From Torpedo marmorata (Eukaryota): a stretch of DNA of 64,000 nt. The notes beneath the pieces were generated by a model, which saw nothing but the letters and a program-made list of their open reading frames with translations, did not search any database and was not told where the DNA came from. This document shows, one piece after another, positions 1 to 64,000 of the stretch (positions are counted from its first letter, which is position 1; each line of letters begins with the position of its first letter). A program made the translations under genes and the position numbers. The stretch is from positions 187,550,001 through 187,614,000 of the forward strand of contig OZ360220.1 in assembly GCA_977017645.1 (NCBI GenBank), given 5' to 3'.

Positions 1-73
1 TGCAGCAAGCAAAAATTTTGGTGCATCAGTATATTGTACTTGTGTATATAGCAACAAACTCTCATATTCATAC

Positions 74-290
74 TCAATTCGTTTTCATCTTTTCTCTGGT
101 CCTTGCATCAATCTCCTTAAAACTATGTGCTTTCATTTGAGACTTTCCTAGCACTGAAAACAATTTATTTTTATTAGCTCCTTCAATCCTTTCCCATGTT
201 TGAGCACCTTTATTAAATCTCCCATTTGTCGTCTTCATTCTAAGCAGAATGATTTCAAAATCTCTAAAATTTCTGAAAGCCAATGTTTTG
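74..290 (-). mobile_element. Decayed CR1-type LINE 3' fragment
   Basis: Minus-strand peptide ...ERIEGANKNKLFSVLGKSQMKAHSFKEIDARTREKMK resembles the CR1 ORF2 C-terminus (DRVDxEKLFPLVGESRTRGH). Confidence 0.5.
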
Positions 291-414
291 TGCTTCAATT
301 GTATTCTTCATACAGAAAAGCAGCAACTGTTATATTATCCTCACCAAGACAATGCAGTAATCTAAAACCAAGTTGAAAAATATTCTATTTGCAAAAGCTT
401 CCAATGACTACTGC

Positions 415-635
415 AAAATACAAAAGTGCTGAGGAAACTCAGCAGGTCATGCAGCATTCATAAGAAGTAAAAGGCAATCACAGTTCCGGGCCTACGCTCT
501 TCATTCCTGACGATGGGCTCAAGCCCAAAATGTTGATTGCCTTTTACTTCCGATGGATGCTATATGACCTGCTAAGTTTCTCCAGCACTTTTGTGGACTG
601 CACAAAACCCCAGCATCTGCATATTATTTTGTTTA
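415..635. mobile_element. Short Penelope-derived inverted element (pLTR remnants)
   Basis: gtgctgaggaaactcagcaggtca ... tgacctgctaagtttctccagcac form inverted arms around a degenerate hammerhead core (cctgacgatgggctcaagcccaaaa). Confidence 0.6.
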
Positions 636-1104
636 AATCCAATGACTTGCTGTATGTTTACTGTCTTATTTACAGGATAGGAACAAGAAATAGGAGCAGG
701 AGTCAGCTCTCTGGTCCGTCCAGCCTGTCCCACCATTCAGCAAGATCTTGGCTGATCTGGTCATCAGCTCCCCTTACTCGCCTGTTCCTCATAACCCTTA
801 ATTCCCCTATTCATCAAAACATTAATACAGAAAAGGATGAGGAATTAGATTATTAGAGTGTGGGTGGGCTACTGAAAGATATAAACACAAAATTGTTGTT
901 ATAATGCAATTATCAAAGTAGACATCAATACAGATTGTTAAAAAACTATTTGATTTTTGAAACTATGTGGAGCCTTGATCTTTACACACATACATACTTC
1001 TGCCAAAGTTAATAAATATAATTCCTGTCTTCAGTTTTTCTGTAAATTTACAGCTGTACGTTCAATGACCAATTAAACATGAATACAAGTTTACCCTTTA
1101 AGTT

Positions 1105-1307
1105 GCGCTAGGGTAGCATAGAGGCTAAGTTGCTGGACTAACAATCTCAAGGTCTAGATTCACAAGCAAAATGCATGACTTTAGAACCCACCATAGAACT
1201 GTGGAATTTTAAATTTTAAATTAAAAAATAAAAACATATGGAATGAAGTAAAGCAGGTCTATATTATAGTGATTTTGCAACCACCAGTCAAAAGCTCCTG
1301 TGGTTGA
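1105..1307 (+). mobile_element. Old tRNA-derived SINE, 5' part (3' part resumes at about 7520-7670)
   Basis: Degenerate A/B-box-like head (gtagcatagagg...ctggacta...agaacccaccat); a body-like sequence continues after the Rex1/L1 insertion. Confidence 0.4.
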
Positions 1308-1390
1308 TGATGATGAGATTTTATTGTCATATACTGTATATAAATACAATGTACAGAGGCACCGAAATTCTTACTTGCTGCAGTTACATA
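1308..1390 (-). mobile_element. Rex1/Babar-type LINE 3' tail, split by L1
   Basis: tttattgtcata...gaaattcttacttgctgcag is the same tail as at 25285-25360. Confidence 0.6.
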
Positions 1391-1391
1391 A

Positions 1392-2690
1392 GTTCATAAG
1401 GCAAAGGTAACTGTAGCACCAGCGCCGTCCTCCCGGGGAGCTGGGGAAAATGGCGCTGGTGCTCGAAGAAAATGTAAAGAACTACAACTTCCAGTTAAAA
1501 AACTACAACTTCCGGTTAAAGAACTACAACTTCCGGTGGAACTTCCGCGCATGCGCGAAACGACGCACATGCGCGATAACGATCGCGAACTGTCAGCTAC
1601 AGCTGACAGTGGAAGAAAAGCGTTGCAAACGCTCTGCTGTGAAGCTGAGCAGGATTTTTTGCCGGCAGATTCAGAAGAGAAGGGAAGAGAGGAAGAAGAA
1701 TGTCGGGAATTGGAATGCAAGAGATGGAGGGAGAGGAGCAAGAAGAAGTAAGTGAAGAAGAGGAGGCTCCAGTGCTTTTAGGTAGACAAGAATTAACAAT
1801 GACACTTATTGAAGCCATGGACAGATTAACAAAAGAAGTTGCATCACTGAATCAACGTATGCAACATGGGTTTAAAGAGGTCAAGGAAGAAATAAAAGCT
1901 GTTAAACAAGATATGAAAAAACATTCAAACATTGTGGATAAAATGCTACTGAGGGTTCAAAAAATTGAAGAGAAGGTTAAGGACCATTACGAGGATTTGG
2001 TGGACTATAAGGACAGAGTGGACAAAGTGGAAGATTCGTTCACAGGTTGGGAGCTACAAAAGAATGAACTTTTATAAAAATTTGAGGTATTGGAAAACCA
2101 GTCGGAGAAACAATGTGGGTCTGCCCGAAGATTTTGAAGGAACAAATCCAACAATATTTTTTCAAGAATGGATTCCACTGACCTTGGGAAAGGATCATTT
2201 TCCGGATGGACTTGAACTGGATAGAGCCCATAGAGATAGCAGGAGAAAACCATATCCGGGTCAAAAGCCACGCTCAATTCTAATTAGGTACCTCAGATAC
2301 CAGGATAAAGAAAATATACTGAAATTGGCTGTTCAAAAGGCAAGAATTCAGCATGGCCCGTTGAGAATCGATAAAAGTAGTGTGTTTTTTTATGCTGATT
2401 TGAGTTCGGCAATTATAAAAAAAAGGAAAGAATTTAATCCGGCAAAAGCGGTTTTGTGGGGAAAAGGATATAAATTTTCTTTTAGATATCCTGCGACATT
2501 GAAAGTTCAGTCAGTAGAGAACCAGTCACTTTTCTTTACTGACCCTCATGAAGCGCTACACCATGCAAATACACTTCCGGAATTAAAGAAAGATCAAGAC
2601 TTTTCGGGGCGACATCAAGTCATCTTACCGGCTCAAAAATTGCTCTCGCCAAGAGTTTTGGAACAAGAAAATGGGGTCGTAACCGATTAG
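1392..2690 (+). pseudogene. L1 ORF1p (coiled coil + RRM/CTD), frameshifted
   Basis: Coiled coil at 1700-2077, then SRRNN..GLPE..EG, ELDRAHR, PRSILIRYLRYQDKE, FFYADLS and YPATLKV motifs. An upstream frame is open from 1392 to 1751. Confidence 0.9.
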
Positions 2691-3013
2691 GATCAAATTA
2701 ATAAAGATCTTGAAGTTGTTGGCTGAAGAGACGATAACAAAATTTGTTGGAAATCTGTATGGGGGGAGGTGGACTTTTTGTCTTCTTCGTACCTAATCGC
2801 GCGTCAGTTTAGTGGGGAGGGCCACTTCCCGAGCAATGGAGGGTGGTAGTACTGGTGTAAATATACCAGTATTATATATAGTGGGTTCTTTAGTTCTCTA
2901 TTCTCTTTTTGTATCCTTTTCTCTTTTTCTTTCTAAGGAGATGTCAAATAGATTACAGATGTGGAAGGGGGAGCCGGCGGTTCCGATGGAGAGAGAGTTA
3001 TTATATATCAACA

Positions 3014-6000
3014 ATGGCGGACAGTAAATTAATAAATGTAGTCAGTATTAATATAAATGGGCTCAATAATCCGATTAAAAGAAAGAAAACTTTAGCATAC
3101 ATCAAAAAGCTAAATGTAGACATAGCTTTATTACAAGAGATGCATCTGACTGATTTAGAACATCAGAAATTGAAAAGAGAATGGGTTGGTCAAGTGGTAG
3201 CGTCTTCATTTAACTCTAAGGCTAAAGGTGTTGCTATACTAATTAATAAGAAGTTACCCTTTAAAATACAATCGGTGATTACTGACGTGTCAGGAAGATA
3301 TGTCTTAATAAACTGTCAGATATATTCAGAAATGTCGACTCTTATGAATATATATGTGCCAAATACGCAAGATGAACAATTTATTCAGGATTCCTTTATG
3401 CATTTGTCAGAGGCAAATGATAATATTTTAATTGGTGGAGATTTTAATTGTTGTTTAGACCCAGTAACGGATAAAACATCCAAGTCAATCATTAGAACTA
3501 AAACTGCTAAAAGAATTCTTACTATGATGAAAGATCTGAATTTAATTGATATTTGGAGGAAGTTGAATCCGAGAGAAAAAGACTACTCTTTTTATTCTTC
3601 TAGACATGATTCTTATTCTAGAATAGACATGTTTTTGCTGTCAGCACAATTACAAGATAGGGTGGATCAAGTACAATATAAGGCGAGATTAATTTCTGAC
3701 CATTCGCCTTTATTAATGTCATGCATAATTCTGGAAAAAGAAAAAAAAATATATATAGATGGAGGTTTAACTCTTCTTTATTAAAAAGAGCGGATTTTTG
3801 TAAATATATAAGAAGAGAAATCCAAGAATTCTTACAGATTAACTCGGATTCCATTGAAAATAAATTTATTATTTGGGATGCTTTGAAAGCTTATTTAAGA
3901 GGTCAGATAATAAGTTATTCAGCAAAAGTTAAGAAGGAAAATATTCAGGAATTGGATAACTTGGAGAAGGAGATTGAGTTTTTGGAGAAGGATTTACAAA
4001 AAAAGAGATCAGAAGAAAAGAAGAAAGATTTAATTGAGAAAAAATTATATTATAATACGTTACAAACATATAAATTGGAAAAACTCATTGAAAGAACTAA
4101 GTAAAGGTATTATGAATTGGGAAAAAGAGCTCATAAGGTTTTAGCCTGGCAAGTAAAGAAGGAACAAACCTCCAGAACTATAACGGCTATAAAAAAGAAT
4201 TCTAAGAAAATAACTTATAAACCGTGAGAAATAAATGATTCTTTCAAAGATTTTTATTTGAATTTATATACATCTCAAGTCGATTAAGATGATTCTAAAA
4301 TTAACAAATTTTTATCCAAAATTAAGATGCCCAGGTTAGATACACTTAGTAAAGAATCTTTAGATTCACCATTTACGATGAGGGAAGTTAATGAGGTTCT
4401 TAGTTCTTTAACAAGTGGGAAATCTCTGGGGGAGGATGGTTTCCCATCAGAATTTTATAAGAAATTTAAGGACTTATTGATACCTCCTTATATGGAGGTG
4501 TTAAAACAAATAACGGAAACTCATTCTCTACCGGAAACCTTCTCAAATGCAATAATAACAGTCATACCGTAAAAAGATAGAGACTTGTTGAAAACAGAAT
4601 CATATAGACCAATATCATTGTTAAATGTGGATTATAAAATAATGGCGAAAGTTTTAGCAAATATTTACCAGATTTAGTTCATGTAGATCAAGCAGGCTTT
4701 ATTAAGAACAGATATTCAAAAGATAATATCGCTAGATTAATTAGTTTAATAAACGTGGCACAAAAGAGAGAGGAACTGGCATTAGTATTAACATTAGATG
4801 CCGAAAAGGCTTTTGATAGATTAGAGTGGAATTATTTATTTAAGTTACTGGAAAAATTCGGTTTTGGAAATACATTTATTAATTGGATTAAAACTATATA
4901 TAAAGAACCTTCTGCTAGAGTGGTCACAAATGGACAAATATCTTCAAAATTTTCCTTAACTAGGTCTACTAGACAAGGTTGTCCTTTATCGCCAGCATTG
5001 TTTATTTTAGCAATAGAACCTTTAGCTGAATTAATTAGACAAGATATTAAGATTGCAGGTATTAAAGTTGGTAATGAAGAACACAAAATTAGTTTATTTG
5101 CAGATGATGTATTGATATATATGACAAAACCTATTAATTCTTTAGTGCAACTGTCTGTTTTATTGAAAGAATATGGGGAAATATCTGGTTATAAGATTAA
5201 TTCAGATAAAAGTGAAATTATGCCTTTAACACAAGGGGATTATAGTAAATGTAAAGAAATTACACAATTTAAATGGTCAAAGGAAGGAATTAAATATTTG
5301 GGAATAAAGATTGATACAAAATTAACTAATCTGTATAAATTAAACTACTTACCATTATTTGTGAATATAAAAAAAAGATCTGGAGAGTTGGAAGGATTTA
5401 CCTATAACTCTAATGGGAAGGGTAAATTGTATTAAAATGAATGTTTTTCCGAGAATTCAATATCTTTTTCAATCAATTCCTTATGAAATTCCTCAGAAAT
5501 TTTTAAAGGATTTAAATTTAATTATTAGGAAATTTTTGTGGAAAGGAAAGCTGGCTAGAGTAGGTATGGAGAAATTAACCTGGAATTATGAAATGGGTGG
5601 TCTACAGCTTCCTAATTTTCAATATTACTATAAAGCAGCCCAGCTAAAATTTATTAACGAACTGTTTGATTTAGGGAAACTTTCTGCTTGAATTAGAATA
5701 GAATTAAATAATATAGGAGAGGATTTGAAAGAAGAAGTCATTTATAAATGGAATTCTAAATTATTATTAACTAAAGGGAAAAATTCTCCTATTTTTAGGC
5801 ATTTGTTAGAAATATGGAATAGAGTGGATAGAGAAATAGGAGCGAAAGGGTCAATCTCTTGAAGAATGCCTCTGTATCAAAATAATCTTATCCAATTTAC
5901 TGTTGATAATCAATTATTTAAAATTTGGTTCCAAAGGGGAATTAAGGAAATAAATGATTGTTTTGAAGCTGGTAAATTTATTATGTTTCAAAGAATGAAG

Positions 6001-6792
6001 GATAAGTTTAGTGTAGCAAATAATACAATCCTTGCTTACTATCAAATCAGAGCATTTTTAGTTGAAAGGTTGGGCCATAGTTTGATTTTACCAAGACAGA
6101 CAGATTTGAAATTATTAGTTACTACTGGAGGTTTTCCTAAATTTATTTCTCAAATGTATAGATTGTTACAGAAAAAATTGCCTAAACCAGGAGTTCACAA
6201 ATCAAGATTAAAATGGGAAGCAGATTTGAATGTAACAATAGATGAAGAACACTGGAAGGAATTAGGTAAACAAAGTATGACGAAGATTATCAATGTTAGA
6301 TATAGATTGGTGCAATATAATTTTTTTCATCAATTATATTTAACACCTAAAAGACTAAAGAAATTTAATCTGACATTATCTGGTTTATGTTTTAGATGTA
6401 ATAGTGAGGAAGGTTCCTTTGTACATTCTACATGGCTTTGTTCAAAGATGCAGGATTTCTGGTTGAAAGTTAAAAAGTTTTTAGACAAAGTATTAAGAAT
6501 TACACTCCCAATGGATCCTATGATATTTTTGTTTGGAGATATTAAAGGAACTAGTGTTAAAATGAAATTAGATATGTATCAAACAGAATTTTTACGTATT
6601 GCTTTAGCCGTTTCTAAGAAATGTATTGCCATTACATGGAAATCAGATGTAGATTTAGGGTTAGAAAGATGGCATGCAGAATTGCGTTCATGTTTACCTC
6701 TTGAAAAAATTACTTATAATTTACGTAATAAATATCATTTCTTTTTGAAAATATGGAGCCCATATATAAAAACTGTCGGTTTAAGGATTTGA
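3014..6792 (+). pseudogene. L1 ORF2p (endonuclease-reverse transcriptase) with several stops and frameshifts
   Basis: SININGL, LLQE, GGDFN, SRIDMF and SDHSP (APE); LDAEKAFD, TRQGCPLSP, LFADD and KYLGI (RT); CFRC...HSTWLC. Confidence 0.95.
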
Positions 6793-7028
6793 GGATCTCC
6801 ACATACTGGATCTGACTGGCGATTAGGTTATAGTAGTTTTGTTTACAGTGACATTCTCCTTACTTTATCTTTTTCTTCTCTCTTTCTTTCTTTTCGGGAG
6901 GGTTAGGGAGGGGAGGGAGGGAGGGAGGGAGGGGGGGGTGAAAATGTATCACATGTAATTTGATAACTTTGCAGTTTAAGCTATGTACTGTGTGATTTAA
7001 AATTTTAATAAAATATATTAAAAAAAAG

Positions 7029-7520
7029 GTAGACCAATTACAAAAGTAAAAATTAATTGATCACAATATGTCAAGATGCAAAAAGAGATAATAGATATGA
7101 AAGGATTGGTAAATAATGTTCACTGTTGCAGTTATTGCAAGAATGTGCAGACAGATCTTTTCGTAGTCGTCGATTAGTTTATGGTGAGGGTGAGGATAGT
7201 ACATGAGGTTCAAGAGCCTGATAGCTGTTGGGGAAAAAACTGTTCTTGAACCGAGAGATGCTGGACTTCAGGCTTCTGTGCCTACTGTCTGACGGAAGAA
7301 GCAAGAAGAACTGTGACCAGGGAGATAGATTTCTTTATGATGTTGGCTGCCTTCTTGAGGTAGTGTCCCTCATCAATGAAAGGGAGATCGGTGCCTGTGA
7401 TGGCTAGGTTTGCCAGTTCTTGCAGCCTTTTGCGTTCTTGGGCACTCGAATTTCCAAACCAGGCTGTGATGCAACCAATCAGTATTCATTCCAAAGTACA
7501 CCTGTAGAAGTTTACCAATG
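7029..7520 (-). mobile_element. Rex1/Babar LINE 3' coding end, continuation of 1308-1390
   Basis: ggttcaagagcctgatagctgttggg...ctgttcttgaac...ctgtagaagttt is the reverse complement of the Rex1 RT C-terminus seen in other copies in this window. Confidence 0.7.
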
Positions 7521-8119
7521 CTCAAGAAAATCTTCCATCTTTAACCAGTTTGGCTAGTATTTGACTCCTCGCTCTCAACCCTCAACTGGTTGACTCTTAA
7601 TTGGTTCAGGGATAGGCCGGCGAGTTATGGAGTTCAAGGGCAGTCACCAAGGGTTAATAATAAAGTCCATATCACTGACATCAGAGAAAAAAGCAAAAGC
7701 ACATATTTAGTAATTATTATAAAACCAAAATTATGACCCCACAGGAGAAAATTAATTCATGTGATCATTAAATGAAGCAATTGTGGAAGAGAGGATTTTG
7801 CATGTAGCTTTAAGCTCATGTTTACCTCTCCATCCATTCACAAACATTTTTAGCATTTATAACAGGTTCACCTTGGTGAGCAGGTGTTACACAGATGTTG
7901 GGCTACTTTGGTGCCATGACCAGAGCAAAAAAGCTAGTGTACTTTCAAGAAATATTCACCATCTTTCGTTAATTCTTAGAAAATCAGGGTAAATTCATTC
8001 TTCCCCTGGACTTCTGCTTTTGAAAAATTGATTACAAATGGATAAGATATTAAAAATAGAGTAAAGTGAAATGAGTTTTTTTTAATTAACACCTGGGTTC
8101 ACTCTGCCATTGAAGAAAC

Positions 8120-8460
8120 TGACTTGCATTTATAAAATGTATTTTGTTGATATTCCAAAGCACTTTACAACTAATGAAATTGTTTTGTAATGTGTTCACT
8201 GTTGTAAAATAGGAAACTCAGTGGCCACTTTTCACACAGAAAGCTCCCGAAATGCATGTTAAAAGTCAGAAAAAAGGGTTGGGTCTTGAACATGGGAATC
8301 ATGGGAACATATATATTCAGCTGATAGAGCACAAATAGATCTTTCATTTAATATCCCATCTGAAAGAGGGCACCTCTGAGGTGTCCCTCAGTACTGCAAT
8401 GGAGAATCATCATTCTGTGCTCAGCCCTTGAACTTATTAACCACTAAGCAGCACACTGTC
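8120..8460 (-). mobile_element. Ancient DeuSINE-like (SacSINE1/AmnSINE1-type) remnant
   Basis: tttaatatcccatctgaaagagggcacctctga...ccctcagtactgcaatggag and the caaagcactttaca tail resemble Deu-domain SINEs (from memory of the consensus). Confidence 0.5.
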
Positions 8461-11400
8461 AACCATTTAGTCACTCTCCAGCTGTCTGCCTGTCTTCCTT
8501 CAGGTCTCTCTGATGACCTATCCTTTCTATAAATGATCCTATTTCCAAAAGAGCACGAGAAAATTCCATTCATTCAAACATGACATGTCCACTGACAGCT
8601 AATTAATTAAAAGCAGAAAATGATGGGACACTCCACTGGCAGCGTTTGAGGGGAAAATGTTAACTCTTTCCCCTGCCACAGATGTTGACTGACCTGCTAA
8701 GAATTCCCAGCATTTTTCATTTTTCTTATTTCAGATTTCCAGCACCTGCAGTTTTGTTTCTGCTTTTAATCCAACAAGTTAATCTCACCATCATTAATAG
8801 ATGCCAACAAAACTGGTCAATTATGATTTACTACTTAAAATAATGTTATCACATGAAGATTTAAGAAGATAAATGTGCATGAACAGTCACCAAGCCATTT
8901 TATTAATGAGTCAGCAAGAGCTTGGCTAAAAATATCAAGTGTTTATTCAACAAACAAGAAGCCTTGTGGTTATAGATATCACTGTTTGGAAAAGCTGAGA
9001 AGTTTGAACCATTGGGTTGGTTTGTGACCTTTCTTCAATTTGCATTCCAAAATATTATCAAGATTTTTTTTTGTTAACATCTCTTATTTTCCTTTAAATT
9101 TTGCTCCACCATCTGTGTTTATTTTGTCTGATGATTCATTCGCAAGAGGAGGAGTTTCTTCTGAGCTGGTATTGTAAATGATCTCTCTGTTAATCTGGCA
9201 CCCTGAAACCTACAGATCACTTGATGGATGATTCACAGGCAGGCATCTGTGAATGGTTGAGAATGAAAGATAGATTGCAAAAGACATGCAGACCAAATCA
9301 AATATATCCGTTCTATGCATGTAAGCACAGTTAAATATTCAAGTGTGTAGTTTACAAGCATTGAATTACAGTCTGGAAGTCACAATATGGAGCACAAGCA
9401 AGCCCTTTGCAAAAGCAATGCAAAAGCAAGCCCTTTGCAAGGGCAATCCAGCCCCTTTCTCCCCCTGACACCCTCGCTCCTTGACAGTCTGTCTGTGACC
9501 TAGGTGAAGTGAGACACTCCTGTGTTATACCCAACAATCTGAGTCTGTTGTACCTCAACCCATCAATTCAATATGTGGAGCATTATTTGAGCAATGCTAT
9601 TTATGCTCAAGAATTGTAGGAAGAGTTCACATTCCCTGTCCAAATTTCGCTCAGCTTCTGTGGGTGTGTAACATCAACTTATGGGTGAAATGGATCACGG
9701 GATGGTAATTAACTAATACTTTTAAGATTACAGTTCTGAAGGAATATTCGTGGAATCATCATGAAATCATGCAGCACAGACGGAGGCCACGTGGCTCATC
9801 GTGCTGGAACTTTGAAAGGGCTTTTCACTCCCCTGCTCATTCCCTGGACTCCTGCAAATTTTCCCCTGCATGTGTTGCCCAATTTCTCTTTGGACATTAC
9901 CATTGTATCTGGTTCCACTGCCCTCTCAAACAACACATTCCAGGTCAGAACAATTCATTGCCTGAAATATTCTCTCCATCTTCTCTCCTATTTTTTTGAC
10001 AATAATCTTAAATGTGTCTTTTTCTGGTTACAAGTTTTCCTCTTAGTGAAACAAATGTCTTCCTATTTACACAACTAAAACATTCCACATCTCTCAACGT
10101 CTCTACAAACATCCCCTTATCTGCCCTGAAGAGATCAGTTTGAATCCACATAATTAAAGCCACTCATCTCTAGACATTATTCTATTAATAAAAATAAAGT
10201 TACAGATGCCAAAAATCTGAAATAAAAACAGAAACTGCTGGAGAGATTCAATAGGTCAGGTAAGATCTGCAGAGAGAGGATCAGAGCTGGTTTTGAAGAA
10301 ATTATCTTTCATCAGAAGTATTAAAAGTTGGAAAGCAGTCATGTTCTAAGTTGTAAAGAAGTGAGCGGGTTGGAAGGGACAAAGGGAATGTGTGTGAAAG
10401 GGTGGAGACCAAAAGAGAGTGAATGACATGGACTATGTCAATAAATATCTGAGCAAGGGTGGAAAGGACTTGTTGATTGCAGCAACTCTGATCAGATGTA
10501 CTTAAAAGGGGAATAATCTTTGCTGCAGTCTCTCCATATATCTCGAGAACTTTCTCTTCATCCTTCGTAGAATGACATATTGCAAACGCTCTGAAAAGGT
10601 TGTTCGCTCGAATGTCAGAGCATTTTATTTTTCAAATTCTGGCAACATCAAGGGCTGAGGAATGTTGAAAATGATACATCGCCCCTGTTGCTGAATGCCA
10701 AGAGGAACAATTCAAGCCTGGGATTCCAGAAAGCTTTGAATGACTGCATGATGAGTCACTGTGGAGGAAACCAGAACAATTTGAAGTCGGCAATATCACA
10801 GTCCCAGCTCGAGTCTGAGCTGTCTAACAACTAGAATTAGTGGTGTTTCAATGGTTCAAATACATTGACCCTATGAGCATTGCAGCAGTGTTTATGATGC
10901 ACGTCTTGAAGTGATTTTAGAAAGTGAAAGGTTTGCAATTTTCCTTAAGTCCAGTTACTATAAATATAACAGATTCCCAGCACATTTCTTATGGTTTATT
11001 CAGATCTTACTGCAAATAAATTCTTCTGACAATTCTTCCCCGCTTGATCGAATCTTTAACTTTGTATTTTCCATTCTTCAGCATTACCATGTGCAAGGGG
11101 CATTTTTAACCTGGGGGTCAATTGGTTTGGGAGCTTAAAACTGGCAAAAATTTCAGCTTTCCAAAAATAGGCCCCTAACTACCATCTCCCTAGTTTAACA
11201 AGAGTACATTAAGGATGCAGAGACTACATAATGATGTGGGACTTCTACTCAGGTGCAGAAGGAATGTAATGGTCCCCCTTCTCTCTGTTGTCTTTTCTCC
11301 ATTATTCCATGAGCAAAATCAGTTCATTATTCAAGGGTGGTCTGGAACAAGAGAGTAGGATGTTCAAGAGTGATTTCACAGAGGTGAAGATGTGGAACTC

Positions 11401-11685
11401 TCTCCCCCAGCAAGCTTTGGGATCAATCCAGTGATTGATCACTGAGAATGATAACACATGAAGAAACCAAGATGGTTAAAATTATGGGATGCGGAAAAGC
11501 AATGATCTACTTGAATGGAGGAATAAACATATAAAGCACTGGATAGGCTACATCTGGAGTATTGGTCATCTAATGTTAGGAAGGATGTGAAGGCCCATGA
11601 AAAGGTGCGGAAAGGAGTTCCAGGAATGAAAATGTTTAACTGCATTCAGACTGGAGAGGGTGGATTGTTCTAATCAGAGCAATTA

Positions 11686-11895
11686 GGGCAGCATGGTTAG
11701 CATAGTGGTTAGCGCCATCGACCCGGGTTCAAATTTGGTGCTGTCTGTAAGGGGTCTGTGTTTGTGTGGGTTTTCTCTCCGGGTGCTCCGGTTTCCTCCC
11801 ACCCTCCAAAAATGTACGGGTTTGTAGGTTAATTGGTGAATTGGAGCGGCACGGGCTCATGGGCCAGAAGGGCCTGTTACTGTGCTGTATGTCAA
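11686..11895 (+). mobile_element. tRNA-derived SINE (HE1/V-SINE-like)
   Basis: tagcatagtggttagc A box, gggttcaaat B box, ccgggtgctccggtttcctccc core, CR1-like tail gggccagaagggcctgtt. Confidence 0.85.
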
Positions 11896-12035
11896 AGAAG
11901 GCCAAAGGGAAGGTTGGAGGAAGTGCTCAAGAACATGACGGGTTAAGTCGGGGTAAAGAGTGGAAAGTTGCTCTAATTCTATGGATTGTTCAAGAAACAG
12001 ATTTGTTCCTTGTTTGTATGATCTGCCTTCATGCA

Positions 12036-14075
12036 GATGAGGCTCCGGAGATCAGGACAGCTAGAAGGTGATCGCAAGAGGCTGAAGAACAGTTACAGGA
12101 CTTTCTCAAGTCAGCGGATTGGGTGGTGCTCAAAGACTCAGCTAAGGATCTGAATGATTACACCAGTGCTGTCACAGACTTTATCAAAACAGCTGTGGAC
12201 GAGTGTGTCCCCACCAAATCCTACAGGAGGAGCAGGTATGACCTTCGGAAAGCCATCTCCCGGGTGAAGTGGAGTTTCCAGACGAAAATGGAAACAATGA
12301 AGGATACCCGACAGCTGTGGCAGGGCCTAAATGACATAACGTGCTACAAAACCAAATCCGGTGCAGTAGGAGACGGCAAAGCTTCACTCCCTGATGAACA
12401 CAATGCCTCTATGCCCGATTCGACCATAAGAACAAGAAAGAACCATCACTGCACACTCCCATGTCCCCTGATGTTCCTTTTCTGTCCGTATCCGAGGATG
12501 ACGTGCGTGCTGCCTTCAGGAAAGCATCTGGTCCGGACGGAGTACCCAGCCAAGTATTAAAAATCTGTGCTGACCAACTTGCCAATCTTCAATATCTCGC
12601 TCCAGTAGGGCGTGGTACCCAGCTGTTTCAAACAGGCGTCAATTGTACCGGTGCCCAAGAAGAGTGTGGTAACCTGCCCAAATGGCTATTGACCAGTGGT
12701 ACTCATATCAACAGTAATGAAATGTTTTGAAAGGCTGGTGTTAAAGCATATCTGCTCCTGTCAGAGTGGCAACATGGATCCATTCCAATTCGCCTATCGT
12801 AGCAACAGGTCTACGGCGGATGCCATCTCACTGGCTCTGCACAAAGCCACGGAACACCTGGAAAGCAAAGATGCATATATCAGGATGCTCTATATCGACT
12901 ACAGTTCGGCATTTAACATCATCATCCCCTCAAAATTGATCAACAAAGTCCAAGACCTGGGACTCAACACCCCACAGTGTAATTGGATCCTGAATTTCCT
13001 CACCTCCAGACCATAACCAGGAAGGATTGGTAAGAAACATCTCCTCCACAATCTTCATCAGTATCGGAGCACAACAGAGCTGCGTTCTTAGCCCCCTGCA
13101 CCTACTCGCTATACACCTATGACTGTGTGGCTCAGTATGACAACAACACCATCTACAAATTTGCTGACGATACCTCAGTAGTGGGTTGTATAAAAAGAAG
13201 CAATAAGTCAGCATACAGGATGGAGATTGAAAACTTGGCAGAATAGTGCACCGACAATAACCTCGCACTCAATGTCACCAAAACCTAGGTGCTGATTGTT
13301 GACTTCAGGAAGGGAAATCCAGAGGTGTACAATCCAGTTATCATTGGGGGATCAGAGGTGGAGAGGATGAGCAAATTTAAGTTCTTGGGAGTCACTATCT
13401 CGGAGAATCTTTCCTGGACACAACACACAAATGGCATCATGAAGAAAGCACATCAGCGCCTCTACTACCTCAGGAGTTTTTGGAGGTTTGGTATGACATT
13501 GGAAACCCTAGCAAATTTCTACAGATGTGTGTGGAAGGTGTGCTGACCGGCTGCATCACAGTCTGGTATGGGGACACCAATACCCCTGAGCAAAAAGCCC
13601 TGCAAAAGCTAGTGGGCACAGCCCAGGACATCACAGGCAAAACCCTCCCCACTATCGAGAACATCTACAGGGAACGCTGCCAACGGAGAGCAGCAATCAT
13701 CAAGGATCCACATCACCCAGCACATACTCTGTTCTTGCTGCTGCCATCATGAAAGAGGTATAGGTGCTGCAAAACTCGCACCACCAGGTTCAGGAACAGC
13801 TGCCACCCTTCCACCATCAGTCTCCTCAACAGCAAACTCAAGCAGGAACTTATTTAAGGACACTTACTTTTGCACTTTATTGATTTTTTTCTTCTCTGTA
13901 TTGCAATTCAGTTTGTTTACATTTCTTTATTTGTTTACATGCGCAGGTTGAGTCAGGATTTTTTTTACACTGCCAATGAATGGTAATTCCGCCTCGCCCA
14001 CAGGAAAAAGAATCTCAGGGTTGTATGTGATGTCATATATGTACACTGACAATAAATCTGAAATCAAAATCTAAT
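12036..14075 (+). mobile_element. Rex1/Babar LINE, 5'-truncated and decayed
   Basis: [55 protein letters not shown]; tail gacaataaatctgaaatc. Confidence 0.9.
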
Positions 14076-15087
14076 CTAAATCCTTAGTGTTGGCCTAAAG
14101 ATACTAAGGAAGAAGTGAGGGAATTTATTTTACATAAAAGGCCATATCTGGAATTCACTGCCAAAGTGGATGATGGAAAAGGTTCTTTCAAAAATGAGTT
14201 GGATGGACTCATGAGAGACAATATTTGCAGGAACATGGAGAAAGAGAGTTGTAATGAGATTGGCAGACTTGCTCCACATAAGCCAGAACATGTTTAATGG
14301 GACAAAAAGATTACTTCTGTGCCATAACAATTTTATGATTCTGTGAATCTATGATTCTAACCTTGAATGACTGCTTGACCACCTCCTAAACATATGGGCT
14401 GGAACTTAGCTTGAAGATCCAAAGATCTAAAGAACCTTGGTTTAAGCTGGGAGTTGGTCTGATTGCAAAGTGAGGGTCTACTGAGGTTTGATGTGAAGAG
14501 AGTGACATGATTTATTGGGTAACAGTTAGCCTTGGAGAGAAACTCTGCTCCTTCTGCACCACACACACAATCTGAAAAGGCTCTCAACCTATGGATTCAG
14601 CCCTCTCACCTGTGGGTGACAATGTTGCCCTACAACCAAAGCAGCTAGCCTTATGGTAGTAATTAACTGTCCAACTTACGAGCCCATCAGCTGCTCCAGC
14701 CTCATACAGTCTATATTAAGAACAGAACAGACCCTTCAGCCCAGGTGTCTGCTCTGAACATGATGCTAAATTAATTCTGCCTGCACGTAACCCATGCCCC
14801 TCCATTCTCCGCATACTGATGCATCTATCTAAAAGCCTCTGGAACACCATCTTCTTCCACCACGAGCCCTGGCAGCCCATTTCAGACACCTCCCACTCAC
14901 TGTGTCAAACAACTTGCCCCACACATCTCCTTTCAACTTTCCACCTCTAACCTTAAATGCATGTCCTCCAGTATGTGACACTTTCACCATAGGAATACTG
15001 TTCTGTCAACCCTATCAATGCTTCTCATGTTTATATCTATCAGGTTACCCCTCAGCCTCCATCACTCCAGAGAAAATAACCCTTTAT

Positions 15088-15631
15088 AGGTGCAGAGTTC
15101 CTGGAAAATGCAAACTCAGGTGGATAAGGTGGTGAAGAAGGTGTTTGGCATGCTGGCTTTCATTGGATGGGATATCGAGTACAAAAGTTGGAAACTCATG
15201 ATTCAACTGTCCAAGGCATTAGTGAGGCCACACTTGGAGTACTGTGTGCAGTTCTGGTATCCCAGCCATTAGAAGGCCATCCATAAACTAGAAGAGGTGC
15301 ATAGGAGATTCATTAGGATGTTGTTGGGACTGGAGGGGTTGAGTTATAGAGAGAGGTTGGATGGGCTGGGTCTTTATTCCCTGGAGCAGAGGCAGATGCA
15401 CAGATGATCTTATAGAGGTTTATAAAATCATGGGCACTGATAAAGTGAATGCTCACAGTCTTTTTTCGCAGGGTAGTGGATTTGTAGAAATAGAGAGCAT
15501 AGATTTAGGGTGAGATGGGAAAGATTTAGGAGGGATTTAAGAGGCAATTTTTCACTCAGAGGGCGGTCGATATATATGGTATGAGTTGCCAGAGAAAACT
15601 GTGGAAGTAGGCACAATAACAATGTTCAAAA
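15088..15631 (+). mobile_element. CR1 LINE 3' part (continues at 17690-17820 after the L1)
   Basis: QVDKVVKKVFGMLAFI...[13 protein letters not shown]; the 3' tail ggcatggactagttgggc follows the L1. Confidence 0.85.
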
Positions 15632-17689
15632 CCTTTAGCTGAAATGATTAGAGAAGATATAAATATAATGGGAATAAAAGTTGGTAGGGAAGAACATAAG
15701 ATTAGTTTATTTGCAGATGATGTATTAATATATATGACGAAATCTGTTGCATCACTTCAACAATTGGCTACTATATTGACAGAATATGGTGAGATATCAG
15801 GATATAAAATTAATTCAGATAAAAGTGAGATTTTGGCTTTATCTCAAGGGGATTATACTAGATGTAAAGAAGTTATAGACTTTAAATGGACTACAGAGAG
15901 TATTAAATATTTGGGAGTTAAAGTTGATACAAAATTAGAAAATCTGTATAAATTAAATTATATACCTTTACTTATGAAAATAAAAAAAGATTTAGAACTT
16001 TGGAAAGATTTACCTATAACTTTGATGGGAAGAGTAAATTGTATCAAAACGAATGTTTTTCCAAGAATTCAATATCTTTTTCAATCGATTCCTTATGGTA
16101 TTCCAAATAAATTTTTTAAAGATTTAAAATTTATTGTTAGGAAATTTTTATGGAAAGGAAAGCTGGCAAGAGTAAGTATAGATAAATTAACATGGAATTA
16201 TGAGATGGGAGGGTTACAACTTCCCAATTTTCAGTATTATTATAAAGTAGCTCAATTAAAGTTTATTAATGAATATTTTGATTTAAATAAATCTTCTGCT
16301 TGGATTAATATAGAATTGAATAATATAGGAGAAATATATAAAGAAGATATTATTTATAAATGGAATTCTAAATTACTATTACTTAAAAAGAAAAATACAC
16401 CAATTATTAAACATCTGTTGGAAGTTTGGTCACAAGTAGATAAAGAGATAGGTCAAAAGGGATCAATTTCTTTAAATACACCAATATATCAAAATCCGCT
16501 TTTACCATTTTCTATTGATAATCAGTTACTTAAGTTATGGTTTCTAAAGGGAATTAAGACTTTAAAAGATTGTTTTGAAGCTGGTAGATTTATTACTTTT
16601 CAGAGGTTAAAAGAAAAATTTAATATATTAGATAATACAATGTTAGTCTATTTTCAAGTTAAAGCTTTTTTGACCGAGAGATTAGGGAATGAATTAATAA
16701 CACCAAGACAAAATGAATTGGAATTGTTAATTACTAAAGTTAATGTTAATAAGTTTATATCACAAATGTATAAATTGTTTCAAAGAAAGATGTCTAAAGT
16801 AGGAGCGCATAAGTCTAGATTAAAATGGGAATTAGATTTAAATGTTAATATAGATGAAAATCATTGGAGAAATTTATGTAAATTAAGTATGACTAAAGTT
16901 ATTAATGTGAGATATAGATTAGTACAATATAATTTTTTTCATCAACTATATTTAACACCTAAAAAACTGAAGAAATTCAATCCAGCGTTATCAGATATGT
17001 GTTTTAGATGTAAAACTGAAATAGGTTCTTTTGTACACTGTACATGGTCATGTCCAAAAATTCAAGATTTTTGGTTGAAAGTTAAGAATTTTTTAGAAAG
17101 AATTTTTAATGTTGAAGTTATAATGGATCCTATGTTATTTTTATTTGGAGATATTAAAAAATTTAGTATCAGAAATAGATTAAATATGTATCAAGTAGAA
17201 TTTTTACGTATAGTATTAGCAGTTTCGAAAAAGTGTATAGCTATTACTTGGAAATCGGATGTTGATTTAAATCTAGAGAGATGGCATGCAGAGTTACGGT
17301 CATGTATACCATTAGAAAAAATTACTTATAATTTACGAAATAAATATCATTCTTTTTTGAAAATTTGGGGCCCATATATGAGGATTATGGGTTTAACATT
17401 GTAAATTTTCTGGATATCAGATCCGCTGGCGAAATAACCTCTAAGGTATATTAGTTTTTAAGTTTATTGACTCCTCACTCTATTTTTCTATCTTTTCTTT
17501 TTCTTTTTCTTCTTTTCATTATTTTACTTTAAAATTTAGAATAGGGGGATATAGGGGCTAGGGAGGGGAGGGTGGGAAGGGGGGGAGAAAATGTAATCAC
17601 ATGTATTTTTTAAGAATTATATGCAAAATTATTTTATGTAATCTGTGATTTAAAAATTTAAATAAAATATTTTTTTTTAAAAATAAATA
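15632..17689 (+). mobile_element. 5'-truncated L1 with 17-bp TSD
   Basis: TSD aataacaatgttcaaaa at 15615-15631 and 17690-17706; ORF2 3' half; G-rich UTR; A tail. Confidence 0.95.
15644..17404 (+). CDS. L1 ORF2p C-terminal half, uninterrupted (586 aa; no promoter or N-terminus)
   Basis: LFADD, KYLGV, GGLQLPNF and CFRC...HCTWSC with no stops. Confidence 0.85.
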   Translation: MIREDINIMGIKVGREEHKISLFADDVLIYMTKSVASLQQLATILTEYGEISGYKINSDKSEILALSQGDYTRCKEVIDFKWTTESIKYLGVKVDTKLENLYKLNYIPLLMKIKKDLELWKDLPITLMGRVNCIKTNVFPRIQYLFQSIPYGIPNKFFKDLKFIVRKFLWKGKLARVSIDKLTWNYEMGGLQLPNFQYYYKVAQLKFINEYFDLNKSSAWINIELNNIGEIYKEDIIYKWNSKLLLLKKKNTPIIKHLLEVWSQVDKEIGQKGSISLNTPIYQNPLLPFSIDNQLLKLWFLKGIKTLKDCFEAGRFITFQRLKEKFNILDNTMLVYFQVKAFLTERLGNELITPRQNELELLITKVNVNKFISQMYKLFQRKMSKVGAHKSRLKWELDLNVNIDENHWRNLCKLSMTKVINVRYRLVQYNFFHQLYLTPKKLKKFNPALSDMCFRCKTEIGSFVHCTWSCPKIQDFWLKVKNFLERIFNVEVIMDPMLFLFGDIKKFSIRNRLNMYQVEFLRIVLAVSKKCIAITWKSDVDLNLERWHAELRSCIPLEKITYNLRNKYHSFLKIWGPYMRIMGLTL

Positions 17690-17769
17690 AATAACAATGT
17701 TCAAAATCGATTTGGACAGATTTATGAAACAGAATGGCTTGGAGGGATATAGAACATGTGTAGGCAAAT

Positions 17770-18317
17770 GGGATTAACCTAGGACACCATATTGGTTGGC
17801 ATGGACTAGTTGGGCTGAGTTTGTCCAACTGGGATTAACCCAGGACACCATATTGGTTGGCATGGACTAGTTGGGCCGAGTTTGTCCAACTGGGATTAAC
17901 CCAGGACACCATATTGGTTGGCATGGACTAGTTGGGCTGAGTTTGTCCAACTGGGATTAACCCAGGACACCATATTGGTTGGCATGGACTAGTTGGGCCG
18001 AGTTTGTCCAACTGGGATTAACCCAGGACACCATATTGGTTGGCATGGACTAGTTTGGCTGAGTTTGTCCAACTGGGATTAACCCAGGACACCATATTGG
18101 TTGGCATGGACTAGTTGGGCCGAGTTTGTCCAACTGGGATTAACCCAGGACACCATATTGGTTGGCATAGACTAGTTGGGCCGAGTTTGTCCAACTGGGA
18201 TTAACCCAGGACACCATATTACTTGGCATGGACTAGTTGGGCCGAGTTTGTCCAACTGGGATTAACCCAGGACACCATATTGGTTGGCATGGACTATTTG
18301 GGCCGAGTTTGTCCAAC
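17770..18317 (+). repeat. Minisatellite, 9 x 61 bp
   Basis: The unit gggattaacccaggacaccatattggttggcatggactagttgggccgagtttgtccaact is repeated head-to-tail with few substitutions and no spacers. Confidence 0.95.
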
Positions 18318-18540
18318 CTCTCCTTATAGCTCATATCGTCTCATCGAGGCAGCATCCTGATAACCCCTTCTGTACCATTTCCAAAGCCTCCACATTCTTC
18401 CAGTAATGTTCATCAAAAGATTCAGCACCACCTCTTTCTTGATCTCAAAATGCTCTAACTCATGAACATTCTGCCAAATGCTCTCACTATTCCTCCATGT
18501 CTTTCTCCTTGGTGAATACCAATGAAAAATACTCATTTAG

Positions 18541-18782
18541 GGTGGCACGGTTAGCATAGCAGTTAGTGCAACACTAATACAGGGCCAGCGAACTGTGATC
18601 GAATCCAGCGCTGTCTGTAAGGTGTTTGTACGTTCTCCCTGTGTCTGAATGGATTTTCCACAGATGCTCTGGTTTCCTCCCACCCTTCAAAATGTACGGC
18701 GGTTGTAGGTTGATTGGAATACTTGGGCAGCACGGGCTCATGGGCCGGAAGGGCCTCTACTATGCTGTACGTCTAATTTAAA
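18541..18782 (+). mobile_element. tRNA-derived SINE inserted in a minus-strand CR1 remnant
   Basis: Same family as 11686; TSD atttag at 18535-18540 and 18783-18788. Confidence 0.85.
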
Positions 18783-20339
18783 ATTTAGTACCTCGGCCTC
18801 TGACTCCAAGCATCAATTCCCTCTGTCTTTGAGTGATCCTATCCTCTCGCCAGTAATCCTTTTGTTTTTAATCCATGTGGATTCTCTTTAATCCTACACA
18901 TGAAAGATATTTCATGGCCTCTTTTAGCTTTCCTAATGGCTGCTTGAGCTCTTTCCTGTAAACTTTATATTCCACGAATTCTAAAAGCTGGAAGTAGGAT
19001 CGACCAAGACATGTTAAATTCCCTGTCCAAATCATTTGCATTTCATCTTGATTCCAAGCCTCAGCTTTGTAAGTTAAGAGACAGCCTGTGATGACATGTA
19101 GTAATCAACCGCACACTGTGTAACTCTCCTACGCACTCGCTTCTTTCACTACATTTTGTTCGACCTGCGCTGCATACTTTCTGTCCTTGACTAAACCCCC
19201 TTCTGTCATTGCTACATACTCTCGCTCATCCACAAATTTCCTAAACTTCCTCGAATTGTGTAACAATTTCAAACCATCCACAGCTCACTGAGCCCTTTAA
19301 CTGTCCAAGATCCATTAAACACTCCTTCCCATTTCCTCTTGTACATCCTTTCTCTATTCCCTTCATCTTCACAAACACATCAGAGCCTCCAGACAAAGGA
19401 GTCCAACTTCTGCAATCCCCTCCCTAAGCCTCTCCAGCAACGTCACCTCTTACGAACCTTCACAAATTCCTCTTCAAAGCATGGATCTTTGTCCCCTTCC
19501 CAGCATAGTGTTTAGTTTTCTTGCACATTTCTGTGAAGCACTTCACAATGTTAACATTAAACCTGTTATATTAATGCAAATGATCCCTTCAGGAAATGTC
19601 CTGTGTTGCAGAAAGAATGCTATAGCATATAATCAGAAAGATAATTAGTCAGAACGTCAGATCATGAGAACTGAATTTCCATGCAGCTTCCAAAATTATT
19701 GGGGTTATAGGGTTCATTCTAATTTTTTTATACATGTCTGTGTTTATAGAATAACAAACGTGAATATGGGCACAAAGCACAGGTTAAATCCTAATCTGTC
19801 AACACCATCCTAGTTCTTCAAACATATTTGCATTAAACAAACAGAGTCCAGTAAAAAAAATCCATTTTGCTCGATAAAGGCACCATGAAGAGGCAAACAA
19901 GCTGCAAACCATAAAACATTGGAAAGAACATTTTGTCACATACAAAATTAAGTAATTTTTAGTGTTTTTTTTACATCAGCCAATTTTATACTAATGGGAA
20001 TTTAAAGGATTTCTGGATTCACGTGGAGCTAACTGAGTAACTCATGGGTCTGTACACCACTGCAGGTTCAAGTTCAAATTCAAATTTATTGTCACATGTA
20101 ACAAGGTGTAGTGAGAAGATTTGTTTGCGATCAGTCCAACGAGACAGCCCATTTGTGGTGGAGCAAGTAAACCAAAGTCCAGACGTGCAGAGTTACAAGG
20201 AGAGATCAGTTAGAACAGAGCAAATGCAACATAAACACAACATGGTTTTATAAGAGATTTGTCTGACACAGAAGTTCTAGGAATATCTATTAAGTTCCCC
20301 TTTTGTGTACTTGGTCAACTGTAAGTGGCATGAAGATGC

Positions 20340-22030
20340 AAACACAAAACATTACAGGTGCTGGAATCTGGAGCAAAAAAACCAAACTGCTGGAGGTACT
20401 TGGCAGGTCAAGAAAAATCTGCAGGGGAAAGGAATTGTCGACATTTCCATTCGAGACCCTGCATCAAGGCTGAGAGTGGAGATGGAAGATAGCCAGTATA
20501 AAGAGGACAGGGGGAGAGGTGAGACAAGTGCCAGTAGATGATGAGGAGGAATAAAGATGGGTGGAGGTAAAGTTAAAGGTGGAGACGGTTGCAGGAGGGC
20601 AATAAGCAGGAACACAAAGGCTTCCAGTGGTGGAATCTGACCAGTATGGAAGGTTATAATGGGAACTATTAGGGGAGAGATGAAGAGCACATGGAAGCAG
20701 ATGGGGGAGTGTGTCCAGTGGGTGACTTATGTGGATTTTAGATGGATGGAACAAGGAGGGGAGAAGGATGAAAATGGGTTGGGGGGGGGGTATATAGGAA
20801 AGGAGACAAAAATGCGAGGACCAAAGCTGGAACAGGAGAGAGAGAGTGAGAGGAAAACACAAGCAGCAAGGGTTACTTGAAACAGGAAAATCCAATGTTC
20901 ATACTATTGGGTTGTAGACTACCCTGCCAGTTATAAGGTGCAGTTCTTCTGGTTTGTCTTTGGATTCGCCATGGCAGTGGAGAAGGCCAATAATGGATGT
21001 CAGTATGGGAATGGGAAGGGGGTGTTCAAATTCCATGCAACCAGGAGTTCAGGGTGGTCATTGCGGACAGAGCACAGGTACTTAGCAAGTCGGTCACCAA
21101 ATCTGTGCTTCATCTCACCGATGTAGAGGAGGCCACAACGGGAATATCAAATGCAGTGGATGAGGTTGAGGAGATGCGCGTGAACCTTTCTGTCACCTGG
21201 AAGGGTTGTTTCGGCCCCTGGATGGTAGTAAGGGTGGAGGTGTAAGAACAAGTGTTGCACCTACTGTGGTTGCAGGGGAAGTGCCAGGGGTCATGGAGGA
21301 GCAGGTGGGGAGGGATGAGAGGACCAGAGAGTCAAAGAGGGAGTGGTCCCTGCAGAAATCAGAAAGGAATAGAGAGTGGTGGAATCCAATTGCAGCTGGT
21401 GGAAATGACAAAGGACGATGTGCTGGATATGGAGGCTGGTAGAATGAAAGGTAAGGACCAGGGGAATTTGATCTGTGTTCCCTTGGATGGGGAGGTGGGA
21501 AGGGAGGGGTTAGAGTAGAAGTCCAAGAAATAGAGGAAATGCAAGAAAAGGCTTCATCAACCACAGTAGAAAAGAAACCACGTTTTCTGAAGAAAGACCA
21601 ATCTTTAATGGTTGGGATGAAAGGCCTCAACTTGGCAGCCGATGCAGCACAGACAGAGAAATTGGGAGAAAGGGAGAATTCTTACAAGAGACAGGGTGGC
21701 AAGAGGTGTAGTCTAGGTGGCCATGGGAGGCACAGTATTGACAGTAAATGTCAGTGGATAGTTTGTTTCCTGAGATGAAAATGGAAAGATTCAGAAAAGG
21801 GAGAGAGGTGTTGGAAATTATCCAAGTGAATCTGAGAGCAGAATGTACGTGAGTAGCAAAGGTAATAAATTTGACGAGTTCTGCACAGGTGCAGGAGGCA
21901 GCACTAATGCAGTCGTCGATGCAGCAGGGACTGGTGCTAGAGAAGGTTTGGAACATAGACTATTCCATGTGGCCAATGAAAAGTCAGGCATAGCGAGGAC
22001 CCATGCCTGTATCCATGGCTACACCTTTGC
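20340..22030 (-). mobile_element. Penelope-like element (RT + GIY-YIG), decayed
   Basis: Minus-strand CIDDCISAASC...FTWIISNTSLPFLNLSIFISGNKLSTDIY...HLDYTSCHP; pLTR sequence at 20340-20470. Confidence 0.85.
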
Positions 22031-22690
22031 TTTGTTGTATGAACTTGGGCACCTGCTAAAATAGGGGTTCAAGATGTAAGGAACAGATTAAAAAGAGAGC
22101 ACATTAGTGATGAGGCTGGATAAGAATCATGTATTCCTTCTTTGCTTTTCAGGAGATATTTCATAATTTTGTCATAACCCACACTGTTGCAGGGACAGGC
22201 AATGGGAATTTATCAACAGTGATGAGCTACCTGCAATACCAGGAAGGAAATATCAAAAGGGCAAAGTTTGCTGATGTAACAGGTCAGTCACAGAGTCCAT
22301 TGGCAGTGGGTCAGAGTGCATGTCCAGCGAACTGGTTCAGGCCATCTTTGGAACAAGGCGGTGATATAAAACAAAATTATCAAAACAGAATGCAGTCAAA
22401 TCGAGATTATTTGGAGGTAGAGTTGTTAACATTCCAGGATTGTCCTGGAGTCTTTGTGTATGGAAGAATTATCTCCAGATACAATTATTGGGATCTCAAA
22501 AGAAATCCCTTCAGAGTGCTGATAGAGATTTTGTTGTAAAGTATTGCATTTGGCAAAACAAATGCTTTGATTCATCAAGTTGTCAAGAAGACAGTTCACT
22601 GTCAACTTCCCAAGTGAAAAGTCAGACAGCACCAAGCTTGTCACTGATACCCACATTGCAAGAATAAATAAACAGTCCTTGGTAACAGAT

Positions 22691-23503
22691 AAAAAACACA
22701 AATGCTGGAGAAACTCAGCAGGTCAAACAGTGTCTTTTATGTATCAAAGGTAGAAATACATAACCGACGTTTCGGGCTTCAGCCCTTCATCAAAGTATGA
22801 GAAAATGCCGGCAGGTGTCCGAACAAAAGAGTGAGGGGGGAAGGGGGATGGCAAAGGCAGGAGATGATAGGTGGAGAAAGGAGGGAGGGGACAGCAGCAA
22901 AGAGGGGGAGGAGGGATGGCTGGGTGGGTATTTACTGCATCCGGAGATCGCTTTGCTGAGCACCTCCTCTCCGCCTGCAACAACAGCGACCTCCCAGTAG
23001 CCAGCCATTTCAATTCCGAGTCACACTCCCACACTCACATGTCTGTCCATGGCCTTATGTACTATCCCACCCAGACTACCCGCAAATTGGAGGAACAACA
23101 TCTCATTTTCCGTCTGGGCACTCTCTAGCCAGATGGCATTAACATTGACTTTTCTGCTTTCCACTAAACCTGCTTGTCTTTTCCTTCCCCTCCCCCCTCA
23201 CCTGTCCTTCCTGTTTTTTTCCACCCACCCAGCCATCCCTCCTCCCCCTCTTTGCTGCTGTCCCCTCCCTCCTTTCTCCACTTATCATCTCCTGCCTTTG
23301 CCACCCCCCCTTCCCCCCCTCACTCTTTTGATCGGACGCCTGCCGGCATTTTCTCATACTTTGATGAAGGGCTCAAGCCCGAAACGTCAGTTATGTATTT
23401 CTACCTTTGCTACATAAAAGACACTGTTTGACCTGCTGAGTTTCTCCAGCATTTGTGTTTTTTACTTCAACCACGGTGTCTACAGATTCTCGTGTTTTAC
23501 TTC
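22691..23503 (+). mobile_element. Penelope insertion with inverted 5' pLTR and 14-bp TSD
   Basis: TSD ccttggtaacagat at 22677-22690 and 23504-23517; GIY-YIG C-terminus DRFAEHL..DLPVASHFN..RKLEEQHLIFRLGTL; 22691-22930 is the reverse complement of about 23225-23463. Confidence 0.9.
23355..23395 (+). ncRNA. Minimal type I hammerhead ribozyme motif in Penelope pLTR
   Basis: catact-TTGATGA-a-gggct caa gccc-GAAAC-GTC-agttatg gives stem I, core, stem II, GAAA and a GUC cleavage triplet. A mirrored copy lies on the minus strand at about 22759-22799. Confidence 0.7.
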
Positions 23504-23654
23504 CCTTGGTAACAGATCACTTTCAATCCAGATGCAAAGCATTATTTCACAATGAGAAACCCAACTACAAAAGAAGTCTGATATTGTTACAACAGGTAGA
23601 TCTAAAAGTTGCCTTGATTCAGTAAAGAATATGAATAAGTTAGCAACACATGAG

Positions 23655-23860
23655 GGACTGAAGATGCTGGATACTGAAGCCAAAAGTCAACTGCTGGAGG
23701 AACTCAATGGGAGAAAAAGAATGGTCAACGTTTCGGGTCAGAACCCTCTGCACTCTCAGTCGTGATGAAGGGTTCTGACCCAAATCATTGACTATTCTTT
23801 TTCTCCCACTGATGCTGCTTGACCCGCTGAGTTGATCAAGCAGATTGTTTTTTTTCTGCA
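23655..23860. mobile_element. Short Penelope-derived inverted element
   Basis: ctgctggaggaactc...acgtttcgggtcagaaccc / gtgatgaagggttctgacccaaa...gacccgctgagtt. Confidence 0.6.
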
Positions 23861-25284
23861 TCTAAATATGGTCCCTCTGTGTTACGCACCATGGCAAAGT
23901 GCGTAAAGTACTTTGATGTTCTTTCATCTTGCACAAATTGCTGGAGCTCTCAGTTCAAGAGCACTGAGGGAGAATTTTCACCACATGCACTGCAGCAGTT
24001 GAAGAAAGCAGCTCTTTTCCATCTTAGAGGCATAGAATGATACAGCGTACAAACTTGCCCACACTGACCAAAATGTCCCACTCACCCTAGTTCCACCTGC
24101 CTGCATTTGGCCCATGTCTCTCTAAACCTATCCTATCCATGTATTCCTCTATGAGTTCACCCTCATCCTCCTGCGCTCCCAAAAGTTATACCCTAGCCTG
24201 CTCAACCTCTCCCCATAGCTCAAGCCCCTGGATCCTGGCCACATTCTTGTAAATCTTCTCCAGCTTGTCAACATCTTTCCTATAGCATGGTGACCAAAAC
24301 TGAACACAATCTTCTGAAGGGCAGTTCAGAATGGACAATAACTGCCTATTTTTCTCTCTTTCTCTGCCTACCTCCATTCCCTCATTTGCCACTCCCTAAA
24401 TTCTCTGACCAAGTTTTTGGCTACTTGCCTAAAACTTGCTTATGCTGATCAATATCAGATTTCATTTGATAATACCCATCGGCATGGGGAACTTTTTTAT
24501 AAATACACATGATTGTTGTTACATTTTAAGTATTATTTTGTAAAGTTGCTGGGTGTCTTTGCAGACACAAATGCACAAATCTAAAGGAGCTGAATATTTT
24601 ACAGTTCTTTGACCTCATGTAGAATACTTTGCTCCGTTCTGGTCTTTTAGCTCAAGAAAGGATATTATTCCATTAGAACTTAAGAAAAAGATATTTAGGA
24701 TGTTGACTCAGTATTATCGATCAAGAAACGTCTTTGACTTGATGCTTTAGTATTGAAAAAGGAAAACGTTCTTCACACCCTCCAATCTCCTTTACTATCC
24801 ATGGCTGTTCTGAGTCTAAACTCCAACTACCTAATTATTCCGCAAATTCCACAATCCGTTTGTCAAACAAGATTGCAACTGACTGGCGTAAGTTGTTATT
24901 AATTGTAGTGAGTTGCAAATTTCTGTAACTCCCTGCATTGCGAAGACTTTTTTATTTGCTTTCTTTTTCATTCACCCTATCAGTCCACTTTAAACCTTGG
25001 AACCTTTAATTAAATTGTTCTTTAGCCTTCTCAATCCAAAGAATGCAACGCAGTGAAAATTGGTGCCACTGCACAATGATTTGAAACCTCTGGCTCCTCT
25101 ATATAATTAAACTGATAATTTATGAGATTGCATGCAAATTTGCATCAGCATTAGATCAAATTCCAATGGGTAAAGGCTTTGGGAGGTGAGACAAGAGTGG
25201 GATTACTTGTCAGTGAGGATGTCATAGAGTGTAGGAGGGAAAAAGAAAGAGTAGGGTTATTTCTTATGCGCTAGCAACAGCTAT

Positions 25285-25630
25285 GATGACAATGATGAGT
25301 TTATTGTCATATACATTGTACAATGTACATGTGCGCCAAATTCTTACTTGCAGTAGCCGAACAGGTACTTGTAAAGAAAACAATATTAATAAACTGACTA
25401 AAAGAGACAATAAATACATAAGATAGATATAAATATTCACAATAATCCGTGCAATCAAAGTGATTTGCAATCGTGCAACAGTCCTTTTATGCTGTGGAGC
25501 AGTCGATGATTCATGTACCAAGGGGAGGTTCAAGAGTCTGATAGCTGTTGGCAAGAAACTGTTCTCAAACCTAGAGGTGCTGGTTTTCAGACTTCAATAA
25601 CTTCTGCCCAAACGTAGCAGTGAGAGGGTG
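25285..25630 (-). mobile_element. Rex1/Babar 3' end
   Basis: tttattgtcata tail; minus-strand PTAIRLLN. Confidence 0.7.
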
Positions 25631-26257
25631 GATTAGATTAGATTTGGCAAAATATTAAATGAAGTGAGATTCACATTAAACCCAAAAATAATCTGTTCCA
25701 TTCATTCACTCCTTTTGTTCAAATTTTTCTCAACAGGTTAATTATCCACTCAAAAAAATCCATATTTTGCATCCAACCCAAGAGGGATTTATTTTGTGAT
25801 AAGTGAAAAATTCCCTTTCCTGAAACACATGAAATTGTTTTTATGAATTATAATCAATAAGCTCCCAATGTCTTTGTTAGCTGTCAAAATAGATATCTTT
25901 GTATCCAAGGCAACAGGAAAACTGAATGGTGCTAAAATATAGAGGAAATGCATCTTAACCTCAAGAACATTTTTCTTCTTGGTGCTGACATACTTAGTAG
26001 GGATCCAGCTGTTAATGTTAATGTTTTACAAGCAATTGGACACCAGTAAGCTAAGCTCTGAGTGTGTTTGTTTCCATTTTCTGCATTCCTTCAATTCTGA
26101 ACTTTCGGCATCTCCAGTTTTGATCGCTCCACCAGTGCCTGTTGTTGAGATCCTGAGCTATAGAACTCCCTCTCTAAACATCTCAACATTTTTTCTCCTC
26201 CTTTAAGACGCTGCTTCACAAGCTCTTTGCCTCAAATTTTTTGTAACCTCTTCAATT

Positions 26258-26560
26258 GTGGTGTAGTGGTTAGTGCTGCTGCCTCACACCTCCAGGAACC
26301 CAGCTTCAATCCTGACCTCCTGATTATGTAGGGTTTCCCCTGGTGCTTCAGTTTTCCTCACATGCCAAAGATGAGCAGGGTGGTGGGCAAATAGGTTTCT
26401 GTAAATTGCCCATAGAGTAGGTAGATGTCAGGAGAATCGGGGTGGATGATGGAGATGGAAGAAGAAATATGGGATTCGCAGGAGATGAATCCTACCAGGT
26501 GCTTTATGGTCAGCACGGATACAGTGGACAAAAGTGTCCTTTTCTATGCTGTATGACTCT
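26258..26560 (+). mobile_element. Older tRNA-derived SINE
   Basis: gtggtgtagtggttagtgctgctgcctcac...ttcaatcctgacc...ggtgcttcagttttcctcacat. Confidence 0.7.
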
Positions 26561-26684
26561 CTATCTCCCTATGCATCTTGTCAAGTAACCACTTGTATGT
26601 AATACCTAGGAACGGTCATGCTATATATCTATTAGGAAGCTGCTGTGTTTTTTGATTTGTTTTAATTTGATTTGCCTGTATTAT

Positions 26685-26922
26685 TTTAAATTTTAGATTT
26701 GCAGCATGCAGGCCCTTCCGGCCCTCGAGCCTGTGCCGCCAAAATACACCAATTAACCTACAACCCTCATAGGTTTTTGGAGGGTGGGAGGAAACCGAAG
26801 AACCTGGAAGAAACCCACGCAGGTCACAGGGAGAACATACAAACTCCTTACAGACAGCACCATATTCGACCCCGGGTCGCTGGCGCTGTAATGTTCTTGT
26901 GCTAACTGCTGCACTAACCATT
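26685..26922 (-). mobile_element. tRNA-derived SINE
   Basis: Reverse complement of the 11686/18541/29281 family. Confidence 0.85.
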
Positions 26923-27399
26923 CTGTTAATGTTAAAGTTAAATGCTACCAATGCCATGATTAATCCTGTAACCATTCTCTATTAACTTTTTTTGTGGATC
27001 CTATTGGGCACCAGAGCTCGAATTTTTGCAAGTTGCTCTTGCCGCTTTGATTTTTTTCACTGTATCTCTGTACACGCAACAATAAACAATTCAATTCACT
27101 TCATCCAAAGTGCTATTAAAATGCAAGGTGGACGTTGCAGGAACTGAATTGAACTTTGCTTAGTGGAGAACGATGGGGAAGTGAGAACCTCTTTGGCTGC
27201 GTGGTACCTGCTGAAAGCATTGCTATCCTGTCATTCGAGAAGCAAAAAGACTGCAGATGCTGGAACTTTGAGCGAAGAATTGCGGGAGAATGTGCTGACC
27301 CAAAACGTGAACTGACCATTCCTACCCATGGATGCGGTCTGACCCTTTGAGTCCCTCCAGCAAGTCTTTGATTGCTGTCCTGACATTGCTGGGTTATGC

Positions 27400-29080
27400 T
27401 TTCACCTGTGAGCAGCAGTGGATCAATCAGAAACAATAGCAATACTTTGGTTCTGTTTTCATGGAAGACACAAATAACTTCCCAGAAATTCTGGACAACC
27501 AGTCGAACGAATAGGAGCAAATAAATGAGATTAGTTTTAGTAAAACAAAAGTTGTGCTGGTGAAATTTATGGGACTGAAAGTTCGACAACCTCTCATTAA
27601 TCTACATCTCGGAATATTTAAATGGGTAGCCATGGAAACAGTGGAAACATCGGTTATCATTTTCCAAAATTCTATAGATTATGAAATGGTTCCTGCATTT
27701 GTGGGGGGAGGTAAATATAACTTCACTCCTTAAACTCAGACAGAGAGAGAGAAAAAGGGAACTATAGATTAATTAGCCTAACAACATAGCAGGAAAATTG
27801 TTGGGCATTTTTACAAAAGATGTGACAAAAGGACATTTAGGAAACCTCAAAAGGATTAAGTAAACTCAATATAAATTTCTGAAAGGAATATTATGCTTGA
27901 TAGCCCTGCTGGAGCTATTTTAGGATATAACAGGTGGAATAAATAAGGGAGAACAAGTGGATGTGGTGTACTTTGATTTTCCATAGGTCTTTCATGAAGA
28001 AAGTAGAATGCAAAATTAAAGCACTTGAAATTCAGAGTATTATCCTGGCATAAAATTGGTTGACAGATAGGAAACAGAGAGTTGGGAAAAAATTAGTCTT
28101 TTTCAGAATGGAGGGTTCTTGGCCCAGTTATTCATCATGTTTACCAGTAATTTTGATGAGTTGACAGATTACCGGCAACAGGAAACTGGGTGAGATTGTG
28201 AGTTGTCTGGAGGATGCCAAAAGGCTTCAAGGCAATTCGGAGAAGTTGAGTGAGTGGGCAAAAAAATGGCTGCGGCAGTAAACTATGGTGAGATGTGAAG
28301 TTATTCACTTTGGTAGGAAAAACAGGAAGGTAGAGTATTGTATAAATTGTGCTGGATTTGGAAATGTGGGTGTAAAAAGGCATCTGAGTGTTTTGTGCAC
28401 CTGTCACTGAAAGTAAACATACAGTAGACGTGCAGCAAGCAGCTAAGAAGGCAAGTTGTATGTTGGTCTTCATTGAAAGATGTTTTGAATACAGAACAAG
28501 AATGTCCTACCACAATTTTATAGGACCTAGGTGAGATCACACCTGGAATGGTTTTTCTGTTTTGCTCTCCTTATCCAAGAAAAAATATACTTGCCTGAAA
28601 TAGTGTAGCAAAGGTTGCTCAGAGCGATTCCTTGGATGGCAGGAATGTTCTAACAGGAGAAATTGAGTCAACTAGTCCTGTTTTCCTTGAAGTTTAGAAA
28701 GTTGATATGAGATCTTATTGAAACATACAAAATCCCAACAGGGGTTGACCAGATGCTGGGAAGATATTTCACCCAGCTGGAGGGGGGAACCTACAACAAG
28801 CGGTCACAGTCTCACAATACAGAGTAAGGCATTCAGGACTGAGATGAGGAGAACGTTCTTCATTCAGAGGATAGTTAACCTGTCGAATTCGCAACCACAT
28901 AAGTCTGTAGAGGTCATGTCCCTTAATATATTGAAGACAGCAATACATAGATTTTTGCACACAACAGGCATGGAAAGAGAACAGATGTGTGGTCTTGGAT
29001 CAATCATTATGATACTAAATGGTGGGGCAAACTCGTAGTGTTGAATGGTCTGATTCTGCTTCTGTATTTCTATGTTTCTG
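27400..29080 (+). mobile_element. Long decayed CR1 LINE
   Basis: gtggatgtggtgtactttgattt (VDVVYLDF), gaagttattcactttggtagg (EVIHFGR), FRTEMRRTFFIQRIVNL. Confidence 0.75.
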
Positions 29081-29280
29081 TGCACTACTTTTGAAAATAG
29101 GACAGTGAACCCCTGTGGTAATGAGGCCAATGTGTCCAGAGCTCTGTTTTACCCCTTTAAATCATCAGTTAAATTTCTTGATGAAGGGTCCTGAATGGAT
29201 ATGTTGACCATTTCTCTCCATATATGCTGTCTGACCCGTTGAGTCCCTTCAGCTTCGCTTTATTCACTCAGGTTCGCTTA

Positions 29281-29560
29281 ATGGTTGGCGTAGCGGTTAG
29301 CGCAACACCATTACAGCGCCAGCGATCAGGACCGGGATTCGAATCCCGCGCTGTCTGTAAGAAGTTTGTACGTTCTCCCCGTGTCTGCATGGGATTTCCC
29401 CCGGGGACTCCGGTTTCCTCCCACCATTCGAAAAGTACCGGGGGTGTAGGTTAATTGGATGTAAATTGGGCAACACGGACTTGTGGGCCGAAATGGCCTT
29501 GTTACCGTGCTGTATGTCTAAATTAAATTAAAATGAAAATGAAATTAAATTAAAATTAAT
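29281..29560 (+). mobile_element. tRNA-derived SINE, young
   Basis: tggcgtagcggttagcgc A box, gggattcgaatccc B box, retained CpGs, aaatt-repeat tail. Confidence 0.9.
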
Positions 29561-30417
29561 GTTGAAAAAGGGCTGATGGCAGAGTGAGAGTGAGTTATAA
29601 AAAGATTTTAGTCCAGGAGGTACTGAGGTGTTCAGATAGATGCTTGGGAACTTGACAAGAAGTTGCATGGAAAACAGTTACATTTCAGGTGGGGAAAAGC
29701 ATGGAGCAAAGTGGGACCATCTCCTGAACATAACCACTCACCTCCAACCTTAAGTTTCACTACACATTATCTTTGGTGAGCTACGCAGGTGGTTACAAAA
29801 CTGGAAGCACGAGAGACCACGTAGGCTGGTATCTGGAAACTCACTCACCTCCAGCAGATTGCTTTTGTTGCTCCACATTCAGCATCGGCAGCCTCTCGTG
29901 TCTTCAGTCTTGAAGGGGATCTGGTCTGAAATGCCAATAGTTTTTTTTCCCCACTGATGTTGCTTAACCTGCTGAGTTCCTCCAGCAGATTGATTTTTGC
30001 CACAGGTGATTTGCAAAACACGTAATGGCAGTCCACAATAAGATAATGGGTCAGCAATTTTAGGACTAATTTGAGGAAAATTCCTTCACTCGGCAGGTGA
30101 TAATATTTTGAAATTTCTCCACTCAAAGGAAGGACATAATTGCAACAGGAGAGCAATAATTTGATTCCTGGAATGTCAGGTTTATCCCATGAGGAGAGAT
30201 TATGCCGACTGGAACTACACTCATTTGTAGATTGAAAAATGAGAAATGATCTCATTAACATATAAAATATTCTTACGAGGCTTGACAGGCTAAATGCAGG
30301 AATTATGTTTGCCTTGGCAGGGTTATCTAGAACCAGGGGTCACCTTCCTAATGAAGAGGTGAACACTAAGAAGAAATGTCTTTACCTGGAGTGGGTTGAA
30401 TCTTTGGAATTGTCTAC

Positions 30418-31042
30418 TGCGGAGGAAATGTGGCCTCCCTGTCTGTCTGGAATGTGTGTATTGCGGGTGGTCATGTGTCTTCCCCGTCTGAAACTTATTC
30501 GGAAGCAACATCACCTGTCAATCAAGGTTGGACTCTGGCCACCCATCAGTGTACACCTTGCCGTTGGCTAATTTAAATCACCTAGGGTCATTATTGGCTA
30601 GAAGCACAGATTAGCACTGTATATAACACCAACGCACAGCACATTCTTTCTCTCTGCCTCATGGTCCAAGCCCCGGACATCGCTCCACGCCAGGTCGCTA
30701 CTGTGGACATCGCTGGAAGTGTCACGGGTAAGGTGTGCACTACACTGAAGCTGAGCCGTAGTATTGCGATAGATCAATACTTGAAGGGAGCCACACCCCT
30801 GTAAGAGTCCCTGTTGTAGTGTGTGAGCGGGTCGAGAATAGGTTTACCGTTGTCGGAGTCCAACCGAAGTCCGAGGTGAATGTCTATATCGTCGCTCAAG
30901 TGAAATAGTGATCGAGTACCGTTTAACATTCTCCCCTGTTTGTTTCCCGTGTGTTAATAATAGTTACGTGTGATTGTAGCATTTGTGTCCAGACTCATCT
31001 CTCTGTGAACCCAATGAACCTGATACTCTTCCCAACACGATA
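30418..31042 (+). repeat. 5' LTR
   Basis: Aligns with 34426-35060; TATATAA at 30620-30626; donor-like GG|GTAAGG at 30728; ends caacacgata. Confidence 0.9.
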
Positions 31043-31044
31043 AT

Positions 31045-31063
31045 TGGCGCTGCGAGCAGGGTT
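31045..31063 (+). promoter_or_regulatory. Primer-binding site, tRNA-Ser-like
   Basis: TGGCGCTGCGAGCAGGGTT, 2 nt after the LTR, is complementary to ...AACCCTGCTCGCAGCGCCA, which resembles vertebrate tRNA-Ser 3' ends. Confidence 0.75.
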
Positions 31064-31597
31064 CAAAGAGTTTCGGCTGGACACACGTGGAGTCTTAACC
31101 ATGTGGGAGTGGAAGATCATACTAACAATGTGTGAGATTATATGAATAAGTGTGTGTGTGGGTGTCCTGTCGGGTGCATGTGTGATTGTGTACCTGCTCA
31201 CCAACGGGGGCAGGAGGAGGCAACCCACAGATAGGGAAGGGACCCCAGGGTCGGATTATAAAATCCCCGGGTGGACCGATGACCGTCAGGGGTTCAGCCG
31301 TTTGGTGGCATGGCTGGCAAGCCACGCCATGCCAGTCAATTGGGTCGACAGGTTGGACCCCCACGGAGAGAAGATAGGGCTCCATGTGGTCTCCCACCTG
31401 GTGTTACTGGGGTTTCCCAAGGCCAGGGGAGTTGTGGGGGAGCCCTATGGGTACTGATATCCCTACTTAGGCGCCAGTGGGGTATCACGTCCAGGTTAAG
31501 TAGTCAGGGCGCCCAGAAAGATAGGGAGATAGAATTCCTGCAACATGACTGTTGTGAACTGCAAGAGGCAGTGCAGATTGCCCAAGGGCAAGTGAAG

Positions 31598-31797
31598 TGG
31601 CTCCATAGCTCAGTGGTTAGAGCTCTGGTCTTGTAAACCAGGAGTTGCGAGTTCGTTCCTCGCTGGGGCCTCATTTCTGTGAGGGGCGCTGGACAAAGTA
31701 GTGACTCTCTGTCTTCCTTACGGTAGACAAAGAATTTCATGTATGTTACATTCTAAATGTAGTATACCGTGAAAATAATGGAACCTTTACCTTTACC
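31598..31797 (+). mobile_element. 200-bp tRNA-Thr SINE inserted into the ERV gag
   Basis: Removing exactly 200 bp restores the gag frame (GQVK|NLEIKIMEAAS); ends in a cctttacctttacc repeat. Confidence 0.8.
31599..31671 (+). tRNA. tRNA-Thr(TGT) copy forming the head of a SINE (probably a pseudo-tRNA)
   Basis: GGCTCCA..TGGGGCC acceptor stem, CTGGT-CT TGT AA-ACCAG anticodon arm; T loop reads GTTCGTTC; no oligo-T terminator; followed by a LINE-type tail. Confidence 0.85.
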
Positions 31798-34119
31798 AAC
31801 TTAGAAATTAAAATCATGGAGGCAGCTTCCAAGCTGATTAAAACACAGCAGCTGCAAGCAGCTCGCTGGTCTGACTCGCAGCTTGACTCAGGAAAAGTCC
31901 GAGCCATTGCCCAGCGGGGGGAGGGGATCGATACGTGTTTGGGGGATGGGTATGTGAGGATGGATGGTGATAGCCCTGAGGAAACTGAGTCTCATGACAC
32001 ACTTCCTCCTCCCTGCGCACCCGGCCTTTACAAGCCCGACCAGTGACCATGCGGTCCCAGGTCTGCCACAAGGGCACCCCGCCGACCCTCCAAAATGGGG
32101 AGGTAGCCGAAAATGGGGGGACCTTGGGTGGGTACGTAGATGGTCACTGTGAGATAATGGAGTCCTGGGACTACTCTGCTAAGGGGCTAACCGGGCGAGG
32201 GGACCGATACCACAAGCGGCCAAGCAAACACTTATAGTAGCCATGCCGCTACTTCAGTTAGGAGATGAGGGGGCTCCCAATTCCCTTCTCTCTCATTGGG
32301 AAGCGAGCGCCATGGGCGGTCTGTCTGACCAACAGATGATTGCCAACGCCTTGCAGGCGCCACCAGAAGGGGTCGATGATGGCACCACACTGTGGGAACG
32401 GGTGGTGACTGTGTTTCGGGGCAGGCTCCCTGCCCTCCTACAATGTGGCCTGCATGGCCGGCCGCGGTGGTACACCGTTGGCGAGGAGACACCGGTTTCT
32501 AGGGAGTGGGCACTGATCATGGGTATCTACGGGGGCGCCCGCGAGCACTACTTCCCAGGGAGCACAAAGGTGACTGGTGCCTTGGCGGGCTATTTAGTCA
32601 CCACCGCATGCCCGACCTTAGAGGGGTGGTCTTGTCCCTCATGGGGCTGGCGACCGGGAAAAACATCCGGGAAGCCATTACCCTCCTGGAGGGATCGGAG
32701 TATATGGAGCGGGGAGCACCCACTCATGTTTGCAGGGCTGAGGGGAAGTTCGGTGACGTCACCCTTCCGGTGACTTACGGAGACATGTATGCTCTCTGGA
32801 GAGAGCATAGCGGGGAGAAGCCCATGGGGGTGGAGCTTTTCGTGCCCTGCCCACTCCAACCTGGACCAGCCTCCCCTCTGGTCCTCCCCCACCAGAGGTA
32901 GCCCCTGACTAATCTATCTTTTGAGCTCTCCCAAACCCACCCCCCTCCACAGGATAAGACTACCCTTCAAGCTGTTCCTCTTCTCAATGTGAGGGTCTAT
33001 GAAACGCTCATCAAAACAGACTGCTGCAATCCCATCACTGATTTCAGTCACTACATCAGCTCGTTTTACCTGCAGGAGCTTTTGTCACTTATTATGCACA
33101 GAACTTTCAAGCAGACATACGACAGCTGTTGCCATGGAAACGTCAATCATTGGCCATTCAACTGCATCTTTTGTTATGCACCTTCCAAGTACAGCCTTTG
33201 TAACTGACCTTTTTTTATTACACTCTGAGCTTTGGTATCTACTCTGCATAATGTCTCTCAGCATACTCAAGAAATTGTACTTTCAGCTTTTAATTACGAC
33301 GTTACAGATCACACACTAGCAGGAAATATTGTATATATTTTGTTTCACTTGACAATGACTGCATCGCCCCAGCCCTCCCATTAACAGAAACAAATACCTC
33401 ATGGGATGGGGGCTTCAGGAGCTTTTATTTAAAATCACAAATTGGCTAACTTTCAGTCCCTACTCCTCCTGGCTATCATTACAGGGATCCAACACAGGCA
33501 CTTTTGGCACCCGTTTAAATAGAACGCGAGCAGGAGCGGCATCCTGGTGTTGGACGACAGCCCAGGAAAAAGGGGCGCCCCGGGTACATCCTGGATATAC
33601 GTCTGCTGGCCTGTCCCCTGCCTCACCACGGGATAGCACAGCGACGGCCATCTGGGCGCTGTGTTTAGGGAGTGCCAAAGCGTGAGGCCAAGGCGTGGGA
33701 TGCGTGAGCCAAGAGAGGGCTCTGGCACCTGATGGATGACCTTGCACTGCCTGCTCGCAGACGTTGGTGGTAAGGGTGCTCACATTTTCCAGCTCAGCCG
33801 GAGAAACCAGGCATGCGAGTCGGGGACCAGACAAATTACTTTCTCTACCCTCCCCTCTGACACTGGGGAGCAGCTCCCACAGCACCCTGCTCCATCAGAA
33901 ACACAGCGACCCTGTTTGGCCGGGGGGGGAGGGGGGGGGAGCTGGTGAGGCGTTGTCATTGAATTTGATTACGTGCCTTGTCCAGCATACGGAAGGCACT
34001 TGTGTATATATTGATCTGCTTGATTTGCATTATTTTTATTTTAACATGTCTTTTTGTTCTTTTTTTTTCTTTTCCTTTTTTTTATAATTATAACATGTAC
34101 ATAGAGTTATTGATTGTCT

Positions 34120-34383
34120 TTTTTTTAAATTTAGACATACAGCACTGTAACAGGCAAATTCGGCCCTCCGAGTCTGTGCCACCCAATTTACACCCCATTA
34201 ACCTACACCCCGGTATGTTTTTAAAGGGTGGGAGTAAACCGGAGCCCCTGGATAAAAACCCACGCAGACACGGGGAGAACGTACAAACTCCTTACAGACA
34301 GCATGGGATTCGAACCCAGGTCTAGTCCTGGTTGCTGGTGCTGTGAAGGTGTTGCGCTAACCGCTACGCCAACCGTACCACCC
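34120..34383 (-). mobile_element. tRNA-derived SINE inside the ERV
   Basis: Reverse complement of the 29281 family. Confidence 0.9.
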
Positions 34384-34425
34384 TTCATAGTGATTGCAGA
34401 GTAATGTGACTTCCGAGGGGTGGAA

Positions 34426-35060
34426 TGTTGTGTGTGGAGGAAACATGGTCTCCCTGCCTGTCTGGAATGTGTGTATTGCGGGTGGTCACGTGTCCTCCCC
34501 GTCTGAAACTTATTCGGAAGTCACATCACCTGTCAATCAAGGTTGGACTCCGGCCACCCATTAGTGCACTCCTTGCCGTTGGCTAATTTAAATCTCCTAG
34601 GGTCATTATTGGCTAGAAGCAAAGATTAGCACTGTATATAACACCAATGCACAGCACATTCTTTCTCTCTGCCTCATGGTCCAAGCCTCGGACATCGCTC
34701 CATGCCAGGTTGCTACTGTGGACATCGCTGGAAGTGTCGCGGGTAAGGTGTGCACTACACTAAAGCTGAGCCGTAGTATTGCGATAGATCAATACTTGAA
34801 GGGAGCCGCACCCCCATTGGTCAGGGAACCGGGTGTGTGTAAGAGTCCCTGTTGTATAGGTTTACCATTGTCGGAGTCCAACTGAAGTCCAAGGTGAATG
34901 TCTATATCGTCACTCAAGTGAAATAGTGATAGAGTACCATTTAACGTTCTCCACTGTTTGTTTCCCGTGTGTTCATAAAAGTTACATGTGATTGTAACAC
35001 TTGTGTCCAGACTCGTCTCTCTGTGAACCCACCGAACCTGATACTCTTCCCAACATGACA
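34426..35060 (+). repeat. 3' LTR
   Basis: TGTTGTG...CATGACA immediately after the PPT; homologous to the 5' LTR. Confidence 0.9.
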
Positions 35061-35470
35061 TCTACCCAGTCATTGAGTGTATTCAGGTCATACCTTAAGG
35101 GAATGAAGAGATCTGGGGATGGTGTAGGAAAGTGGCAGAGAGGTGGAAGATCAGCAATTAACATTGAATAGTAGAGAGGGGCTAAGGACAAAAGGGACCT
35201 ATTCCTGCTTTTCTTCTTTAGGTGCTTATGAGTAGTGGTGTGTGTGTTTGATATGGAGTTGCTGGATTTAGGGGACACTAAGGGAATCGAGGTATTTGGG
35301 GAATAGGCAGGAATGTGGGCAGGTCATCATTGACATGAAGTATCCGAGGAGGTTCGAGGGGCCGATTAGGAGGTGCGGCAAAGTTTACATCCAGTGCTTT
35401 GCTGGAATCCTTCGTCACTTTAGCTCTTCTTTCTTACAACAGCGACTCAACTTCAAAAAGTACTTCATTA

Positions 35471-36649
35471 GACTTATTTCATTTACTATTAATAATCAAT
35501 TATTTAAAATTTGGTTTCAAAAAGGAATTAAGAAGATTAATGATTGTTTTGAAGCTGGAAAATTTATTACCTTTCAAAGAATGAAAGATATATTTAATAT
35601 ATTAGATAATACACTTTTTGCTTATTATCAAATTAGAGCTTTTTTGATTGAGAAATTAGGTTATGCTTTGATTTTGCCAAGACAAAATGAATTAGAATTA
35701 TTAGTTACTAAAGGAGATGTTAATAAATTTATTTCTCAAATGTATAAATTGTTTCAGAGGAAAATGCCTAAAGTAGGAATGCATAAATCAAGATTAAAAT
35801 GGGAATTAGATTTGAATGTAAGAATAGATGAAAATCATTGGAAAGAATTATCTAAATTAAATATGACGAAGATTATTAATGTTAGATATAGATTAGTTCA
35901 ATACAATTTTTTTTCATCAATTATATTTAACACCTAAAAAATTAAAGAAATTTAATCCGACATTATCAGGTTTATGTTTCAGATGTAATAAAGAAGAAGG
36001 ATCTTTTGTACATTCTACATGGTTTTGTCCAAAAGTTTATGATTTTTGGTTGAAAGTTAAAAGTTTTTTAGATAAAGTATTTAAAATTACGTTTCCAATG
36101 GATTCTATGATATTTTTGTTTGGAGATATTAGAAAATTTAGTATTAAGATGAAATTGAATATGTATCAAATAGAATTTTTGCGAATTGCTTTAGCTGTTT
36201 CAAAGAAATGCATTGCTATTACTTGGAAATCTGATTTAGATTTAGGATTAGAAAGATGGCATGCAGAACTTCGTTCATGTATACCACTTGAAAAAATTAC
36301 TTATAATTTACGTAATAAATATCATTTCTTCTTAAAAATTTGGAGCCCATATATGAGAGCTGTTGGCTTAAGAATTTGAGGATCTCTGGGTATTGGGTCT
36401 ACTGGCATACTTGACCTCCATAATAGAAGTAGTTTATAGATTGGCATTCCCCTAACTCTATTTTTCTCTTTCTTTCTCTTTCTTCTTTTTCTATTTTTAT
36501 TTTATATTTTTATTAGATTAGTGGGATTGGGAGGGTTGGGGAGGGGAGGGAGGGAGGGGGGGTGAAAATGTATCACAAATAATTTCATAACTGTATATTT
36601 TATTTTATGTATTTTGTGATTTAAAAATTTTAAATAAAATATTTTTTTA
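35471..36649 (+). mobile_element. 5'-truncated L1 with 16-bp TSD
   Basis: TSD aaaaagtacttcatta at 35455-35470 and 36650-36665; ORF2 C-terminus with one frameshift. Confidence 0.95.
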
Positions 36650-37403
36650 AAAAAGTACTTCATTACATCTGAGAACCTTGGGTTTTTTTCTGAAGTGCAG
36701 AGAAAAGCTAACATGGTAATCAGGAGCAGGAACAGGCCTCTGAGTCCCTCAACTCTGCATCATCGTTTCATGAGATCAAGTCCGATCTGACTTTCACAGC
36801 AACTCCACTTGCCTGCCCACTTTTCACTCCCTTGATTAGCAAGATTCTATTTACTTCTGCCTTAAGCGTACTCAAGGCTCTCCTGTGCCCTTTGAGGAAA
36901 AGAATCCCAAAGATGCTCTGAGAAAAAAAAAGCTGCCTCATCTCCATCTTAAAATAGCTAGCTCTTATTTTAAACAGGACCCTCTAATTCTAGATTCTCC
37001 ATAAGATCAAAGATCCTCTCCACATCCATCCTATCAAGACCCCAGAGGATCGAATGTTTCAGTCATCCCTCTCACTCCCCAACCTTACCTCGTAAGGCAA
37101 CCTGCTCATTCCAGATAGGCATAGAACAGTTCAGCACAGGAACAGTGCTTTGTGGTTTTGGCCAAAATATCAGCGCTGAAACGATGCCCAAGTTCAACTA
37201 CAACTCTGTTGCTTGCACATGATCCATATCCCTCTATTCCCTGCATATTCGTGTGTCCTGATCTCGAAACCTCTGAACTGCTTCCGACTCATTTACACCT
37301 TAATAAGGAGACTGACACTGCACAATACTGCTGATGTGAAATCAACAGTGCCTATAAGACTTGAGCATACCCTCCCTATTTTTGCATTCATTTCTTCTCA
37401 CTA

Positions 37404-37646
37404 TGATAGGCCTATCAATGATTCCAGAGAGGCGAGAAGTAGTGCAGGAACAGTAGGCTTTTATTAGCTATAAAAGAGCACGGCAGTTTACCTGCTGGGA
37501 CCTGCTGATCTATCCCGGAATGAGGGCGGAGCAGTGGCACAAGGGCCTTTATTCGGGGTAGGAAGGGGAGGAGCAACCGGGACAGACAGCAGGGCATGCC
37601 CAGACTTATCCTCAGCCCACAATACACATAACAGTGGTTTACCACA
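37404..37646 (-). mobile_element. Solo LTR related to the Gypsy LTR at 43551-43804
   Basis: Reverse complement reads tgtggtaaaccactgtt...gggctgaggataagtctgggcatgccctgctgtctgtcccgg...aataaaagcc...tatca; flanks cacta/cacaa (5-bp TSD, one mismatch). Confidence 0.9.
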
Positions 37647-37769
37647 CACAATGAATAGGCTTTGTTTGTTCTCCAGATTACGTGCTCTACTTCTATACAA
37701 ACCTTCTGCAAATCAAGCACCGGGACACCTCAATCCTTATGAAAGCTTCTGCAAGACTTGATGAGCCAG

Positions 37770-37939
37770 TGTAACTGTGCCTTGACCATGTGTTGGAGAA
37801 ATGCTGAAACTTGTTTGCACCAGTAGATCCTGGCCACACCGAGTACTGCGTGCATTTCTGGCCTCCTTACTTGAGAGAGGATATACGGACTTTTAGGAAA
37901 TGCAGAGGTTCACCAGCTTGATTCAGGAAATAAAGGGTT
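37770..37939 (+). mobile_element. CR1 fragment (continues at 41871-42305)
   Basis: ggccacaccgagtactgcgtgcatttctggcctcc, MQRFTSLI; resumes after the L1 TSD. Confidence 0.75.
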
Positions 37940-40900
37940 GGCACTGGGGTCATTGCAAATTAATAAATCTCCAGGGGAGGATGGGTTTCCACCTGAATTT
38001 TATAAAGAATTTAAAGGTCATGGCCAGAATTAACACGTACCTAAGCGAAGATCTGGACCCACTGCAATTCGCCTATCGTCACAATCGCTCCACAGCAGAT
38101 GCAATATCGCTGGCTCTCCACTCAGCTCTGGATCACCTCGAAAACAGCAATTCATACATACGGCTACTCTTCATAGACTACAGCTCGGCCTTCAATACCA
38201 TTATTCCCTCAGTGCTGGTCAAGAAGCTACAAACTCTAGGCCTCTGTACCCCACTCTGCAACTGGATCCTTGACTTTCTCATCGGAAGACCACAGTCAGT
38301 ACGAATTGGAAACAACGTCTCCTCCTCACTGATTATCAACACAGGCGCACCCCAAGGATGCGTGCTTAGTCCACTGCTCTACTCGCTATACACTCATGAC
38401 TGTGTGGCCAGGCACAATTCCAATGCCATATACAAGTTTGCCGATGACACCACAGTTGTCGGCAGAATCACAAACGGCAATGAGGAAGCGTACAGGAGGG
38501 AGATAGATCAGCTCATTGAATGGTGTAATGACAACAACCTCGAGCTCAACGTCAGTAAAACCAAGGAGATGATTGTGGACTTCAGGAGGAAGTCAGGGGA
38601 ACACAACCCAGTCCTCATCGAGGGCTCAGTCGTGGAGAGGGTCAAGAACTTCAAATTCCTGGGTGTCAACATCTCCGAGGATCTGTCCTGGAGCATCCAC
38701 GTGGATGCAATCACAAAGAAGGCTCGTCAGCGGCTATACTTTGTGAGGCGATTGCGGAGATTCGGTATGTCGCCAAAGACTCTCGTGAACTTCTACAGGT
38801 GTACCGTGGAGAGCATTCTAGCTGGTTGCATCACTGCCTGGTATGGTGGTGCCAACTCCCAGGACAAGAGCAAAATACAGAAGGTTGTTACCTCGGCCTG
38901 TGACATCACGGGCACCAAACTTCACTCCATCGAGGACATCTACATGAGGCGATGTCTTAATAAAGCAGCCTCTATCCTCAAGGACCCCCACCACCCAGGC
39001 CATGCCCTCTTCACGCTGCTTCCATCGGGGAAAAGGTACAGGAGCCTAAAGACGAGCACTCAACGGCACAAGGTCAGCTTCTTCCCTGCTGCCATCAGAT
39101 TCCTGAACAATCAATGAACCAAAGACACTAGTGCACTATTGTTTATAATTTTTATATAGTAATGTCGTTAGAATGGTTAATATGAATGTTAATTGCACTA
39201 TGATGCTGCCGCAAAGCACCGAATTTCATGACTTGTTCATGACAATAAATTCTGATTCTGATTCTGAGATCTTTTGATACCTCTATTTATGGAGGTGTTG
39301 GATCAGGCGGTCAGGACACATACCCTCCCGGAATCATTCTCAACAGCAATAATTACAGTGATACCAAAAAAAGATAGGGATCCATTAAAACTGTCTTCAT
39401 ATCGACCTATAAACAGGCTGGCAGATTTTTTGCCAAAATTGATAAATATGGACCAAATAGGCTTTGTACAAAAAAGACAAATAGTGGACAAAGTAAGCAG
39501 ATTGCTTAGTATAATACATCTGGCACAATCGAGAGGTGATCAAGGTGTTGCTGTGGCCCTGGATGCAGAAAAACCTTTTGAAAGAGTGGAGTGGGACTTT
39601 TTATTTAAAGTGCTGGAATGATTTGGACTTGGACAGAATTTCATAAACTGGATTAAGGCTTTATATAATAAGCCCCAAGCTAGAGTTGTGACCAATGGAC
39701 AAATTTCTTCAGCATTCCCACTATCCAGATCTACTAGACAAGGCTGTCCACTGTCTCCAGCTCTTTTTATTTTGGTTATAGAACCATTAGCAGAAGCTAT
39801 TCGGCGAGATCCAGAAATTAAGGGATTCAGGATTAACCAGGAAGATTACAAAATTAACTTATTTGCGGATGATGTACTGATTTACCTGACAGAACCAGCA
39901 GTTTCATTAGAAAAATTGCACTTAAAATTGGAAGATTATGGGAAAATTTCGGGTTATAAAATAAATTGGGACAAAAGCGAGATTATGCCACTTACGGGTG
40001 GGGAATATACTCAATACCAAAGAAATACTAATTTTAAGTGGCCGGCAAATGGGATAAAATATTCAGGTATCAAAACAAATAATAACTTACAAGATTTGTA
40101 TAATTTAAATTACCTCCCCTTGCTTATAAAAGCTGAAGAGGATCTTAATAGATGGGTGGCACTACCAATAACACTTATTGGTAGGGTCATCTATATAAAA
40201 ATGAATATATTGCCATGGGCCCAATACCTTTTTCAAACATTACCTATACCATTGCCTCGAAGGTTCTTTCAAGATTTAAATAAATGTATCAGGAAGTTTA
40301 TTTGGAGAGGTAAGGTAGCCAGAGTCTCCACTGAAAAATTAACATGGAGATATGAACTAGGAGGTTTACAACTCCCAGATTTTAACAAATATTATTGGGC
40401 AGCCCAAATGAAATTTGTCACCTCTTTTTTTGAAAGGGGAGACAAGTCTTCTTGGGTAAAGATGGAACTGCATAAGGTGGGAGAGAAGATAGCAGAAGAC
40501 TTTCTATACAAATGGGATAAAAAAAAAAAATCCAGTGTGAAAGAAACCCCCCTGTTGAAACACATAATTGATATCTGGCATAAAATAAATTATCAGATTG
40601 GGAATAAGGGGAGGTTATCTCCAAAAATGCCCCTGGCTCAAAATAGGTGTATACCTTTTACAATGGATAATAAGATCCTGGACGCCTGGTCCCGGAAAGG
40701 GATCAGATGTGTCGAGGATTGCTATGAGCAGGGACAACTTATGTCATTTGAACAATTAAAAAATAAATATGGTATTATGAACAACACACTCTTCTACTAT
40801 TTCCACTTGAGATCTTACTTAAGGGATAAATTGGGTCCATCAATGATCTTACCGAAATGCAGTGAAGTGGAGACTTTGATTCGAAAGGGGATCACAAAGA

Positions 40901-41870
40901 AGTTTATTTCAGCAGCCTATCTTTTACTACAAAAAGGAACCCCTAAACAGGGGCTACATAGATCTAGACAGAGATGGGAATCAGACTTGGATATAATAAT
41001 TAATGAACAAAACTGGTCCGACTTATGTCGGGAAAGAATGAAAAATACAATAAATATGAGATACAGACTGGTACAATATAATTTTTTGCACCAGTTACAT
41101 CTCCCGCCGCAAAAATTGAATAAATTTAAATCATAAATATCAGATAAATGTTTTAGTCGCGGCAAAGTAATAGGAACGTTTTTACATTTAACCTGGTCAT
41201 GCCAGGTAAAACCTTTCTGGACCGACTTAGGGAAACTCTTAGAACAAATTACAGAAATTCAGTTCCCACAACGCCTAGAATTATTTCTATTGGGCAATAT
41301 CTCCGGCGTAAGTCCTAAGATGAGGCTGTCAAAATTTCAAATAAAATTTGTGGAGATCACATTGGCGGTGGCCAGGAAATGTATAGCGGTCACATGGAAG
41401 TCTGATTCCCATCTAGGTATGACAAGATGGAATGAGGAAATGTACAGCTGTGTTCCCCTTGAGAAGATTACCTATAATCTTAGAAATAGATATGATATAT
41501 TTTTAAAGATTTGGACTCCATATTTACAATATATGGCTGTAAATCTATAGCTAGGCCCCTCCTCGCCTCCAGAACCTATGTCTATTTCCTCTTTAAAAAT
41601 CCGAGTATGCCAAGTAATTTAAGCCTGCGGGGTGGACGACGAACCTCCAACGTCTTCTTTCCTTTTCTACTTCAACCTTTTCTTATTCTATTCCTCTCCT
41701 TTCTTTCTTTTAGGGGGGAATTGGGTGGGTGGGTTTTTCTCTGTTTGTAATTTTGTTGTTGTTTTTTAGTATAATAGTCAGTAAATGAATATTATATTTC
41801 ATGATGTATTATTTTTGTTATTGATAATATGTTTGGCTTTAAAAAAAACCAAATAAAATATTTTTTTAAA
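37940..41870 (+). mobile_element. 5'-truncated L1 of a second, more divergent family, with 15-bp TSD
   Basis: TSD aggaaataaagggtt at 37925-37939 and 41871-41885; LDAEKPFE, TRQGCPLSP, LFADD and PLEKITYNLRN. Confidence 0.95.
38017..39266 (+). mobile_element. Young 5'-truncated Rex1/Babar LINE nested in the L1; RT frame intact to 39117
   Basis: [47 protein letters not shown]; (attctg)n tail; the L1 reads FYKEFK|DLLIP across the insertion. Confidence 0.95.
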
Positions 41871-43169
41871 AGGAAATAAAGGGTTAACATGGGAGTTTGA
41901 GTAGCATGGGACTATATTTATTGGAGATTAGAAAGATGAGGGGTGATAGATTAGATAGAAGCAGGGTGGTTGTTTCCACTGACAGATGAGACTAGAACTC
42001 GGGAACATAGCCTTAACATTCAGGCGAGTAGATTTAAGACAGAGAGAAGGGGGAACTGCTTTTCCCAGAGAGTGGTGAGTCTGAAGAATTTTCTGCCTAA
42101 GTAAGCAATAGAGGCTGCCTCACTGAATGTATTCAAGACTCAGATAAATAGATTTTTGAAGAATAGGGCATTAAGGGTTATGGGGATCAGACGACTAAAT
42201 AGAGCTGAGTTCATGGCCAGATAAGTCATGATCTCATTGAATGCCAGAGCAGGCTTCATGAACCAGATCCCCTACTCCTGCTGCTGTTTTTTACATTCTT
42301 ATATATCTTATAAACAGCTAATTCTTCTTAACTTTGCTCTCAAAACAGTCAAAACTACAGCGCAGTCCGGCAAAGTCAGTTTTGGAGAAATAGCCTCAAG
42401 TACGGGCTGAAGGGGGGTTTATGAGCTGACATGTTGAAACAGTGATGGGTATTAGCCTGGATATTTTAAATTGTCTGGAAACCAGCACTGATTGTAAACT
42501 ACATATTGAGTGATTACAGTGCAGCTCATTGACTTGTATTACATAAGAGGCCTGATAGGAGCAATGAAAGATAATCAATGGGCATTTTTCACATCCAAGC
42601 ATCATGCAGCCAACACAATGACAGAACCGAAATGCACACATCCTCCCTCTACTTATGTCTCAAGCCAAATACACTCTCAATCAAATGTAACACATCCAAT
42701 AAATGCCCCAATCTTCATGTATTTTGAATCAAGGGATTACATTCAATTCACTGTCCATATTCAAAGTTTTTGAATATAATTTTAAACTTTTTAATATAAG
42801 CCTTATTTGTACATTCTTAAATATGTGAAGTTAAAAAGCACAATATAATTTTATTGCTATATTTCAGTAGGCAGCTGTATACAAAATATCAGGATGTATT
42901 CCACTGTTATTCTTGTAGCAAAGTATTAATTGTGTACATAAAGATGTAGATTTGAATTACACAGCTACTGAAACTATGTGAAGAATTGCATTTTCATCAT
43001 AAAACGTCAATGTTGCATTAGATGCTGCACACACACAAAGTCTATGATTTGGAAATCTCCAACGTTAGGTTAACTTATTCTAACTTTCAGTCTGTGTCAG
43101 AATTCCTCATTTCTGCCTGTGACTCATCTGTGATTTGAGCCTCAGTTTTTCTCTCTCTCTCTCTGCTCT

Positions 43170-43550
43170 CTACATGGATCATAAAATGGAACAGTACAGC
43201 ACAGGAACAGGCCCTTTGGCCCTCAATACCTGTGCCATGCACAAAGGCCAATAATCTCCATCTCTTTTGCCTGTACATTATCCATATCCTTTCATTCCCT
43301 GCATCTTCATGTCTCTATCTGCAAACCTTTTCCGCATTACTATTGCGCCTGCTTCCACAACTACTCTTGGCAGAAGGTTCCAGGCACCCACCACTCTGTG
43401 GGAAAATAATTTGCCACACATCTCCATTAAACTCACACCAGCATCCTCCCCCCTCCCCCACCAACCCACCCACCTTAAATGCCTGTCCTCTTGCGCTTGA
43501 AAATATTACCCTGGGGGAAATTTTAAAAAACTTCTATTTGGTCTGCCCTC
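43170..43550 (-). mobile_element. CR1 3' end
   Basis: Minus-strand LFSHRVVGAWNLLPRVVVEAG. Confidence 0.75.
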
Positions 43551-43804
43551 TGTGGTAAACCACTATTGTATATACTATGGGCTGAGGACAAGTCTGAGCA
43601 TGCCCTGCTGTCTGTCCCGGTGGCTCCTCCCCCTTCCCCCTTGAATAAAGGCCTTGAGCCACTGACCCCGCCTCCAGTTCCGGGACAGTCCAGCAGGAAT
43701 CAACAGGTCAATTGTAGCTTGGCCCTGGCTCGGTTTTACTGTTAATAAAAGCCTTCGATCTCCCAGTACTTCCTGCCTCTGGTGAGTTATTGATAGGTGT
43801 ATCA
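43551..43804 (+). repeat. Gypsy 5' LTR (254 bp)
   Basis: TG...CA; boundaries confirmed by the solo LTR at 37404-37646; AATAAA at 43744-43749. Confidence 0.9.
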
Positions 43805-43828
43805 ATTTTATTAACAGTATTAAAACCG

Positions 43829-45202
43829 ATGGAGAACGTTTTGAGACCGGACAAGTTGGATATCGATCCCCTGGCTCAAGACGCCTCAAGCGCTTTTGAA
43901 CTCTGGCTACGCTGTTTCCAACCGTTCCTGAGGTCGATCACAGTAGTCAGCGAGGACGACAAACTAGACATCCTCATGTCCAGGGTAAGCCCTCGGGTGT
44001 ATAACACCGTTCGAGACTGCCAGACCTACGAAGGGGCCTTGGCAGCCCTAAAGAGACTGTACCTAACGCCCATGAACGCGGTCTACGCGAGACACCGGCT
44101 ATCGCAACGGCGCCAGCGACCCAGGGAGTCGATCTCCGAGTACATCCAGGACGTGCAGTCGCTGGTGCGGGTGTGCGACTGCAAAGCGCTGACGGCTGAG
44201 CAGCACGCTGATCTGCTGGCAAGGGACACTTTTATTATGGGGCTCAGGTCGGCATACATCCGCCAGCGATTACTGGAGCACGCCGATCCGACCCTTAAAT
44301 CCACAGTCCAGACGGCCCTCACGCTGGAGGCTGCGCTGAGAAACTCTGATGCTATGCAGGCGCAGCCTGCCTCGTGGACAGCCCCAACCGCCAGCCCTGC
44401 AAGCGAGATGACCGCCGCTGCCGTCAGCCGCGACCCGATCGCCGCCGCCGCCGCCATCCGTGAGCTGGCTGCCGCCGCCGCCGCCGCCGCCGCCCGAGAG
44501 CCCGCCACCGCCACCCGTGAGTTAACCGCCGTGGCCATTACCCGGGAGCCCGAGAAGTGTTACTTCTGCGGGCTCGACAAACATCCGCGCAAACGCTGCC
44601 CGGCCCGAGACGCGACTTGCTCCAGTTGCGGCAAAAAAGGCCACTACGCTAAGGCCTGCAGCTCCAAGCCGCGAGCGGGTCCGAGCAGCGCCGCGTGCGA
44701 AGTGAGGGAGCGGCCATCTTACCTGTCGTCACTTCCGGTGGCGACCTCGTGCGAGGAATGGAGGCGGCCATATTGGACCCCGGCACTTCCGGCACTGGCA
44801 CTTCCGGCGCGGCCATTTTACGGCCTCACCTCGGCACTTCCGGCACTTCCGGCGCCGCCATCTTGTAACGCCAGCCGCGGGCAGCCATCTTCGCCAGCGT
44901 CGGATCAAGACTGCACGTCGGATCAAGACTACGACTACGTCCCGACCCTGGCGTCCGTTACTCTTGATCAGAATGCGCCCCACCAGCTGTCCAGATCGAT
45001 GATGGACATATTAGTCGAGGGGCGTAAGACTACCTGCCTATTTGACACAGGCAGCACCGAGAGTTTTATTCACCCCGACACTGTCCAGCGCTGTGGCCTC
45101 ACGACTGTACCGGTAAGCCAGAGGGTGGCCATGGCGTCTGGCACACACACAACGGACATCCGGGGGGGGTTGTGTGGCGAACATTGTGGTGCAGGGCACT
45201 GA
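43829..45202 (+). CDS. Gypsy gag-protease (frameshift near 45170)
   Basis: MENVLRPDKLDIDP; CYFCGLDKHPRKRC and CSSCGKKGHYAKAC knuckles; LFDTGS protease; poly-Ala tract. Confidence 0.9.
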   Translation: MENVLRPDKLDIDPLAQDASSAFELWLRCFQPFLRSITVVSEDDKLDILMSRVSPRVYNTVRDCQTYEGALAALKRLYLTPMNAVYARHRLSQRRQRPRESISEYIQDVQSLVRVCDCKALTAEQHADLLARDTFIMGLRSAYIRQRLLEHADPTLKSTVQTALTLEAALRNSDAMQAQPASWTAPTASPASEMTAAAVSRDPIAAAAAIRELAAAAAAAAAREPATATRELTAVAITREPEKCYFCGLDKHPRKRCPARDATCSSCGKKGHYAKACSSKPRAGPSSAACEVRERPSYLSSLPVATSCEEWRRPYWTPALPALALPARPFYGLTSALPALPAPPSCNASRGQPSSPASDQDCTSDQDYDYVPTLASVTLDQNAPHQLSRSMMDILVEGRKTTCLFDTGSTESFIHPDTVQRCGLTTVPVSQRVAMASGTHTTDIRGGLCGEHCGAGH

Positions 45203-47522
45203 ATATCGGGGTTTTTCGTTACTCGTCATGCCCCGTTTGTGTGCGCCTGTACTACTGGGACTTGACTTCCAGAGTCACCTACGGAGCGTCACCATGCGCT
45301 ACGACGGGCCCCACCCTCCGATCACAGTGACTAACCCCCAGTACTTAAACAATATGCCCCAAACTACCTGCGGTCTCTCCACGCTGAAGATCCCGCCCCC
45401 GTCACTCTTCACCAACCTGACCCCTGACTGTAAGCCCGTAGCAACTAAGAGCAGGTGATACAGTGCAGGGGACAGGGCATTCATCAAGGCGGAGGTGCAA
45501 CGGCTACTGGGGGAGGGGATCATCGAGCCCAGTAACAGCCCCTGGAGAGCCCAGGTAGTCATAGTAAAGAACGGGGCAAAGAGCCGGATGGTGGTGGACT
45601 ATAGCCAAACAATTAATCGGTTCACGCAATTGGATGCCTACCCGCTACCGCGAATCGCGGATATGGTTAACCAAATTGCACAGTATAACATTTTCTCCAC
45701 CATAGACTTAAAGTCGGCGTACCACCAGCTTCCGATTCGCCGGGAAGACCGCGCGTACACCGCATTTGAGGCGGACGGCAGGTTGTTCCATTTCCTGCGC
45801 GTCCCCTTCGGGGTAACAAATGGGGTGTCCGTGTCCCAGCGGGAGATGGACCGCATAGTTGATCAATTCAAACTAAAAGCCACCTTCCCGTACCTGGACG
45901 ACATCACCATTTGCAGTCATGATCGCCAGGATCACGATAGGAACCTTCGGAGGTTCCTGCAGGCGGCCGAGACGCTGAACCTCACCTATAACAAGGAGAA
46001 GTGCGTGTTCGGGACTACCCGACTCGCCATCCTGGGGTGCGTCGTGGAGAACGGGGTGATTGGACCCGACCCCGACCGCATGCGGCCCCTGCTGGAACTT
46101 CCGACTCCCCATACCCCCAAAGCCCTTAAACGATGCCTCGGGTTCTTCTCGTATTATGCGCAGTGGGTCCCTAATTACGCGGATAAAGCCCAACCCCTCG
46201 TCAAATCCACCAAATTTCCCCTTGCAGCGGAGGCACGTGAGGCCTTCGACCTCATAAAAGGGGACATTGCCCGAGCAGCAATGCACGCGGTGGACGAGTC
46301 GGTACCTTTTCAGGTAGAGAGTGACGCATCGGACTTCGCGCTGGCTGCCACACTCAACCAGGCGGGAAGACCGGTGGCGTTTTTCTCCCGCACCCTTCAA
46401 GGCCCCGAAATTCGGCACTCCGCGGTTGAGAAAGAAGCCCAGGCCATAGTAGAGGCTATCAGGCACTGGAGGCACTATCTCGCCGGCAAGTATTTTACCC
46501 TGCTGACGGACCAACGCTCCGTCGCGTTCATGTTTAACAACCAGCAGCGGGGTAAAATCAAGAACGACAAAATCATGAGGTGGAGAATAGAACTCTCCAC
46601 CTACAATTACGACATCCTTTACCGGCCCGGGAAGCTCAACGAGCCCTCCGATGCTCTATCCCGGGGATCGTGCGCCAGCGCACAGATCGACCGGTTACAC
46701 GCCCTACATGACGACCTCTGCCACCCAGGAGTTACCAGGCTCTTTCACTTCGTGAAGTCACGGAACCTGCCATACTCCCTGGAAGAGGTCAGGACCATGA
46801 TCAGCAGCTGCTGGGTCTGTGCGGAGTGAAAACTGCAATTCTACCGCCCCGACAAGGCACAGCTGGTCAAGGCCACCCGCCCTTTCGATCGTCTTAGTAT
46901 CGACTTCAAGGGCCCCCTTCCCTCCACGAACCGCAATGTGTATTTTCTCAACATCATTGATGAATACTCGCGGATCCCCTTCGCCATCCCCTGCCCCGAT
47001 ACCTCAGCATCCTCTGCTATTAAAGCCCTCCGCCAGGTATTCACATTATTCGGGTTCCCCTGCTATATCCATAGTGACCGGGGATCCGCCTTTATGAGTG
47101 AGGAACTGCGGCAGTACTTGCAGACCCGAGGCATCGCCACCAGCAGAACCACGGGGTACAACCCACGGGGAAACGGGCAGGTGGAGAGGGAGAGGGAGAA
47201 CGCTACCGTAAAGGGTGGCCGGTGGCCCGTTGGCAGGAGGTTCTCCCGGACGCCCTCCACTCCATACGATCCCTCTTGTGTACCTCTACCAATGCTACCC
47301 CTCATGAATGTCTTCTTTCCTTCCCCAGAAAGTCGACCACCGGAACCACCCTCCCTGCCTGGCTGACGTCCCCGGGACCAGTGCTACTCCGCAAGCACCT
47401 ACGGAGTAGCAAGTACGAGCCCTTAGTTGAGAGGGTGCAGCTGACCCACGCGAACCAGCAATACGCATTTGTGATCTTCCCTGATGGGCGGGAAGACACA
47501 GTATCGATACGGGACCTGGCGC
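45174..47522 (+). pseudogene. Gypsy pol (RT, RNase H, integrase) with stops and frameshifts
   Basis: RMVVDY, IDLKSAYHQ, VPFGV, YLDD, ESDASD, LTDQ, HDDLCHPG..CWVC, IDFKGP, SDRG, GNGQVER. Confidence 0.93.
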
Positions 47523-48214
47523 CTGATATGGTCCCGATTGCTGGCGCTGTAAAGGCGTTGCGCCAACCGCTACGCCAACCGTGCTGCCCAATGGTGATCT
47601 AAAGTTGCAGAATGCATGCAATTAAAGGAATATGTGTAAAGGGGCGAGACAACGTCAAGTGATTTGTTGGGGTAGACGGAGGATTCCTTTGCTTCACTTC
47701 CTATGTTACATGTTGCTGATAGCAATAGCAGGACTGTGAGACACTACCAGCAGATACAGACTGTATGGATGGAGAGAAAAAAACTGATCCAATATACAGG
47801 TGGATGACATACAATGGCCAGTTCCAGTACCAAAGAGAAAGTGAGAATTCAGGAGACAAAGTTTAAGAAATCAGCGAATCAAGCAATGGAGAATTGGCAC
47901 AGATAAGCAGATAAGGACTGGAACAGATCAGCCGTGATCTGGTTAAATTACAAGGCAGGCTGAAAGGGCAGAGTGGCCCATTCTTGTCACTAATTCCTTA
48001 TTTTCTTATGAATTTGACATTGAATCCAGAGGGAAGGTGAAGTGTTGTTCCTCCAGCTCGATTTGAGCCCCCTTGTAACAATGCAGGAAGCTACAGAGAG
48101 ACAGGTTGAACTGAGAATGGGAAGAAGAATTTAAGTGGCTCCAGTTTTGTTTCGATTTTCCTTTATCAGACATAGAGGTTGTATTATTCTTCCTTTAACT
48201 CCCCCATTAACTAT

Positions 48215-48223
48215 CTCTCTCTT

Positions 48224-48255
<32 letters not shown>

Positions 48256-48470
48256 TAAACATCCAGACATCAACCTATACTCAAACACATGCATCGACAC
48301 ATATTGGTAGACATGCACACGGAGCTAGTCACCCAGCCACACATCCACTGACACACATGCACAAATATACACACATATGACCACACACATGCCTACACAG
48401 ATTCACACAGAGACACATATACATGGCATAAACACATCAGTGGAACATAAATACACACACATACACACAG
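48215..48470. repeat. (CT)n(CA)n microsatellite and degenerate CA-rich tract
   Basis: Directly visible. Confidence 0.85.
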
Positions 48471-49509
48471 AAAAACTAACATTCCACTGTAAATGACTCA
48501 GCACTGAATGAGCCATGGGTGCACTGCACTCAGACAAAATGTCCTTTTATCAGGAGATGGATGAAGCAAACTGAGCCAAAACATGGCAATTGCCAGAATT
48601 GCAGCAACCATTTACATTTATATTATCGATCAGCTAGCAATTCCAAATGTATATAGGTGCATAAAACGAGATTTTAGACATTTAAAAAAGTTGTTTATGT
48701 TAGCAATGATTAAAATTAGCACTAAGTTCACTGGTGTATCGGGTTAGCAGGAGAAGTATTGTGGAAAATTACTAGGCTTCTTGAGTTGATTTAATTCTGG
48801 AGGAGTTCTGTGGATAGTAGCAATGGGACTTTCCCATTACCTCCGCACTTGCAAGTACAGCAGAAGCAATCTTCCGGTCTTTAGTATTGCAGACTGATAC
48901 TTTCTTAGTTTCTTCACAAATAAAGTTCCACCCAACTTTTCTCACAGGGAACTGGGTCACTTTAGTGTATCGTGATTCATGACACCATGGAAAGTTGCTG
49001 AGCCTTTATGAGATGGTGCTGCATTGAAGGTGCTAGAAATGTAAGTCATAGAGTTCTACAGCACCTAAACAGGCTCTTCGACCCATCTTGTCCATGCCAA
49101 ACAAGCTAGTCCTATTAGCCTGCATTTGCCCAATATCTCTCTGTAACTTTCTTATCCATGTACCTGCCTAAATGCCTTTTGAATGCACCAATTGTCCCCA
49201 CTTCTAGCACTTCCTCTGGCAGTTTGTTCCATATACCCACCGCACTCTGTGGAAAGAATGTGCCCCTCAGGTCCCTTTGAAATCTTTCCCTTTTCACCTT
49301 AAATCTATGCCCTCCAGTTTTCGATTCACCTACTCTGGGAAAATAATTAGCCTTTTATATGATGGTAAGGGGGGAAAGGATAAACTGGGTTATTATAAGC
49401 CAGTTAAACTTCAACTGCAGGCAAATTGTTGGAATAAATCCTGAGGAATAGTATAAATGAGCAGATTAATCAAAGACAGACTGCATGGAAGTGTCAAGGG
49501 AATCAACCA

Positions 49510-50230
49510 GACTATTATTTAAATAGTGAAAAATTGCAGCATGCTGTTGTGTGGAGAGACTTGGGGGTGCTTGTGCATGTATCACAGGTGCAGCAGGTAA
49601 TCAAGAAGGCAAATGGGATGTTGGCCTTCATTGCTGGAGGGATTGAATTTAAGAGCAGGGAGGTTCTGCTGTAACAGTTCAGAGTACTGGTGAGGCTGCA
49701 CCTGGAGTACTGTGAGAAAGAACATACTGGCTTTGGAGAGGAAATTCACTGGCTGGATTCTGGAAACGAAGGAGTTAGCTTATGATGAGAGATTGAGTCG
49801 CCTGGGACGATATTCGCTGGAGTTTAGAAGGATGAGGCGGGATCTCATACAGACATAGAAAATTATGAAAGGAATAGACCAGCTAAAAGCACAGATGTTG
49901 TTTCCACTGGCAGGTGAGACTGGAATGAGGGGACATCTCCTCAAGGTTCAGGGGAGTAGATTTAAGACAGAGATAAGGAGGAACTGCTTCTTCCACAGAG
50001 TAGTGAATCTGTGGAAGTCTCTGCCCAAGGAAGAATTAGAGGCTACCTCATTAAATATATTTAAGATAGTGATGGATACATTTTTGAAGAACAGCAAAAA
50101 TTAAGTGTTATGGGAACAGGCACGTAAGTGGAGCTGAGTCCATGGCCAGATCAGTCATGACCTTACTGAATGGTGGAGCAGGCTCGACGGGCCAGATGGC
50201 TGACTCCTGCTCCTGTTTCTTATGTTCTTA
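49510..50230 (+). mobile_element. CR1 LINE 3' part
   Basis: MKGIDQL..LFPLAGETGMRGHLLKVQGSRFKTEIRRNCFFHRVVNLW; tail ctcctgctcctgtttcttatgttctta. Confidence 0.85.
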
Positions 50231-50369
50231 TAACCAATACATTGAGGAGTATCGGGGAGGTCAATGTGAATAGTATGTTTGATGCAGTCAACAAGAATTT
50301 TACGGGAAGCTTTTGACATGGCAAGCTGATCAAAAAACTAAGAAGCTAATAATAAAGTTAGTCCAACAA

Positions 50370-50915
50370 TTCGGTTCACTCAATGTGGTCTCCTCTACAT
50401 CAGGGAAACCAAACACAGATTGGACGACCATTTCGTCAAGCACCAGCTCTCTGTCCTTGGCAGGTTGTCAGCCATTTTAATTCCCTTCACGATTCCTGTG
50501 CAGACATGTCTGCCCTTGGCCTCATCCATTGCCAGAGTATAGTCAATCGTAAACGAGAAGCAATATCTTGTATTCCTCCTGGGTAGCCTAGAAACCAACA
50601 GCATGAATGTTGGGTTTCCCAATTTGTGGTAAAACAAAACCCTGTTCCAGTTCCACAGTTTCCATCTGTCCTTTACCTCCTCTTACTCTTATTTTTCTCT
50701 CAAACCCCCCAATCCCTTTTGTGGTCTTCTCCCCGACCTGTCTCACCATGTCTCCCACCTTCATTTGTCCAGTATCCGATTACCTCTTGCCTTCTCCCCC
50801 CCCCCCCCACCCTGCCATTTGCTCTTCCCGCTTCAGTCTTAACAAAGGCCTATGACCATTTCTACCCATGGATGCTGCCTGACCTGTTGAGTTCCTCCAG
50901 CTTCTCCTTGTTCAC
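50370..50915 (+). mobile_element. Penelope GIY-YIG end plus pLTR, decayed
   Basis: caatgtggtctcctctacatcagggaaacc (CGLLYIxET), VVSHFNS. Confidence 0.75.
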
Positions 50916-51194
50916 TCACAAAAGTAAGAGTCCATGAATCCGAGGGAATGTAGCAAAATAGATCCAATATTTTTTGTTTTGTTTTCAGGAAGCAAAGAAT
51001 AATGATTGACAGGTGATTTTGCAACTCAAAAGTGCAGTGTAGTTCCACAACACTTCTCTTATTTATTGTGATATAAATATTATTAATTTAGGCTTAAACT
51101 TTGGGGTTATAATAAAAAAAATGTTTGCCAATGGTACCAGAATTGGCCAATTAGTTGACAGTGAGGTGAAAAGGTTAAATCTACTGCATGTCAT

Positions 51195-51870
51195 AGAGTC
51201 ACAGAGTCATACACCACAGAACAGACCCTTCAGCCCACCTCCATGCCAACCAAATTGGCATTCTGGGCTAGTCCCATTTGGTTCATATCCTTCTAAACTC
51301 TATCCATAAATCTGTCCAAATGTCTTTAGAATGTCCAAATTATGCCCGTTCCTACAAGTTACTCTGGTAGCTTGTTCCAGATACAAACCACCCTAACCTT
51401 CAGGTCCCTTATAAATCTCTCCCTCTCACCTTAAACCTATGCCCTCTAATAACAGAATTATTTACCCTGGTAAGAACACTGTGAGCATTCATTTTATCCA
51501 TGTCCCTCATGATTTTACGAACCACCATAATGTCACCCCTCATCCTCCTATGCTCCAGAGAATAAAGACCTGGCTGATCCAACCTCTTCATAACACTTGC
51601 CCCTCCAGTCCTGTTAACATCCTGGTGAATCACCTCTGCATTCCTTCCAATTTATTGATATCCTTCCTACAGCTGGGTGACCAGAACTGCACAGAATACT
51701 CTAAGTGTGGTCTCACCAATAACTTGTACAGCTAAATCATGAATTCCCAACTGTTGTACTCAATACACTGCCCAATGAAGACAAGCATGCCAAAAGCCTT
51801 CTTCTCTACATTGTTCACCTGCGTTGCCTCTTTCAGGGAACTATGCATATGTACCCTTAGGTTTCTCTGT
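51195..51870 (-). mobile_element. CR1 LINE 3' part
   Basis: Minus-strand GLYSLEHRRMRGD and KKAFGMLVFIGQCIEY. Confidence 0.8.
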
Positions 51871-52157
51871 TCTAAAACAGCCATCTGGAGAAAAAGTGGC
51901 AAATGAAATTCAATCCAAAGAAATGTCAGCTCAACCATTTGCAGATGTGCAACAAGGTAAGGGTAGTGTAACAAATGTGAGAACACAAGAGGTGTGGAGT
52001 AAATGAGGGAATGTGCATAGATAAATCATTAAACAATATGGGACAGGTTGATAAGGCAGTTAAAATAAGTAAAAACACACCGGAATGCTAGAGGAACTCA
52101 GCCAGTCTTGCAGCGTCCATAGGAGATAAAGGTATATTGACGATGTTTCGGGCCTGT

Positions 52158-55100
52158 CGGCCACGAGTGGAGGCTGTTCAAACAACGATTCATGCTGTAC
52201 CTGCAAGCCATTGGACTCGATAGCAAACCTGATGCACGGAAGATTGCACTGCTACTTACCGTGGCGGGACCTCAAGCACTAGAGGTTTTCAATACATTTG
52301 TTTTTGCCGAGGAAGAAGACCAGGGTAAGTTCGACAAGGTTATCGAAATGTTTGATGAACACTGTTCACCAAAGGAAAATGAAACGTTCAAGAGGTACAT
52401 GTTTTGCTCGCGCACACAGCTGCAGGGAGAGAGCTTTGATACTTTTTTAACGGGCTTGAAATTAAAAGCAAGAACATGCAATTTTGGATCGCTGCAAGAT
52501 TCAATGATCCGTGATCAAATTGTGTTCGGGATTATTGATAAGAAAGTGAAAGAGAGGTAGCTGCGAGAGACAGAGCTTACCTTAGCTGGAGCTGTGAAGA
52601 TATGCCACGCCAGTGAATTAGCTCTGCAGCACGCAAAAAAGTTTGGTGAGATTGCAAAAGCCAGTGAAAACAAAGCATAGGCATAGCCACAGTGTGTCCA
52701 CACACATAAACAAAAAAAGAGATATAGGAAACAACAAAAAGATGGAGAGACATTCAAGTGCAAACAATGTGGCACTCAACATACACCAAAACAATGTCCC
52801 ACCTATGGAAAAGTCTGTAAAAAAGTGCAAAGGGCAGAATCACTATGCAAAGCAATGTGTTTCCAAAGGGAAACAAAACAGAAGTGAAACTGTACACACC
52901 ATAGAAGAAATTGCTCTCAGTGATACACTTTTCGTTGGCATGGTAGTGCAGAAAGATTATAAACCAACAGACACTGAAGAGCCACACGTGAACAGAGTCG
53001 AGCAGGATAAGAGGACTGTGTCATTGCATACAAATGGAGCTAATATTCTTTTCAAGCTGGACACTGGGGCAAAGGTCAATTTGATCTGTGAGCACAACAT
53101 CAGGGCAATGAAGATAAAGCCATACATCCATGCAAATCTGTACAGCTCAAAGCCTACAATGGACAGAGCAAGGTGAAAGTTAAAGATAAAGAGCACCACC
53201 TCAGGTTCGCAGTAGTCCCAGATGGACATGAATCACTGCTTGGTGAGAAAGCATGTGAAAACTTAAGCCTAGTCAAAAGGGTGTACCACATTAACAGCGC
53301 CAATGCACGGAACAGCTTAAAGGAAATACTGTATCAATTTCTAGACATCTTCAAGGGGTTTGGAGTTCTACCATTCACCTATAAGATACAGTTAAAGGAG
53401 GATGCACAGCCAGTAGTGCATGCCCCGATGTGGGTTCCAGCGCCACTAAAAGAAAAGCTCAAGCAGGAACTCGACCGAATGACGTCACTAGGGGTCATAA
53501 AGAAAGTGGAGGAGCCCACAGAATGGGTGAATTCAATGGTGTGTGTCAAAAAGAAGAATGGTGACCTACGCGTGTGCATAGACCCAAAAGACTTGAATGC
53601 CAAAATAAAGAGGGAACATTATCAGATTCCGACCAGGGATGAAATTACAAGTGAGATGGCCGGTGCAAAGTTTTTCACCAAATTGGATGCATCCCAGGGC
53701 TTCTGGCAAATAAAACTGCATAAAGATAGCACAAAATACTGTACATTTAATACACCGTTTTGCTGATACTCCTGTCTGAGGATGCCTTTTGGAATTTCCT
53801 CAGCTCCGGAAGTGTTCCACAGGACAATGGAGCACATCATAGAAGGCATAAATGAGGTACGTGTGTACTTGGATGACATGATCCTATGGGGATCCACACA
53901 AGAACAACACGAGAGGCTCATCAAAGTGCTACAACGCATTCAGAAGTATGGGTTAAAGTTAAACAGAGAAAAATGTCAGTTTGGTGTAAAGGAAATCACC
54001 TTTCTGGGAGATAAACTGTCGGAGGCAGGTGTGGAGCCAGACAAGAGCAAGGTGAAAGCAATTTTAGAGATGCCCAGACCCACTGACAAAAAGGCATATT
54101 GAGAGTGCTGGGAATGATCAATTTCATTGGTAAATTCATACCAAACCTGTCTTCCAAAACAATGTACCTAAGGAAGTTGTTACAGGACAAATGTGAATTC
54201 AAGTGGACAGACAACCACGAGGAAGAATGGGGACGACTGAAGACCATTCTAACTACAGAACCAGTGCTTTTGACGTTCATTGACGCATCCAGAAGGACAA
54301 AAATATCTACGGACGCTACAAAAGATGGAATAGGTGCCGTACTACTTCAGGCTGTGGGAGAAGATTGGAGGCCAGTAGCATATGCATCAAGGACGATGAC
54401 AACGTCTGAATGTCGATATGCACAGATCGAGAAAGAGTGTCTAGGTCTGGTTTATGGACTCGGGAAATTCCACAGTTATGTGTATGGTCTACCAACATTC
54501 GTGGCAGAGACAGTACACAAGCCATTAATAGCGATAATCAAGAAAAATCTCAGTGAAATGTCGCTGAGAATCCAAAGACTGATGATGAAGCTACATCGTT
54601 ATGACTTTGAATTGGTGAACACACCAGGGAAACTTATTGTGTTAGCTGATGCGTTATCCAGGGCAACGACGCAGAGTGAAGCACACAATGAGAGTTACAT
54701 AGAGACAGATGTGAATCTTCATGTGAACCTGATCACTGAATCTCTTCTCGTATCTGACATGAAATCCAAGCAGATCGCAGCTGAACCAGAAAAGGACACA
54801 GTTCTACAGAAGGTCATCAAGAATCTGAATGAAGGATGGCCTGGAGGTGAATGTCAGCCATACTACAACATCAGAGCTGAGCTGAGTGTTGACAATGGGC
54901 TTCTACTCAGACAGAGCAGAATTATCATTCCTCAATCACTGCGACAAGAGATGCTGAAAAGGGTGCATGAGGGGCACCTTGGAATGGAAAAATGCAAGAG
55001 GAGGGCCAGAACTGCTGTTTATTGGCCAGGGATAAATGCTGACATTGACAGGATGGTTTCCAGCTGTGAGACCTGTTTAAAACATCACACAAAGCAGACA

Positions 55101-56317
55101 AAGGAACCCATGATAATAACTGACTACCAGCAGAACCATGGGAGAAAGTTGGGACTGATCTGTTCCACATGGATGGAAAGAATTACTTGCTGGTTATTGA
55201 TTATCTATCGAACTATCCGGAGTTTGCGCTGCTTCCTAATATGTCTGCTGCTTGTGTGATCAAATATATGAAATCAATCTTTGCAAGACATGGAATTCCT
55301 CAAATTGTCTACAGTGACAATGGACCATGCTACAGCTGTAGAGAATTCCAGAACTTTGCAGAAGAGTATGATTTTCGACATGTGACTTCAAGTCCTCTGG
55401 ATCCACAGTCAAATGGTAAAGCAGAGAAAGGAGTTCACATAGTTAAACAGTTGCTCAAGAAAGCACTAGACAGTGGCTAAGATCTGTATCTAGCTCTATT
55501 GAGTTACAGAGCTTCACTACTTGAACATGGCATGTCACCCGCTGAGCTTCTGTTGGGACGTAGACTATGCACCACACTTCCCTACTCTGCAGACCCAAAC
55601 AAGAACAGGGAGGTCGAAGATGTCGAACGGAAACAAAAGTGTCTGCAATGGAGACAAAAAGCAAACTATGACAAGTCAGCAAGAAGCTTAGGGCCACTGG
55701 CACAACATGACGCAGTGAGACTCAGAGATTCCAACACTTGGGACAAAAAGGCTACTGTTCTGGAGGAAGTAAATCCAAGATCCTACACTGTCAGAACAGA
55801 GGACGGTCAAATACTGAGGAGGAATTGAAAAAGCCTGCTGAAAACGCAAGAGACACTGCAGGAACAGACAAATGCAGAAGATCCAGCCTGCACAGCAACA
55901 GAGGAAACACCACCAGTGCTAGACAGTAGTGGACCAGCAGAGCCGACACAAGCACCTGTGTTAAGAAGATCCACATGTGTTATCAAAGCACCTGACAGGC
56001 TGAATCTCTAAAAGAAAAAGAACTGCACACTTCAAAGTTTGTGTTGCTGATGTTGTGTTTACATTTGTGTTGAACTTTAAATTGAAATAAATACTGTATT
56101 AGTGTGTCATGTTGTTAGATTAAACATCTCAAGGAAAGGGGATGTAATGATAGAGTGCTAGTGATCCTCCTGACCACTAGAGGGATCGGAGACTAGTTTG
56201 TTGGAGCTCGGCTGGATTCAAGATGGATGCCTCCACACAGTCATGTGTATAGCTAATAAAGTATATTTGTTTTAAAAGAACCCAAGTTTCTTTATTGCAA
56301 TAAAAAGAAACATAACA
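52158..56317 (+). mobile_element. Ty3/Gypsy (Mag-like) LTR retrotransposon, 5' LTR missing, decayed gag-pol (to 56011)
   Basis: KIALLLTVAG, MIRDQIVFG, FKLDTGA, RVCIDPKDLN, LDASQGFWQ, YLDD, YAQIEKE, HEGHLG, SDNGP, SNGKAE, RRS...PDRLNL; PPT aaggaaagggga at 56131-56142. Confidence 0.93.
56143..56317 (+). repeat. Gypsy 3' LTR (175 bp)
   Basis: TGTAATG...CATAACA directly after the PPT; contains AATAAA. Confidence 0.75.
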
Positions 56318-56329
56318 GATATCTCAGAA

Positions 56330-57098
56330 TAGAGACAGTGCTGGTTCGGGGAGGAGTCCAGACCAACAAAATGTGTTAATTGGATATGATAAGGTGAGAG
56401 GTGAGAATTGATTTTGCCTGTGTGAAAAGAAACAGGGAAAAGGGAAAGAGACAAAGCTGGGGGAAGGCGGTGGGGGAAGAAGTTGGGGGTGGGGGGGTGG
56501 GTGGGGGGGGGGGAGAGGTTTAACGAAAGCCAGAGAAGTCTATGTTAATGTCATCCAGTTGGAGGATTCCCAGACGGAAGATGAGGTGTCGTTCCTCCAA
56601 TTTGCGGGTGGTCTCAGTCTGGCAGCGCATGAGACCATGGAAAGACATGTCAGGAAGAGAAAGGGGATGGGGAATTGAAATGGGTGGCCACAGGAGATCC
56701 AGGCTATTGCGGCGGACAGAGCCAAGGTGCTCAACAAAGCGATCTCCCAGTCTGCGTCCAGTCCCTCTGAAGACCACAACGGGAGCACCGGATGCAGTAG
56801 ATGGCCCCTGCAGATTCACAAGTGAAATGTTGCTTCACTTGGAAGGACTGTTTGGGGCTCCAAATGGTGGTGAGGGAGGAGGTGTGGGCGCAAGTGGAGC
56901 ATCTCCTGCGGTCACAGGGGTAGGTACCAAGGGGATGATTGGTGGGAAGGGAGGAGTGGACAAGGGAATCACAGAGGAAGCAGTCCCTGTGGAAGGTAAA
57001 GAGGGGAGTAGAGGGGAATATGTGTCTAGTGATGGGATCTCGAGGTAGGTGGCAGAAATGGCAGAGGAGGATGTGTTGGATTTGGAGGCTGGTGGGGT
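56330..57098 (-). mobile_element. Penelope-like element, host of the Gypsy (other part at about 52070-52157)
   Basis: Minus-strand TGRRLGDRFVEHL...RKLEERHLIFRLGILQ. Confidence 0.85.
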
Positions 57099-57099
57099 G

Positions 57100-58368
57100 A
57101 TTCAGATTTCAGATTTATTGTCAGAGTACATACATGACATCACATACAACCTTGAGATTCTTTTTCCTGCGGGCAAGGCAAAATTACCACTTATTGGTAG
57201 TGCAAACAAAAACTGTACACAATGTACACGTGTAAAAAATAAATAAATGTAAACAACTGAATGTGCAATACAGAGAGAAAAAAAAACAAACAATAAAATG
57301 CAAAAGTAAGAGTCCTTAAATGAGTCTCTGACTGAGTTTATTGTTAAGTAGTCTGATGGTGGAGCGGTAGCAGCTGTTCCTGAACCTGGTTGTGCAAGTC
57401 TTGTTGAACCTATACCTTTTTCCTGATTGTAGCAGCGAGAACAGGGCGTGTGCTGGTTGGTGTGGATCTTTGATGATTGCTGCTGCTCTCCGACTGCTGC
57501 GTTCCCTGGAGATGTTCTCACTGGTGGGGAGGGTTTTGCCTGTGATGTCCTGGGCTGTGTCCACTACCTTTTGGAGGGCTTTCTGCTCAGGGGTATTGGT
57601 GTCCCCATACCAGACCATGATGCAGCCGGTCAGCACACTTTCCACTACACATCTGTCGAAATTTGCCAGGTGAAGCAAATCTGTTGAATTTGCCAAGTGA
57701 ATCAAATCTGTTGAAATACCAAACCTCCGCAAACTCCTGAGGAAGTAGAGGCGCTGATGTGCTTTCTTCACGATGCCATTGGTGTGTGGGTCCAGGAAAG
57801 ATCCTCCGAGATAGTGACTCACAAGAACTTAACTTTACTCACCCTCTCCACCTCTGATCCCCCAATGATCACTGGATCGTACACATCTGGTTTTCCCTTC
57901 CTGAAGTCAACAATCAGCTCCTTGGTTTTGCTGACATTGAGTGCGAGGGCATTGTTGGTGCACCATTCAGCCAAGTTTTCAATCTCCCTCTTGTATGCTG
58001 ACTCATCGCCCCTTTATATAAAACCCACTACCGTGGTATTGTCAGCGAATTTGTAGATGGTGTTGTTGTCATGCTGAGCCACACAGTCATAGGTGTAAAG
58101 CGAGTAGAGCAGGGGGCTAAGAACACAGCCCTGTGGTGCTCCGGTACTGATGGAGATTGTGGAGGAGATGTTCTTACCAATCTTCACCGATTGTGGTCTG
58201 GAGGTGAGGAAATCCAGGATCCAATTACACAGTGGGGTGTTGAGTCCCAGGTCTTGGAATTTGCTGATCAGTTTTGAAGGGATAATGGTGTTAAATGCTG
58301 AACTGTAGTTAACAAAGACCATCCTGATGAATGCATCTTTGCTGTCTAGGTGTTCCAGGGCTTTGTGA
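57100..58368 (-). mobile_element. Rex1/Babar LINE, 5'-truncated (same family as 12036-14075)
   Basis: [36 protein letters not shown]; (tctgaa)n tail. Confidence 0.92.
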
Positions 58369-61229
58369 GGACAAGAGGAATCCTGTCCTTGTTGCGTGAT
58401 GACAAGCAGAATCCTGTCCTTGTTCATGAGCACAAGAGGAATCCTGTCCTTATTGCACATGGGGGCGGAAAGGGGCCAGGGCAGATGTGCAGGTAATGGA
58501 GAATATGCGGGTGAGGGTCGAGTTGATATTGGTAGAGGGAAAGCCACGTGGTTTACGTAAAATAAGTGATCAAACAAAGAATTCCTGGAGGAACTCAGCA
58601 GGTCAGACATGGTCAGGCAATGCTTTGGGTTGGGACCCTTTATCAAGCCAAAGATCAAAGTTAGGATAAAAAGGTGAAATACATATATAAACAGGGAAAG
58701 AAGCTGGGGAGAGGTCCAGAGGTGATAGGATAGATGTGAGAGATTGGGAGACAGGCAGAGTGAGATCCCACTAGAAAGGGGATAGAAAAGTTAGAGAGGG
58801 AAAAAAGTGCAGGAGTAGGTAAAGATGGAAACAATGGAACCAGATTGGGATGAGGGTTGCTTTCATCTTGATAAAGAGTCCCGATCCGAAACGTTGACTG
58901 ACATTTCTACCCATGGATGCTGTCTGTCCTGCTGAGTTCCTCCAGTAATTCCTTGTTTGCTCAAGATTCCAGTGTCTGCAGCTTTTGTGTTTCTCTCAGT
59001 TAAAAAGAGTTGTTTATTTTATTAGCCAGGGCATAGAATATAAAAGTAGGAAGGTTCTGTTAAAATTGTACACCACAGAAACATGACCACAATCTAAATG
59101 CCATCTACAGTTTTGGTCCCCACATTACAGGAAAGATACAATTGCTCTGGAGAGGGTACAACAGAGATTTATGAGAACATTGCCAGGGCTGGAATCTTAA
59201 CTGTACAGGAAGATTGTGTGGATTAGATTTTTTGGAGGAGGCTGACAATCTTTAATGAAGTATATAAAAAGGTAAAGTAGAAAGGTCCGATTTTATCAAC
59301 CAGAGAGGCAAAATCAAGGGGCATAGTGATAAAAGGATCAGAAAAGTTCAACTACCACTCAAGCGGTTGGGATCTGGAACTCACTATCTGATAAGGTAAT
59401 GGAAGCAGAAGCCCTCACCACATTTATATAGTAGTTCAGATTTCAGATTTATTGTCAGAGTACATACATGACATCACATACAACCCTGAGATTCTTTTTT
59501 TCCTGTGGGCGCAGCAGAATTACCACTAATTGGTGGTGCATGTGTAGATGAAGAGCTGTGACCTGAAGGGCAGCCAACCTGGTTCTGGATGGGGTATGTG
59601 CAACACACAAAAGTGCTGTAGAAACTCAGCAGGTCACACAGCATCTATTGGAAGTAAAGAGTAACCAATGTTTCGGGCCTGAACCCTTCATCAAGGTGAG
59701 GGGATGGGAGGGGGGGGGCAGTGGGGGTGAGGCTTGGAAGCGATATCAAACTACCATGGACACAAGATGAATGTCCTTCTCCTGCTTTGAAAACTTTCCC
59801 AGCTTTTGTCATGCTCTGATGGAGAAGGGAGTTTTACAGGGCTGTTAGGAATGGGCAGTGGAAGCCAATTCAGTTAGAACTTTCGAAAAAAAAGCATTGG
59901 ATAAATAATTGAACAAGAGAAATATGCGGCAATGTGGAGAAAGAACAAGAGGAGTGGCCCATTCCAAAGAACTGGCGCAGGAGGAACAAACTGCTTTATT
60001 TCAATAAACAGCACCTTTGATGTCTTTGGATTTTGTTGTTCCAAATCACAAGACCTTGGAATCAACTATCGTATTATGAACTCTAATATGTTCAGCACCC
60101 ATCTGAATAAGCTGCTTGATTTCAAGTACAGGTATTAATGTCTTCTTTCAGATGCAATGAGCCCTGAGCCCCAGACAACCCAATTTAACCAGCAGTGTCC
60201 TAGGCAGTTAATAAACTTTGCAAACCTGCAAAAGTAAACTGAAGCAACACAACTGAAGCAAGGCAATGTGGAAAGAAATTGAGAATCTGGCCTGCTGATT
60301 ACAGCTATGTAAAACCTCCTTCCTAGTTAGCTGTGTTTGTTTTAAATCTATTTAGCTCTATAAAGTTGAAACCTCATTAATTTACTGAAAATCTGGATTT
60401 GATTACCTTTTGATGTATGTTCTATCATTTTCTTTCCGGGAACATGTTGGTTTCAAAAAAGCTTCACTGATGTCAAAGTGATCGTCTGTTAATTGTAAAG
60501 TTTATGGAAGCAAAAATAAATCCCGTATATTTGGGAAATTCAGAGTTGGCACGTATCCAGCGCGTAGTCCCTCAGAGCCAAATTCACAAGGAGGGGAGCA
60601 CTTCGAGTTCATTAAATCATTAATTCAGTTTCCTTTCTCGAGAGGTATTTACAACAGAGTGTGACACGTAGTGAGTGTGGTGATGAGAAGTAGGTCTGTA
60701 AGCAATGAATGCAGCAAAGGGATAAAGGGCCTTGAGCATTAAGTGTGGCTATGGGATGAAGGAATGTGGATGGTGAGTATTGCAGTGGGATGTAGAACCA
60801 GGAGCAGGAAATGTCACAGTGGGAATTAGTAATGTGTGGCAGTAGCATTTCCGATTGTGGATTAGGAGTGCCACACGAGTGAATCACAATCTGATAACTC
60901 TCTGCCATGCTCACTCGTCACATCCGAAATTCCACTGTCACACAAGAGTGAATCACAGTCTGAAATGTCTATACCAAACTCACTACACACGATTCCAAAT
61001 CTTACTTCTACAGGCAATACCCATTTCTACAATCTCACTTCTACAGGCAAACCCAGAACCCTAAATCCAATACAACGCACAATTTGAAATCCCACTGCCA
61101 CGTTCACTAGTCACACTTCTAACTCCTTCTGGCACAATCACTAATCACAATTATAAATCCCACTGCTACACTCACTAATCATCATCTGAAATTCCACAAC
61201 CGCACGAGTGACTCCCATTGCCTTCTTAC

Positions 61230-61905
61230 AATACACAAAAGTGCTGAAGAAACTCAGCAGGTCACGCAGCATGCATAGGAAGAAAGGCGACCAACATTTT
61301 GAGCCTGGGCCCTTCATCGGGAATCTGCAAAAACAGGTAGAAGCCTGAATAAAAAGGTGGGGTGGGGGTGGGGGGCTGGAGAAGAGGAGAGAAAGAATGA
61401 AGAGGGAGGGGGAGGAGAACAAGCTGACAAGTAAGATGTAATAGGTGAATACAGGTAGGATGGTAGAAAAGAAAGAAGCTGAGAAGTGATGGGAGGAGAG
61501 GGCAAAGGGCTAATAAGGGTAGCTCTCTGATAGGGGAAGGAAAGGGGGTGGGGAGCTGGAAAAAAGGAGGCAGGGGGATGAGGGAAGGAGAGAGACCGCG
61601 GGAAGGGGTTAACGGAAATTGGAGAAGTTGGAATTGATGCTGTCCTGCCAACTTCTTCCAGTAGCCAACTATTTTAATTCCACACAGCATTGCCACACTG
61701 ACATGTCTGCCCATGGCCAAATCATGGCCACCTTCAAATTGGAGGAATAACAACTTAAATTCCATCTCGGCAGTCTCCGAGCACATGGCATCAATATTGA
61801 TAAAGGGCTTAGGCCCGAAACATTGATTGCCTTTCTTCCTATGGATTGCTGCATGACCAGCTGAATTTCACTCGACTCCAGCATGTGCAGATTTTATTGT
61901 TTAAC
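61230..61905. mobile_element. Penelope remnant with inverted pLTR pieces
   Basis: gtgctgaagaaactcagcaggtcac arm, purine-rich spacer, GIY-YIG end, ttgataaagggcttaggcccgaaac core. Confidence 0.75.
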
Positions 61906-62317
61906 CCCATTGACTTAGTTCACGTTTTAAGGAAATATGAGAATATGACTCTTATATGACCGCCACCTTCTCAAGGGTAGTTAATTACCTGCTCCACCTG
62001 TAAAGTCCACATCCCTTGAATTTAAAAAAATAAAACCCCCTTGGCACATCAATGACTGTCAGCAATTGCTACATTACCAAAACATAATTCCATATCATCC
62101 CACTCTCCACATTCAGAGGAAAAGAAACGACGGTGCTGCTGGAGCTGCTGTAATGGCAGCGCTGCCACTGGTATGCACCCGGGAGAACGGAGAGTGGAAG
62201 CACAATGCTGCTCAACAGGATCTTACCACCCAGTCCTAATGCTGATGGATCTGCACCAGCTTTAAGTGGTCTGTTAAAGGAGCCAATGGTGTTTTTTTTT
62301 AAATCCTGCAACCACGG

Positions 62318-62952
62318 GGTCTGTGCCCAAGATGGTGGCACCTATGCTGGGCGGCGTACCACAAGGGGTTGAAGACTCGGGGGAGCAGCGGACCAGCGCA
62401 AGGCACCAGAAATGGAGAGAACACCACCATTGAGAAGGAGAATCATAGGAGACAACCCTACGGGACGGTGACCATGGCAGTGGACCAGCGAGTGGCTCAG
62501 CGGTGAAAGACCCACACAGACGGCGGGCTGTTGGCGATGCGGTCAAAGGAGTCACAAAGGCTGTGGGCTGCTGGAGACTGGCTCATGGGGACCAGGTATC
62601 GGAACCGCGATTCAAGAGGGTGCTGAGAGCAAGAGGGGCTCCTGAAGGGCCTCAGGAGCTGAAAGTTTCCTGATTGTATTGGACGTTTGGATCTGGACCT
62701 CGGGCTGCAGATTGTTTGAAATGGATTCTGTGTGGCTGCAGAGGCTGCAGGAGCACTGGAGGAGGATCCACGGACATTCAGTGTCTCTGAAGGGACCCTC
62801 TTTTGCTTTTCTTTCTCTTATTGTTAGGGGTACCGGGCAATGCTCATGGAAACTCTTTGTTTGCCTTACGGCAGACAAAAGTTGAAGTTTATCATGAACA
62901 TTACATTTTTAATGTATTATTACGTGACAAAAAGAACATTGAACCTTGAACC
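62318..62952 (+). mobile_element. Non-coding, non-tRNA retroposon with Rex1-type tail
   Basis: Starts near caagatggtggc (YY1-like), has a GC-rich body and ends gtgacaaaaagaacattgaaccttgaacc. Confidence 0.6.
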
Positions 62953-63417
62953 AGAGCCCACCTCTCGAAATCCCACTTCTCTGTATGTGACTACCTGCAA
63001 CCCTGAATTTAACTGTCATAATCACCAACTTATTCCTATTCCGATTGCCACACTCATTCACCAGTTCCAAATCTTGCTGTCACACTGACCTACCTACCGC
63101 AGCTCAATTCAAACTACAACACAGTCTTCCCTTAGTCCTAAATCCCCAACTCATCCTCACTACTCAGAGTCCAAAGATTCATAGCCAGTTTGATCTGGCA
63201 CATTCCTAAACAGCATTGCTGCAATCACAAACAAAGTCCAAAACACCACAGCCACGATGCAGTCCTTAGTCAATCAAATTAAGATCCAATCAGTCTACTC
63301 TCAATCATTAGCCAAGTGTCAGAGCTGTTGTCAGGAGTGCCTTCAAGTGGCATAAAGGCAAAAGAGATTGCAGATGCTGGAATCTGGAACAGAAACAGAA
63401 TGCTGGAAAAACTCAGG

Positions 63418-63847
63418 TCAAGATTCAAAATTCAAGATTCCTTTATCGTCGTATATACAAAATACACAACATTTGGTTTCCTTTGTTTGCCCTGTAAATG
63501 CACACGGGGAGGGACCACTAGTCCAATGTCACTATCAAGATGAGAAAGAGAAGCAAAAGAGAGTCCCTTCAGAGACATTGAGTGTCCATGGATCCCATCA
63601 CATCCTCCGATGCTGCCGCTTCCTCTGCTCCCGTAACCTCTGTAGACGCACGGCCTCCTGTCCGTTCCAGCGGTGAACACGAGCTCCAGGCATCCAAGTC
63701 ACCCTCATCAGCCCCTGGTTCTGACCCACCCCCGATATGATTAAGAAGCTGTCAATATTCGAGACCTTTCGGGAGCCCTGCTCACCATCGGCACCCTCAC
63801 AAATCCCAGTCCTGACGCTTGGTTCCCACAAGGCCAGGCAGCATCTT
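63418..63847 (-). mobile_element. Second non-coding retroposon with Rex1-type tail
   Basis: Minus strand starts aagatgctgcc and ends gacgataaaggaatcttgaattttgaatcttg. Confidence 0.5.
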
Positions 63848-64000
63848 AGGAGACAAAAGGTGTAAGTCTTAATGGTGCTAAATGACACAAAGGTGTTAGT
63901 AGCACATGCACACACAGACACACACATACTGTAGTTCCCTTAAATGCCAAGTACAGGTGTTAATAAATATTGTCTGAGTGTAGTAGATCCTTTTCATAAT

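Follow-up and report, generated by a model that had tools for sequence, protein, structure and literature searches.

A decayed copy of a gag-only class III-type endogenous retrovirus family of mosaic sequence in a probable ray genome

The window (the whole 64-kb stretch of DNA that was analysed) contains a decayed LTR element. The same genome holds four lineages of pol-bearing relatives of class III type, A and C with a gamma-type env, D with an env remnant and B without env, and the labels in the following list refer to these.

30413..30417, no strand, left target site duplication (TSD), TCTAC, flank matching the right copy
30418..31042, + strand, 5' LTR of B3-helper type
31045..31062, + strand, primer binding site (PBS), 18/18 complementarity to host tRNA-Ser(CGA)
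31101..31199, + strand, gag start and hydrophobic N-terminal segment (predicted signal-anchor), then basic residues
31101..32912, + strand, class III-type gag, disrupted by stops, frameshifts and a SINE
31598..31797, + strand, tRNA-derived SINE, its head identified as tRNA-Thr by ARAGORN
32910..32922, + strand, family-defining pro-pol deletion junction
32922..32985, + strand, post-integrase sequence of lineage D type
33004..34414, + strand, 3' region common to env-less lineage B
34120..34383, - strand, second SINE, with further copies elsewhere in the window
34415..34425, + strand, polypurine tract (PPT)
34426..35060, + strand, 3' LTR, TGT...ACA
35061..35065, no strand, right TSD, TCTAC, pairing with the left copy

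An earlier, sequence-only reading had claimed paired LTRs, a 5-bp TSD (tctac), a tRNA-Ser-like PBS and a PPT, and all were borne out. The LTR pair aligned with 565 matches, 40 mismatches and two indels of ~20 bp (K2P 0.070). The start of the 3' LTR was placed at 34426 because the family LTR begins TGTTGT; the 5' LTR of the window copy, which has a TATA-like box at 30620, is missing the initial 7 nt of the family LTR. The 18/18 match of the PBS is to the 3' end of a tRNA-Ser(CGA) gene of the same genome (L044) with CCA added. Sister copies were uninterrupted across 31595/31795 and 34120/34383, showing both SINEs to be private to the window copy; the first SINE arrived after integration. Without the two SINEs the internal region is ~2.92 kb, close to the ~2.9 kb proposed. 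Also as proposed, protease, RT and integrase were not found: ten open stretches of the element contained no Pfam families, and tblastn gave no match to integrase or env inside the element. Direct tblastn of env against the 3' region of the window copy gave nothing. Short patches of 33004..34414 resemble the env-remnant region of lineage D, thus the 3' region is likely to be decayed env.

The decayed 1.8-kb ORF described earlier is indeed a broken gag (31101-32912), but is ~1.6 kb long once the SINE is removed, and its hydrophobic start, within which the window copy has a stop codon, had been missed. The 5' part of gag, to about 31540, is lineage B-derived; the coiled coil, capsid-like region and C-terminus are lineage D-derived. 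A 66-bp in-frame loss near 32786 is found family-wide, the stop codon of gag is created by the deletion junction itself, and the gag-only Gag is ~35 codons shorter than lineage D Gag. No Cys-His box (zinc knuckle) was found in the gag proteins P0001/P0002 and nothing was found with Pfam, including its retroviral Gag families, in gag stretches of the window or sister copies. A word-indexed protein search with gag or a gag alignment gave no match, ESM Atlas gave no usable match to gag, and PDB sequence searches with gag returned nothing beyond noise and coiled coils. Modelling of full-length Gag gave a poor result (pLDDT 59.5) that matched coiled-coil structures only, the coiled coil itself being predicted at high confidence. 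The capsid-region model of a pol-bearing relative (pLDDT 80) matched foamy virus capsid (Z 5.1, rmsd 5.4, 155 aligned) at the same level as PNMA2 (Z 5.2), Arc (Z 5.0) and unrelated helical proteins, and Foldseek found no match to this model at E<=0.001. With gag, phmmer found an 'Fv1-like' Narcine protein (E 5.5e-5), plus salamander and snake proteins. The best protein matches came from Hemitrygon, Hypanus and Narcine, and it is on these that the host is taken for a cartilaginous fish, likely a ray. By eye, the Gag motifs follow the order of the HERV-L Gag given in supplementary file 3 of PMC4724089, and the relatives' Pol is close to the HERV-L Pol of that file. The class III-type relatives, and the absence of Gypsy or BEL among the matches to Gag, support the likeness to class III (ERV-L/S) Gag that had been claimed.

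Autonomous relatives had been expected elsewhere in the genome, and pol-bearing loci with the same Ser PBS and LTRs near-identical to those of the gag-only family were found; the Ser PBS is common to all four lineages. A domain scan of the helpers gave RVP, RVT_1, a tether plus RNase_H, and rve. Matches to env were found at 14/19 A loci, 5/9 C loci and 0/31 B loci, the post-integrase region being visible in 24 of these 31, and of 31 scanned stretches TLV_coat was present in three and dUTPase in none. With their tRNA-Ser primer, an env of class I type and no dUTPase found, lineages A and C resemble HERV-S as described in PMC4724089, and lineage B is env-less like ERV-L. Unlike HERV-S and HERV-L, the relatives form their own RT clade with a stingray protein (99/98), separate from the HERV-L-type rows (100/100), in a tree built without class I or II references and poorly resolved at its deep branches, and RT identity to HERV-L-type Pol is only 39-42%. 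Among RTs of solved structure, the stingray relative scored highest against MLV (151 bits), then foamy virus (126 bits).

A single alignment crosses the gag-to-3' junction in 36/39 fetched loci, confirming the shared junction near 32900 that had been proposed as a check. Eight of the 39 are repeats of one duplicated insertion, giving 31 distinct copies, which were picked by similarity to the window copy. A 27-nt junction pattern had 315 exact matches in the genome (reversed control 0), and was exact in 6/31 distinct copies and 0 pol-bearing loci. Given that so few copies carry the exact pattern, the 315 matches would correspond to ~1,600 copies genome-wide, and the family numbers at least several hundred. 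Sequencing runs of three organisms, drawn from three studies, contain junction-bridging contigs; the source organism may be among the three. Perfect 5-bp TSDs flank the window copy, 6/24 gag-only and 3/17 pol-bearing loci having an LTR pair, and no 4- or 6-bp TSDs were found at those loci. LTR divergence was 0.050-0.084 for 12 gag-only pairs, overlapping the 0.055-0.118 of four B3 pairs. Three loci form a subfamily lacking ~370 bp of the capsid region with a common breakpoint. These results indicate that the absence of pro-pol is a trait of a multi-copy gag-only LTR family.

Sequence comparison also indicates that this family is a mosaic of lineages B and D. B parentage is seen in the LTR, leader, Gag N-terminus and 3' region, at 87% and as close as sister copies: median identities of the window copy to B3 and to sister copies were 87/87 in the LTR, 87/90 in the leader and 87/89 in the distal 3' region. 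The gag core and junction have D parentage at 76-81% DNA identity (medians of 76 in the coil, 77 in the capsid region, 80 at the gag end and 81 in the post-integrase sequence), whereas B3 reached a median of only 66-68 in the coil and capsid region. The gag-only core was found with three B-type LTRs; at 19 junction loci, sampled in the order of their coordinates, the best LTR type was B3 at nine (two near ties, one weak), B1 at four, L064-type at three and none at three. In the recombinants L176 and L184, the latter chosen because of a nearby RT match, helper gag or RT is joined to a gag-only 3' half.

The hydrophobic Gag N-terminus is carried by B, D and the gag-only family. It was found at 30/50 B loci (by DNA match) and in 14/16 readable gag-only leaders, as against 1/12 readable leaders of the env-bearing A and C. 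The altered Gag N-terminus thus appears to be coupled to env loss, a trait of IAP type, with two exceptions: L070 has env and the hydrophobic segment together, and lineage D has the segment alongside an env remnant. The mosaic, the LTR swapping, this N-terminus and relaxed protein constraint were all absent from the expectations of the sequence-only reading. IAP, IAP-E and MusD are class II elements, and the Gag signal of IAP is hydrophobic. The mouse cases are experimentally proven, whereas the ray lineages are class III and known from sequence only. For mouse IAP/IAP-E and MusD, PMC2791754 describes a change of the Gag N-terminus accompanying env decay and high copy number.

We conclude, with a probability of about 0.8, that the window element is a decayed copy of a gag-only class III-type (ERV-L/ERV-S-like) family, likely copied in trans within the cell by env-less lineage B. 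The case for helper use is circumstantial. A D-lineage provirus lost pro-pol from the end of gag to the end of integrase, leaving the single common junction. Its core was then joined, presumably through co-packaging, to B sequence on both sides (LTR, leader and Gag N-terminus before it, the 3' region after it), giving the observed mosaic, with at least three B-subfamily LTR types taking part. For its spread, B Gag-Pol would have packaged the RNA, with tRNA-Ser as the primer and 5-bp TSDs made on integration. By analogy with mouse IAP, the hydrophobic N-terminus is predicted to direct assembly to the ER, and translation of an ORF with the helper-type anchor may protect the RNA or bring it to the assembly site. 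That the frame was kept open for such translation or RNA delivery, and not from a need for capsid, is the most likely explanation offered, though its chances fall a little short of even.

After the loss of pol the sequence of Gag drifted and the frame stayed open. In Gag codons 100-495, dN was 0.080 [0.062-0.100] on the gag-only stem and 0.013 [0.004-0.024] on the D branch, and 34 changes at 205 conserved positions fell on the former against 10 on the latter. The 31 copies contain 58 stops and 102 frameshifts, none common to more than four copies, and indels of 3 and 66 bp are fixed in the gag-only family relative to D. Some of the private frameshifts may stem from faulty assembly, and errors of replication are unlike genomic decay; both points weaken the argument from the open frame. 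The stem dN/dS values of 0.44 [0.24-1.04] and 0.57 [0.33-1.25] are imprecise relative to a neutral baseline near 0.7 and the 0.13-0.19 of pol-bearing lineages, thus partial purifying selection may have acted on the gag-only stem. A low dN/dS on the gag-only branch in a run without lineage D was an artefact of the unsampled parent and is superseded. The same family and helper could also be combined with a Gag that is still needed, either for co-assembly and packaging of its own RNA (cis preference) or for Fv1-like interference. The open frame, stem dN/dS points below the baseline and the high-confidence coiled coil would suit such a need, but family-wide, non-conservative changes have hit positions that are otherwise kept in rays, salamanders and snakes alike, 34 of 205 conserved sites have changed, a conserved C-terminal motif has lost 22 residues, Gag is truncated by ~35 codons, and a capsid-deleted subfamily amplified. 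We regard a continuing need for Gag as unlikely.

Since D supplied the gag core and the junction, it was probably the first helper, and with the Ser PBS in all lineages one could suppose mobilisation mainly by D, or by the env-bearing A or C through reinfection, with B-type LTRs acquired late. This is improbable: none of 31 + 20 gag-only loci had its best LTR match among the D, A or C types, and divergence within the group is greater for D (dS 0.27 vs 0.15). A single deletion in an ordinary provirus after its insertion, which had been named as refuting the family, or a segmental duplication, as the nine loci of the L018 group resembling a single duplicated insertion might suggest, has a negligible chance in view of a junction shared by many pol-less copies on many contigs, different 5-bp TSDs at six gag-only loci and several LTR types. 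Equally negligible is a Gypsy or BEL gag in a non-autonomous LTR retrotransposon; 5-bp TSDs do occur outside class III and no Pfam retroviral Gag was matched, but in the relatives gag lies upstream of a retroviral protease, an RT with tether and second RNase H, and a gamma-type env, the order pro-RT-tether-RNase H-integrase plus env being of Retroviridae type, and helper RT is 39-42% identical to HERV-L-type Pol (P0125, 187-242 bits) as opposed to 22% to a Gypsy-like RT located in the window.

The gag-only family invites comparison with the MaLR elements of mammals, which have 5-bp TSDs and changing LTR types over a common core and are roughly a thousand-fold more numerous. Both have a gag-like ORF of similar size, no pol and no env, and were amplified in that form. 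In its account of MaLR (MLT1, MST, THE1), PMC11359688 places them in eutherians as very abundant pol-less and env-less elements with a gag-like ORF of class III gag kinship, cites a THE1D copy with a 464-aa ORF and presumes intracellular spread. The ray family differs in lying outside mammals, in its Ser primer and hydrophobic Gag N-terminus, and in parents and recombinants that are still readable. At the DNA level its gag matches the local pol-bearing lineage D at 76-80% identity and its cis parts match B3 at 87%, and this local kinship supports the proposal of an independently arisen family that would work like MaLR.

According to PMC11089739, clade III outnumbers every other RT class in a survey of six chondrichthyan genomes. 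A family of the order of a thousand copies escapes RT-based surveys because it is pol-less, and no gag-only class III family of cartilaginous fishes was found described in open full-text literature including the portions of PMC4977317, PMC6001957 and bioRxiv 2026.05.06.723177 that bear on it; prior naming in subscription journals, Dfam or Repbase is possible. The N-terminal results suggest that class III retroviruses of fishes have repeatedly combined the loss of env with a retargeting of Gag. More tentatively still than the role proposed for the open frame, the ray genome may keep the whole path that began with a class III retrovirus possessing env, passed through an env-less retrotransposon targeted to the ER and ended in a helper-hopping gag-only parasite whose ORF is kept only for translation, an independent replay of the IAP and MaLR transitions. 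If so, the readable intermediates would explain ORF retention in MaLR-type elements. The family is young enough for parents, helpers, recombinants and further-deleted offspring all to be read, and thus why the ORF is kept becomes a question that can be answered by counting.

The element at 30418..35060 is real. Its two LTRs are separated by a K2P distance of 0.070 and TCTAC is present as the TSD at both ends. The 5' LTR lacks the first 7 nt of the family LTR. The PBS (31045-31062) is complementary at 18/18 nt to a tRNA-Ser(CGA) gene from the same genome and the PPT lies directly 5' of the 3' LTR, which begins at 34426. Two SINEs inside the element are unique to this copy when compared with the fetched sister copies. 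A Pfam scan of open stretches and tblastn for integrase and env gave no signal for pol or env within the element. Thus the paired LTRs, 5-bp TSD, tRNA-Ser-like PBS, PPT, two SINE insertions and absence of protease, RT or integrase motifs claimed in the sequence-only reading all stand. Two loci elsewhere in the genome (L041, L043) have tRNA-Ser 3' halves ending CCA without a 5' half; these may derive from other LTR elements, as extended primer sites, or be retrocopied tRNAs. A scan of 15 long open stretches in the window revealed no recognisable host gene. The window contains in addition:

43718-47189, body of a GC-rich Gypsy-like LTR retrotransposon (494-codon gag-protease stretch, 456-codon RT/RNase H stretch, integrase-like match)
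53092-55256, remains of a second Gypsy-like pol, with RT, RNase H and the zinc finger of integrase
2894-6789, 15620-17401, 37897-41133 and 58017-58790, LINE ORF2 pieces (endonuclease, RT)

The gag-only form is a family and not an accident. A gag DNA query against the 6.2 Gb genome returned 3,171 candidates, 40 of which were scored, and all 39 non-self matches among these were fetched for comparison. They are colinear with the window element minus its SINEs and in 36 of the 39 a single alignment covers the gag-to-3' junction, so the junction near 32900 is indeed shared. Eight of the 39 are repeats of one duplicated insertion and were excluded from later counts, leaving 31 copies. A 27-nt junction pattern had 315 exact matches in the genome and none in the control. 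As the exact pattern occurs in 6/31 copies, scaling gives a family of ∼1,600 copies with a 2-3-fold uncertainty. Perfect 5-bp TSDs, each different, were found at 6 of the 24 loci having an LTR pair. The junction is also bridged by contigs from three organisms, one possibly the source itself.

Nine loci (L018, L023, L024, L033-L036, L038, L039) share a single insertion whose 3' LTR is truncated, with identical layout in each and several of them on small contigs; they may be redundant haplotigs or the product of a segmental or tandem duplication. In four gag-only loci (L027, L174, L175, L182) an 80-bp segment of gag, equivalent to window 31516-31595, is tandemly duplicated. Another gag-only copy is interrupted (L001:3752-7660) by a LINE whose endonuclease-RT frame is free of stops for 1,303 codons and whose insertion shows a 17-bp overlap, which suggests a young LINE family.

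Two RT searches and one search with the gag-end/protease stretch yielded 100 pol-side loci. These have the same PBS as the family, a gag 45-55% identical in protein, and encode protease, RT, tether, RNase H and integrase. RT trees divide them into lineages A, C, B and D. Matches to env were found at 14/19 loci of A, where the putative env region is short (∼1.1 kb), at 5/9 of C and at 0/31 of B, with weak remnants in D. Their RT is 39-42% identical to HERV-L-type Pol and, in an RT tree without class I and II references, forms a clade with a stingray protein. The nearest RT relatives are from Hypanus and Hemitrygon (74-76% identity), hence the host is likely a ray. Two owl RTs (P0014, P0020) fall together with RTs of amphibians, lungfish and teleosts, away from the other bird sequences, a placement that hints at cross-class transfer in the clade.

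Stop-free gag stretches in natural copies reach 495 codons. The family gag matched 8 of 1.84 billion proteins: stingray and electric-ray proteins, one from a salamander, one from a snake and one unnamed. One ray match carries the name 'Friend virus susceptibility protein 1-like' and the best match fuses a family-type gag to a retroviral RT. Two ray gene models containing gag-family pieces, P0005 ('sperm acrosome-associated protein 9 isoform X1') and P0007 ('zinc-binding protein A33-like'), may be annotation artefacts or exonised ERV sequence. The suggested resemblance to ERV-L/S Gag is supported by eye, the same motifs appearing in the same order in the published HERV-L Gag (PMC4724089). With a capsid-region model from a pol-bearing relative, matches to foamy virus, PNMA2 and Arc capsids were weak and not above background.

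Stem dN and dS were obtained from net distances between natural copies. Stem dN since D is 0.080 [0.062-0.100] for the family against 0.013 [0.004-0.024] for D itself, and of the 205 positions conserved across A, B and C the family is changed at 34 and D at 10. The family stem dN/dS is 0.44-0.57, with intervals spanning 0.24 to 1.25; for reference, decay after insertion gives ∼0.7 and the pol-bearing lineages give 0.13-0.19. The 31 copies contain 58 stops and 102 frameshifts, each common to at most 4 copies, and no stop or frameshift is fixed across them. At the per-copy decay rate ∼4 to 10 stem breaks would be expected, provided that mutation proceeded in the same way and that the assembly is free of errors. 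The fixed indels in the family gag are 3 and 66 bp. The simplest reading is that the ORF was kept by selection for translation and not for capsid function; the main rival is a partly working Gag. In a subfamily of three loci (L176, L179, L184), all with the L064-type of LTR, the capsid region has lost ∼370 bp at a single breakpoint with microhomology, a loss judged from that breakpoint to be in frame.

In B, D and the gag-only copies gag starts with ∼20 hydrophobic residues followed by basic residues, whereas in A and C the beginning is a short basic peptide. The exception is L070 (1796-1980). This A1 provirus has env, a leader of the B type and the hydrophobic start of Gag, and is probably a recombinant. 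In mouse IAP and MusD, an altered Gag N-terminus sends particles into the ER or the cytoplasm instead, and decay of env follows (PMC2791754). By analogy, the hydrophobic N-terminus here is predicted to bring about redirection with env decay.

The family is a mosaic. The window element is 87% identical to subfamily B3 in the LTR, leader and distal 3' region, as close as to sister copies. In the coil, capsid region, gag end and first post-integrase bases D is closest (76-81%, against 66-68% for B3 in coil and capsid region). The gag of D extends ∼35 codons further before protease, the family gag stop being created at the junction. LTRs were typed at 19 junction loci, picked in the order of their coordinates, giving B3 at 9, B1 at 4 and the L064-type at 3 with 3 missing; a D-, A- or C-type LTR was the best match at no gag-only locus typed. 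Helper sequence is joined to the gag-only 3' half at two loci, and the ages of gag-only and B3 LTR pairs overlap.

Cartilaginous fishes are already known to have class III ERVs, and non-autonomous ERVs are likewise known. Full-text literature searches turned up no non-mammalian gag-only family of class III in which parents, helpers and an IAP-like N-terminus can all be read. Since recombination in retroviruses requires co-packaging of RNAs, the mosaic pattern is the best evidence that family RNA may have been carried in B particles. The autonomous helper suggested earlier was probably among the pol-bearing B relatives, which are present in the genome. With many copies sharing the junction, the proposal of a MaLR-like gag-only family outside mammals holds in the sense that this family works like MaLR but is not itself a MaLR.
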